The position numbers and the translations under genes were made by a program. A stretch of 48,171 nucleotides of DNA from Chloroflexota bacterium (lineage in GTDB: Bacteria > Chloroflexota > Anaerolineae > Aggregatilineales > UBA3940), in assembly GCA_010092775.1 (NCBI GenBank), contig JAADYZ010000089.1, positions 1-48,171 on the forward strand, written 5' to 3'. Positions 1-48,171 of this stretch are shown one piece after another. The notes below the pieces were generated by a model. It was not told where the DNA came from, searched no databases, and worked only from the letters and a program-made list of their open reading frames with translations. Positions within the stretch are counted from its first letter, which is position 1; the number at the start of each line of letters is the position of its first letter.

Positions 1-54
1 GAATCGCGAGTATCCCTCGCGGATCGATGTTGCATGGCTGCATGAGGGGGTAGA

Positions 55-1248
55 ATGACCAATGGCCAGCAGACCCTTCTCTTGTTTGCCGTTGATGGGG
101 TGCTGTTGCACGCTGGCGGATATAAAGAGGCGCTGCGACGTGCTGTGGACCACTTTGGCGAGCAGATGGGCCAATCTTCGCTAGACCTCAGCAATGGTGA
201 GATCGCAGCCTTTGAGGCTTGTGGCATCACCAATGAGTGGGATTCACTGCCTATGTGCGTCGGCGCATTGCTCAACGCGGCTGTTGCTGAGCGCCCTGAC
301 CTGGCCCGTCCTACTGTCGCGGAGACAATCCAAACAATCGATGCAGCTCATATCTCGATCCAACGCCCGGATTTCTCGCACATCGCTGAACGGGTACGCG
401 ATCATTATCAGTCCGGGCCGATCACAGTCAGCGTACATACGGTATTGAAAAAGGCTCAACCTCCTGACGCGCAACACCTGATCGATGAATTGTTCCGCGA
501 TGTCTATGACATTCGCAGTGTGACAACGACCGTCTTTCAAACACTCACCCTGGGCCATAATCGCTTCCATCAAACCTATGGTTTTCCGCCCGCCTTTGAG
601 GTTGACAGCACCTTGCTGAGCTTTGATCGCGCCTCGATTAGCCCCGATCGCGTTGAAGCGGTGATGACTGCGGTTGACCAGAAGCAGTTGCAAGCGGTGA
701 TCTATACCGCACGCCCCAGCCTGCCCCCAATAGACCTCAGTGATGCGGATATCCCCCATCTTCAACGAGGTCGTTACTCTCCAGAAGCGGAACTTGGGGT
801 GGAGTTGGTGGGCTTTGCGGGGAAACTGCCCATTGTTGCTGCGGGGCGCATGGCCTGGCTGGCTGATCAGAATGGTGGGCACGTGGCAGATTATGTAAAA
901 CCGGCGGCGGTGCAAGCGCTCGCTGCGATCGGGTCTGCATTGAGCGGCCAAGAAGAAGCTGCCTTGGCGGCTGCTCAGCATCTCACGACGGACAATGAGT
1001 TGACTGGCCCACTCTTGGCTTTGCGTGAAGGGCAGACCCGTGTGATTGTGTTTGAAGACTCAACCGGTGGCATTCGCGGGGTGCGTGAGGCGGCTCAACG
1101 TCTGCGCGCATTGGGCCTCAATGTGACCGATGAGGCGGTGGGTGTGGCCCCCGAAGCCAGTAAGCGCGATGCACTCAACCCGGTCGCGGATCGTGTTGTC
1201 GACTCAATAAACGATGGCTTAATGGATATCCTGGATGGGCTGAAATGA
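55..1248 (+). CDS. HAD-superfamily-like protein with a large cap insertion and a degenerate motif I
   Basis: 397-aa ORF with ATG preceded by GAGGGGG. HAD-like motifs: LLLFAVDGVLL (motif I, first Asp replaced by Ala), IYTARP, YVKP, FEDSTGGI. The stop overlaps the next start (ATGA). Confidence 0.6.
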   Translation: MTNGQQTLLLFAVDGVLLHAGGYKEALRRAVDHFGEQMGQSSLDLSNGEIAAFEACGITNEWDSLPMCVGALLNAAVAERPDLARPTVAETIQTIDAAHISIQRPDFSHIAERVRDHYQSGPITVSVHTVLKKAQPPDAQHLIDELFRDVYDIRSVTTTVFQTLTLGHNRFHQTYGFPPAFEVDSTLLSFDRASISPDRVEAVMTAVDQKQLQAVIYTARPSLPPIDLSDADIPHLQRGRYSPEAELGVELVGFAGKLPIVAAGRMAWLADQNGGHVADYVKPAAVQALAAIGSALSGQEEAALAAAQHLTTDNELTGPLLALREGQTRVIVFEDSTGGIRGVREAAQRLRALGLNVTDEAVGVAPEASKRDALNPVADRVVDSINDGLMDILDGLK

Positions 1249-2435
1249 CTCGCCTGATCTGGCTGGTACTTGTCCTTGTTGTTCTCTTGACTGCCTGCCA
1301 ACCGACCCCCTCACCGACCCCGACTGCTCCACCCACTGAGACCGCTCTGGCCGCGACGGCCACATCACCCCCCATACCCGTTGTTGATGAGAACCCAGTC
1401 CATTTTCGTGGCGATACAGCACGCTCCGGCCAATTTGAGGGGCCAGCACTGCGCGACGCGCCAGACATTCTGTGGCGTTTCCAAACCGATGGCAATGTGC
1501 GCGGCTCACCGATTGTCTCAGGTAATCTGCTGTTTGTCGGCAGCGCTGATCAATATGTCTATGCTTAGGATCGTTTCAGTGGCGAGTTGATCTGGCGTTT
1601 TGAAACAGGTGATGAGGTTGTTGGATCGGGAGCGGTAGTTGACGGCCTGCTGTTCATTGGCAGTCAGGACAACATCCTCTATGCTCTCGACGCACTGACT
1701 GGCGATCTTGTCTGGTCGTTTGAGACGGGTGCCCAAATCTATGCCTCACCGGCGATCGCTGCTGGGTTGGTCGTTATTGGCAGCAGTGACAGTACGCTGT
1801 ATGCATTGGAACAAGGCAGCGGTGAACTCATGTGGTCGCTGGATTTAGGTCGGCAAATCTGGTCGTCCCCCGCGATTGTCGATGGCATTGTCTACATTGG
1901 AAGCTGGAGCGGCCTGCTCAGTGCGATTGACTTAGCGACCGGTGACCTGTTGTGGGAGGCCGAGACTGACGGGCAGATTTGGTCCACGCCGGTCGTTAGG
2001 GATGATCGCATTTACGTGGGTAACAATGGCGGCGCATTGTATGCTTTCGCTCGAGAGGATGGGGCAGAGATCTGGCGCTTTGCGACAGGCGACGACGTGA
2101 ATAGCGCAGTCGTTGTTAGCGAAGATCGGGTGATTTTCGGCAGTGTGGATGGCACGGTCTACGCAGTCGATGTGGAGAGTGGGGAAGAAGTCTGGCGCTT
2201 CACAGCAGGCGAGCCCTTCTATGCGTCGCCCAGCCTGGTTGAGGATGTGGTGTTGATTGCGGGTGAGGCGGGTGGCCTGCTCCATGCGCTGGATGCGACC
2301 ACCGGCGACGAACTCTGGCGCATCCAGACGGGCAATCCGGGTAACAATCGCTCCTCTTCTGCCTGGATTGTGGATGGCGTTTTGTACATCGGCAGCAATG
2401 ATGACCGTATCTATGCGCTAGCCCCACCGGAATAG
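1245..2435 (+). pseudogene. PQQ-like (YVTN/BamB-type) beta-propeller lipoprotein interrupted by one in-frame TAG at 1566-1568
   Basis: ORFs 1245..1568 and 1587..2435 are in the same frame. The N-terminal lipobox is LLTAC. Blades repeat as xxLYALDxxTGxxxWxFxTG, and the stop falls in VYA*DRFSGELIWRFETG, where every other blade has L/F/V/I (TTG to TAG is one change). Confidence 0.75.
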
Positions 2436-2485
2436 GACATCTGCGGCGGTGAAGTTGTGACGCCGCCTACTCATCCGCTATCATC

Positions 2486-3982
2486 ATGCCGATGACGCAT
2501 TGGACCCTCATTCTGGCGCAGGTCGTTCATGTGGCTAGCGCGCTTGGCCTGGCAATAATCGGGTTCAACGCCCTGGTTCTATCAGGGATTTATCTGTTGC
2601 GGCGACGATTCCCCGCGCCACAAAAACCAACGCAGCCCCACGCTTGGCCCTCGGTTACGGTGCAATTGCCTCTCTACAATGAGCGCTATGTTGTGGAGCG
2701 CCTGATCGAAGCCGTCGCTCAGCTGGATTATCCTCGTGAGGCACTGCACATTCAGATTTTGGATGATTCGACAGATCAGACCAGTGTCATCGTCAATCGG
2801 TTGGTCGAGCATTATCAGGATCAGGGATTAAACATCAGCCATGTACAGCGCGAGATTCGCACGGGCTACAAAGCCGGGGCCCTGCGTGCTGGCCTCGCGC
2901 TGATCGACAGCGCCTTCATCGCGGTGTTCGATGCTGATTTTGTGCCGCCAGCAGACTTTCTGAAAGCGACTATTCCGCATTTTGCGGACCCCAGGATCGG
3001 TATGGTTCAGGCGCGCTGGGCACACCTCAATGCCCTTAGCAGTTGGTTCACGCGGGCGCAGTCGCTGGCGCTAGATGCGCACTTTGTCGTTGAACAGACC
3101 GCACGCAATCGGAGCGGCCTGTTGATGAATTTCTCAGGTGCGGCGGGGGTATGGCGGCGCACCTGCATTGAGGACAGCGGTGGCTGGCAAGCCGATACCC
3201 TTTCGGAGGACATTGACCTGAGCTATCGGGCGCAGTTGCGTGACTGGGCTTGCCTCTATCTGCCGGAGGTCAGCGCCCCAGCCGAACTCCCGCCGACCGC
3301 GATGGCTTTCAAGACCCAACAGGCCCGCTGGGCGACCGGTACAATCCAATGCTTGCGCAAGCTCGGCCCCGACATTCTGCGCGCTGATCTGAGATTGTGG
3401 CAGAAGGTGCAGGCCTTTCTACATTTGAGCGGTTATTTGGTGCACCCGCTGCTGATTTTGCTGCTGCTCACCACCCTCCCCTTGATGCTGTCAGATACCT
3501 TGACTGGCCTTCCGCTGGCGGGCCTCAGCCTGGCAACCCTTGGCCCCTTGCTGCAGGTGGTCATCGGGCAAATGACATTGTACGAGGATCGCGGCGAACG
3601 TTTGTTGGTTCTGCCAGCCTATATGATGATGGGCCTGGGTATTGCCTTGAGTAACACCTTGGCGGTGCTGCGGGGCTTCTCTAATCAGCAGTTTGCCTTC
3701 GAGCGGACGCCCAAGTTTCGCTCCGACGACCAGCAAGACGGACTCAGTTCAACTCACTATCGTCAATCGCTCAACGCGGTGAGTTTGCTCGAAGCGATCC
3801 TGTTTGCCTACGCGGCGATCAGTGCCTGGGTGGCCTGGACCAGTGTCCCCGCTGCGCTCCCCTTTATGCTGCTTTATGCCGCTGGATTTGGCACGATCAG
3901 CGCGTTGAGCTTGTGGCAGTCCCTCAAAGTGGCTCACTATCGCGGTAAGCAGCTCCCCTTCGCCCCGGCCAGCAAGAACTAA
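2486..3982 (+). CDS. Processive family-2 glycosyltransferase (CesA/CslA-like beta-glycan synthase) with a C-terminal multi-TM region
   Basis: Motifs in canonical order: LPLYNE, ILDDSTD, FDADF (DxD), SED (TED-like) and QQARW (QxxRW). One N-terminal TM and several C-terminal hydrophobic helices. Confidence 0.85.
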   Translation: MPMTHWTLILAQVVHVASALGLAIIGFNALVLSGIYLLRRRFPAPQKPTQPHAWPSVTVQLPLYNERYVVERLIEAVAQLDYPREALHIQILDDSTDQTSVIVNRLVEHYQDQGLNISHVQREIRTGYKAGALRAGLALIDSAFIAVFDADFVPPADFLKATIPHFADPRIGMVQARWAHLNALSSWFTRAQSLALDAHFVVEQTARNRSGLLMNFSGAAGVWRRTCIEDSGGWQADTLSEDIDLSYRAQLRDWACLYLPEVSAPAELPPTAMAFKTQQARWATGTIQCLRKLGPDILRADLRLWQKVQAFLHLSGYLVHPLLILLLLTTLPLMLSDTLTGLPLAGLSLATLGPLLQVVIGQMTLYEDRGERLLVLPAYMMMGLGIALSNTLAVLRGFSNQQFAFERTPKFRSDDQQDGLSSTHYRQSLNAVSLLEAILFAYAAISAWVAWTSVPAALPFMLLYAAGFGTISALSLWQSLKVAHYRGKQLPFAPASKN

Positions 3983-4054
3983 CTTCATCGCTATCATCTG
4001 GCGCGCTGGCTACAATCTGCCTAGTGATGACTGCGTAAGCAAAGGAACGCGACA

Positions 4055-5509
4055 ATGTATGACGTGGTAGTGGTTGGCGGTGGCCCCGCTGGCGTGGTGG
4101 CGGCACTGCGTGCCCGCGAACTCGGCGCGAATGTGGCTCTGGTCGACAAGGATCGTCTGGGGGGCACCTGTACCAACGATGGTTGTGTGCCGACGCGCGT
4201 GCTGGCCAAAGCGGCGCGCTTGATGCGAGATAGTCAGCAGTTCAGCATGTATGGGCTGCAAATCGACGCAGCACCTCGCGTGGACTTTGCCGCCGTCATG
4301 CAGCGCACGCAAGACGTTGTTGATGAGGTCCACACGAAAAAGCAGCTTCAGGAACATCTTGAGGAGATCGGCGTCAGCACCTTCACTGATGCAGGACAAA
4401 CCGCCTTTCTTGATGAGCATACCCTAACGACAGAGACCTCTGGCCAGGTGCAAGGGGAGCGCTTCATATTATGTGTAGGTGGCTCACCTCGTCAGCTCCC
4501 GTTCCCAGGTGGCGAATATGCCTTCACGAGTGCAACGGTATGGAATCTTCGTGAGACGCCATCCTCTGTGGCGATTATCGGGGCTGGTGCGACAGGCTGC
4601 CAGCTTGCCTCCGTCTTTGAGGATTTCGGTGTCGAGGTAACCTTGCTCGACATAGCAACACGCATCCTACCGACTGAGGACGAAGGGGTATCACGTGAGA
4701 TTGCTACACAGTTTCGCCAGCGCGGCATCAACCTATTGACCGGGATTGGCGGAGTGCAGGGCATCACTCAACGGGACGGCCACTACCAACTAGATTACAC
4801 GGATGCAGATCAGCAACCTCAGCGCTTGCCTGTTGACGCCGTGATCGCCTCGATTGGCTGGCCGGGCAACGTGGTTCAGATGGCCCTAGACAAGGCTGGG
4901 ATCGAGACCACGCGCAGCTATGTGCTGGTGAACGATTATTTGCAGACCTCAAAACCGCATATCTTCGCTGCCGGGGACATTACCGGGCGCAGCATGTTAG
5001 TGCAGTCAGCAGGCTATCAAGGGCGTATCGCTGCCGAAAATGCCCTACTTTCCTACAATCAAGCCGCTGAGGAGCGCCTGATTCCGCACGGTGGCTTTAC
5101 CGATCCGGAGTATGGAGGCGTTGGGCTGACAGAAGAGCAAGCACGTCAGCACTATGATGTTGTCACGGCGACGGTGCCTTATGCCGATCTTGACCGCGCC
5201 GTGATCGACAACCGCAAGGTGGGCTTTTGTAAGCTGGTGGTCGATCGGCGCAGCAGTGTGATCCTTGGGGCGCACGTGGTGGGCGAACAAGCCGTCGAGA
5301 TTGTCTCGACCGTTTCAGCGGGGATGGCAGGTGGTCTGCGTGTTCAACAGCTTGCGGACCTCGAACTGGCCTATCCGACCTTTGTGGCGATTATCGGTTT
5401 GGCCGCACGGCAGATTGCACGCGAGGTGGGAGCGGTTCAAGTCACGCCCGAGTGGCGTGAACTCACTGAACTGCGCGTCGCTGAGTGGGAGCGCACTCGG
5501 ACAGAATAG
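4055..5509 (+). CDS. FAD-dependent pyridine nucleotide-disulfide oxidoreductase (dihydrolipoyl dehydrogenase / mercuric-reductase-like class I)
   Basis: N-terminal GGGPAG dinucleotide fold, redox-active GGTCTNDGCVPTR (CxxxxC), second GAGATG fold, C-terminal dimerisation motif HGGFTDPEYGGVGLTE. Confidence 0.85.
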   Translation: MYDVVVVGGGPAGVVAALRARELGANVALVDKDRLGGTCTNDGCVPTRVLAKAARLMRDSQQFSMYGLQIDAAPRVDFAAVMQRTQDVVDEVHTKKQLQEHLEEIGVSTFTDAGQTAFLDEHTLTTETSGQVQGERFILCVGGSPRQLPFPGGEYAFTSATVWNLRETPSSVAIIGAGATGCQLASVFEDFGVEVTLLDIATRILPTEDEGVSREIATQFRQRGINLLTGIGGVQGITQRDGHYQLDYTDADQQPQRLPVDAVIASIGWPGNVVQMALDKAGIETTRSYVLVNDYLQTSKPHIFAAGDITGRSMLVQSAGYQGRIAAENALLSYNQAAEERLIPHGGFTDPEYGGVGLTEEQARQHYDVVTATVPYADLDRAVIDNRKVGFCKLVVDRRSSVILGAHVVGEQAVEIVSTVSAGMAGGLRVQQLADLELAYPTFVAIIGLAARQIAREVGAVQVTPEWRELTELRVAEWERTRTE

Positions 5510-5594
5510 TCATCTGGTAACTCAGGTGGTTGTGCAAGAAATCACATGTTACACTGTGTTTGATGATTTCTAAAACGACTAAAGAGAGTGAGAA

Positions 5595-6584
5595 ATGCAG
5601 AAGAAACTGCTCCCTATCTTGTTGATCAGTCTAATCGCTGCAATAATGGCTGCTTGCGTCTCTGCTCCGGCAGACGAACCAGCGAATACTGGGGCTGATA
5701 CGGCTGAAGAAGAGGTGGCTGTTGAAGCGCTGCGGGTCGCACTACTGCCTATCCTGGATGTTCTGCCCTTCTTCGTTGCCGAGCAGAACGGCTACTTCAT
5801 TGATGCTGGTATCGAGGTCGAGTCGGTGCCGGTCGCCAGTGCTGTCGAGCGTGACCAGCTCATGCAGGCTGGTGAGATCGATGCGATGCTCAATGAGATG
5901 GCGTCGAGTGCCGTCTTCAACCGCGATGATATTCAGGTACAAGTCGTGATGGCCGCACGCGAAGCGACAGCCGAAGCGCCGCTGTTCCGTGTATTAGCCG
6001 CTCCGGGAAGCGCTGTGAGCAGCCCATCTGACCTGTCTGGTGTGCCGATTGGGATCTCCCAGAATACCATCATCGAATACGTCACCGAGCGTTTGCTGGA
6101 GCAGGAAGGTGTCGAAGACATCAATGGTCAGTCGGTTCCTGCGATTCCGGAGCGCTTCCAACTCCTGATGGAAGGCCAGCTCGAGGCAGCTACTCTACCT
6201 GATCCGCTCGCACAAAGTGCGATTGAGTCGGGTGCTGTTTTGGTGATCGATGACTCATCCTATCCGCAGTTTGCCGTCAGCGTCCTGACATTTAGCAGCG
6301 CCACAATCGAGTCAAACCCTGAAGGGGTGCGCCGTTTCCTGCAAGCCTGGAACCGCGCTGCCGTCGAGATCAACGCCAACCCAGAAGAATATCGCGCCTT
6401 GCTGCTGGAACGCATCCAGGTTCCGCCGAACGTTCAGGAAGACTATGAAGTCCCACCCTTCCCAGAGGCGAAAGTCCCCAGCGAAGAGCAGTGGAACGAC
6501 GTAATCGAATGGCTGCAAGAGAAGGGTGTTTTGGACGCCGCCCTACCTTATGCTGACTCGGTCAACGCTGATTTCCTCCCCTAA
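5595..6584 (+). CDS. ABC transporter substrate-binding lipoprotein, NMT1/THI5-like (NitT/TauT family)
   Basis: Lipobox IMAAC and an acidic linker. The domain pattern is typical of nitrate/sulfonate/HMP-type binding proteins. It is the first gene of a tightly coupled operon. Confidence 0.8.
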   Translation: MQKKLLPILLISLIAAIMAACVSAPADEPANTGADTAEEEVAVEALRVALLPILDVLPFFVAEQNGYFIDAGIEVESVPVASAVERDQLMQAGEIDAMLNEMASSAVFNRDDIQVQVVMAAREATAEAPLFRVLAAPGSAVSSPSDLSGVPIGISQNTIIEYVTERLLEQEGVEDINGQSVPAIPERFQLLMEGQLEAATLPDPLAQSAIESGAVLVIDDSSYPQFAVSVLTFSSATIESNPEGVRRFLQAWNRAAVEINANPEEYRALLLERIQVPPNVQEDYEVPPFPEAKVPSEEQWNDVIEWLQEKGVLDAALPYADSVNADFLP

Positions 6585-6590
6585 CAGAGC

Positions 6591-7382
6591 ATGATTGCGG
6601 TTGATCGTATCCGTTTTGCTTATGGCCAGCAATCGACCGTCTTCGAGTCTTTCTCGTGGACGGTCGATACAGGCCAGACCTGGGCGATTATTGGGCCGTC
6701 CGGTTGCGGCAAATCAACACTGCTGTATCTACTGGCGGGGCTTCGTCGGCCTGACAGCGGCGTGATTACAATACACGGCCAGCCGGTGCAGCGACCACGC
6801 CCTCGCACCGGTTTGATTTTGCAGGACCATGGGCTGCTGCCTTGGGCCACCGTCTGGAAAAACGCCCGATTAGGTCTGACCATCCGAGAATTCTACGGTC
6901 CAGATGGCGAACATGCCCCCGGCGGGGAAGCGCTCAGTAAAGCAACGGCCAACGAGCAGGTTGCCTACTGGTTGGACCGTCTCAATATCTCCGCACTACG
7001 CGAGAAGTATCCTTCGCAACTATCCGGGGGGCAGCGTCAGCGCACGGCGATCGCTCGAACCCTGGCCATGGAGCCCGATCTGCTGCTGATGGACGAACCC
7101 TTCTCCTCGCTGGATGCACTCACCCGAGAGAATCTACAGAACGTGGTTGTTGATTTACAGCGCGAGGTTGAGCTAACGTCGGTGATCGTCACACATGATA
7201 TTGACGAAGCGGTTTTTTTGGGTGAACGCATTCTGGTTTTGAGTGAGCCGCCCAATCGGCAGACTCGCATTGTGGAGAATGACGGCGCTGGTAGCTCCAA
7301 CTATCGTAAAAGCACGGCTTTTGCCGCGCGTGTGGCGCAAGTTCGGGACATCCTAGGGGCGAGCTATGCGCCAGCGACTTAG
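6591..7382 (+). CDS. ABC transporter ATP-binding protein (NitT/TauT family)
   Basis: Walker A GPSGCGKST, signature LSGGQRQR, Walker B LLLMDEPFS, H-loop THD. Confidence 0.9.
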   Translation: MIAVDRIRFAYGQQSTVFESFSWTVDTGQTWAIIGPSGCGKSTLLYLLAGLRRPDSGVITIHGQPVQRPRPRTGLILQDHGLLPWATVWKNARLGLTIREFYGPDGEHAPGGEALSKATANEQVAYWLDRLNISALREKYPSQLSGGQRQRTAIARTLAMEPDLLLMDEPFSSLDALTRENLQNVVVDLQREVELTSVIVTHDIDEAVFLGERILVLSEPPNRQTRIVENDGAGSSNYRKSTAFAARVAQVRDILGASYAPAT

Positions 7383-8133
7383 CCTCCGCGATGTGTTGAT
7401 CGGCATTGGGATGTTCTTGCTGCTGTGGCAGGGGTTGACATGGATCATCAATCGCCCTATTATGCCTGGCCCGGTTGAGGTTTTGCCGCTGTTTGTTCGT
7501 CTGCTGTTCAGCGAATCGGAAGAATTGGCGCGTCACACGCTGGCAAGCAGTGGTCGTGTTTTGGCGGCGATGGGGCTGGCGGTGGTCACGGCGGCACCGA
7601 TTGGGATGGGGCTAGGTCAGATGCGCCAGCTTGATCGTATCTTCACCCCATTGATTGCCATCACCTATCCGGTGCCGAAAATCGTGCTGCTGCCAGTGAT
7701 CTACGTGCTGTTGGGCATCAGCGATTTCTCAAAAATCTTTCTGATCGCTCTGATCCTCTTCTTTCAAATTCTGGTGGTGGTGCGTGATGAGGCGGCCAAT
7801 CTACAGCCGGAGTTGATCTTCTCCGTGCGGTCGCTCGGGGCAGGTCGCCTGGCCCTATTCCGCTTTGTGTACTTCCCGGCGGCGATGCCAGCCGTCTTGA
7901 CGGCGCTGCGCATCTCAGTGGGGACGGCGATTGCGGTGCTGTTTATCGCAGAGCAGTCTTTGACGGAATATGGGCTGGGCTACTACATCGTCGTAGAGAC
8001 CTACCAGATTCTACGTTATCCAGAGATGTACTGCGGTATCCTAGCGATGAGTTTACTCGGTCTCCTGCTGTACTTCTCTATTGACGCATTGGAGCACCGG
8101 GTTAATCGGCATTTGTATTTGGAGGCAGGCTGA
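7366..8133 (+). CDS. ABC transporter permease (NitT/TauT family)
   Basis: Six or so hydrophobic helices and an EAA-like loop region. The start overlaps the ATPase gene by 17 nt. The stop overlaps the menG start (TGATG). Confidence 0.85.
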   Translation: MRQRLSLRDVLIGIGMFLLLWQGLTWIINRPIMPGPVEVLPLFVRLLFSESEELARHTLASSGRVLAAMGLAVVTAAPIGMGLGQMRQLDRIFTPLIAITYPVPKIVLLPVIYVLLGISDFSKIFLIALILFFQILVVVRDEAANLQPELIFSVRSLGAGRLALFRFVYFPAAMPAVLTALRISVGTAIAVLFIAEQSLTEYGLGYYIVVETYQILRYPEMYCGILAMSLLGLLLYFSIDALEHRVNRHLYLEAG

Positions 8134-8855
8134 TGGCCGACTTGCAGGGCCGCGAACGCGCCCATTACGTACGTGACATGTTCGAGCGCATCGCTGGGCG
8201 CTATGACCTGATGAACCGCCTGATGACTTTCGGACAGGATCGGCGCTGGCGGCGCTATGTGATTCAGCAGGCACGCCTTGATTCGGATGCCCTATTGCTC
8301 GATGTAGCGACTGGGACCGGCGACATCGCTCAGGAGGGGCTGCGCCAACATCCTGACATCACCGTGGTGGGTCTGGACTTCGCCCCAACAATGATGACGG
8401 TCGGACGTGATCGCCTGGGGCGCAGGAAAATCTTATGGTGTGATGGAGATGCGATCAACCTGCCCTTCCCTGATAGCCACTTTGATGCGGCTGTCTCTGG
8501 CTACTTGATGCGCAACGTAATCGACGTGCCACGCGCTTTTCGCGAGCAGATGCGAGTGGTGAAACCCAGTGGTTGGATCGTTACCCTTGATACGACACCG
8601 CCCCCGCCTAATCTGCTGCGCCCCTTTATTCTGATCCATCTACGCTTTGTGATTCCCTTATTGGGGCGGCTGATCGCGGGTGATGACTCTGCCTATAGCT
8701 ACCTACCTGAGTCGACCGAAGGCTTTAAGACGCCAGAGGAGCTCGCGACCATTATGCGCGATGTCGGCTTGCAAGAGGTCAGCTTTCGGCGCTTTATGTT
8801 TGGCACGATGGCTGTTCACATGGGACGCCGCCCGCAAGCTGAGGAGGCTGGATGA
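8133..8855 (+). CDS. menG: Demethylmenaquinone / ubiquinone-family C-methyltransferase (UbiE/MenG)
   Basis: Characteristic N-terminus VRDMFERIAGRYDLMNRLMTFGQDRRWRR, followed by the SAM motif LLDVATGTGD. Confidence 0.85.
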   Translation: MADLQGRERAHYVRDMFERIAGRYDLMNRLMTFGQDRRWRRYVIQQARLDSDALLLDVATGTGDIAQEGLRQHPDITVVGLDFAPTMMTVGRDRLGRRKILWCDGDAINLPFPDSHFDAAVSGYLMRNVIDVPRAFREQMRVVKPSGWIVTLDTTPPPPNLLRPFILIHLRFVIPLLGRLIAGDDSAYSYLPESTEGFKTPEELATIMRDVGLQEVSFRRFMFGTMAVHMGRRPQAEEAG

Positions 8856-9739
8856 CGACGATCTCCAAGCGTGACGCTTGGCTGCTGGCCAGCCGACCCA
8901 AGACCCTACCCGCTGCGGTCGCCCCGGTGTTGGTCGGTGTGGGGTTGGCCATCCATGATGATGTGCTGGCGATCCTACCGGCACTGGCCGCTTTACTGGG
9001 CGCACTGCTGCTGCAAGTCGGCGTGAACTTGGCCAACGACTACTTCGACTTTATGAAAGGCGTTGACTCGGAGGAGCGGCGCGGACCTACTCGGGTGACG
9101 CAAAGTGGCTTGATCCCGCCGGAGCAGGTGCGCCTGGGTATGATCGTGATTTTCGGCTTGTCCGTTTTGAACGGCAGCTACTTGATCGTGGTTGGAGGTT
9201 GGCCAATCCTAGCCGTTGGCGTGCTATCGATCCTGGCGGCCTTGGCCTACAGCGGCGGTCCCTATCCGCTGGCCTCGCATGGGCTGGGCGACCTGGCGGT
9301 CTTCATTTTCTTTGGCCTGTTTGCGGTGTGTGGTACCTACTATGTGCAAGCGCTTGATCTGACCCCGCTGGTGGTCTTGGCTGCGCTGCCGCCCGGCTTC
9401 CTGATCACAGCGATTCTGGTAGTCAACAATCTGCGTGATATTGAGACGGATCGGAAGGCGGGTAAGACTACCCTGGCTGTGCTCCTGGGGGAGCCGGGGG
9501 CGCGTCTAGAATATGTCCTGCTGTTGATTGGCGCTCTATTGGGCGTGATCGCGCTGTGGCTCCTGGGCTTCGGCTGGCCCGTGCTGATTGCCTTGCTGAC
9601 CATCCCGCTGCATCTGCGCTTGATCCGCGCCATTTATGGCCCGAACGAAGGCCCACATATGAATCTGACGCTGGCGCAAACAGCCCAGCTTGCACTGATC
9701 TTTTGTGCGCTAATGGCTCTGGGGATCGCTTTGGCCTGA
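8852..9739 (+). CDS. menA: 1,4-dihydroxy-2-naphthoate polyprenyltransferase (UbiA superfamily)
   Basis: Eight to nine TM helices, NLANDYFDFMKGVD (NDxxD) and a second Asp-rich loop NNLRDIETD. ATGA overlap with menG. Confidence 0.85.
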   Translation: MTTISKRDAWLLASRPKTLPAAVAPVLVGVGLAIHDDVLAILPALAALLGALLLQVGVNLANDYFDFMKGVDSEERRGPTRVTQSGLIPPEQVRLGMIVIFGLSVLNGSYLIVVGGWPILAVGVLSILAALAYSGGPYPLASHGLGDLAVFIFFGLFAVCGTYYVQALDLTPLVVLAALPPGFLITAILVVNNLRDIETDRKAGKTTLAVLLGEPGARLEYVLLLIGALLGVIALWLLGFGWPVLIALLTIPLHLRLIRAIYGPNEGPHMNLTLAQTAQLALIFCALMALGIALA

Positions 9740-9802
9740 AACTCAAACGGACCGTGCTGGGCACGATCCGTCAGGTAGGTTGCTTCGGTTTGTTGGGCGA
9801 TC

Positions 9803-10057
9803 TCAACCAACTAGACCGCTCGTCCATGCCCTATCCCATTCGGGCAGACCTGCATTACTGAGCGCTCCGGTTGGCTGCTCAATGATGCGCGGGGCCGGAA
9901 AGGCGGGCTGAGGTGGGTAGATCCTACTGCGATCTGGCTTGGGAAGATCGATACTGGGATCAAATGGTCGAATGTGTGACCGGCCAAAAGCGTCCCGATC
10001 GATTGGTTGCCAACTGCAATCGCAGTCGCTCCGCTTTCCACAAAGCATACAATACAC
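9803..10057 (-). CDS. Possible small Cys-rich, Pro-rich protein (uncertain)
   Basis: 84-codon ORF starting at GTG, 7 nt after a strong GAAGGAG. N-terminus YCMLCGKRSDCDCSW. An overlapping 91-codon ORF in another frame has comparable codon statistics, so coding status is unresolved. Confidence 0.25.
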   Translation of the reverse strand: MYCMLCGKRSDCDCSWQPIDRDAFGRSHIRPFDPSIDLPKPDRSRIYPPQPAFPAPRIIEQPTGALSNAGLPEWDRAWTSGLVG

Positions 10058-10160
10058 CGTCTTACTCCTTCATAGTACCAATACAATCTAACACAAACCT
10101 ATCGTAGCATGACTCGGGTGAAAAAGGAAGCGTCTAGCGTAAGTATTTCGGCGCACCTGA

Positions 10161-10691
10161 TTATATTTTTGCAGCCGGTGTGTTCTCATTTGCGAGCAGT
10201 GTAGGTAACTGGTCGGCCCAGGCCCGCATCGCGTCCCAGTCTCGCTGATCGCCAGTAGTAAGCTCTCGAAGAGCAGGCAGCAGATTGTAGGGGAAGCGCA
10301 AGTTTTCCTTTGGTATCGCACCAATGAAGACCTCGATGCTAACCGGGCTGAGCCAGGGGAACTTCTCTAAGTTCTTGGCGAGCTGCTCTTTCGCCCCATC
10401 CATCTCCTCTGGAACATCCTGCACAGGACCAAGCACGAACAGAGCGACTGGGCGACTTTCCAATTCGGACTGCTTCTGACGGAGGAATTTCTTGGCCTCG
10501 CCGTGCAGGCTTCCAACGTAAATGGGTGCGCCGAGGACAACGGCATCGTAGCTGTCGAGGGTCTTGATGTCGGCGGCGGCTTGGACATCAACATTGAGAT
10601 GATGTTCACGCAGGATCGTAGCGACAAATTCGGCGGCCTGTTGCGTTGATCCATGCGTGGTGGCAAAAGCAACCAGAACTGAGGTTGACAT
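10161..10691 (-). CDS. Flavodoxin-domain protein (long-chain, HemG-like size class)
   Basis: VLVAFATTHGSTQQAAEFVA (FMN phosphate loop T-x-x-G-S/T-T), YDAVVLGAPIY, 176 aa. Confidence 0.75.
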   Translation of the reverse strand: MSTSVLVAFATTHGSTQQAAEFVATILREHHLNVDVQAAADIKTLDSYDAVVLGAPIYVGSLHGEAKKFLRQKQSELESRPVALFVLGPVQDVPEEMDGAKEQLAKNLEKFPWLSPVSIEVFIGAIPKENLRFPYNLLPALRELTTGDQRDWDAMRAWADQLPTLLANENTPAAKI

Positions 10692-10776
10692 TAGATCATG
10701 TATCTCCTGATGAGGGGCAGTTTCTATCAGAATACTCTACGCAGATCGGCCTGAGAAGTTGTGCCTCGGTTCACAA

Positions 10777-10806
10777 ACAAGGTCACCTCAAGCGAGGTGA
10801 CCTTGT
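10777..10806 (-). terminator. Perfect 13-bp stem hairpin downstream of the 10837..11706 gene
   Basis: ACAAGGTCACCTC-aagc-GAGGTGACCTTGT. On the minus strand it is followed by TTGTGAA, which is only weakly U-rich. Confidence 0.5.
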
Positions 10807-10836
10807 AACGATAGCTAAAGGGAAAAGGGGTTGAGC

Positions 10837-11706
10837 CTAGCGAGTTGTTGACTCCAGAACGGTGTCGTCAGCAATGTTGACGAGGGCGTAGAACAACTCT
10901 TCCCCCGCCGATACGAAAGACACACTGTAGACCGACTCGTTCTGATTCTCGACGTAGGTGGTCCAATCGTCATGGCCGTCAAGCGCGGCATCAATCCCCT
11001 CAACCGAGAAAGCTAGCGTGATTGCTTCATCAACCGCCATGCGCTCGGCTTCTTCCTCTTCGATCACGTTGAGGTCGATGATCTCTTCGAGGTAGTATTC
11101 GTCGCCTTCTTGCCAGATGATGACTAATAGGCTATCTAAGCCCCGCTCAAAGCTGACTTCCCAGAAGCCTTCATAAGGATTGTAATTGATTTCACTGTAC
11201 CAAGCTGCTGGGTCTTCCAGCAGCGCGGTGATCTCTGGGTCATTTTTGACCAGGCTGGTGATGGCAGCGCGCCCAGCTTCGAGTTCCTCTTCCGAGAGGG
11301 GTTCAGGTACGAAAGCCTCAATGAAAGCACCGGTTGCATTATTTAGCAATGCCCAGCCGAGCCAGTCCTCATCATTCTCAAACTCGACTTCAATGAAACC
11401 TTCTTCAGTCGGCCAGACATAGCCTCGCCAGCCAGGATTTTGCTCCAGCCATGAGGCAAAGCGTGAACTGGTCGCAACGTACTGAATGACCGCCTCTTCG
11501 GACGTGGGATCATCTTCGTTGTAGGGCTGCCAGGTTTGGCTGGGCTGCGACTGATCATCGCCCATGCCCATCTCTTCACCCATCATCTCGTTCGATGCCG
11601 GGGCCTCTTCAGCGGCATTCTCAGTGGCCGCGGGGCTTGCCGCTCCCTGGCAGGCTACCAACAAAGCGACCAGCGCCACTCCTAAAATCGGACTCAATTT
11701 GTTCAT
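10837..11706 (-). CDS. Acidic secreted lipoprotein with three PepSY-like repeats (family uncertain)
   Basis: Lipobox LLVAC. Very acidic. Three similar beta-rich segments: FIEVEFENDEDW, WEVSFERGLDS and VYSVSFVSAGEE. Confidence 0.65.
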   Translation of the reverse strand: MNKLSPILGVALVALLVACQGAASPAATENAAEEAPASNEMMGEEMGMGDDQSQPSQTWQPYNEDDPTSEEAVIQYVATSSRFASWLEQNPGWRGYVWPTEEGFIEVEFENDEDWLGWALLNNATGAFIEAFVPEPLSEEELEAGRAAITSLVKNDPEITALLEDPAAWYSEINYNPYEGFWEVSFERGLDSLLVIIWQEGDEYYLEEIIDLNVIEEEEAERMAVDEAITLAFSVEGIDAALDGHDDWTTYVENQNESVYSVSFVSAGEELFYALVNIADDTVLESTTR

Positions 11707-11730
11707 GTTGCTCTCCTGTGGTCACACGTG

Positions 11731-13047
11731 CTAAGCACGTGGCTCTATCAATCCAAGGGATCGAACGCTGTGGCCGGGGAAAATCTGACCGAGTGCCTCA
11801 TTCTTGACGCGTTTCAGCAGCAACTCCGCCAGCACATCGCGATAGTCTGTTGTGATGGCTAGATCACCGTCGCTCAAGGCTGATGCTGCCAGTCCGGGCC
11901 AATCGCTATAAACCTGGCCACCATTGACACCGCCCCCCATCACCAGCATGATGTTGCCATGTCCGTGATCTGTACCCTGGCTGGCATTCTCGAGCAAGGT
12001 GAGGCCATAATCGGTCATCACGACGACTGACACATTCTACATCCGGTCGTCCAGATCAGCATAGAAGGCGTGCAAACTGCGCGAGAGCGTATCGAGTAGA
12101 TAGCTGAAGGTGCCATCATGAGTGCCCTGGTTTTCGTGGGTGTCCCATCCGCCCAGGTCGAGGGTCGCGACTTCTAAGCCAACATCCGCTTTGATCAACT
12201 GGGCGACCTGCTGCAAGCCCAGCGCGAAACCTTCCTCATCACCAGGATAATCGGCCCCTGCTGCGGGTGCATAGCCGCTCACGTTCAGGTCTTCCAATAG
12301 ACTGATGGTGCTAAAGACCAGCGATGCTTGCCTTTCCAGATCATCACTGGGAGCCTGTACACCATACAGCGTCTGAAGGGCTTGCTGCATCCGCAGTAAC
12401 TCATCTTCGCGACCGCGCAGGTGGAAATCTGCAATCGATTGAAGTGACAATGGTGCAGGAGACCCTTGCAACGAGGAGGGCAGCGTCGTGCCAAAGCCGA
12501 TGGCGCGGAAGGGTGAGTCGTTTTGCCAGGAGGCCGTTTCCAAATGGCGTGCGATCCAGCCCATGCTGGTGGTCTTGCTCCCGGGGGTTCCGTACTCCAT
12601 GAAGAGCATCGCATCAAAGTGCGAGCGAGTCGGGTCGGTCAGGCCCGTCGCGTGAACCACTGCCAGCTGTTGATCATCATAGATCTCCTTGAGTGGAGCC
12701 ATCGACTGGTGCATGCCGAAAAAGCCATCAAGGTCCAATGATGACTCGTTGCTGCCACCCGGTTCCATCACACGTTGGGAAGGACGCTTGTCATAGAAGG
12801 CGGCCCCTTCACCAAAGGGCACGACTGCACTCAGCCCGTCGATGCCGCCGCGCAGGAAGATCACGACCATCACGTCGCGGTTCGCTGCTTCTTGTCCGCT
12901 AGGGCCTTTGGGGTTGAAAGCCAGACGTGGCATCCAAGTCGGAAACAGTGATTGACTGATCCCGATTGCCCCAGCACCAGCGCCAACGCTCATCGCGCCG
13001 CGCAAAAACCCTCGTCGGGTTACTGTAGTCTCAGGTTCAATTCTCAT
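11731..13047 (-). pseudogene. DUF1501 family protein (sulfatase/alkaline-phosphatase-like fold, Tat-exported) interrupted by one in-frame TAG at 12037-12039
   Basis: ORFs 12037..13047 and 11731..12033 share a frame and read ...ADLDDRM * N VSVVVMTDYGLT...GTDHGHG. The N-terminal twin-arginine motif is TRRGFLRGA. It lies directly downstream of DUF1800, its usual partner. Confidence 0.75.
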
Positions 13048-13065
13048 AACAAACCACTCTCTCTT

Positions 13066-14535
13066 TTAGCGCCACTGGAACAGCGGCGAAGCTAACATCA
13101 AAGCGTACAGGGACCCAAGTTTGCGGGCCAGCAGGTGGCGCGTCACGGGGAGGTCGGGCCCGGCCTGATCCGACACAAAGGCGACCAAGGCATTGCGTTC
13201 GGTTTCGGGCAGCGAGGCCGCATAGACCTGTGTCGCGATCGTATCGACCAGATCGCCCACTGTTGCAGGCTGGCCTATCTGAGCGAAGAGATCGGCCCGG
13301 AAGGGTGATTCCATTTCGCTCAGGGCGCCGTGTGTCAGGGTGTTGGCTACATTCCAGCGATTAAGTAGACCATTGGTCGTTAGCCAGCGGTCTGCCGTAT
13401 CTGGCGCACCGTCGGGGGGCAGCCAGCCAAAAGGCGACTGACCGATGGCGTCAAAGAGCATCTGATAGGCCCAGCGCTCGCGAACGTTTGTGCCTGTCGC
13501 CCGCAGTGCGGCGATCAGGAAGTCCAACGGGCGGCGGAACTTTTGCCCTGGCGACGTCCAGAATTCGTCTGAGTTGAGAATGTGACGCATCACCGCTTTG
13601 ATGTTGCCAGAAGTGGCGCGGAAGACTTCAGTGGTGCTTTCAACCAGGCTAGCTGGCGGTGAGTCCGAAACAAAACGGCGGCATAGCTTAAAGCTAATGG
13701 TTCGTGCGGTAGCGGGATGCGTCACTAACATGCTGATGACATGCAGCCCATCTTCGATTCCTCGTCCGGCAGGCATCTGGTGGCCAAGGATCGTCTTAGT
13801 ATCGCTGTCGTGTACCTCAGGATTAAAAACAAAGCCATCCTCGGTGCGTTCATCGATGGTCCAGCCAGTGAAGGCGCGGGCTACCTCGACCACGTCTTCC
13901 TCGGTGTAGCCACCATCGACACCCAAGGTATGCAGTTCCATCAACTCACGTGCATAGTTCTCATTGGGATGCTCAGCGACGTTGAGGTAGTTGTCGAGGT
14001 AGATCAACATGGCGGGATGTTTCGCGGTAGCCAAGACGAGGTCTCGAAAGGACCCCAGGGCATGGCGGCGGATGACGTCTCGCTGATAGCTCACTACTTC
14101 AAGGCCGAGGTCCTCAGCAGCGGGAACATTAAAATGATCACTCCAGAACTCCGCCATCCGCTCAAAGAGTTGGCGTTCGCTGTGCACAGCGCGTTCGATC
14201 ATGCCTTGCTGGAGGCTCAGAATAGCGCGATATTCCAAGCCTTCGCTGCTATACAGGGCACGCCGGTTCATAGACAGGATGGGGAGCATCTTCAGGCGCT
14301 CGGCTATCAGACTATCGTCGATCGTTTCGGGGTTGAGCTGTTGCTCAATCGTGGCTTCGATGCCCACTTCAGCGACACGGGCAACATCACCTGGCCGTGG
14401 ACCATAGCTGATCCGGTTGAGCAGATGGTGAATTTCGCCGCCGACTTGACGTGGGCTTGTTGTATTGACTTGCGCTAGGCTGGCAATCAGGCTTTTGAAC
14501 GATAGAAAAGCGCGTCTTGATGGGTCCATTTCCAC
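13066..14535 (-). CDS. DUF1800 family protein
   Basis: 489 aa with a Tat-like SRRAFLS N-terminus and conserved LLNRISYGPRPGD and MELHTLGVDGGYTEEDV motifs. Paired with DUF1501. Confidence 0.8.
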   Translation of the reverse strand: MEMDPSRRAFLSFKSLIASLAQVNTTSPRQVGGEIHHLLNRISYGPRPGDVARVAEVGIEATIEQQLNPETIDDSLIAERLKMLPILSMNRRALYSSEGLEYRAILSLQQGMIERAVHSERQLFERMAEFWSDHFNVPAAEDLGLEVVSYQRDVIRRHALGSFRDLVLATAKHPAMLIYLDNYLNVAEHPNENYARELMELHTLGVDGGYTEEDVVEVARAFTGWTIDERTEDGFVFNPEVHDSDTKTILGHQMPAGRGIEDGLHVISMLVTHPATARTISFKLCRRFVSDSPPASLVESTTEVFRATSGNIKAVMRHILNSDEFWTSPGQKFRRPLDFLIAALRATGTNVRERWAYQMLFDAIGQSPFGWLPPDGAPDTADRWLTTNGLLNRWNVANTLTHGALSEMESPFRADLFAQIGQPATVGDLVDTIATQVYAASLPETERNALVAFVSDQAGPDLPVTRHLLARKLGSLYALMLASPLFQWR

Positions 14536-14624
14536 TCCTTCTCATTTGCACTCTGCACTCAGTATAGGGCGCGAATCGGGGTATCTTGTGACGTAGCCTT
14601 GACGATTCCGTCACAATCGAGGAG

Positions 14625-15848
14625 CTACTGCTGGTCGAAATCTGGATCGAGATCAGCGGCGATGTCGAAAAGCGCTTCAGCTTGCAGGAGGTCGAGCTCA
14701 CGTAGTTCAAAGGCGATTGGGATGATCGTATCTGGGTCTCGCCAGTGCACACCCAACTGACCCCAACTTAGCAGCGCACCGGCATAATCGTCCATCAGGT
14801 CGCGCAGTTCGGCGGCTGTGATGAGGGTTGCCTCCCCTTCGATGATCTGATCGGCTTGTAGCTGGGAGACCCCCAAATTGTGCATGGCAATGGCGAGAGA
14901 ATAGGCGTCGTCTTGTTTCTCCCGTAGAATGATGGACTCGCGGAAGTGGCGCGCAGCGATGTTCCATTCCTGCTGGTGTGCAGCGAGCAGTCCGAGTTGG
15001 TCACGCAGTGCGGCAATTAAGAGCGGATTGTCTTCAACTTCATCGAGCGCTTTTAGAAGGGCTTCTGCTGCAAGCTCAGTGTCACCCTGTTCGATCGAAA
15101 GGCAGGCCTCATCGATTAGGCGGGTTGCAGCTTGTGTTTCGGCTGTCAATGCGCAGGGGCCAGAGCCCCAGGCTCGCCAATCGAGGAGTGCACCTTCGCC
15201 CAGCGCTTCGTCAAAGACGGGCTCAAAGAAGCGCCAGTCGGCCTCGTTGATGTCAGGTCGACTGAGGACCAACAGCCTTGTCTCGACGCTGGCCTCCATC
15301 ACATCCGTCCGACCATCAATCGCGTTTACTTCGCCAATTAGAATTAACCGCAGATGATACTCACCTGGCTCAGGCAGATACAGCCGCAGTTCGAGCGGTT
15401 CCCGGATTGCAACGTCTCCCTCGGCGTCGATGTAGTCGGTACTGACGGCGTCCCAAAACTCAAAGTCCTCAGCCCAGGGTGGTTCGATGAGTAGCTCCAT
15501 GACCAACACTGCCCCGCCTTCGATCGTATCGAGCCATAACATGTTGGACTCGGCGCGAAAACTGTAGCCCAGGTCCTCATCGAGCAGCAGATAACTCCGT
15601 TCTGGGATGGGTTGGGGAAAGAGGTTAACAGCAATATCTTGCGGACCAATGACAAACTGCGGATCGGCAATGTGCTGGATGATCACCCCTTCATCTGCGA
15701 GAAACTCAGGCTGTAAACGACTGGGTTCCCTTAGCCGGTCGTTGTTAGGATCCGTTTCCGGCGGCCCGACTTCTACTTGGATCACAGCGCAGCCGATGAG
15801 TAATCCGAGCGAGACGAGCATCAGCAGACCGCGTGACACACTAGCCAT
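14625..15848 (-). CDS. Secreted lipoprotein with a C-terminal TPR-like helical region
   Basis: Start chosen at the second ATG (MASVSRGLLMLVSLGLLIGC lipobox), which overlaps the kinase stop by 8 nt. The C-terminal part has helical repeats. Confidence 0.65.
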   Translation of the reverse strand: MASVSRGLLMLVSLGLLIGCAVIQVEVGPPETDPNNDRLREPSRLQPEFLADEGVIIQHIADPQFVIGPQDIAVNLFPQPIPERSYLLLDEDLGYSFRAESNMLWLDTIEGGAVLVMELLIEPPWAEDFEFWDAVSTDYIDAEGDVAIREPLELRLYLPEPGEYHLRLILIGEVNAIDGRTDVMEASVETRLLVLSRPDINEADWRFFEPVFDEALGEGALLDWRAWGSGPCALTAETQAATRLIDEACLSIEQGDTELAAEALLKALDEVEDNPLLIAALRDQLGLLAAHQQEWNIAARHFRESIILREKQDDAYSLAIAMHNLGVSQLQADQIIEGEATLITAAELRDLMDDYAGALLSWGQLGVHWRDPDTIIPIAFELRELDLLQAEALFDIAADLDPDFDQQ

Positions 15849-17043
15849 AGCTGTCTCCCTGATCAATCAGGTTGAGGGGCAGGCGAACGGTCATCGTGGT
15901 GCCCGTCCCGATTTCGCTGCTCGCGTTGATACTGCCTTGATGCATCTCAATGATCTTCTTGGTGATCGACAAGCCCAGGCCGCTGCCGCTACCCTGAGAC
16001 CTCCCTCGGACCAGCGGCTCAAAAATGCGGTGAGGTAGATACTCAGGGGGGATTCCGTCACCGTTGTCTACAAAGCGGATGATGTAGCCACTGGCGCCGC
16101 GATCGACTTCGATCCGCACGTGGCCCTCTGGTCCAGAATATTTCAGGCTGTTGTCAATGATATTGACGAAGGCGCGCACCAGCAGATCGCGGTCCGCTTC
16201 TAGAATCAGACTGCCCGATGGGGCCTCTAGTTCGATGCTCTTGCCGTGTTCCATCGCCTCTTCGTCGCGGGCGAACAGCGCCTCTTCCAACACATCGACC
16301 AGATCGAGGCGCTGCGGCTGAAGTGGGACGTAAGCCAGCCGAGCATCAAACAACATGCTATCGACCAAGCGCGCCAAACGCTGTGCCTCGCCCTCAATGG
16401 TGGAGGCGGACTTCCGCCAACCCGCCTCATCGACACTGGGAGATTGCTGCAAGTTCGAAGCATGAGCGATGATTGCAGCCAGGGGATTGCGCATGTCGTG
16501 TACAATTCGGTGGATGAAGTTCTTGTAGAAGCGGCGTTCTTCGCTGGCTCTGATAGGACGGCAAAGCAGCGTGAGCGTCTGGCCATCGGGCTGGGGAATC
16601 GCCTGGATAGCATAGCGTAGATTCTCGTTCACATCGATGGGCTGTAAGGTGACGCGTTGGTTGGCTTGGGCTCGTTCAACCAGATTCATGATGGCGCTGT
16701 TGGGGTGTCCATCGCTGAGCATGACATGCTCAGCGACCTGGTTGCTCCAGACGACGGCCCCTTTGGCATTTAGGACAGCTACGCCCTCGGTGAAATAGTG
16801 GGCAGCATGGATTAAGTCACCAGCGATGCGCGTGTTTGTATGTGGTTTAGGGCGAAGAGCGATGGCAAGCAGCAGCAAGATCAGCCCCGTGACTGCCCAA
16901 ATTAGAGCTGGGATTGTGGCAAAACGGATGCGCACCAGCGGGAGAACCTCATTTGGCGACAGGACCAATACCAAACCACCAGCCAGGCCCCAGACGCCCA
17001 TCAATGCTAGCCGCACAAACCACAAGGATCGCTGCTGCGTCAT
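15841..17043 (-). CDS. Sensor histidine kinase (two TM helices, sensor, HisKA and HATPase_c domains)
   Basis: H-box HDMRNPLAAI, N-box NIIDNSLKY, G1 DNGDGIP, G2 GSGLGLS. Confidence 0.9.
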   Translation of the reverse strand: MTQQRSLWFVRLALMGVWGLAGGLVLVLSPNEVLPLVRIRFATIPALIWAVTGLILLLLAIALRPKPHTNTRIAGDLIHAAHYFTEGVAVLNAKGAVVWSNQVAEHVMLSDGHPNSAIMNLVERAQANQRVTLQPIDVNENLRYAIQAIPQPDGQTLTLLCRPIRASEERRFYKNFIHRIVHDMRNPLAAIIAHASNLQQSPSVDEAGWRKSASTIEGEAQRLARLVDSMLFDARLAYVPLQPQRLDLVDVLEEALFARDEEAMEHGKSIELEAPSGSLILEADRDLLVRAFVNIIDNSLKYSGPEGHVRIEVDRGASGYIIRFVDNGDGIPPEYLPHRIFEPLVRGRSQGSGSGLGLSITKKIIEMHQGSINASSEIGTGTTMTVRLPLNLIDQGDSYG

Positions 17044-17762
17044 CAGATCACCAGCTTATAGCCAACACCATGCACCGTCTCGATCAACTCATTGCGCTCC
17101 AGCTTGAGTTTTCGGCGCAGCGCAGCGATATGGCGATCGACGGTGCGTGGATAGCCGACCCAACTGTAGTCCCAGACGTGGTCGAGGAGTTGCTCGCGTG
17201 TCCAATGTCGGTTGGGATGACGTGCCAGGAAGACCAGTAAGGCAAATTCAATCGGCGTCAGGTCGATTTGCTCGCCGCTGCGGCTGACACGGAAAAACTC
17301 CAGGTCAATTTCGATGTCGGGTGGGATCATTAATTGACTCACATGGTCACGCTTATCACGCTCTGACTCCTGCCGGATGTGCTGCACAGCGTTCAAGGTG
17401 GCGCGAATCTGACTGGCGAGCGCGTTATTATCCCAAGGCTTCGTGACAAAGGCGATTGCTCCCTGGCCCAAGCTCTCCACTTGCCATTCGGGATAAGAGG
17501 TCAGCATGATGACGGGCACAAACCGATCACGCGCGCGAATGTGGCGCAATATCTCCAGGCCGCTCATCGCGTTGGGATCACTTTCATCGAGTACAACATC
17601 CAATAACACCAGGTCAGGCTCGCGCTGAAGCAGCACCGTCAATGCGCTGCTGCCGCTGTCTGCCATGCTCACACTATAGCCCAAGCGTCCTAGAAAAGTG
17701 GACAGCGCTGAACGGATGGCTTCCTCGTCATCAACAATTAGGATGCGTTCGCGATTATCCAT
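17043..17762 (-). CDS. OmpR-family response regulator
   Basis: Receiver domain ILIVDDE...LLDVVL...KP and a C-terminal winged helix LTPIEFALLVFLARHPNRHWTREQLL...VDRHIAALRRKL. 1-nt overlap with the kinase gene. Confidence 0.9.
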   Translation of the reverse strand: MDNRERILIVDDEEAIRSALSTFLGRLGYSVSMADSGSSALTVLLQREPDLVLLDVVLDESDPNAMSGLEILRHIRARDRFVPVIMLTSYPEWQVESLGQGAIAFVTKPWDNNALASQIRATLNAVQHIRQESERDKRDHVSQLMIPPDIEIDLEFFRVSRSGEQIDLTPIEFALLVFLARHPNRHWTREQLLDHVWDYSWVGYPRTVDRHIAALRRKLKLERNELIETVHGVGYKLVI

Positions 17763-17837
17763 GCGGCACCTTGCGTGTTCCGATTGCCCCCATTGTACCG
17801 AATCTAGCTAGATTGGATGTCGATACGTCTTTGAATC

Positions 17838-17867
17838 AAAAAAGGGGCGACCTCGATAGTCGCCCCC
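17838..17867 (-). terminator. Rho-independent terminator of the dioxygenase gene
   Basis: On the minus strand, AGGGGCGAC-tatcgag-GTCGCCCCT (9-bp perfect stem) is followed by TTTTTT. Confidence 0.75.
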
Positions 17868-17877
17868 TCTAAGCTGC

Positions 17878-18831
17878 TTAGGCACCGATAGGCTTTAAGC
17901 CCGCTTCAATGCGTTCACGCTGTGGCTCCAAGAAAGGTGGCAGTGCCAATTTCTCACCCAGCGTCTCAAGGTCTTCATCGGCAGTGAAGCCTGGCCCATC
18001 TGTCGCGATCTCAAACAAGATGCCATTCGAGATGCGGAAGTAGATCGAGCGGAAGTAGTAGCGATCAATGAAGCCGGAGACGGGAAGCCCAATTTCGGTC
18101 AGGCGATTGCGCCAGCTTTGCTGCTCACCATCATCTGCAACCCGGAAGGCGACATGATGGACGCCCCCAGCGCCAAGTTGGGCACGCGCCTTGTCCGGCT
18201 CTACGATCACCCACAGCTCTCGCCCTGGGCCCCCTGCGCCAATGTGGTAGATCACCACCTCGCGCCCTGCGGCATCGCTGCTGCGACGTGCTTCCCTGAA
18301 GTTTAACAATTGGGTGAACAGCGGTGCCATCTGCTCCAGATTGATAACCGACAGCATCACGGCGTAGAAGCCGCGAATGGCAAACTCAGGGGAGACGTCG
18401 CTTCCATCCCAGACCTCACCTTCATAGGCTTCCCCCTGATCATCCACCAAGAGCAAACGCTGCCCCTCTGGGTCCTCAAAGCGCAGCACCCCCCGCCCAT
18501 CAAAGGTCTCGATGCCATCGTGAGCGACCTCAAGTTCATCAAAGCGGGCCTTCCAATAGGCCAGCGCTTCAGACCCCTTAACCCGGAAGGCCGTCGCCAC
18601 AATACTGTCGGTGCCGCGACGCTCGGTACCGATATGTGGCCAATCGAAGAAGGTCATGTCGGTGCCAGGGCTGCCCACTTTGTCAGCATAGAAGAGATGA
18701 TAAGCGCTTACATCATCTTGATTGACTGACTTCTTAACCAAACGCATTCCCAGCGTTTTGGTGTAGAAATCGACGTTCTCAGCGATGTGACCAGAGACCG
18801 CCGTCACGTGATGAATTCCACCTAAATCCAT
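17878..18831 (-). CDS. VOC-superfamily ring-cleaving dioxygenase (MhqO/YkcA-like, two glyoxalase domains)
   Basis: GIHHVTAVSG...FYTKTLGMRLVKK and a second GGVHHVAFRV module. Start moved to the ATG preceded by AAGGGGA. Confidence 0.8.
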   Translation of the reverse strand: MDLGGIHHVTAVSGHIAENVDFYTKTLGMRLVKKSVNQDDVSAYHLFYADKVGSPGTDMTFFDWPHIGTERRGTDSIVATAFRVKGSEALAYWKARFDELEVAHDGIETFDGRGVLRFEDPEGQRLLLVDDQGEAYEGEVWDGSDVSPEFAIRGFYAVMLSVINLEQMAPLFTQLLNFREARRSSDAAGREVVIYHIGAGGPGRELWVIVEPDKARAQLGAGGVHHVAFRVADDGEQQSWRNRLTEIGLPVSGFIDRYYFRSIYFRISNGILFEIATDGPGFTADEDLETLGEKLALPPFLEPQRERIEAGLKPIGA

Positions 18832-19023
18832 GAGTTTTCCCCTTATCGCAAAGACTACCAAGGTCTCGTTGTGTTGATATAAAGTATTTCGATGTCGAAG
18901 TAAACATACTTAGATTAAACAGCGCCCAACTCCTTTTGTCAAACGTGAGTCATTAGAGTTGTATAAGAACTCCCAAGCCGGGCGGTATACTCAGCACGGC
19001 ACCGCTTAACGCTGGAAAGAACC

Positions 19024-20820
19024 ATGCTGACATCCTCTGAACTTATTCTCATCGCTATTCTGCTGGGGCTGTTTGGTCTGCTATTCATCGCAAGATTAAA
19101 GATGGAACTGGTCGCGATTTTGGTCCTGTTGGCGCTCAGTTTCAGCGGATTGGTCACGCCGCAGCAAGCACTCTCTGGCTTTAGCAGTTCGGTCGTCATC
19201 ACCCTGATTGGGCTGTTTGTGATCACGCGCGGATTGGAAGATACCGGTGTGGTCCAGTGGATCGGTGGTCAACTCAATCGCTTGGGCAATGGGGCGGAAC
19301 TGCGGCTCATCCCACTTTTTATGCTGGCAGGGTCGACCTTGTCGCTGATCATGAACAATGTGGCGGCAGGTGCGATGCTGCTGCCAGCAGCCGTGCATGT
19401 CTCCAAATCCTCAGATGTACCCGTCTCACGGCTGTTGATGCCATTATCTTTTGGGACCCTGGTCGGTGGCATGGCTACCTATTTGACGACAGCCAACATC
19501 GTGATGAGTGAACTGCTTCTGAGTCGGGACCTTGACGGCCTGAACATGTTTGACTTCATGCCGACTGGCGGGTTGATTGTCTTGGCGACCGTGCTGTATA
19601 TGTCCTTAATTGGGCGGCGCCTGCTACCTGAACGTGACGCGCTGAGCGTGGCAACGATGCTGCCCGATCTTCAGCAGACCTATCAACTTGGTGAGCGTTT
19701 CTGGGAAGTGCCCATCACACCAGACTCCGAGCTGGCCGGTTTGTCGCTCAGAGAATCCAAGATCGGCGAGCGGTTGGGCTTGACCGTTGTGGCGATCTCA
19801 CGTGGGCGGCAGATCATATCAGCCCCTAGCTCCGACGAGCGCATTCAGACCGGTGATCGTCTACTGGTGATTGGTCGGCAGGAGCGCGTTGATCATCTTA
19901 GAGGGCAAGGGGCGCACTTGCTGCGCGACGCAGAACGAGAGCGTCTGTTGAATGATATGCCGGGTGAAACCGCCGAGATCGTCATCGCGCCGCGTTCCAA
20001 CGCAGTCGGCAAAACACTCTCTCAGTTGAAATTCCGCGATCAGTTTGGGCTGATTGTCGTGGCACTGTGGCGAGAAAACCGTGCCTACCGGACGGACGTA
20101 GGCAAACGTGTCCTTGAAGTAGGTGATGCGCTCTTGGTTATGGGCGAGGCAAATGATGTACAGGCCCTTGCCGAGAACCGGAACTACATCGTCTTATCAG
20201 AGAGTTATGCCTCGACATCGTTCCGGCTGGAAAAGGCACCTTTCGCCGCGTTGATCACAGCATTGGTGTTGGCGGTCGCCATCTTCGACTTGTTCTCGCT
20301 GCCATTGGTCATGCTGTCAGGGGCTGCGTTGATGGTCCTGGCAGGCTGCATTGAGATGGACGACTTCTATGAGGCCGTCGAGTGGCGGGTGATCTTCCTG
20401 ATCGCAGCGATGCTCCCACTCAGTGTGGCGATTAGCGAGACCGGTCTGGCTGACCGCGTTGGGATGGCAATGGTCAATCTGCTGGCGGATTCCAGCGGGT
20501 TGATTCTGGTGACGGGGATGATCCTGCTGACGATGGCCGTCGTTCAGATCATAGGTGGTCAGGTGACGGCCCTGCTGATCGGGCCGATTGCCATCAACGC
20601 AGCGCTGCAATCCCAAGTCGACCCCCAGGCGATGGCGGTTGCGGTTGCCATGACCTGCTCGATGGCCTTCTTAACGCCCATTGCGCATCCGGTCAACCTG
20701 CTGGTGATGGGGCCGGGTGGCTACCATTTTGGCGATTTCTCACGAGTTGGCGTGGGTATGACGCTCGTGACCATCGCCACCATGCTGTTGGGATTGATCT
20801 TATTCTGGGGCCTGCGCTAG
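19024..20820 (+). CDS. SLC13/DASS-family anion permease with two central TrkA-C (RCK_C) domains
   Basis: Hydrophobic N- and C-terminal halves flank two repeats of ...GLTVVAISRGRQII...GDRLLVIG / ...GLIVVALWRENRAY...GDALLVMG. Confidence 0.85.
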   Translation: MLTSSELILIAILLGLFGLLFIARLKMELVAILVLLALSFSGLVTPQQALSGFSSSVVITLIGLFVITRGLEDTGVVQWIGGQLNRLGNGAELRLIPLFMLAGSTLSLIMNNVAAGAMLLPAAVHVSKSSDVPVSRLLMPLSFGTLVGGMATYLTTANIVMSELLLSRDLDGLNMFDFMPTGGLIVLATVLYMSLIGRRLLPERDALSVATMLPDLQQTYQLGERFWEVPITPDSELAGLSLRESKIGERLGLTVVAISRGRQIISAPSSDERIQTGDRLLVIGRQERVDHLRGQGAHLLRDAERERLLNDMPGETAEIVIAPRSNAVGKTLSQLKFRDQFGLIVVALWRENRAYRTDVGKRVLEVGDALLVMGEANDVQALAENRNYIVLSESYASTSFRLEKAPFAALITALVLAVAIFDLFSLPLVMLSGAALMVLAGCIEMDDFYEAVEWRVIFLIAAMLPLSVAISETGLADRVGMAMVNLLADSSGLILVTGMILLTMAVVQIIGGQVTALLIGPIAINAALQSQVDPQAMAVAVAMTCSMAFLTPIAHPVNLLVMGPGGYHFGDFSRVGVGMTLVTIATMLLGLILFWGLR

Positions 20821-21458
20821 ATGGCTGCCAAATCGAGAGGTGGCTCGCGGCGGTTGAAATCGTAGGCGGCCGCAGCGAGGACCGCTGATATCATCAACAG
20901 AAATTCTAAGGGGAGGAGGACAGCCCCCAAGCTCAGCAGCAGATCGTTGAAGAAGGTGCCCAGCACCCATTGTAGGGGAATCCAACCGAAGTAAGCGATG
21001 AGCAGCCAGGGCCATAAATTGGCAAACGCGTTTAGCATGGGCGCAGGTAAGGTATCCATGCCTTCCAGTGCTGTATTGATTCGGGTGGCCGTCAGCCCAG
21101 CGATCAGCCCAATGACGCCGGAGAAGAATCCTCCGCCCACCAGCAGAAGGACAATCGCCAGCCCGGCGATGACAAGGCCTACCCTAGGCCGTTGAATGAA
21201 GCCCACCGCCAAGATCAAAATCAACTCCGCGACAATCACCGTTACTATGCCACTAATCAACAGATTAGGCAGCAGACTCAGGGCTGGCAGGCAACCGTGC
21301 CAGACCAATGCAGGCTGACAGGGTGGGCCAATCGCATAGATGAGCAGCCCTTCAGCGGCGACACTTCCCTGGCTCACTTCGAATGCACCATGAGCCGTTC
21401 CCAATAGAGCCGCATAGGTAGCCAAAAGGGTGGCGGTAGTACGGATAGCCTGGTTCAT
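20817..21458 (-). CDS. Integral membrane protein of unknown function
   Basis: 213 aa with about six hydrophobic helices. Its stop shares the palindrome CTAG with the convergent permease gene. Confidence 0.6.
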   Translation of the reverse strand: MNQAIRTTATLLATYAALLGTAHGAFEVSQGSVAAEGLLIYAIGPPCQPALVWHGCLPALSLLPNLLISGIVTVIVAELILILAVGFIQRPRVGLVIAGLAIVLLLVGGGFFSGVIGLIAGLTATRINTALEGMDTLPAPMLNAFANLWPWLLIAYFGWIPLQWVLGTFFNDLLLSLGAVLLPLEFLLMISAVLAAAAYDFNRREPPLDLAAI

Positions 21459-21523
21459 TGAGGGCCGCCTTTCGTCGATTAGCTTAGGTCAAATCTACAA
21501 AATCTCAGTCTGATTCTCCGATT

Positions 21524-21560
21524 GTGATAAACGTCACTTTCGAGAGTGATAAACGTCACT
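21524..21560. promoter_or_regulatory. Two identical 15-bp operator-like boxes, GTGATAAACGTCACT, spaced 22 bp start to start
   Basis: Exact copies at 21524-21538 and 21546-21560. Each contains the inverted half-sites GTGA-N6-TCAC. They lie about 70-100 bp upstream of the arsR-like start. Confidence 0.45.
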
Positions 21561-21597
21561 GATGGGTGAGGATTAGGCCCGCTTATACTGATCATAG

Positions 21598-21615
21598 TAT
21601 TCGCATATCCGAATA
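21598..21615. promoter_or_regulatory. Palindrome TATTCG-catatc-CGAATA just upstream of the ArsR-family gene (candidate autoregulatory operator)
   Basis: Perfect 6-bp arms with an AT-rich centre, 15-24 nt before the candidate start codons. Confidence 0.4.
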
Positions 21616-21629
21616 GTTGGGCAGGTAAA

Positions 21630-21959
21630 TTGATCGTGATGATCCCTCAATTGGACGAGCTTAATCTTCTACACAGCAATATTTGTCAGGCTGTTGGTGA
21701 CCCCAAGCGCATCCAGATTCTATACGCTCTCTATGCACAACCTCAACACGTCTCGGCATTGGCGCGGGAACTCGACATGCCACAACCGACCGTGTCACGT
21801 CATCTGGCGCTGCTGCGCCAACGTGGGCTGGTGGTTGGCGAGCGAGATGGTGCGTCCGTAGTCTACAGCCTGACCGATACACGCATTATCGACGTGCTCG
21901 ATACGATGCGTGGCTTACTGCGCGACATTTTGGAACGTCATTCGAGCGTGATGGACTAG
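21630..21959 (+). CDS. ArsR/SmtB-family transcriptional regulator
   Basis: DPKRIQILYAL...HVSALARELDMPQPTVSRHLALLRQRGLV (wHTH). It has a single Cys (NICQAVGD). Start is ambiguous between TTG 21630, GTG 21636 and ATG 21639. Confidence 0.85.
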   Translation: MIVMIPQLDELNLLHSNICQAVGDPKRIQILYALYAQPQHVSALARELDMPQPTVSRHLALLRQRGLVVGERDGASVVYSLTDTRIIDVLDTMRGLLRDILERHSSVMD

Positions 21960-21986
21960 CTCGATTCAAAAAGAAATGCAGGCACG

Positions 21987-23411
21987 ATGAAGAACTTCAA
22001 GTTTATCTGGGCAATCGGCTCTGCGGTGACGGCTGCGATCATCGTCACGCCGATTGTGCTATTGATCTCGCCAGACCGCAACCAAGTGGTTGATCCTTGG
22101 CAGTATGTCGAAACACGCACCCCTGATACGGATCATTCAGCGCTGCTGCCTGGCCCCTACGAGACCGGCCAAGAGGTGACTGCCGCCTGTTTGGACTGTC
22201 ATCCTGATGCGGCGATTGATGTCTCTCACACCACCCAGTGGACTTGGCTGGCCGAGCCGGTCGAAGTGGAATGGCGCGATGAACTCGTTGAGACCGGGAA
22301 GGCCAATGTCCTCAACAATTTCTGTATTGGCATCCAATCCAATTGGACCGGCTGCACGCGCTGTCATGCCGGATATGGTTGGGAAGACGACAGCTTCGAC
22401 TTCAGCGCTGAAGAGAACGTCGACTGCCTGGTTTGCCATGATCAATCGGGGACTTATGCCAAAGGCAACGCGGGGCAGCCGGTCGAAGGTGTTGACCTGG
22501 CAATGGCAGCGCAGAGTGTGGGCACCCCGACACGTGCCAACTGTGGCTACTGCCACTTCAATGGCGGTGGAGGGAATGGCGTCAAACATGGTGACATGGA
22601 CGATTCGCTGCTGCACCCACCGGATGCTGTCGATGTCCATATGGGTGCCAACGACTTTCTATGCATCGACTGCCACACGACTGAGGATCATCTCATCAGT
22701 GGGCGTTCCATTTCCGTTAGCGTGGACGATGCGCATCAGATTGCTTGTGAAGACTGTCACGGCAGCAATACACATGACGACGACCGCATTTCCGCACACC
22801 TTGAATCGGTCGCCTGTGTAACCTGTCATGTTCCACTGGGCGCTCGGCGAGACCCCACCAAAATGCATTGGGATTGGTCAACAGCGGGGTTAGACATCGA
22901 AGAAGATGACCACGCTTACCTGAAGATCAAAGGCTCGTTCATTTATGAGAGCGATTTCGTCCCCGAGTATTTTTGGTACAACGGCACTGTGTCTTATCGC
23001 TATCTCATTGGTGACCCACTCGACCCCGATGGGGTAACGCAGATGAACCCACCCGCCGGTGACATCAATGATCCCACGGCGCAGATTTGGCCATTCAAGG
23101 TGCATGTGGCCACGCAGCCCTATGATACCGTTCACAACTACCTGCTTCAGCCGCAGACAGTCGGAGAAGACGGCTATTGGACGACCTTTGACTGGCTCGA
23201 CGCACTGACACGCGGCTCGGAAACAATCGGTCTGCCCTTTAGCGGCGAGTTTGGCTTCGCTGAAACTGAGATGTACTGGCCGCTGGCACACATGGTCGTG
23301 CCCGGCGAGCAAGCGCTTCAATGCACCGATTGTCACGGCGAGAACACACGCTTCGATTGGGAAGCACTCGGTTATCCGGGCGACCCAATGGTATGGGGAG
23401 GGCGTGACTAA
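21987..23411 (+). CDS. Octaheme c-type cytochrome, tetrathionate-reductase (OTR) family-like, membrane-anchored or secreted
   Basis: One N-terminal hydrophobic helix. Eight CxxCH motifs: CLDCH, CTRCH, CLVCH, CGYCH, CIDCH, CEDCH, CVTCH, CTDCH. Its size (474 aa) and the NNFCIG...CTRCHAGYGW context resemble OTR-type octahemes. Confidence 0.85.
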   Translation: MKNFKFIWAIGSAVTAAIIVTPIVLLISPDRNQVVDPWQYVETRTPDTDHSALLPGPYETGQEVTAACLDCHPDAAIDVSHTTQWTWLAEPVEVEWRDELVETGKANVLNNFCIGIQSNWTGCTRCHAGYGWEDDSFDFSAEENVDCLVCHDQSGTYAKGNAGQPVEGVDLAMAAQSVGTPTRANCGYCHFNGGGGNGVKHGDMDDSLLHPPDAVDVHMGANDFLCIDCHTTEDHLISGRSISVSVDDAHQIACEDCHGSNTHDDDRISAHLESVACVTCHVPLGARRDPTKMHWDWSTAGLDIEEDDHAYLKIKGSFIYESDFVPEYFWYNGTVSYRYLIGDPLDPDGVTQMNPPAGDINDPTAQIWPFKVHVATQPYDTVHNYLLQPQTVGEDGYWTTFDWLDALTRGSETIGLPFSGEFGFAETEMYWPLAHMVVPGEQALQCTDCHGENTRFDWEALGYPGDPMVWGGRD

Positions 23412-26176
23412 TGGGCCGCCTTATAGATCACATTCGTCATGTGATTGCGCGCAGCTCTCGGTTGCTGCGCTCTCCGTTGCTGCGCTCTCTGGTAGCTAGC
23501 GGTCTGACTGCCTTGCTGATTAGCCTGGCCTTGCTGGGCTGGAGTCAGGTATCTGCCCTGGGCGGTCCGCAAGAGAATTTGCCAGACGAAGCGCCCTTCC
23601 ATCCGACCTTTGCGCTGTTGGATGCGGATGGTGTGCATGTGTTGGAGAGTGGCAATCCCGTCTCAACGATGCAGACCTGTGGGTCTTGCCACGATGCTGG
23701 CTTTATCGCTGATCACAGCCATCACGTCGATCTGGGAATCAGCGCGTTGTACGATGAGCCAGGAGAAGAAGGGCGCCCTTGGGAGCTTGGATCAGGGACA
23801 TTCGGGCGCTGGGACCCCTTACTCTATCGTTATCTGACGCCAGAAGAGGCCGAGTTTGTCGATTTGACGACCCCTGAATGGTTGATGATCTATGGAACGC
23901 GCCATGTCGGTGGTGGTCCGGCGATGGTCAGCCGCGACGGCACGCTCCTCACCGACCTCACTCCCGATGCGGCTAACCCGGAGACCAGCATCGTTGATCC
24001 GGAAACAGGACAGCTAGTCGCGTGGGATTGGCAGGAGTCTGGTGTGACTGAGATGAACTGCTTCCTCTGCCACATGCCAAGTGCGAACAATGCCGCGCGC
24101 ATTGAGGCCTTGCAGGCTGGCCAGTTTGCCTGGGCGAATACGGCGACATTGCAGGACAGCGGCATCGTTGAGGCAGTGGATGGTGATTGGCAGTGGAATG
24201 CTGAGGCCTTTGGCCCGCAGGGTAATTTGTTGGCGCAGTTCGTCAACGTCCAGGACCCGACCGACGAGAACTGTGGCAACTGTCATGGTTTGGTGCATGT
24301 TGATGCGCAGACCCCGCTCGTCGTCGGCTCCTGTGAACCGGCAAACTACACAACCATCACGACTGGTCAGATCATTTCACCGCAGCGTCTCTCCAATACC
24401 GGCTTGAACCTAGAGGATAAGAACAGCTTAGGGCGGTCGTTCGATGTTCATGCAGAGCGTGTGGTTGGCTGTACAGACTGTCACTACTCCGCCAACAATC
24501 CAATCTACTTCCAGGAAGACGAGGCTTCACAGCCTGATCATTTGACCTTTGATCCGCGCCGCATCGACTTCAGTGAATATCTGGAGCGCCCCTTACACCA
24601 ATTCGCTGGGGGCGATGCACCGGGGCAAGCGCTGCGTGCGTGCGAGGACTGCCACTCTTTGGAGGCCACACACAATTGGCTGCCCTATAAAGAACAACAT
24701 GCTGAGGTGTTGAGCTGCGAATCATGCCATGTGCCATTGCTCTACGGTCCAGCCCGCGAATACACCGACTGGACCGTCTTGACCACCGATGGCAATCCGG
24801 CTTTCGCCTGCCGCGGCGTAGATGTCGAGGGCGAGACCTTCGTCGATGCTTTGATCCGAGGCTATCAACCGGTGCTGCTGCCACAAGAAAGTGAAGATGG
24901 CGGTGCCGAGTTGGCTCCTTACAATCTGGTGACCACCTGGTACTGGGTCCATGGTGAGCCGAGTCAACCCATTCCACTGCGCTATCTTCAGACGGTTTGG
25001 TTAGATGGGGACAACTACGCGACCGACGTTCTTGCCACTTTCGACCATGATGGTGACGATCTGCTCAGTGAAGCCGAGTTGGTCATCGACAGCGTGGACA
25101 AAGAAAGCCTGATCGCTGGAAAGCTGGCGACCCTTGGGCTGAGCGATCCACGCATTGTAGGCGATGTGCAGCCCTATGCCATCCATCACAATGTGACACA
25201 TGGCGAGTGGGCTACGCGCGACTGTGCTAGCTGCCATAGCGCCGAGTCTCTGTTGACCACGGCTATGCCCCTCTCTGATCGGATGCCGGGCGGCGTGCTG
25301 CCCAGCGTCTATCCGAATGATGGCGCACAGTTCACCGGACAGGTGATGGCTGACGCGGATGGGCAGTTGATCTATCAACCCATCACTGCAACTGAAGACA
25401 CCGATCTCTACGTGCTGGGCCATGAGAGCGTCGCCTGGGTGGACTGGTTCGGCATTCTCGCCTTCCTGGGTACCCTTGCAGGGGTGACCGTGCATGGCGG
25501 ACTGCGTTACTGGTCTGCCCGCCGCAGCGAACCAAGCGAAGCACACCTCCAAGAAGTCTACATGTACACGGTTTACGAACGGCTGTGGCATTGGCTGCAA
25601 ACCGCCACGATCTTCATCTTGCTGGGGACCGGTATCGTCATCCACAAGCCGGATATGTTTGGCATCCTGAGTTTCAGTTGGATGGTGCAGGTCCACAATA
25701 TTGTGGCTGCGATCCTGGTGATCAACGCGGCGCTGTCCGCCTTCTATCACTTTGCCAGCGGCGAGATACAGCAGTACCTGCCGCGACCGCGTGGGTTCTT
25801 CGATCAAGCCTTCCAGCAGGTGAAATTCTATGTGTGGGGTATCTTCCGCAACGAGCCTCACCCCTTCGAGAAATCGCCAACGCGGAAACTGAATCCGCTT
25901 CAACAGTTGACCTACTTGGCTATTCTGAACGTCCTGCTGCCCCTTCAAGTGATCACAGGTGCATTGATGTGGGGTATGCAGCAGTGGCCCTCAATTGCAA
26001 ACCAATTAGGTGGATTGCCTGTCCTTGCGCCACTGCACACGCTGGTGGCCTGGTTGTTCGCCTCGTTCATTGTGATGCACGTGTATCTCACCACGACCGG
26101 GCATCGCCCGCTCGCTGGTGTTCAATCGATGATTTTCGGCTGGGATGAACTTGAGACCCACGCCGCTACTGACTAA
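23411..26176 (+). CDS. Fusion protein of an extracytoplasmic heptaheme cytochrome c domain and a C-terminal four-helix cytochrome b (FdnI/HyaC/PhsC-type); CbcL-like quinol dehydrogenase
   Basis: Start overlaps the upstream stop (TAATG). N-terminal anchor helix. Seven CxxCH motifs: CGSCH, CFLCH, CGNCH, CTDCH, CEDCH, CESCH, CASCH. One TM at about nt 25436-25510. The cytochrome b module from about nt 25559 has conserved His in ERLWHW, VQVHN, APLHT and IVMHV. Confidence 0.85.
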   Translation: MGRLIDHIRHVIARSSRLLRSPLLRSLVASGLTALLISLALLGWSQVSALGGPQENLPDEAPFHPTFALLDADGVHVLESGNPVSTMQTCGSCHDAGFIADHSHHVDLGISALYDEPGEEGRPWELGSGTFGRWDPLLYRYLTPEEAEFVDLTTPEWLMIYGTRHVGGGPAMVSRDGTLLTDLTPDAANPETSIVDPETGQLVAWDWQESGVTEMNCFLCHMPSANNAARIEALQAGQFAWANTATLQDSGIVEAVDGDWQWNAEAFGPQGNLLAQFVNVQDPTDENCGNCHGLVHVDAQTPLVVGSCEPANYTTITTGQIISPQRLSNTGLNLEDKNSLGRSFDVHAERVVGCTDCHYSANNPIYFQEDEASQPDHLTFDPRRIDFSEYLERPLHQFAGGDAPGQALRACEDCHSLEATHNWLPYKEQHAEVLSCESCHVPLLYGPAREYTDWTVLTTDGNPAFACRGVDVEGETFVDALIRGYQPVLLPQESEDGGAELAPYNLVTTWYWVHGEPSQPIPLRYLQTVWLDGDNYATDVLATFDHDGDDLLSEAELVIDSVDKESLIAGKLATLGLSDPRIVGDVQPYAIHHNVTHGEWATRDCASCHSAESLLTTAMPLSDRMPGGVLPSVYPNDGAQFTGQVMADADGQLIYQPITATEDTDLYVLGHESVAWVDWFGILAFLGTLAGVTVHGGLRYWSARRSEPSEAHLQEVYMYTVYERLWHWLQTATIFILLGTGIVIHKPDMFGILSFSWMVQVHNIVAAILVINAALSAFYHFASGEIQQYLPRPRGFFDQAFQQVKFYVWGIFRNEPHPFEKSPTRKLNPLQQLTYLAILNVLLPLQVITGALMWGMQQWPSIANQLGGLPVLAPLHTLVAWLFASFIVMHVYLTTTGHRPLAGVQSMIFGWDELETHAATD
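23459..23488 (+). repeat. In-frame 15-bp tandem duplication inside the signal-anchor region
   Basis: cGgttgctgcgctct / cCgttgctgcgctct, encoding RLLRS-PLLRS. Confidence 0.8.
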
Positions 26177-26186
26177 GGAAAGGATC

Positions 26187-26771
26187 ATGGCGACTTATTC
26201 CCCTACACAAGATCAACCTAGCCCGCCTGCCCGCTGGCTGGAGAACCTGTTTGCCAAACGCGAAGCACGCGACTACATCAACCCCTACCTGGCCGGTATT
26301 CTACTCGGGCTGGTCCTCTTTGGAGCCTTCTTCGTGACGGGTAGTGGCCTCGGCGCGTCAGGTGGGCTCAATCGTCTGGTGGTCTTTGTCGAAGACTTGA
26401 TCATCCCGGCCCATGTCGATCGCACGCCTTATCTGATCACAATGGCGGGTGGTGATCGTAACCCGCTCGATAGCTGGATCGTCTTCTTAACTCTCGGCAC
26501 GATCGTTGGTGGCTTCGCTTCAGGATGGCTGAACGGGCGTGTCAAGCTCGAGACCAACAAGGGACCGAACATCACCCCTCAGACACGCTGGATGATGGCA
26601 TTCATCGGCGGCTCGGTGATGGGCTTTGGCGCCCGCTTGGCGCGTGGCTGCACATCTGGTCAAGCTCTATCTGGTGGCGCGGTCTTGTCGGTCGGAAGTT
26701 GGGCCTTTATGTTTGCCGTCTTCGGTGGCGGCTATGCGCTGGCGTACTTTGTGCGCAAGCTGTGGAACTAG
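26187..26771 (+). CDS. YeeE/YedE-family (sulfur transport, half-size) membrane protein
   Basis: ATG preceded by AAGGAAAGGA. Conserved GARLARGCTSGQALSGG motif. About four to five TM helices. The longer ORF start at 26145 overlaps the upstream gene and lacks an RBS. Confidence 0.8.
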   Translation: MATYSPTQDQPSPPARWLENLFAKREARDYINPYLAGILLGLVLFGAFFVTGSGLGASGGLNRLVVFVEDLIIPAHVDRTPYLITMAGGDRNPLDSWIVFLTLGTIVGGFASGWLNGRVKLETNKGPNITPQTRWMMAFIGGSVMGFGARLARGCTSGQALSGGAVLSVGSWAFMFAVFGGGYALAYFVRKLWN

Positions 26772-26780
26772 GAGGATCAC

Positions 26781-28016
26781 ATGGCACCGTTTCCCCTTCC
26801 ACTTACTGAACTTCTGGGCCATTGGGGCTCTTACATTGTCTATCTGCTGATTGGCTTCGCCTTTGGCGCTGTCCTTGAGATGGCGGGCTTTGGCAACTCC
26901 AAGAAGCTGGCTGCTCAGTTCTACTTCAAAGAGCAGACCGTGCTCAAGGTGATGTTCACTGCCATCATCGTTGCGATGGTGGGCGTCTTTCTCGCCTCGG
27001 CTCTTGGCCTGTTGGACTACAATTTGATCTGGGTCAACCCGACCTATTTGTGGCCCGGCATCGTTGGCGGCCTGCTGATGGGGGTGGGTTTCATTGTCGG
27101 GGGCTTCTGCCCTGGCACGTCGTTGGTCGCGGCGGCTACAGCCAAGCTAGATGGCATCTTCTTCGTGCTCGGCGTCTTCTTTGGCATCTTCCTCTTCGGT
27201 GAGACAGTGGGCCTGTTCGAAGGCTTCTTTCATTCATCGTACATGGGCCGCTTCACTCTGCCCGAGTTGTTCAACGCGCCAACCGGCATCATCGTGATTG
27301 GTGTGGTGTTCATGGCACTCTTCATGTTCTGGGGTGCCGAACAGCTCGAACGGATCGTAGGTGGTATGGACACGAAGAATGCCCCCAAGTGGCGCTTCGC
27401 TGCTGCGGGTGGCCTGGTCGCTACAGCCGTCTTGGTCTTTGTGATTGGCCAACCCACCGCTGAAGATCGCTGGGCGCGGGTTGCTGATGAACGCGAGCTA
27501 CAGCTTGCCGAGCGCGAAGTACAGATTCACCCCGGTGAGTTGTTGGAGGTTATTCATGATCCGGCTATCAACATCATCATGCTCGACGTGCGCGATGAGG
27601 TGGACTATAACTTGTTCCACATCACCGATGCGCAGCATGTTGGCCAAAATGAATTGGCCGAAATGGTCCCGGTCTTGCATCTTGAACCTACTAACACCGT
27701 CTTCGTGGTCATGAGCAATGATGAGGTCCGCGCAACAGAGGCCTGGCGCTTCTTGATCGCGGAAAGCGTGCCCAATGTCTATATTCTTGAGGGGGGCGTC
27801 AATCGGTGGATCGCAACCTTCGCGAACGAAGAGTTTCTGACGACGGTAGCTACCCCCACCCCAAGCGCAAATGATGCTCTCGCTTATAGTTTTGGAGCGG
27901 CCCTAGGTGCGCGTCATCCGGTAGCTTACCCTGATCCACATGTTTTTGAGCTGGAGTATGATAAGAAGATCGAGCTGGAGATCAAACGTGGCCCCACCAG
28001 CGGCGGCTGCGGATAG
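26781..28016 (+). CDS. YeeE/YedE-family half-transporter fused to a C-terminal rhodanese-homology domain
   Basis: GGAGGA RBS. GGFCPGTSLVAA motif. The C-terminal domain reads IMLDVRDEVDYNLFHITDAQHV...VFVVMSNDEVRATEA...YILEGGVNRW. Ser occupies the expected catalytic Cys position, and the protein ends in SGGCG. Confidence 0.8.
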   Translation: MAPFPLPLTELLGHWGSYIVYLLIGFAFGAVLEMAGFGNSKKLAAQFYFKEQTVLKVMFTAIIVAMVGVFLASALGLLDYNLIWVNPTYLWPGIVGGLLMGVGFIVGGFCPGTSLVAAATAKLDGIFFVLGVFFGIFLFGETVGLFEGFFHSSYMGRFTLPELFNAPTGIIVIGVVFMALFMFWGAEQLERIVGGMDTKNAPKWRFAAAGGLVATAVLVFVIGQPTAEDRWARVADERELQLAEREVQIHPGELLEVIHDPAINIIMLDVRDEVDYNLFHITDAQHVGQNELAEMVPVLHLEPTNTVFVVMSNDEVRATEAWRFLIAESVPNVYILEGGVNRWIATFANEEFLTTVATPTPSANDALAYSFGAALGARHPVAYPDPHVFELEYDKKIELEIKRGPTSGGCG

Positions 28017-28034
28017 AGCCGATCGATTTCTAGA

Positions 28035-28062
28035 GCGGCAGGCTGACAGCCTGTCGCTTTTT
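28035..28062 (+). terminator. Rho-independent terminator closing the cytochrome/YeeE operon
   Basis: GCGGCAGGC-tgaca-GCCTGTCGC (one G-U pair) followed by TTTTT. Confidence 0.7.
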
Positions 28063-28192
28063 GATTTGCCAGATTGTGCAGATAAGCCCTAACAAGTTTA
28101 CGCTCAATTTACAGGATTAGGACTATCACGCAACATCAGGGCCGTATAAACGGAACGAATGAAAGCATTTCTAGCCTTGAGAGGAAACCCTG

Positions 28193-30208
28193 ATGCAACG
28201 CACTGTTACTCTTATCTTGTTGGCGGTTGCTACATCCGTCCTTTTAACAGCTTGCGGCGCCGACCGCCGCTTAGGCAGTTTCCGTGACACTACCTCACCT
28301 GATGCGACTATTGCGGCCTATACTGAATTGGCCGAGTCCATCTTGAGCGACAATCCCAGCCCTGTGGAATATCGTATCGTTCAGGGTGCACCCACAGCCA
28401 CTCTGCGCCCTGGTAAGGTCCAGTTCTACGGTGGAGCGGTTGACGACCCCTGGATTCAACCCTATGTTGATGTGTTCAAGGGAGCCGTTGGAGGGTGGGA
28501 TACCTACCTGACGCTGGACCCCTCGGAAGAAAGGCCAGGGAGCGGGCAGGTAGACGCCTATGTGGGCAGTTACCGTACAGATCGTTTTGGGGAAGGCGAC
28601 CAACCAGGCGACCTATTCATTGTAGGCGACTTCGAAACGCCGTATTTTGCAGGCAAGACAAGCACTGATGACGTTGACCGAGATTTGGTCTACATCTACC
28701 ATTTCGAAGAACAGGGTTCAGTCATCCGTTTACATGGTAGCCCAGCTGACTACATCGTGGCTCCGGCCTTTGACCCTGACACCGAGTTCGATGGTACTGC
28801 CATTTTCTATACTGGAAGCGGGACGGATGACCTCATTGCTTGGGTCGGAGAGATGGACTCTGCTGACATGGATTTGACCGGTCCACATTTTGAGTACGAT
28901 TTCGCACCTGACCCGACTCCGATGTTGACGGGGTTTGATCAGTTGGGGAACGGTGGTACCCAGGTCTTTGGAGAGACCGCGATGGACGAAGCAGGCAACA
29001 TCTACCAGACCTTCCTCTCCAGTGGTCCTGCTTTTCCGGGTGCGCAAAGTGAAGGTTCCTTCTACATCGTGAAGTGGAACAATCAGGGTGAGCAGCAGTG
29101 GATACAGCGTTATGGCGTCACCCCGGATGCGCAAAATGCTGGCGAGATGCCTTTCAACATCGTTGCCAACACGGAGTATGTCTTCGTGAGCGGGCACACG
29201 AAAGGCGGATTTGGTGGCCCTGCCCCCATCCCCAACCATAACACGGACGCTTCCTACGCCTTTGTCGCGCAGGTCGACGCAGTATCGGGCGACTTGCTCA
29301 ATGTACGGCGCTTCACCAATCCAGGTTTCAACGGTACAGCTTGGAGCATCGGGATTGATGACAGCGGGGAGTATGTCTTTGTTGGTGGGGGTGAATCCGA
29401 AAATAACCAGTTTCCCTTGCCTCACACCTCGCCATTCATCGCCATGCTGCCGCAGGATGATCTGTCGGTGGCCTGGGAAGACATCATCACTGATGGCGGG
29501 AATCAGATCAGACCCCGTATCCGTACCCAGCAGTTGTCAAACGAGGCTATTGCGACGATTGCCTTTGCCAGACAGCCTGGTACAGACGGTGTGATCTATG
29601 TTTCTGGCTATGGGGCACAAGGGGATTTCCTGGGAGGAGTGCCACTGATCACCGACGCGTGGGTCGCCAAGTATGATATGGCAGGCAATCGGCTGTGGGC
29701 AACGGCTTTCCAAGCATCCGATGGCGATCAGTATCCTTGGGCAGTTGCTGCAGATGATGCTGGTAATGTCTACATCGTTGGCCAAACTAATGGCGCGATG
29801 GATGGTGCTGATTTCCAAGGTAATGGTGACGGATTCATCCGCAAGATGAGCCCCGATGGCGAGCATCTCTGGACGCGCCTGATTGGCACCGAACTCAGTG
29901 ATGACCTGCAAGATATTCGCATCTTTGAGGATAAGATTTTCGTCACGGGCAGTACGCAAGGCGATCTGGTAGGGACTAACCAAGGCATGACGGATGGGTT
30001 CATCGCTATGCTCGACTTGGATGGTAACGTACTTGGCCTCCACCAATTTGGCAGCGAGAAAGCTGACCACGCGCGCAGCCTCCATATCTTTGGCAATACC
30101 ATTTACGTCGGCGGCATGACAGAAGGCTCACTGGTTGCCCCTTATCAAGGCGGTGGCGGCTTTGATGTCTTCTTGGCCACCTTCAACCTGGACGTGCTAG
30201 AGCAGTAG
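28193..30208 (+). CDS. Secreted lipoprotein with SBBP-type beta-propeller repeats
   Basis: Lipobox LLTAC. Repeated D(A/G)(W/F)(V/I)xK(Y/M)xxxGxxxW segments: DAWVAKYDMAGNRLW, DGFIRKMSPDGEHLW, DGFIAMLDLDGNVL, DVFLATFNL. Confidence 0.7.
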   Translation: MQRTVTLILLAVATSVLLTACGADRRLGSFRDTTSPDATIAAYTELAESILSDNPSPVEYRIVQGAPTATLRPGKVQFYGGAVDDPWIQPYVDVFKGAVGGWDTYLTLDPSEERPGSGQVDAYVGSYRTDRFGEGDQPGDLFIVGDFETPYFAGKTSTDDVDRDLVYIYHFEEQGSVIRLHGSPADYIVAPAFDPDTEFDGTAIFYTGSGTDDLIAWVGEMDSADMDLTGPHFEYDFAPDPTPMLTGFDQLGNGGTQVFGETAMDEAGNIYQTFLSSGPAFPGAQSEGSFYIVKWNNQGEQQWIQRYGVTPDAQNAGEMPFNIVANTEYVFVSGHTKGGFGGPAPIPNHNTDASYAFVAQVDAVSGDLLNVRRFTNPGFNGTAWSIGIDDSGEYVFVGGGESENNQFPLPHTSPFIAMLPQDDLSVAWEDIITDGGNQIRPRIRTQQLSNEAIATIAFARQPGTDGVIYVSGYGAQGDFLGGVPLITDAWVAKYDMAGNRLWATAFQASDGDQYPWAVAADDAGNVYIVGQTNGAMDGADFQGNGDGFIRKMSPDGEHLWTRLIGTELSDDLQDIRIFEDKIFVTGSTQGDLVGTNQGMTDGFIAMLDLDGNVLGLHQFGSEKADHARSLHIFGNTIYVGGMTEGSLVAPYQGGGGFDVFLATFNLDVLEQ

Positions 30209-30241
30209 TTGCCTCGGAATATGCTGGGCAGAGTTACATGG

Positions 30242-30269
30242 AGCGGCTCTGCGCCGCTTCATCCTTTTT
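30242..30269 (+). terminator. Weak hairpin plus T-run after the SBBP gene
   Basis: AGCGGC-tctgc-GCCGCT, then tcatccTTTTT. Confidence 0.4.
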
Positions 30270-30322
30270 CCTTCGCATTGTTAATGTGCTGCGCTATCAT
30301 CTCTCGGTAAACCGCTGACACT

Positions 30323-31426
30323 ATGGAGAATGGAGCGCTACTCGTCATGTCCGACGCAACCACAATACCCTGGATGTTGTATGGTGCCTATGGTTATACG
30401 GGTGAATTGATTGCCGAGGAGGCGCTCCGGCGTGGGCATCGCCCGCTGCTGGCAGGGCGCAACTCAGACAAGCTGATCCCTCTAGCCGAACGGCTGGGCC
30501 TTGACTATCGGGTGGTCGTGCTGGATGATCCGGATGGCCTGCATGAAGCCCTGAACGAAGTGGATCTGGTCCTGCACGCTGCTGGGCCATTTCTCTTCAC
30601 TGCCGAACCAATGCTCAATGCTTGTCTCGACACTGCGACACACTATCTTGACATCACCGGTGAGATCAGTGTCTTTGATCTAGTTTTTGCTCAGGATGAT
30701 GCTGCGCGCGAGCAAGGGATCGTCTTAATCCCTGGCGTTGGTTTTGACGTCGTTCCATCCGACTGTCTGGCCAAATACGTCGCAGATCAACTTCCAGATG
30801 CCACTCAGCTCGAGTTAGCTGTAAAAGCCCTTGAGAGTATTAGCCGAGGAACAACGCTCACTGCACTAGAGTCGATGGGCCCTGTTGGTTTTGTCACCCG
30901 TCGGGATGATGCTTACCAGCCGATCCGCATGGGGACGGGTTCGCGAGTGGTGGCTTTCCCCGAAATTGGAGAATGCCATGTTATGCCAATCCCGCTCGGT
31001 GACCTCTCTTCGGCTGCCCGCACAACCGGGATCGAGAATATCAATACATCACTTGCCATGGCGCGCTGGCAGATTACAGCGACTCGTCTATTTGGCCCAG
31101 TCCTGATCCGCTTGGTGGGAACCAAACCAGCGCAGCGGGTCTTGGCTGGCGTGATTGACCGCGTTGTGAAAGGCCCCTCCGAAACAGCACGCGAGACAGG
31201 CCGGAGTCATTTCTGGGCCAAAGCGACTGCTCCAGATGGCCGCAGTGTAGAAGCCTGGTTAGTCACCGCTGAGGTCTACAAGCTAACCGCTCTCGTCAGT
31301 GTGCGAGCTGTTGAGCGGGTTCTGAACAACTCAGATTTGGTCGGTGCATTGACCCCGGCGGGTGCTTTTGGCGCAGATTTTATCCTGGAGACCCCAGACA
31401 GCCAGCGCTATGATCAACTGCCTTGA
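30323..31426 (+). CDS. Saccharopine-dehydrogenase-like NAD(P)-binding oxidoreductase
   Basis: WMLYGAYGYTGELIAEEALRRGHRPLLAGRN Rossmann N-terminus and HYLDITGE motif. The start could also be the ATG at 30347. Confidence 0.8.
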   Translation: MENGALLVMSDATTIPWMLYGAYGYTGELIAEEALRRGHRPLLAGRNSDKLIPLAERLGLDYRVVVLDDPDGLHEALNEVDLVLHAAGPFLFTAEPMLNACLDTATHYLDITGEISVFDLVFAQDDAAREQGIVLIPGVGFDVVPSDCLAKYVADQLPDATQLELAVKALESISRGTTLTALESMGPVGFVTRRDDAYQPIRMGTGSRVVAFPEIGECHVMPIPLGDLSSAARTTGIENINTSLAMARWQITATRLFGPVLIRLVGTKPAQRVLAGVIDRVVKGPSETARETGRSHFWAKATAPDGRSVEAWLVTAEVYKLTALVSVRAVERVLNNSDLVGALTPAGAFGADFILETPDSQRYDQLP

Positions 31427-31430
31427 TGAT

Positions 31431-31460
31431 TTGACAAAATCGCTGGGGCTATGCTACACT
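31431..31460 (+). promoter_or_regulatory. Sigma-70-like promoter for the T-box leader
   Basis: TTGACA (31431-31436), an 18-nt spacer, then TACACT (31455-31460). Confidence 0.45.
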
Positions 31461-31484
31461 TCGCGCCAACAATCTGATAGATCA

Positions 31485-31811
31485 AAAGATGATGATCTGG
31501 AAGAGTAGATGTTAAGGCGGCATTCAGAGAGCCTTCGGTTGCTGCAAAGAGGGCATGTGCGCAAACATTGAATGGGCCAGGGAGTCGCAGAGGCGAAAGC
31601 CATCAGTAGCTTCTGCCGGAGACGCACCGTTATCAGAGCGCAGAATATGTAGAGATAATCTACGTATTTGCTGAGTGAAGCTGGCCATAACATCGTGCAT
31701 CACTGTGCGATTTTTCTGTTTATAGGCCGCTTAACCGGGGTGGCACCGCGGGTTTTCGATCAGAAGCTCGTCCCTTGCGTCAGAATGATCTGGCGCAGCG
31801 GACGAGTTTTT
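31485..31811 (+). promoter_or_regulatory. T-box riboswitch leader, Trp-specific (UGG specifier), with intrinsic terminator
   Basis: Stem I: CTGG/CCAG base and GATGTT/AACATT helix. Specifier loop: AGTA (31504-31507) opposite GAA-TGG-G (specifier 31573-31575). AGAGA bulge at 31526-31530. F-box CCGTTA at 31627-31632. T-box AACCGGGGTGGCACCGCGG at 31733-31751. Terminator CTCGTCC...GGACGAG plus TTTTT at 31767-31811. Confidence 0.8.
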
Positions 31812-31984
31812 GTGTTGTGGGAGGGGAAGAACCGACCAGGCAGCCAAGAAAAGAATCACCTCAACCCCGATGGCTCTTCAGGGCGATGCGCAGGTCCTGA
31901 GCCAACACGGTCGGGCCTGACAACGCAAATCATCGTTGACAGTTGGATTGGCGTCCGTCGATCCCATCCAGGAGGAGATTCATC

Positions 31985-33364
31985 ATGGCAAACCAAAAGA
32001 CTCGCAAGTACGTCCTTTCCGAAGAGCAGATGCCGAAGGCGTATTACAATATCGTCTCGGATCTACCGACTCCACCACCACCGGTGCTGCATCCCGGCAC
32101 GCACCAGCCTATCGGCCCAGATGATCTGGCGCCGCTCTTTCCGATGGCCTTGATTGCCCAGGAGGTGAGCACCGAGCGCGAGATCGCGATTCCGGAGCCG
32201 GTACGAGATGCCTATCGACTGTATCGTCCCTCGCCGCTCTATCGTGCGCGCTCACTGGAGAAGGCGCTCGATACCCCGGCCCGCATCTACTACAAATATG
32301 AAGGTGTCTCCCCGGCAGGCTCTCACAAGCCCAATACCGCCATTGCACAAGCTTTCTACAATCGCGAGGAAGGGATCACCAGGCTTAGCACCGAGACTGG
32401 GGCGGGCCAGTGGGGCTCTGCATTGGCGATGGCCTGCGCCTTCTTTGATATGGAGTGTGAGGTCTATATGGTGCGGATCTCCTATGAGCAGAAGCCCTAC
32501 CGGCGCGCCCTGATGGAGACCTACGGGGCAAGCGTATATGCCTCCCCCAGTGATCGGACGCAGGCTGGACGATCCATCCGTGAGCAAAATCCCGACTCAC
32601 TGGGTTCGCTAGGCATCGCGATTTCTGAGGCAGTTGAAGTCGCCGCGACAAATGACGATGTGAAGTACTCTTTGGGGTCTGTGCTGAACCATGTTCTGTT
32701 GCATCAGACCGTTATCGGGCAGGAGGCACTGACCCAATTCCAATTGGCCGACGACTATCCGGACATTGTAATTGCACCAACCGGTGGCGGCTCGAATTTT
32801 GGTGGCATCGCCTTCCCCTTCATTGGGCGCAAGCTGCGTGGCGAGCAGGATGTTCAGGTAATTGCAGTCGAACCGGCGGCCTGCCCCTCGCTGACCAAAG
32901 GCAGCTATACTTACGACTTTGGTGACACAGCCCAGATGACCCCGCTGGTCAAGATGCACACCTTGGGTCACACGTTTGTGCCACCTGGTATGCACGCGGG
33001 CGGCCTGCGCTATCATGGTATGGCCCCGCTGGTGTCTCATTTGTATGATCTGGGTCTGATCGAAGCGGTGGCGATCGAGCAAATGGATACCTTCGCTGCT
33101 GGCGTTACCTTTGCCCGCACCGAAGGCGTCGTGCCCGCGCCAGAAGCCACACATGGTGTCGCCGCAGCCATCAATGAGGCGATCAAATGCCGCGAGAGCG
33201 GTGAAGCCAAGACCATCTTGTTCAATCTTTGTGGGCATGGGCACTTTGATATGCTGGCCTACATGGATTACCATGCCGGTAAGCTGCAAAACTACCAGTA
33301 CCCTGAGGAAGAAATCGCGATGGCCCTGGCTGGGCTGCCGCCGATTAACGTCCCGACCAGCTAA
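31985..33364 (+). CDS. trpB2: TrpB2-type tryptophan synthase beta-chain-like PLP enzyme (stand-alone)
   Basis: ATG preceded by GGAGGAG. N-terminus [21 protein letters not shown] is typical of TrpB2. SHKPNTA holds the PLP lysine, and GGGSNFGG is present. No trpA is adjacent. Confidence 0.9.
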
Positions 33365-33377
33365 TCGGAGATTGGCA

Positions 33378-33404
33378 AGGCCCCCTGCTCATGCCAGGGG
33401 GCCT
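33378..33404. terminator. Perfect 10-bp hairpin between convergent trpB2 and the GH13 gene
   Basis: AGGCCCCCTG-ctcatgc-CAGGGGGCCT. There is no clear U-tract on either strand. Confidence 0.45.
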
Positions 33405-33408
33405 GATC

Positions 33409-34995
33409 CTATTCGAGCGGCTGAACAATGGCGCCCGCATGGCCGAGCAACTCCACGCCATCCTGGATGGTCGCTGGGGGGTCTGGATCATGGCTCGCCA
33501 GTAAAATCTTGACGGCCCCATCTGGCTTCCAAGTGGTGCTATCGGCGCCGAAATTGAGGACGACCTGAACGCGCTCCGATTTCGTGAAGCGCTCGAAGGC
33601 ATAGAGTACGTCGCTTGTTTCCAGGGTACGGTAGTCGCCCAGTTGAAGCGCAGGTAGCGTTTTGCGCAAGGCAATGAGGCGCTGGGTGAAGGCTAGCATC
33701 GAGTTTGGGTCGGCCTGCTCGACTGCCACATTGACCGATTGGGCGTTATTGGCTACGGGCAGCCAGGGTGAGACCTCGGAGAAACCGGCGTGTGTGCTGC
33801 CGTCCCATTGCATTGGGGTGCGTACTGGGTCGCGCCCCAGTCCCAATCCCGGTGTCAGCAGCTCCCAGGGGTCTTGCACCAACTCAGGGGGGATGTCCAC
33901 GTTTTCCATCCCCAGTTCATCCCCATAATAGATGGTCGGCGTACCGCGCACAGTCAGCAGGAACAGCATCCCCAAGCGGGCGTTATCGATCCCGGCTCGG
34001 GTTGCAAAGCGCGGCTGATCGTGATTACTCAGAACCCAGTTCGGCCAGGCATAATCGGGCAAGGCTGCCTCATAACTCTCAACAAGCTGGCGCACGTTGT
34101 TCACTTCCCAAGGAGAGAAGACCAGGTGGAAGTTGAACGGTAGGTGAAATTCCGGTTCCCTCACACTACCATAGTGAGCAACCAGTTTCTCATAGGGCAG
34201 GTTCATCTCACCGATCAAAACCCGGTCATCATATTCGTCGTTCACAGCGCGCAGCCAGCGGTTGAACATGTGAATGTCTGGCGTGTTCTTGGTCATGGTC
34301 TCCCCCAGCCGTTGATAGGGTTCCATGCCTTCCCGCCAGTCCGGATTGATCGGATTGTCGCGAAAGGCGGGGTCTTTCATCACACGGTAGGAGACATCGA
34401 CGCGCAGCCCATCGACGCCACGATCGTACCAGAAGCGCACCACATCAAGCATTGTTTCGCGCACCTCAGGATTGCGCCAGTTGAGGTCGGGCTGTTCTTT
34501 CAAGAAGCTGTGCAAATAGTACTGCTCGGTCGTTTCATCCCATTCCCAGGCGGAGTCACCATCAAAGCGGCTGATCCAGTTATTGGGAGGGCCACCACCC
34601 GGCGCTGGATCATGCCAGATGTACCAGTCACGTTTGGGGTTGTCACGCGAACTGCGCGACTCAAGAAACCAGGGATGCTGATGAGAACTATGATTGGGAA
34701 CGTAATCCAATATGATTCGCAGGTCACGTTGATGGGCTTCTTCGATCAGTTTGTCCATATCGGCCAGCGTGCCGAACATAGGATGAACATCAATGTAGTT
34801 GGAGACATCATAGCCAAAGTCGGCCATGGGTGACGGATACATTGGAGAGATCCACAGGGCAGTCACGCCGAGATCAGCCAGATAGTCCAAACGCTGGGTG
34901 ATCCCAGGGAGGTCCCCGATGCCGTCGCCGTTCGTATCCTGAAAACTGCGTGGGTAAATCTGGTAGACAATGCCGCTCTTCCACCATTCAGTCAT
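33409..34995 (-). CDS. GH13 alpha-glucosidase / oligo-1,6-glucosidase-type hydrolase
   Basis: WWKSGIVYQIYPRSFQDTNGDGIGD. GH13 regions: DYVPNH, GVDGLRVDV, IGEMN, LSNHDQPR. Confidence 0.9.
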   Translation of the reverse strand: MTEWWKSGIVYQIYPRSFQDTNGDGIGDLPGITQRLDYLADLGVTALWISPMYPSPMADFGYDVSNYIDVHPMFGTLADMDKLIEEAHQRDLRIILDYVPNHSSHQHPWFLESRSSRDNPKRDWYIWHDPAPGGGPPNNWISRFDGDSAWEWDETTEQYYLHSFLKEQPDLNWRNPEVRETMLDVVRFWYDRGVDGLRVDVSYRVMKDPAFRDNPINPDWREGMEPYQRLGETMTKNTPDIHMFNRWLRAVNDEYDDRVLIGEMNLPYEKLVAHYGSVREPEFHLPFNFHLVFSPWEVNNVRQLVESYEAALPDYAWPNWVLSNHDQPRFATRAGIDNARLGMLFLLTVRGTPTIYYGDELGMENVDIPPELVQDPWELLTPGLGLGRDPVRTPMQWDGSTHAGFSEVSPWLPVANNAQSVNVAVEQADPNSMLAFTQRLIALRKTLPALQLGDYRTLETSDVLYAFERFTKSERVQVVLNFGADSTTWKPDGAVKILLASHDPDPPATIQDGVELLGHAGAIVQPLE

Positions 34996-36424
34996 TTATC
35001 TTGCTCCTCTCGTGTTTGAGAATCATCGCTTGTGCAGCCTGCTTGAGCTGTTGCAGCCGCTCAGGATGTGTAAGAAGTGCCTCATGCAGTGCTGAGACAC
35101 GACCTGCCAGACGCTCATCATGGAACGAGAAGGCGATGTTCCGTACTTGATCAACGCGCTGGCGTTCCCCTTCGGCATTGCGCTCTTCCGCACGCAAGGG
35201 GCGTGCAGCGCCCCAATCCACGTGAACCATTTGCCGGTCATCGTCCACCAAGATGAAGTTAGCCGAGTGCCAATCGCCGTTTTCGATTCCCATTAGCTCG
35301 CAGACCTGCTGATGGAGCACGACCGTTTCGTATAGATCGCGCGTTAGACGGCTCCGCTCACTCAAGATTGCATCTTGCAGGGTGGGCCCCACAACAAAAG
35401 GCTCGACGATCAGCCCCATCACGGTTGACAGCCGAATGTCGTGATCGAAGACCCCGCTCAGGCGTTCGACCAAGCCGTCTTCGACAATCAAACGGACGCG
35501 CCCTGCCGCCGTGACCAAAACCCCATTGTGGGTCAGTCGCGGCCAGTTTTCAGCTTGGCCCTGGTGGATATGCGCACTTAACTCGGCTTCGTGGAAAGGC
35601 TCTAAGCCAGGTTGTTTGATAACCACACCCAGGTGGGGTGCAAGCAGGATGGTGCTGCGACGGTGTCGCCCCATGATGTACTCGCCTTTGAGGATCAGGT
35701 TTAACCCATATTCCTGCTCCAATTGGTTTTGCCATTGTGCAATGTGACCTGCATTCTCTTCATCGCCGTCAGCGCGGGCGCTGCGGCGGTGTTGCTCTAT
35801 CCGTACCAACCGATCCAGCAGAGCATAGAGCCAAAGCAGTGGAGGCCCTGCATCTTGGGCAAGTTGACTGAGCAGCCAATCGACCTGCGCCGCTGTGCGC
35901 CCCCAGCCTTCGCCAACGACAGCGTCAAGCCCCTGGGCAAGAACCCGAATGCTGGTGATCAGTTCTGACGTCTCCAGGCCCATTTCCTGCACCATGCGCT
36001 GTTGGACCAAATCGATGTCCGGCCCGAGGCTGCGGATGTCAGGACCGTAGTCCGCCAGAATGCGAGCGTGCTTCAGCAGCGGATCATGCGTCCAGGGTTC
36101 GTCCGCTGCGATCACTGCGAAGTAAATGGGCGCCCAGCCACCCAAGTTACGCGTGAGATAGTCCGCTTCGTTCAGCAGAAACTCGACCGGCACCAGGCGA
36201 TCCGTGTGCGTCATGATCACGTTATTCAGAGGATGGTGAATGCTCAGCAGTGTCGCCAGGTCAGGTTGGGTTTGTAAGCGGTTGAGCCAGCTACGATAGC
36301 TGGCTTCGGTCGGGAGTTGATCCAGGATGTGGAGTGCCCTACCCCGCACCTGGGCAGGCGGTGGTGTCAGAAAGCCGAGAATGTCGGGGCGGTTGAGGGG
36401 AATACTGACGACGCGGAAATGCAT
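34988..36424 (-). CDS. Uncharacterised protein with a C-terminal protein-kinase-like / phosphotransferase fold
   Basis: The C-terminal half has VVIKQP (beta3 Lys), GDWHSANFIL (D-x-H-x-x-N catalytic loop) and HVDWG (metal-binding Asp). The N-terminal ~240 aa have no motif I recognise. 8-nt overlap with the glucosidase gene. Confidence 0.6.
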   Translation of the reverse strand: MHFRVVSIPLNRPDILGFLTPPPAQVRGRALHILDQLPTEASYRSWLNRLQTQPDLATLLSIHHPLNNVIMTHTDRLVPVEFLLNEADYLTRNLGGWAPIYFAVIAADEPWTHDPLLKHARILADYGPDIRSLGPDIDLVQQRMVQEMGLETSELITSIRVLAQGLDAVVGEGWGRTAAQVDWLLSQLAQDAGPPLLWLYALLDRLVRIEQHRRSARADGDEENAGHIAQWQNQLEQEYGLNLILKGEYIMGRHRRSTILLAPHLGVVIKQPGLEPFHEAELSAHIHQGQAENWPRLTHNGVLVTAAGRVRLIVEDGLVERLSGVFDHDIRLSTVMGLIVEPFVVGPTLQDAILSERSRLTRDLYETVVLHQQVCELMGIENGDWHSANFILVDDDRQMVHVDWGAARPLRAEERNAEGERQRVDQVRNIAFSFHDERLAGRVSALHEALLTHPERLQQLKQAAQAMILKHERSKIND

Positions 36425-36436
36425 AGAGACTCCATG

Positions 36437-37450
36437 TCAAGGGCGTGGGCCCGTTGTGTCACGAATGATGAGCTGGGTTGGTAGCTCGATGCTCTTAACG
36501 TGAGGGCTGTCTGGGTTTTCCATCAATTCCAGCAGTATAGCCCCAGCGGTCTCGCCATACTGCGAGACGGACTGGCGAATGGTGGTCAAGCCCAAATACT
36601 CAGAGAGATAGAAATCGTCAAAGCCAATGATCGAGATATCCTGCGGTATGCGCAGACCGGCGTCACGAATAGTCTTCATGGCACCAATAGCCATCTCATC
36701 AGATAGGGTAAACACAGCGGTGGGGGGGCTATCCAAGGCCAACAGCTTGGCCATAGCTTCGGCCCCTCCTGCCGCTGAGAAGTTGCCTTCGATACGAAGG
36801 CGTTCTTGAAAAGGGATGTTGTACTCAGCTAGTGCCTTTAGATAGCCATCGGTTCGCTCTTGAGGGATGGTGAAACCCATAGGGTCTTGAAACAAACCGG
36901 TGATTAAACCAATGTCTTGATGTCCGAGTTCGATCAAATGGCGCACCGCGACCTCAGCCGCCGCCGTGTTGTCGCAGGTCACCGAGGGGAAGTGGGGGGT
37001 CTCTTTCTCAATCGTAACTACGGGGAGCTGCAAGTCTTGCAGCAATTGAACATCTTCGTCGGTTAACGCAACGGTGCAGATGATGAGTCCGTCGACGCGT
37101 TTGCTGGTCGCAAGCTGATGGAACAACAGGGTTTGCTCGTGTGGCCCCACTAGCACATAGCGTACAACATCATAGTTATTCAGGAACATCAAGGCTTCAA
37201 TGGCTGTCGAAAGTTGGTTGAAGAACCACTGCCCTGCCATTGGCACAGCCACGCCGACCGTCATACTGCGGCCACTAGCCAAGCGTGACGCTCGACTGTC
37301 GAGGGAGTAGTTCAACTCGGCGGCCACACGTTGAACACGGTCGCGTGTGGCGGGTGAAACATTGGGGAGTCCGCGCAGGGCGCGGCTGACTGTCGCCGTT
37401 GAGACGCCCGAGCGTCGGGCAATGTCTTCTATGGTGACGGTGTCTGCCAT
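36437..37450 (-). CDS. LacI-family transcriptional regulator
   Basis: N-terminal HTH TIEDIARRSGVSTATVSRALRG and a periplasmic-binding-protein-like core. Confidence 0.9.
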   Translation of the reverse strand: MADTVTIEDIARRSGVSTATVSRALRGLPNVSPATRDRVQRVAAELNYSLDSRASRLASGRSMTVGVAVPMAGQWFFNQLSTAIEALMFLNNYDVVRYVLVGPHEQTLLFHQLATSKRVDGLIICTVALTDEDVQLLQDLQLPVVTIEKETPHFPSVTCDNTAAAEVAVRHLIELGHQDIGLITGLFQDPMGFTIPQERTDGYLKALAEYNIPFQERLRIEGNFSAAGGAEAMAKLLALDSPPTAVFTLSDEMAIGAMKTIRDAGLRIPQDISIIGFDDFYLSEYLGLTTIRQSVSQYGETAGAILLELMENPDSPHVKSIELPTQLIIRDTTGPRP

Positions 37451-37512
37451 TCGCTGAGTCTTTCCGAGCCGTTTGTTTTGAGTGGTAACGCGAACGATCG
37501 CATTGAAATCAG

Positions 37513-37526
37513 TGTAAGCGCTTGCA
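37513..37526. promoter_or_regulatory. LacI/CcpA-type operator TGTAAGCGCTTGCA
   Basis: 14-bp near-palindrome matching TGNAANCGNTTNCA. It lies in the divergent region between lacI and the sugar ABC operon. Confidence 0.5.
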
Positions 37527-37832
37527 ATTATACATCACTTCTTGCATAATCTAGCTATTCTGATGGGAATTCATCAGAATTCACACCTTTCTTCACCGCA
37601 GTCGATTGTTGAGGCCTATAGCGAAAGCCAGAATGATTGCTGTGTTTGTTCACACCCCCACATTTCGTGACACCACTCAACTTATGGCGTTGATGTAGCC
37701 ATCTACCCAATCTGACTGCGCCGATCTGCGTTGTAGGCATGTACATCGCAAAGGAGGTTGTATAGCTACAGTCCTTCCCCTTTCCGGGATCCTAGTTCCG
37801 AACGATACCTATGCCATGGAGAAAGAAGAACA

Positions 37833-39176
37833 ATGATTAGCAAGAAAAACCTATCTATTCTAGGTGTGCTCTTGGCGGCTTCCTTGGTGCTCGCCGCATG
37901 CGCCGCGCCAGCCGCTGACGACTCGGCAGACGACTCAGCCGGTGGCGATGATGGCGGCGACGATGCAGCCGCTGGCGAAGACCTAACTGTGACGGTCTTT
38001 GGTGCATTTGTAGACGTCGATGCTGAGCGCTTCGAGGCGACTGTCTTGCCCTTTGAAGAAGAAACCGGTATTGACATTGTTTACGAAGGCTCGGGTGACT
38101 TTGAGTCCCTGATTACCGTTCGCGTCGAGGGTGGCGACCCGCCAGACCTGGCCGCTTTCCCACAACCTGGCCTGTTGGCTGACTTTGTCTCCCAGGGTGA
38201 GATTGTTGACGTCACCAGCTTCCTGGAGCGTTCTTACCTTGAAGAGCAGTACATTGAGTCCTGGCTCGATCTCGCGACGATGGATGGCATTATGGCTGGT
38301 GTCTGGCATCGTGCTAACGTCAAGAGTTTGGTCTGGTACCCAGTTGCAGAGTGGAATGCCGCCGGTTATGAATTCCCAGAAACCTGGGAGGAAATGATCG
38401 CATTGAGTGACCAGATGGTTGCTGATGGCCGCACCCCCTGGTGCATCGGCATGGAAAGCTCTGGCGCGACGGGTTGGGTGGCCACCGACTGGATGGAAGA
38501 TGCCATGCTGCGTCTCCATGAGCCCTCCGTTTACGATCAATGGGTGACCAATGAACTCCCCTTTGACTCACCGGAAGTGGTTGAAGCTGCCGAACTGGTC
38601 GGCGAAATCTTCTTTAATGAAGACTATGTTCTGGGTGGTACAGATGCTATCTTGACTGTTCCCTTTGGTGATGCTCCTGCTCCCCTCTTTGAAGAACCGC
38701 CTGGTTGCATGATGCATCGTCAGGCGAGCTTTATCCCTGGCTTCTTCCCAGAGGGCTCCACCATTGGCGAAGATGGTGACGTTGACTTCTTCTATCTGCC
38801 GCCGCTGGCGGATCGCCCTGAATTGGGTAGCCCAGTGCTGGGTGCTGGCGACATCTATGGCATGTTCAATGACCGTCCTGAGGTGCGCCAGTTTGTGGAA
38901 TACCTGACCACAGGCCGCTCGACTCGCGCTTGGGTGGAGGCCGGTGGCTTCGTTAGCCCGCACAACGACTCAAGCCTGGATTGGTATCCGACTTCGGCAG
39001 ACCGTGGCTACGCCGAGATTTTGCAGAACGCGACCACCTTCCGCTTCGATGCGTCTGACTTGATGCCGGGTGCTGTCGGCACAGGCACTTTCTGGACTGC
39101 GATGGTGGACTGGGTCAGTGGTGAGGACATCGAGTCAGTATTGTCTGATGTTCAAGCGAACTGGCCAGAAGAATAG
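37833..39176 (+). CDS. Carbohydrate ABC transporter substrate-binding lipoprotein (CUT1 family)
   Basis: Start at MISKKNLSILGVLLAASLVLAAC (lipobox) after GGAGAAAGAAG, then an acidic Asp/Gly linker. The upstream extension to 37758 is rejected. Confidence 0.85.
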   Translation: MISKKNLSILGVLLAASLVLAACAAPAADDSADDSAGGDDGGDDAAAGEDLTVTVFGAFVDVDAERFEATVLPFEEETGIDIVYEGSGDFESLITVRVEGGDPPDLAAFPQPGLLADFVSQGEIVDVTSFLERSYLEEQYIESWLDLATMDGIMAGVWHRANVKSLVWYPVAEWNAAGYEFPETWEEMIALSDQMVADGRTPWCIGMESSGATGWVATDWMEDAMLRLHEPSVYDQWVTNELPFDSPEVVEAAELVGEIFFNEDYVLGGTDAILTVPFGDAPAPLFEEPPGCMMHRQASFIPGFFPEGSTIGEDGDVDFFYLPPLADRPELGSPVLGAGDIYGMFNDRPEVRQFVEYLTTGRSTRAWVEAGGFVSPHNDSSLDWYPTSADRGYAEILQNATTFRFDASDLMPGAVGTGTFWTAMVDWVSGEDIESVLSDVQANWPEE

Positions 39177-39192
39177 GATTTAGATGTCTTTG

Positions 39193-39229
39193 GGATGGGC
39201 AGGCGGCAGGCCGCCTGCCCATCCTTTCT
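39193..39229 (+). terminator. Strong intercistronic hairpin with a short T-run (partial terminator or mRNA stabiliser)
   Basis: GGATGGGCAGGCGG-cagg-CCGCCTGCCCATCC (14-bp perfect stem) followed by TTTCT. Confidence 0.6.
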
Positions 39230-39259
39230 AAGATCGTTAGGGTTTAAAGGAGTCTTATC

Positions 39260-40426
39260 ATGCAGAGAGCCGAACAACGCAGCGATGTTGTAACCGGGCA
39301 AGTCGACATCGCGCGTCTTGCTATTTCGATTGTGGGGGTGGTTGGGCTCATCCTGGTGCTGTGGTGGAGTTTCAACTTCATGAGCAGCGAGGAAGTTCCT
39401 CGGCTGGCCATTGCCGCCGTTGCCTTGGCGGTCGGTGTCTTTGGCATCTGGGCGCTTTTCTTCTTCTCGGATAACCTGGTCACCCAATTGCCGATCCGCA
39501 TTGCCAGTGCGATCCGTCCCTTCGTTTTCGTTGGGCCAGCTATCGCGGTCCTAACCGCTTTTCTGGTGTATCCCACGATAAACACGCTCTACTTGAGTCT
39601 CTTCAACCGAGACTCAAGCCGTTTCGTTGGCTTAGAAAACTACGTTACAGCCTTCACCGATGGCGATTTCCTGCTCATCTTCCGCAACAACATCATTTGG
39701 TTGATCTTTGTCACCGCATTTGCGGTAGGGTTTGGACTATTGGTGGCTGTTCTGGCTGACCGGGTTAAGGGGGAGCCAGTCGTTAAGTCGTTCATCTTCA
39801 TGCCAATGGCAATCTCCTTCGTGGGTGCGAGTGTGATCTGGCGCTTCGTTTATGCGTTCAAACCTGAGGGGACCGAGCAGATTGGCCTGTTGAACGCGAT
39901 CTGGACCGGATTGGGTGGCGAGCCGGTCGCCTGGATCACGAAGCGATCGATCGATATACCCGGAGTCACCGCCTTTTTCGACAATCTTTTAGGCGTCACC
40001 GTTGGGATTCCGCTCAACACCTTGATGCTGATCATTATTATGATCTGGCTGCAAACCGGCTTTGCGATGGTCATTATCTCAGCGGCTATCAAGGGCGTCC
40101 CCAGCGAACTACTCGAAGCGGCTCGTATTGACGGCGCAACCGAAATCCAAGCCTTCTTCAGGGTGACGATACCCTTCATCAGCACGACCATTCTGACAGT
40201 GGCTACTACAATCCTGATCTTGGTACTCAAGGTCTTTGACATTGTCTTCGTGATGACCAGCGGTCAGTTCGCCACCCAGGTGATCGCTAATGAGATGTAC
40301 ATGCAGATGTTCAGGTGGCGCGACTTTGGCATGGGCAGCGCCCTCGCGGTGATTCTGTTTCTGGCGGTGATCCCCGTCATCATCAACAATATTCGTAGAT
40401 GGCAAGAGGAGCGATACGCACGATGA
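39260..40426 (+). CDS. Carbohydrate ABC transporter permease (MalF-like)
   Basis: RBS AAAGGAG. Multiple TM helices. EAA loop ELLEAARIDGATEIQAFFRVTIP. Confidence 0.85.
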   Translation: MQRAEQRSDVVTGQVDIARLAISIVGVVGLILVLWWSFNFMSSEEVPRLAIAAVALAVGVFGIWALFFFSDNLVTQLPIRIASAIRPFVFVGPAIAVLTAFLVYPTINTLYLSLFNRDSSRFVGLENYVTAFTDGDFLLIFRNNIIWLIFVTAFAVGFGLLVAVLADRVKGEPVVKSFIFMPMAISFVGASVIWRFVYAFKPEGTEQIGLLNAIWTGLGGEPVAWITKRSIDIPGVTAFFDNLLGVTVGIPLNTLMLIIIMIWLQTGFAMVIISAAIKGVPSELLEAARIDGATEIQAFFRVTIPFISTTILTVATTILILVLKVFDIVFVMTSGQFATQVIANEMYMQMFRWRDFGMGSALAVILFLAVIPVIINNIRRWQEERYAR

Positions 40427-41334
40427 GCACGTTAAACCCAAGCCAACGTACCGTTGCGGAGTCTGAGGGGACTGCCGCCGCCAACTTCCGCCGTTTCTTG
40501 CGTCGCACGCCGGTACAGATCACGCTGATCTTTTTGGTGTTCATCTGGACACTCCCCACCTTTGGGCTGTTTGTGAGTTCCTTCCGCTCCGCTGATGCAA
40601 TCCAAACCAGCGGGTGGTGGACGGTCTTTGCCAATCCATTCGACTTCACGCAATGGTCGCTGCAGAACTATGTTGATGTGATTACCGCCGATGCGATGGG
40701 AACAGCATTTCTCAACAGCTTGCTCGTCACCATCCCTGCCACGGTGATTCCCATCACCATTGCAGCCTTCGCAGCCTACGCTTTTGCCTGGATGAAATTC
40801 CCCGGACGTGACCTGATGTTCGGTATTGTGGTCGGTCTTCTGGTGGTTCCTCTGCAAATGGCGTTTATTCCGATGTTACGTGTTTATCGTGAAATCGGAT
40901 TGAATGGCACCTTCCTGGGCGTTTGGTTGGCGCATACAGGCTTTGGACTACCTCTGGCCGTCTTCCTGCTGCACAACTATATTGCATCGCTGCCACGTGA
41001 GATTATTGAGTCTGCGTCAATTGACGGTGCATCACACTTCACGACCTTCACGCGACTCATCCTGCCTTTAAGTGTCCCGGCGATTGCAGCTTTCACCATC
41101 TTCCAATTCTTATGGGTATGGAACGATTTGCTTGTCGCTTTGGTGTTCCTGGGTACAGGGCCCGATGTTACCATCGTGACCTCGCGCCTCTCTGAAATGG
41201 TGGGCTCGCGTGGACAAGACTGGCACGTGCTGACGGCTGGTGCGTTTGTCACGATGATCTTGCCATTGGTCGTCTTCTTCGGTCTGCAACGCTACTTCGT
41301 GCGCGGTCTGATGGCCGGATCGGTGAAGGGTTAA
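40423..41334 (+). CDS. Carbohydrate ABC transporter permease (MalG-like)
   Basis: ATGA overlap with the upstream permease gene. EAA loop EIIESASIDGASHFTTFTRLILP. Confidence 0.85.
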   Translation: MSTLNPSQRTVAESEGTAAANFRRFLRRTPVQITLIFLVFIWTLPTFGLFVSSFRSADAIQTSGWWTVFANPFDFTQWSLQNYVDVITADAMGTAFLNSLLVTIPATVIPITIAAFAAYAFAWMKFPGRDLMFGIVVGLLVVPLQMAFIPMLRVYREIGLNGTFLGVWLAHTGFGLPLAVFLLHNYIASLPREIIESASIDGASHFTTFTRLILPLSVPAIAAFTIFQFLWVWNDLLVALVFLGTGPDVTIVTSRLSEMVGSRGQDWHVLTAGAFVTMILPLVVFFGLQRYFVRGLMAGSVKG

Positions 41335-41417
41335 ATCAGCAGGTGCATATAGCAAACGCTCTCTGCATGGATCGGGGATGATCCGGAAGGATCAAGCCTC
41401 GAGATTGGCACCTCAAG

Positions 41418-41448
41418 CAGCCCATGAAGAATATTCGTGGGCTGTTTT
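41418..41448 (+). terminator. Terminator of the sugar ABC operon
   Basis: CAGCCCA-13 nt-TGGGCTG followed by TTTT. It contains the ATG at 41424, which argues against that start for the next gene. Confidence 0.6.
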
Positions 41449-41476
41449 GTGTCAGACGGGGACAGGACGCTACAAT
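41447..41476 (+). promoter_or_regulatory. Candidate promoter placed for a leaderless or near-leaderless transcript
   Basis: TTGTGT (41447-41452), an 18-nt spacer, then TACAAT (41471-41476). The ATG at 41484 starts 7 nt after the -10 box. Confidence 0.35.
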
Positions 41477-41483
41477 CCGCGGC

Positions 41484-43775
41484 ATGCAGTCACCAACCTT
41501 CTCCCACTATCGAAGTGTGATCCTACTGCTGGCCCCTGCATTGCTGGCCCTGGCGATTGGGCTGCTGCTGCGCGACTTTCGACTGGATGACAGTTTTATC
41601 ACCTATCGTTACGCTCGGAACCTGGCCGAAGGCGCTGGCTTCGTCTACAACAGCGGCGAATGGGTGCTGAGCACGACCAACCCACTCTACACGCTGTTGT
41701 TAGCTGGGTTAGCTCATCTGCTGCCTTTCGGTCCCCCGCTGATCGGACGCGTCGTGGGAAGCCTGGCCATCGGCCTGGGGGGCGGTCTGCTGGCACTGCT
41801 CATGCGCCCAACCTATGGCTGGGGAGCAGCCCTCTGTGGCGGCCTACTGTACGCGTCATTCCCGCTGCTATGGCTGACCATGGGCTTGGAAACACCGTTG
41901 CAGCTTGCCCTGGGGATCGCGGCAGTAGTAGTCTACCTTGATGAGAAGCCTTTGCTAGCCGCCCTCCTGATCGGGCTGGCCACTCTCACGCGGCCCGACA
42001 TGCTGATCTTGGTTGGCGTGCTCGGCCTACATAGCCTGCTTCTGCAACGGCGAGTGCCGCTGGTCGAAGGAGCTGTATTTGCGGTGAGTTTGCTGCCCTG
42101 GCTCGCCTTCTCCTGGCTGGTCTTTGATAGCCCGCTGCCGGCAACCCTGGGTGCAAAGTCGGCACAAGCGGCGCTTGGCATCACCGGACTGGGAGTCGGC
42201 ACCAACTTCCTGACCGGATTGGGCATGCTCAGCCAGGCGCTCGTGATCCAGTCGCCGGGCTGGCTGCTGACCGCCTTGATCGCTGGCGGTGGCCTGTTGA
42301 CACTGATGCGCCGTCCGCTGGCTCATCCAGCAGCGCTGATCTTCTTGAGTTGGGGACTGCTCCATATTCTAGCTTACCTGGTGTTGGGGGTCGCACCCTA
42401 TCGATGGTATTACACGCCGCTCCTGCCCGCCTTGGCTGCCTTGTTCGCGTTGGGGGTGAACGCTATGGCGGCGACCAAACGGCCCGCCTATCTGGCAGGC
42501 TCGCTGGCACTGCTCAGCCTGACACTCGCAGCGACTGGTTCCCTTCTCGCAATTAGTGAGGGGATGCGGCAGGGTGAGCCAACTTACCAGGTGGCCGAAG
42601 CCCCTATGTTGGCCGTGATCGACTGGCAGATTTACCGCGAGGCGGGCGAGTGGCTGAAGGAAAACACCGCGCCCAGCGCTGTGATCGGTGTAGCAGAAGT
42701 CGGCCAGATTGGCTACTATGCTGAGCGGCCAATGGTGGATTACCTAGGACTGTTGCAGCCAGCCGTGACAGAGGCCATCAGCCGAGGTGATATCTACTGG
42801 TGGCTGCCCCATTACATGCCCGACTACCTCGTCCTGAGCCAAGTGTCCGGCTCCGCTTCCCTTTTTGGTCATACATTGGCGGGTGATAGTTGGTTCGAAG
42901 CATTCTATGATGAGCGGCATCGTGTGGTGGATGATCGCTACTTGCGCAGCCCTCTGGTCATTTACCAACGTCAGCGCGACGCCCTGCCGATGATGCCACT
43001 GGTTGCCCCACCGGTCAGCTATGGGGATCGACTGCTGCTTACTGGCTTGCTGGCGGACGTGGAAGGGCAAACACTCGTAGCGGGCCAGCCTCTGCGTCTG
43101 CAAAGCGCCTGGCAGCTCAGTCAGCCCATGACTGCCGATCAGCGGATAAGCTTGCGCCTGCTCAGTTGGGACGGCTCACTGGCCGGGCAGAACGACAGGC
43201 ACTACCGCGCCGATCTCTGGCCAACTGACGAAGGCTTTACAATCTACCACACTATGCTGCTCAGAGAAGACCTGACACCTGGCCTATATACGGCCGAGAT
43301 TGCTGTGGAAGATGAGACAAGTGGCGGGTTGGTTTGGCAAGTAGCGGCTCGGCTGAAGGTTCCTCTCCCTGCTCCAGTATTGACCGATCTGATCGAGAGC
43401 GACGCCAGGCTAGCGGAGTATAAGCTGCTGGGCTACGCTGTTGAGCAGCAGGACGAAAACCTGGCGGTTGCGTTGGCGTGGCAGGCTGAAAGGGCACCTT
43501 CTGCCGACGTTACCTTGTTTATTCATCTACTGGATGACTCAGGCGAGCTAGTGGCCCAGTTTGATGGTCCGCCGGGCGGTGTGGCCTACCCCAGCAGCTT
43601 ATGGGCGGACGGCGAGGCAGTGCGCGGTGACTTCAGCTTGTCGCTGGCCAGTCTGCCACCTGGTAGGTACCAGTTGATGGCTGGACTCTACACGTTGGAA
43701 GGTGGTCGCCTGACCTCACTCGCCGGGCTGGACACCATCTCCCTTGCGGAGATCACGCTGACCTTGCCCGAATGA
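41484..43775 (+). CDS. GT-C-fold membrane glycosyltransferase (ArnT/PMT/arabinofuranosyltransferase-like) with a large C-terminal extracytoplasmic domain
   Basis: DDSFITYRYARNLAEGAGFVYN first-loop motif, about 12 hydrophobic helices, and a ~300-aa soluble C-terminus. Confidence 0.7.
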   Translation: MQSPTFSHYRSVILLLAPALLALAIGLLLRDFRLDDSFITYRYARNLAEGAGFVYNSGEWVLSTTNPLYTLLLAGLAHLLPFGPPLIGRVVGSLAIGLGGGLLALLMRPTYGWGAALCGGLLYASFPLLWLTMGLETPLQLALGIAAVVVYLDEKPLLAALLIGLATLTRPDMLILVGVLGLHSLLLQRRVPLVEGAVFAVSLLPWLAFSWLVFDSPLPATLGAKSAQAALGITGLGVGTNFLTGLGMLSQALVIQSPGWLLTALIAGGGLLTLMRRPLAHPAALIFLSWGLLHILAYLVLGVAPYRWYYTPLLPALAALFALGVNAMAATKRPAYLAGSLALLSLTLAATGSLLAISEGMRQGEPTYQVAEAPMLAVIDWQIYREAGEWLKENTAPSAVIGVAEVGQIGYYAERPMVDYLGLLQPAVTEAISRGDIYWWLPHYMPDYLVLSQVSGSASLFGHTLAGDSWFEAFYDERHRVVDDRYLRSPLVIYQRQRDALPMMPLVAPPVSYGDRLLLTGLLADVEGQTLVAGQPLRLQSAWQLSQPMTADQRISLRLLSWDGSLAGQNDRHYRADLWPTDEGFTIYHTMLLREDLTPGLYTAEIAVEDETSGGLVWQVAARLKVPLPAPVLTDLIESDARLAEYKLLGYAVEQQDENLAVALAWQAERAPSADVTLFIHLLDDSGELVAQFDGPPGGVAYPSSLWADGEAVRGDFSLSLASLPPGRYQLMAGLYTLEGGRLTSLAGLDTISLAEITLTLPE

Positions 43776-43938
43776 GGAGCTTACTCTTGAGTATGGGTCT
43801 TGGGGGCACGTCATAATGCAATCCGCGTGGAAGTCCAATTGACATCTATTCTAGTGATAGGCTAACCTAAGAATAGGTACAGTAGATCCAACGATTCTTA
43901 TATGCCAAGCTATGATGTAGGCGCTGAGGGGCAAACTC

Positions 43939-45387
43939 ATGCGACGATCATTCCAACCCACTTCCGCCGTAGTGGTTCTCTTTCTAGTGACATTGGGCTG
44001 CGCAACGATGGTGCCGGGCGCCACTTCTCCTGCAACCCCTGTGCCCTTGCCTACTTACACAGCCTATCCCACTTGGACGCCGCCCGCTCCGCAAGCAACA
44101 GAGGCCCCAACCGAAGAGGCCAGTGATGAGGTGGCCGAAGCCCCAACCGCAACGCCCATTCCCCCTGAGCCCACGCCAATCAATCTTGAGCCTGTCGAAT
44201 TGGAGTGGCATGATCCGCGCGAGGTGGAAGTGCTGGCACTGGTGAATGAATGGCGCCTATCCGTGGGTGCTTGGCCAGTGCACCTCAACAACACCTTGGC
44301 GGAGTTGGCACAGGTGCAAGCAGATTTTCTAGCGTCGCAGTCCGATATTCCAGACGACGTGCATATTGGCGCTGATGGCTCTCAACCATTTGATCGCTTG
44401 CGCGCTGCTGGCTGGCCAACCTATCTGAACACCGATCAGGTTGAAGGCGGAGAGGTCGTCTATATTGGTGCTTCGCCTTCCTCTGCGACCAACTGGTGGT
44501 TCAACTCACCGATTCATCGGCAAACAATTGAAAACACCGCCTTCCGAGAGGTTGGGATCGGCATTCAGGATCACACTTGGGGGTCGATTTTCGTGATCTT
44601 GTTCGGCTCCCAGCCAGACCGGCTAACCGCGCTTTATGATCCGCATTCTCACCATGTGTACGTCTCCTCGGAGAACTCAAAGTATGCGGCTGGCGGCGAT
44701 TGGATCATTACGCCCACTCATTTACAGATTGTAGGGACCCTCGATGCTCCTACAGATGACACACATTGGCAGGCCTACCATGAGACGATTGACCCGCCGA
44801 ACGATCTAGAGTACTTCACAATTGTGCTCACGGACGGCGTGCATGAAACGCGTGTCGAAGTGAACATCACCTTAGATGTCGCCTGGCTGCCAGAGACCTA
44901 TCCAAAGGATGGCATCATCAAAGGCATCCCAACGGAACTGCTCCGCGAAGCTTCGGCGGATCACCATGAGATCGTGTTGGATCAACGTGAAGATGGGCAT
45001 TTAGATCATTTCAATGCCAGCGTCCTTCATCATGATCGGCGTTTGGTGCTGGCCAACACCTCTGATCAGCCGGTTGACTTCTCTGGTATCTCATTGTTGG
45101 GCGCAAATGGTTATGAGCTGCGTATTGAGAGCTGGGCTGTCTTCATGGACTTCGGGACGGTTCTTGCAGCAATCCCAGCGAAGCACTGCTTCGTTGCGTT
45201 TGCCAATGATGACACCTATCCCGGAACACCCGATGAGTGCGAAGTGGTCGTGTCGGTGGTATCGGTGCCGCCCGATGTTGTCTTCTGGAACGACGAAGAC
45301 TTCGAGGTCCTCCAAAACGGCAGCCCACTGATCACCTGCCAGACGGGGGCCGGGCGCTGTGCCTTCGAGGTTGCTTTCTCCGATTAA
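43939..45387 (+). CDS. CAP/SCP (PR-1-like) domain lipoprotein with a C-terminal lamin-tail-like region
   Basis: Lipobox LVTLGC and a Pro/Thr linker. CAP motifs: VNEWRLSVG...LAELAQVQADFL and NWWFNSPIHRQTIENTAFREVGIG. C-terminal LVLANTSDQPVDFSGISLLGANG resembles LTD domains (weak). Confidence 0.7.
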   Translation: MRRSFQPTSAVVVLFLVTLGCATMVPGATSPATPVPLPTYTAYPTWTPPAPQATEAPTEEASDEVAEAPTATPIPPEPTPINLEPVELEWHDPREVEVLALVNEWRLSVGAWPVHLNNTLAELAQVQADFLASQSDIPDDVHIGADGSQPFDRLRAAGWPTYLNTDQVEGGEVVYIGASPSSATNWWFNSPIHRQTIENTAFREVGIGIQDHTWGSIFVILFGSQPDRLTALYDPHSHHVYVSSENSKYAAGGDWIITPTHLQIVGTLDAPTDDTHWQAYHETIDPPNDLEYFTIVLTDGVHETRVEVNITLDVAWLPETYPKDGIIKGIPTELLREASADHHEIVLDQREDGHLDHFNASVLHHDRRLVLANTSDQPVDFSGISLLGANGYELRIESWAVFMDFGTVLAAIPAKHCFVAFANDDTYPGTPDECEVVVSVVSVPPDVVFWNDEDFEVLQNGSPLITCQTGAGRCAFEVAFSD

Positions 45388-45510
45388 GTGGGTAGACAAA
45401 GCATAATAGACATCCTTTGGTGAGGGTCACCCCCCTTACCTGTTTGTTTCTGGTTAGCTTCGGCGTGATAATGGTCGGACTACGATTGTTCCAATGAGGA
45501 GACGTGATCA

Positions 45511-46857
45511 ATGGACGACCAGCCCAATGTCATTCTGATTATTGCCGACCAATGGTCCACTCGAATCGCTGATGGATCGGGGCAATACGATGGCGTCATT
45601 CAGACGCCAGGCATCGATCGGTTGGCACGTGAGGGAATACGCTTCACCCAGAGCTACAGTGCATTCCCTTTGTGCGGACCAGCCCGTGCTACGATCTTCA
45701 CCGGCTTGATGCCCCATCATAATATGATGCTCAATAACGAAGAAGTCTACATGGAGCGTTTGGGGCAGGTCCCGACCCTGGACAATTTGCCGACTTTGGG
45801 GAGCGAGTTGAAGCGTGCTGGCTACATCACAGCATACTTCGGTAAGGAGCATGCTGGCGGCTATGGCTGGAATGCAATTGACCAATTTGGCAGCATGGCC
45901 TACTCGGCTGGTGGCATGTTGGCTGAGGGCTCCGTGTTTGATCAAGTCTTCACTCGCGACGCGATTGCGTTCATCAAGCAGCCGCACGATGCACCCTTCT
46001 ACATGACGCTTTCTCTGATCAATCCGCACGATATTTGCAAGGTTCTAGGTGGTAAAGTGCAGGGAGCCACCATCGCTGACGCGATATTCTTCTGCCGTAC
46101 CGATGATGAACTCTATTTGCGTTTCAAGCAGCGTCCTGATTTCCCCAGTAACCATCATGCGCCAGCGATTCCGGGAATGCAGCGTGACGGCGAATATATG
46201 TATGAAGAGCTTCATGACTGGGATGAGAATCAGTGGAAGCGCTATCTGGCGGCCTACTACCTCTTGCTCGAAAAGACCGATTGGTTTGTCGAACTCTTGT
46301 TGGATGCACTGCGCGACGCTGGGCTGGAGGAGAATACAATCGTTATCTTTACCACCGATCATGGTGAGATGATGGGCAGCCACCATCTGATCTCCAAAAC
46401 GATCTTCTATGAGGAATCCGCAAAAACGATGATGCTTGTCAAGCAGCCCGGAAAGATCACACCGGGTGCGGTGGATCAATCGAGTCTGATTGGGACACAA
46501 GACGTGATGCCGACCATCCTCGATTTATGCGGGGTGGGTCTTCCTACTGGCCTCGACGGGCGCAGCTTCAAGGCGCGCTGCTACGGTCAGCCGGATGGCG
46601 ACTTTTCAGCCCTCTACGCAAGCAATTTTGATGGACGGATGCTGCGGCAAGGGCCGTACAAATTCGTCAAGAGCCAGATTGAAGGGCAGGACTTCCAGAT
46701 TTTGTTCGATTTGGCGAACGACCCGGATGAGACGCGCAACGTCTTTGGCCAGGCTGGCTACGAACAGATTTCAGCCGACCTGCATCAGCAGATGATGGCT
46801 TGGATTGAGCAAGAGGGGATTGGTCTCACCTTCGATGACCTGTCTGGGAAGGGTTAA
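45511..46857 (+). CDS. Sulfatase (formylglycine-dependent arylsulfatase family)
   Basis: NVILIIADQW, then FPLCGPARATIFTG (C-x-P-x-R formylglycine motif), then VIFTTDHGEMMG. Confidence 0.85.
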   Translation: MDDQPNVILIIADQWSTRIADGSGQYDGVIQTPGIDRLAREGIRFTQSYSAFPLCGPARATIFTGLMPHHNMMLNNEEVYMERLGQVPTLDNLPTLGSELKRAGYITAYFGKEHAGGYGWNAIDQFGSMAYSAGGMLAEGSVFDQVFTRDAIAFIKQPHDAPFYMTLSLINPHDICKVLGGKVQGATIADAIFFCRTDDELYLRFKQRPDFPSNHHAPAIPGMQRDGEYMYEELHDWDENQWKRYLAAYYLLLEKTDWFVELLLDALRDAGLEENTIVIFTTDHGEMMGSHHLISKTIFYEESAKTMMLVKQPGKITPGAVDQSSLIGTQDVMPTILDLCGVGLPTGLDGRSFKARCYGQPDGDFSALYASNFDGRMLRQGPYKFVKSQIEGQDFQILFDLANDPDETRNVFGQAGYEQISADLHQQMMAWIEQEGIGLTFDDLSGKG

Positions 46858-48171
46858 TCGCTGCTTGTTTGCCTGGCGAGCTGCGTCTGGCGGAATTGAC
46901 GCACACGTTCTTCCCCCTGGGCGGTCAGCGCGACCTGACCGCCATCGATTTGGATTAACTTGGTGTTCTGCAATTGCTGTAATATGCGCTGCATTTTGGG
47001 CGCTGGCCAGCGAAAGTGTTGGTACAGGGTAGAAGAGGCCAGTTCCTCACGCGCATCATGACTGTGCTGGTGCCGATGGACATGCCCCAAGACAACTTGC
47101 CGCTCAAAGGCACGCCGCTGTGTCTGGCGACGAATCAACGTTGAGACCAGCCCATACTTAGGAGACAGAATCCAGGCGGCGACGAAGAAGACAAACATCA
47201 TGATGACCATTGATGCCGAGATGGACGAATCCCAGTCTTCCAATAGCCCTAAGTTGAACCCATTGTTGAGGGCCACCAGGACCGAGTCGATTTGCAGCAC
47301 CCCAAAGAAGCTGCCCCGCGCAAGATCATAGCCGAAATATGCCCCAAGTACCCCAATGACTGCGCTGATGGCCAACATCATCGAAAGCCGATCCGTCAGG
47401 AGGTAGGCCGTCGCGGGAGGAATGATGAAGAAGGCAATTACCAGGATTGAGCCAACTGCATCGAAGGCACCGACTGCCACCAAACTCACCATCACCATTA
47501 GGGTGTAGGTCAATGCTGTGGGCCGAAAGCCCAAGGCTTCAGCAAGGGCTGGGTCGAAGGTCGAGAGTTTGAGTTCTTTATAGAATACGAGGACAAAGCC
47601 GATGGTCAAGAGGGTCAACAACATCATCACGGTGATGGACTTGGGCCAGAAGACCTCAACTTGATCGCCTTGTATGGCCTGAAATGTGCCGCAGTTGGTG
47701 CAGAACTCGGCGAATTCAGCCTCTTCATCGCGCGGGCTGATCCCGTCGCCACAATTCGTGCAGCGGCGATTGAATTCAGCGCGCGGGTCATCGGGGCTGA
47801 TGGTGACAGTGACGGTCCCGCAGTTTTCCACACAATGGGTGTTGGCGTTGGCCCAGGCCACACCAATCTCTCCGACCATGACGGCATCTTCATCCAGATG
47901 AACGTCATCGACATAGCGCGACACCAGTATCACCGCGATGGCAAAGAGCAGCGGGAAGGCCAATCCGAGGGCTGCATCTTGTTTGACAAGGCCTGATTTG
48001 TACAGGAGTTCGGTCAATACAACCGTACCAACGCCAGCCGCAGCAGCGCCGATGATCAACCAGGGAGACGAGAGATCGGGTTCCAGACCGAATACGGCTG
48101 TCATCACGATAAAAGCTGTGACGATACCCAACAAAACGGTATGGCTAATGGCGTCGCTGGTCAGTGCCATC
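46854..48171 (-). CDS. Metal (Mn/Zn/Fe) ABC-3 family permease, 5'-truncated by the window edge, with a Cys-rich insertion and a C-terminal DtxR-like winged-helix domain
   Basis: (R)MALTSDAISH is an internal ABC-3 motif, so the true start lies beyond 48171. Insertion CVENC...CTNC...CTNC at about nt 47646-47861. His-rich HVHRHQHSH, then KMQRILQQLQNTKLIQIDGGQVALTAQGEERV at about nt 46857-47123. Confidence 0.8.
   Translation of the reverse strand, partial: MALTSDAISHTVLLGIVTAFIVMTAVFGLEPDLSSPWLIIGAAAAGVGTVVLTELLYKSGLVKQDAALGLAFPLLFAIAVILVSRYVDDVHLDEDAVMVGEIGVAWANANTHCVENCGTVTVTISPDDPRAEFNRRCTNCGDGISPRDEEAEFAEFCTNCGTFQAIQGDQVEVFWPKSITVMMLLTLLTIGFVLVFYKELKLSTFDPALAEALGFRPTALTYTLMVMVSLVAVGAFDAVGSILVIAFFIIPPATAYLLTDRLSMMLAISAVIGVLGAYFGYDLARGSFFGVLQIDSVLVALNNGFNLGLLEDWDSSISASMVIMMFVFFVAAWILSPKYGLVSTLIRRQTQRRAFERQVVLGHVHRHQHSHDAREELASSTLYQHFRWPAPKMQRILQQLQNTKLIQIDGGQVALTAQGEERVRQFRQTQLARQTSSD

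Follow-up and report, generated by a model that had tools for sequence, protein, structure and literature searches.

The octaheme 'tetrathionate reductase' (OTR) is described as a reductase, it also reduces nitrite and hydroxylamine in vitro, and its role in the cell has long been puzzling. Cytochromes b of the PhsC type oxidise quinol, whereas diheme cytochromes b of the FdnI/HyaC type more often carry electrons from an outside donor to quinone, which in Anaerolineae is expected to be menaquinone. Carrier arms of the SoxY type are known from oxidative pathways. The role of the GGCGG arm of SoxY has been described (PMC6067878, PMC5336275), and uptake of zero-valent sulfur is reported for short, PmpAB-like YeeE proteins (reference 22 of PMC11582611). 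Here, we describe a conserved five-gene block that places an OTR-family protein next to a putative membrane electron-input protein, a two-piece YeeE channel and a tethered cysteine that may act as a carrier, and that offers a testable clue to what OTR does in the cell.

Results

The window, that is, the whole stretch of DNA analysed, comprises 48,171 nt of contig JAADYZ010000089.1 (GCA_010092775.1) from a Chloroflexota bacterium of the order Aggregatilineales. The + strand carries all five genes of the block, numbered here in order: an ArsR regulator, an octaheme cytochrome, a heme-c/cytochrome-b fusion and two YeeE halves (Table 1). A sequence-only reading of this DNA had reported spacers of 27 nt, a 1-nt TAATG overlap, 10 nt and 9 nt, which we matched exactly, as we did its counts of eight and seven CxxCH motifs in genes 2 and 3; the YeeE loops that it listed, RGCTSG in gene 4 (C155) and GFCPGTS in gene 5 (C110), are present. 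Operator-like repeats 5' of the block and an intrinsic terminator 3' of it were likewise borne out, and the terminator hairpin, with the T-rich tail TTGATTT directly after its stem, closes the block.

Table 1 Features of the block and its flanks, in positions of the window
Feature	Position	Strand	Details
Two exact copies of palindrome GTGATAAACGTCAC	21524-37, 21546-59	+	22 bp apart
TATACT, -10-like box	21584..21589	+	Read from sequence; without a good -35 element
Proximal palindrome GTATTCG-CATATC-CGAATA	21597..21615	+	At predicted transcription start, just after TATACT box
Gene 1, ArsR/SmtB-family winged-helix regulator, 106-109 aa	21630..21959	+	NF033788 79.9 bits (cut-off 55)
Gene 2, OTR-family octaheme cytochrome c, 474 aa	21987..23411	+	8 CxxCH; TIGR04315 and 1SP3 matches
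Gene 3, heptaheme c + cytochrome b fusion, 921 aa	23411..26176	+	7 CxxCH; Ni_hydr_CYTB 79.8 bits (cut-off 30.1)
Gene 4, YeeE/YedE C-terminal-half protein, PmpA-like, 194 aa	26187..26771	+	Sulf_transp 85.4 bits (cut-off 27)
Gene 5, YeeE half + rhodanese protein	26781-28016	+	Sulf_transp 52.2 bits (cut-off 27), Rhodanese 47.7 bits (cut-off 22.2)
YeeE/YedE N-terminal half of gene 5, PmpB-like	26781..27455	+	Sulf_transp 52.2 bits; GGFCPGTS loop
Rhodanese-fold domain of gene 5, residues 251-345	27531..27815	+	Pfam Rhodanese 47.7 bits
C-terminal flexible tail KRGPTSGGCG of gene 5	27984..28013	+	Conserved GGCG end; low pLDDT
Intrinsic terminator-like hairpin	28032..28060	+	13-pair stem, 7 GC pairs, loop 3

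Gene 2 genuinely belongs to the OTR family of octaheme cytochromes. The family call made earlier was confirmed by model TIGR04315 (558 bits, cut-off 375), and the match to PDB 1SP3 reaches an E value of 4e-145. An N-terminal signal anchor (residues 9-27) is followed by an extracytoplasmic catalytic domain. Both the lysine heme ligand of OTR and its nearby cysteine are retained, as K105 (OTR Lys56) and C113 (OTR Cys64), and neither these two residues nor any of the eight heme sites vary among 83 homologues.

In gene 3, an OTR-like heptaheme domain is joined to a diheme PhsC/FdnI-type cytochrome b. A signal anchor (23-41) leads into the extracytoplasmic heptaheme c domain (~42-673), of which hemes 3-6 align with OTR hemes 4-7 (hhalign probability 95%); a linker transmembrane helix (674-692) then connects to the four-helix diheme cytochrome b (~717-900), where the Ni_hydr_CYTB domain held up (Table 1) and His727, 762, 876 and 890, the b-heme ligands, are invariant or nearly so in orthologues. 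The best model for the cytochrome b is PhsC at 134.9 bits, below its cut-off of 204, ahead of the hydrogenase type (66) and FdnI (34), which is consistent with a route that leads from quinol to a reductase outside the cytoplasm. Foldseek returned FdnI (1kqf_C), OTR (1sp3) and HyaC as top matches of gene 3, and the usual direction of FdnI/HyaC electron transfer, from an outside donor to quinone, counts against such a route. The likeness to Geobacter CbcL is an analogy only.

Conservation was assessed in the 80 loci most similar to the query, out of at least 585, and the association is thus established only within this OTR subfamily. Informative loci, with 4.8 kb or more of DNA after OTR, numbered 59. 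The operon proposed by the sequence-only reading recurs there as a syntenic block in many phyla: both YeeE halves and the rhodanese are present in 57 of the 59, and cytochrome b, the heptaheme domain, both YeeE halves and the rhodanese in 54. These loci belong to Chloroflexota, Planctomycetota, Actinomycetota, Gemmatimonadota, Pseudomonadota, Myxococcota, Bacteroidota, Acidobacteriota, Verrucomicrobiota and others. OTR is fused to the heptaheme domain in L061 and L075, and in L077 OTR, heptaheme domain and cytochrome b form a single protein, which argues for one physical complex. Gene 3 is missing from L082, L084 and L085, in which a different 9-heme protein comes after the YeeE genes; it has 5-7 hydrophobic segments in L082 and L085, of which L085 alone shows a weak Ni_hydr_CYTB match, whereas in L084 the contig end cuts it off. 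The theme of the module thus survives the replacement of gene 3. These data bear on the possibility that OTR serves as a nitrite or hydroxylamine reductase for detoxification or ammonification, with functionally unrelated YeeE/rhodanese neighbours. Its in vitro activities would allow this, but the adjacency of OTR to both YeeE halves and the rhodanese-GGCG domain in 57 of 59 loci from many phyla, even where gene order and quinol module change, is hard to square with unrelated functions, and we give this explanation hardly any credence.

Genes 4 and 5 together make up a YeeE-type channel, gene 4 corresponding to its C-terminal and gene 5 to its N-terminal half, an assignment that follows PMC11582611 and upholds the family call made earlier (Table 1). 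They cover positions 167-309 and 9-189 of the 310-position Sulf_transp profile. The RGCTSG loop is invariant in 66 orthologues of gene 4 and the GFCPGTS loop in 62 of gene 5, with C155 and C110 equivalent to StYeeE Cys293 and Cys91. Based on the StYeeE topology (PMC7449682), gene 4 is predicted to be N-in, C-in. The channel half of gene 5, which has two extra transmembrane helices (170-188 and 206-224), is predicted to be N-out and to emerge from the membrane on the outer side; confidence is low in the AlphaFold2 models of the membrane regions. Over the six hydrophobic segments of gene 5, K+R alternates as 0.3, 3.3, 0.2, 1.1, 1.1 and 4.6 (60 orthologues). The segment just after TM6 is itself K/R-rich (mean 3.75 in 21 residues), which makes the positive-inside case for an outside location weaker.

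The domain that follows has a rhodanese fold, as had been claimed (Table 1), with an AlphaFold2 pLDDT of 86-93 and Foldseek matches to rhodanese folds including Sud (1QXN). It is not a conventional sulfurtransferase: there is no cysteine anywhere in the gene 5 rhodanese domain, a point missing from the earlier reading, the conserved active-site loop reads MSNDE, and an active-site Cys is absent from 60 orthologues. Nor is the domain predicted to handle sulfur in the cytoplasm, as StYeeE homology, K+R counts and standalone homologues place the rhodanese-GGCG domain, by prediction, outside the membrane. Such standalone proteins of ~200-225 aa with a terminal Cys tail account for 49 of the 150 best representatives, and 40 of 50 tail-bearing proteins of this size have an N-terminal hydrophobic segment, usually after K/R, that looks like an export signal or anchor.

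The reactive group of gene 5 is likely to be its GGCG arm, which the earlier reading had missed. A Gly-flanked terminal Cys, mostly GGCG, is found in nearly all gene 5 orthologues of related loci and in 115 of the 150 best representative proteins, at the end of a tail with pLDDT below 50 (residues 405-411). It resembles the SoxY carrier arm (GGCGG), whose oxidative setting counts against a reductive reading of the module. One alternative is that the same complex runs oxidatively: OTR would oxidise outside thiosulfate or sulfide/polysulfide and couple it to the GGCG cysteine, in the way that SoxXA acts on SoxY, electrons would pass via the heptaheme domain and cytochrome b to quinone, and the bound sulfur would be imported via YeeE for cytoplasmic oxidation or assimilation. 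Besides the arm, a SoxY hallmark, this draws on the Foldseek ranking of the b domain (FdnI, then HyaC, both of which reduce quinone from outside donors), on the SoxYZ-to-SoxT1A import route proposed for sulfur oxidisers and on DsrE/DsrC genes that adjoin the block in one related locus. However, the tetrathionate/thiosulfate couple, at about +0.2 V, is far too positive for menaquinone reduction, the b domain scores highest with PhsC, a quinol oxidiser, OTR is described as a reductase, and related neighbourhoods show no conserved Sox, Dsr or sHdr genes next to the block. We regard oxidative operation as unlikely.

Respiration of polysulfide or elemental sulfur would use the same parts in another way: the exported rhodanese and arm would collect sulfane sulfur, as Sud does for polysulfide reductase, OTR would reduce the arm persulfide to sulfide, and the PmpAB-type channel would move zero-valent sulfur. 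The Sud-like fold and the reported zero-valent sulfur import by PmpAB-like proteins agree with this, as do Dethiobacter clusters, proposed for sulfur/thiosulfate reduction, that pair rhodanese-domain and octaheme genes. Yet the cysteine of Sud sits in the rhodanese loop, where it is absent here, we know of no OTR activity on polysulfide, and with sulfide as product the need for a sulfur-import channel is not obvious; we consider this route quite improbable.

Upstream, the two GTGATAAACGTCAC copies look like CRP/FNR sites (TGTGA-N6-TCACA) and have their centres roughly 43 and 65 bp before the predicted transcription start. GTGA-N6-TCAC has 4 matches in the window against 0.95 expected and also turns up ~100 bp ahead of the ArsR gene in no fewer than 20 of 46 related loci, often twice, so that chance does not account for it. 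The pair is a candidate activator site, presumably for a CRP-like protein. TATACT or TATAAT-like boxes occupy the same place in related loci; the box here is tentative given that a consensus scan did not call it. The palindrome TATTCG-N6-CGAATA (21598-21615), absent from the earlier reading, is unique in the window (1 match, 0.02 expected), and ATTC(G/A)-N(4-10)-(C/T)GAAT lies in the 200 bp that precede the ArsR gene in about half of the 46 related loci, mostly at 20-55 bp. It is a candidate operator, putatively of ArsR.

The ArsR gene can start at TTG (21630), with GTG 21636 or ATG 21639 likelier. Its product does not qualify as a BigR/SqrR-type regulator: the BigR model scores 37.6 against a cut-off of 155, and alignment of 46 orthologues reveals one conserved Cys (motif LHxxIC, just before the DPxR helix) rather than the BigR/SqrR pair. 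TsoR was rejected as well, with a model score below cut-off. A generic ArsR/SmtB metalloregulator would suit a selenium/tellurium oxyanion system, in which the multiheme chain reduces selenite or tellurite outside, the arm binds the chalcogen, a YedE-like channel imports it and a metalloid-type ArsR exerts control. Gene 4 scores equally (36.6 bits) on selenium YedE/FdhT and TsuA models, gene 2 weakly matches the ExtM/N/O cytochromes of selenite/tellurite operons, and YedE-like proteins transport selenium in Methanococcus. However, the YedE/FdhT and ExtM/N/O matches are all far under family cut-offs, selD, selA and YedF are found neither near the block in the window nor among the called genes of the neighbourhoods read, and the regulator lacks the known metal and metalloid sites (no CxC; Arg in place of the alpha-5 His). 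We rate this system as very improbable.

Discussion

We read the five genes as one conserved module, possibly a membrane-bound, quinol-fed extracytoplasmic reductase of sulfur compounds with its own sulfur channel, and place the chance of this somewhat short of even. The most likely substrate class would be S-S-bonded sulfur species, free or arm-bound, with the product passed to the channel. In line with the sequence-only reading, which knew of no characterised operon with this gene combination, no paper describing it was found in the literature searched.

As we infer the direction of electron flow, menaquinol would give up its electrons to the diheme cytochrome b of gene 3; these would cross the membrane over the two b hemes, travel along the seven c hemes of the outer gene 3 domain, pass into the eight hemes of OTR and arrive at its lysine-ligated catalytic heme. 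There, an S-S-bonded species would be reductively cleaved. Tetrathionate and other polythionates are possible substrates, whether free or bound to the GGCG cysteine as a thiosulfonate or persulfide adduct. The arm would hang from the non-catalytic rhodanese-fold domain, fixed to the outer face of the channel subunit, and the product (thiosulfate or sulfane sulfur) would be freed at the opening of the two-piece YeeE/PmpAB-type channel, which would import it. ArsR probably represses the operon via the palindrome at the transcription start, and the two CRP-like palindromes upstream probably bind an activator. A parallel to a hand-over from arm to channel would be the route from SoxYZ to SoxT1A, in which a periplasmic carrier is likewise proposed to deliver to a YeeE-like importer.

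Results

The block comprises five same-strand genes. The spacer after gene 1 is 27 nt, genes 2 and 3 overlap by 1 nt (TAATG), and the remaining gaps are 10 and 9 nt; genes 4 and 5 are each preceded by a good ribosome-binding site. This tight layout, the upstream repeats, the terminator, the heme-motif counts and the YeeE loops, all described in a sequence-only reading of the region, were found in place. That reading took the block for a candidate sulfur-oxyanion respiration and uptake operon; the architecture stands and a conserved module exists, but the interpretation was wrong or incomplete on the rhodanese, the type of regulator and the likely handling of sulfur. Profile searches gave matches above cut-off for each of the octaheme, Ni_hydr_CYTB, Sulf_transp and Rhodanese families, and the best matches of all genes are proteins from metagenome-assembled genomes (MAGs) of the Chloroflexota class Anaerolineae, at 60–71% identity, which makes an uncultured bacterium of this class the most likely source of the window.

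Coordinates of the block, of other features of the window and of the 9-heme proteins at three related loci (L082, L084 and L085)
Feature	Sequence	Position	Strand	Remarks
Gene 1, ArsR	window	21630-21959	+	ORF
Gene 2, octaheme cytochrome (OTR, octaheme tetrathionate reductase)	window	21987-23411	+	ORF, 8 CxxCH
Gene 3, heme-c/cytochrome-b fusion	window	23411-26176	+	ORF, 7 CxxCH
Gene 4, first YeeE half	window	26187-26771	+	ORF
Gene 5, second YeeE half and rhodanese	window	26781-28016	+	ORF
Two exact copies of GTGATAAACGTCAC	window	21524-37, 21546-59	+	First copy sets the block start coordinate, 21524
Terminator-like hairpin	window	28032-28060	+	13 pairs, then T-rich tail
CitMHS/DASS-type anion transporter	window	19024-20820	+	Two TrkA_C domains; just upstream of block
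213-aa multi-pass membrane protein	window	20817-21458	-	No family match; convergent, 4-nt overlap with transporter
671-aa protein	window	28193-30208	+	Lipoprotein-like N-terminus, SBBP beta-propeller repeats; after terminator
T-box leader	window	31483-31778	+	Rfam RF00230, 109 bits (gathering score 93)
TrpB-like PLP enzyme	window	31943-33364		NF009057, 737 bits; downstream of T-box
DUF1800/DUF1501 gene pair	window	12037-14535	-	Widespread; adjoins two-component system 15841-17762
9-heme protein, Chlorobiota/Opitutaceae/Ignavibacteria set	L082	11000-12955		5-7 hydrophobic segments
9-heme protein, Chlorobiota/Opitutaceae/Ignavibacteria set	L084	10908-12047		Contig ends inside gene
9-heme protein, Chlorobiota/Opitutaceae/Ignavibacteria set	L085	6775-8685		5-7 hydrophobic segments, weak Ni_hydr_CYTB match

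Gene 2 encodes an OTR-type octaheme cytochrome, as had been proposed. It scores 557.9 bits against TIGR04315 (tetrathionate reductase family octaheme, cut-off 375) and aligns over residues 49–468 with PDB 1SP3, the OTR of Shewanella oneidensis (SO_4144), at 52% identity (E 4e-145). The first cysteine of each of the eight CxxCH motifs is kept in 82–83 of 83 homologues. K105 and C113, invariant in all 83, align with Lys56 and Cys64 of 1SP3, which we take to be the unusual lysine ligand of the catalytic heme and its neighbouring cysteine in the OTR structure. The single N-terminal hydrophobic segment (residues 9–27) has no obvious cleavage site, which suggests that the enzyme is membrane-anchored and faces outward. 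The outer domains of genes 2 and 3 are both strongly acidic (K+R 20 versus D+E 74 and K+R 24 versus D+E 97, respectively, in the region 21987-25430), which may reflect either a saline habitat or electrostatics with heme propionates or partners.

Gene 3 joins a heptaheme domain related to OTR with a cytochrome b of the PhsC/FdnI type. It runs from an N-terminal anchor through a seven-heme domain of ~630 residues and one linker helix to the four-helix cytochrome b, which matches Pfam Ni_hydr_CYTB with 79.8 bits (cut-off 30.1). The best profile of the b domain is PhsC at 135 bits, followed by the hydrogenase type (66) and FdnI (34); the score against the PhsC equivalog NF011582 (134.9 bits) is below its cut-off of 204, and genes for molybdopterin or FeS subunits (PhsA/PhsB-type partners) were not found in the block. 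Four histidines (H727, H762, H876 and H890) are conserved in 66–67 of 67 homologues, those of the last helix have the FdnI-like 14-residue spacing, and the fold of the b domain matches 1kqf_C and 4gd3_A in Foldseek. The heptaheme domain is assigned to the OTR relatives because two approaches point there: in profile–profile comparison its hemes 3–6 align with OTR hemes 4–7 at 95% probability, and in a fold search with gene 3 FdnI came first and 1SP3 second. A PDB sequence search with gene 3 gave no match, and the OTR link comes from these two comparisons.

Genes 4 and 5 match complementary parts of the Sulf_transp profile (cut-off 27), gene 4 at positions 167–309 with 85.4 bits and gene 5 at positions 9–189 with 52.2 bits. 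The RGCTSG loop of gene 4 (C155) is invariant in 66/66 sequences and the GGFCPGTS loop of gene 5 (C110) in 62/62, and the split YeeE/YedE pair seen in the sequence-only reading is thus upheld. The short proteins PmpA and PmpB are likewise complementary YeeE halves with one conserved cysteine loop each, equivalent to Cys91 and Cys293 of StYeeE (PMC11582611). Scores of genes 4 and 5 against the TsuA/YedE equivalogs are far below the cut-offs (36.6 and 18.4 bits versus 400; 19.2 versus 645), and no YeeD/TusA-like gene was found in the block. Foldseek did not recover a YeeE structure from the AlphaFold2 models because their membrane parts are poor (mean pLDDT 70 for gene 5 and 69 for gene 3).

The C-terminal domain of gene 5 has a rhodanese fold (Pfam 47.7 bits versus 22.2, pLDDT 86–93), as had been suggested, but lacks the catalytic cysteine. 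Only two cysteines occur in the whole protein, that of the channel loop (C110) and the penultimate residue (C410), and the active-site loop reads V-M-S-N-D-E, with a conserved M-S-N-D-E at the position of the catalytic cysteine. No cysteine is present at the rhodanese active-site columns in 60 orthologues, 33 of which have no cysteine at all in residues 246–400, and a catalytic rhodanese is ruled out by this absence. Foldseek matches of the domain include many rhodaneses, Sud among them; polysulfide respiration with a Sud-like carrier nevertheless seems improbable to us.

The gene 5 protein ends in K-R-x-P-x-S-G-G-C-G, and we refer to the rhodanese-fold domain with this cysteine tail as Rhd-GGCG. 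A glycine-flanked terminal cysteine, mostly as GGCG, occurs in nearly all orthologues from related loci and in 115 of the best 150 matches obtained when 1.8 billion cluster representatives were searched; at E <= 1e-3 the domain was found in 514 representative clusters. In the AlphaFold2 model the tail has a pLDDT <50, and disorder is predicted for the last seven residues. A flexible tail that ends in a cysteine between glycines is the hallmark of SoxY, in which the GGCGG cysteine holds the sulfur intermediates of the Sox pathway (PMC6067878, PMC5336275), and a route of sulfur import from SoxYZ to SoxT1A has been proposed (PMC11582611). No SoxY family match was obtained for gene 5 at E <= 0.01, and no SoxZ-like gene was found in the block.

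The side of the membrane on which the arm lies was judged from homology, charge counts and standalone homologues. In the YeeE crystal structure the N-terminus is outside and the N-terminal half begins and finishes outside, after which helix 7 brings the chain inside and the C-terminal half begins and finishes inside (PMC7449682). Gene 5 has the four helices of the N-terminal half, a fifth equivalent to helix 7 and a strongly hydrophobic sixth at 206–224. The mean K+R counts of successive loops across 60 orthologues (0.3, 3.3, 0.2, 1.1, 1.1 and 4.6) fit a topology with the N-terminus and the domain after helix 6 both outside. Standalone proteins of ~200–225 aa with the terminal cysteine tail account for 49 of the best 150 matches. 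Most of them begin with a short N-terminus, usually with K/R, and continue into a hydrophobic stretch, often with the same junction, GQPT; 40 of 50 tail-bearing proteins in this size class pass the hydropathy threshold. An N-terminal segment of this predicted kind is the form taken by an export signal or a type II anchor, and the standalone proteins therefore lend independent support to an external position. Taken together, the Rhd-GGCG domain probably lies outside the membrane. A cytoplasmic, YeeD-like role is less likely given the sixth transmembrane helix and the signal-anchored standalone forms, and keeps some probability because the segment after that helix is rich in K/R; the helix there is also rich in D/E.

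The standalone proteins (P0372, P0381, P0393–P0395 and about 45 others) themselves combine a Cys-less rhodanese fold with a C-terminal GGCG, and no name for this family was found. A Cys-less rhodanese domain ending in GGCG is apparently an undescribed family of exported proteins; no description of one was found in a literature search whose coverage left out most subscription-journal papers.

Conservation of the module was assessed by scanning one genome per species with an OTR alignment of which the Shewanella enzyme was a member. OTR relatives are encoded in at least 585 stretches of these species representatives, and the 80 most similar were compared by searching their ORFs with the window proteins; the informative set is the 59 loci with >=4.8 kb downstream of OTR. 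The sequence-only reading had named lack of synteny in related genomes as a possible refutation, and the block is kept: 54 of the 59 loci keep heptaheme domain, cytochrome b, the two YeeE halves and rhodanese domain in unchanged order, and 57 of the 59 have the two YeeE halves together with the rhodanese domain. Since the sample consists of the 80 loci nearest to the query (49–68% identity), the rule is shown for the OTR subfamily of the window only. The conservation makes it very unlikely that the octaheme is a nitrogen-oxide reductase with unrelated neighbours.

By their record titles, the related loci belong to Chloroflexota, Pirellulaceae, Acidimicrobiia, Gemmatimonadota, Lysobacterales and other Gammaproteobacteria, Myxococcia, Polyangiaceae, Cytophagia, Thermoanaerobaculaceae, Kiritimatiellae, Opitutaceae, Bdellovibrionales, KSB1, Chlorobiota and Ignavibacteria. 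Protein-homologue searches with genes 2 and 3 gave only close Chloroflexota relatives among the matches listed and are for this reason unrepresentative of the diversity, which the genome scan with the mixed alignment did sample. A complete module, with heptaheme domain and cytochrome b as separate genes, is also present on an archaeon-binned contig (locus L067, isolate SMAG_U14205), which could reflect mis-binning or transfer into archaea.

Genes flanking the module vary from locus to locus. In the window, neither the anion transporter nor the 213-aa membrane protein is conserved beside the module in other loci, and the gene at 28193-30208, whose product scores 104 bits against the LipL53-family model (cut-off 400), is outside the conserved block. 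The T-box presumably senses tryptophan tRNA and thereby switches a TrpB2-type gene. At one related locus (L001) DsrE-like, DsrC-like and pyridine-nucleotide-disulfide oxidoreductase genes lie directly downstream on the opposite strand (16121-18975, minus strand), an association absent from the other neighbourhoods read.

In two loci (L061, L075) OTR is fused with the heptaheme domain into a single protein of 15 hemes, and OTR, heme domain and cytochrome b form a single ORF in another (L077). Three loci (L082, L084, L085) are without gene 3 and have a different 9-heme protein after the YeeE genes, which looks like a non-orthologous replacement of the electron-input module; the 9-heme membrane proteins of L082 and L085 may be closer to CbcL. 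The electron-input module thus appears swappable around a constant core of OTR, YeeE and rhodanese. Together, the fusions and the replacement of gene 3 argue for one physical machine. Apparent splits of gene 5 or gene 3 in six loci (L005, L020, L040, L057, L063 and L081) were rejected as real, given that overlapping frames indicate apparent frameshifts or assembly errors. In an Anaerolineales MAG (L013) OTR is directly followed by the last ~89 residues of Rhd-GGCG only (9419-9685), which looks like a deletion of gene 3, gene 4 and most of gene 5.

Several related loci (L003, 15893-20266; L030, 4581-6924; L018, 3116-5329; L065, 5232-7553, minus strand) have, beside the module, a further OTR-like paralogue that is longer and has a different quinol module. 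In L003 its partners are NrfC-like FeS and NrfD proteins, in L030 its partner is a small cytochrome b, and YeeE genes do not accompany it. The YeeE link is hence specific to one OTR subfamily.

ArsR is the least constant member, being directly upstream in 35 of the 54 complete clusters. Its product matches NF033788 (79.9 bits versus 55) and HTH_5 (54.6 versus 22). BigR/PigS-type regulation is rejected on score and cysteine pattern: the BigR model gives 37.6 bits (cut-off 155), and in an alignment of 46 orthologues, most of them of the Chloroflexota type, the latter have one conserved cysteine (LHxxIC) before the DPxR helix and no conserved cysteine is present in the C-terminal helix. The protein is therefore not a two-cysteine sensor of the BigR/SqrR kind, in which we take the sensing pair to be Cys42/Cys108 of BigR. 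The NCBIfam TsoR model gives 64.6 bits (cut-off 115), and no paper on TsoR in the sense of a regulator was found in the literature searched.

Comparison of upstream regions identified distal palindromes of consensus TGTGAC-N4-GTCACA, which resemble the CRP consensus and often occur in two copies ~22 bp apart, and a proximal palindrome, (T)GTATTCG-N4-6-CGAATACA, directly after a TATACT-like box. The proximal palindrome of the window (21597-21615) is unique there, with 0.02 expected. The geometry of these elements suggests, and we infer from it, a candidate activator at the distal sites and ArsR as the repressor at the proximal site.

Discussion

The crystal structure of OTR is around 20 years old, and its cellular role and electron donor are still unclear. 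Here, we find that a large OTR subfamily travels with three partners: a dedicated quinol-oxidising protein, to which it is in some cases fused, a YeeE channel in two pieces and a predicted exported cysteine-arm protein. This company points to sulfur, not nitrogen, chemistry, and the gene 3-type partner is likely the electron donor of the subfamily. A selenium/tellurium system built from the same genes is, in our estimate, quite improbable.

Our preferred reading, tentative and at somewhat less than an even chance, is a quinol-fed extracytoplasmic S–S reductase joined to a YeeE channel. Menaquinol would be oxidised at the cytochrome b of gene 3, and electrons would pass through two b hemes, seven c hemes and the eight OTR hemes on the outer face, where an S–S-bonded sulfur compound would be reduced. 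The product would enter the cell via the split YeeE channel, at which the non-catalytic rhodanese fold would hold the GGCG cysteine, either to capture the substrate or to relay the product. Thiols and tetrathionate readily form S-thiosulfonates.

The direction of electron flow decides between this reading and its main rival, the same complex run in reverse as an oxidising, SoxXA-like system, which would suit an arm like that of SoxY and the matches of the b-domain fold to FdnI and HyaC. Flow from quinol to the reductase is favoured by the PhsC-like character of the b domain, by the reductase activity for which OTR is known and by redox potentials, and we regard the reversed system as unlikely.

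Within the quinol-fed reductase, it is conceivable, if rather doubtful, that the substrate of the subfamily is not free tetrathionate but, by analogy with SoxY, a sulfur adduct on the membrane-tethered GGCG arm. The pathway would then be one of extracytoplasmic redox chemistry on protein-bound sulfur, in which the multiheme enzyme would process the arm-bound species and the YeeE-type channel beneath would import the sulfur. If true, this would mean a new type of carrier, with a Cys-less rhodanese fold and a C-terminal arm, and a cellular role for OTR.

A genome paper on Ignavibacteria mentions a cluster of 'Otr and cytochrome b561', and another paper reports a soxY gene beside otr in clam symbionts. 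In public annotation, gene 5 homologues are called 'YeeE/YedE family protein' or 'rhodanese-related sulfurtransferase' and gene 3 homologues 'thiosulfate reductase cytochrome b subunit'. No description of the block of OTR, quinol module, split YeeE and Rhd-GGCG was found in a search to which most subscription-journal papers were not open, and the view that no operon with this gene set has been characterised agrees with the literature searched. Each component family is already known; what appears new is a putative respiratory OTR system that has its own quinol dehydrogenase and a unit of carrier and channel.

The conservation across phyla and the SoxY-like arm are notable, and they make the cellular role of OTR directly testable, with Cys410 of the arm, Cys113 of OTR and the channel cysteines as concrete targets. 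The module also bears on cryptic tetrathionate/thiosulfate cycling by abundant Anaerolineae in sediments and sludge, and on how 'otr' hits in metagenomes are interpreted.

Comparison with known systems

Gene 2 is a full-length homologue of the Shewanella OTR, with the eight heme sites, the lysine ligand and the nearby cysteine in common, but it is predicted to be membrane-anchored whereas the Shewanella form is soluble and periplasmic. The latter is thought to be fed by CymA via soluble cytochromes; gene 2 comes with its own quinol-oxidising partner, dedicated channel and carrier.

The b domain of gene 3 shares four helices, four conserved histidines, the 14-residue spacing and the fold with PhsC, FdnI and HyaC. 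It differs from them in being joined via an extra transmembrane helix to a large extracytoplasmic heptaheme domain and in having no molybdopterin or FeS partner, and it scores 135 bits against the PhsC equivalog cut-off of 204. With CbcL of Geobacter it shares a design idea, a quinol-oxidising b-type membrane domain and a periplasmic multiheme c domain in one protein. CbcL has its b domain at the N-terminus and nine hemes, whereas in gene 3 an OTR-related c domain with seven hemes precedes the b domain, a distinction drawn from the general architecture of CbcL.

ArsR resembles BigR, SqrR and PigS in that an ArsR-family gene heads an operon with short YeeE-type genes, but its one conserved cysteine is placed unlike the BigR pair and its score is far below the BigR cut-off. 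As in PmpA/PmpB, gene 4 is the C-terminal half of the channel with the Cys293-type loop and gene 5 the N-terminal half with the Cys91-type loop. Unlike PmpAB and TsuA, the gene 5 half has two additional transmembrane helices and a predicted exported rhodanese-GGCG domain, and unlike TsuA the block is without a YeeD/TsuB partner.

The closest parallel to the arm of gene 5 is SoxY, which likewise has a flexible C-terminal tail, predicted to be extracytoplasmic in gene 5, with a cysteine between glycines at its very end, and is encoded beside a YeeE-type membrane protein. The arm of gene 5, however, sits on a rhodanese fold, would be tethered to the membrane and comes with a multiheme reductase in place of SoxXA/B/CD.
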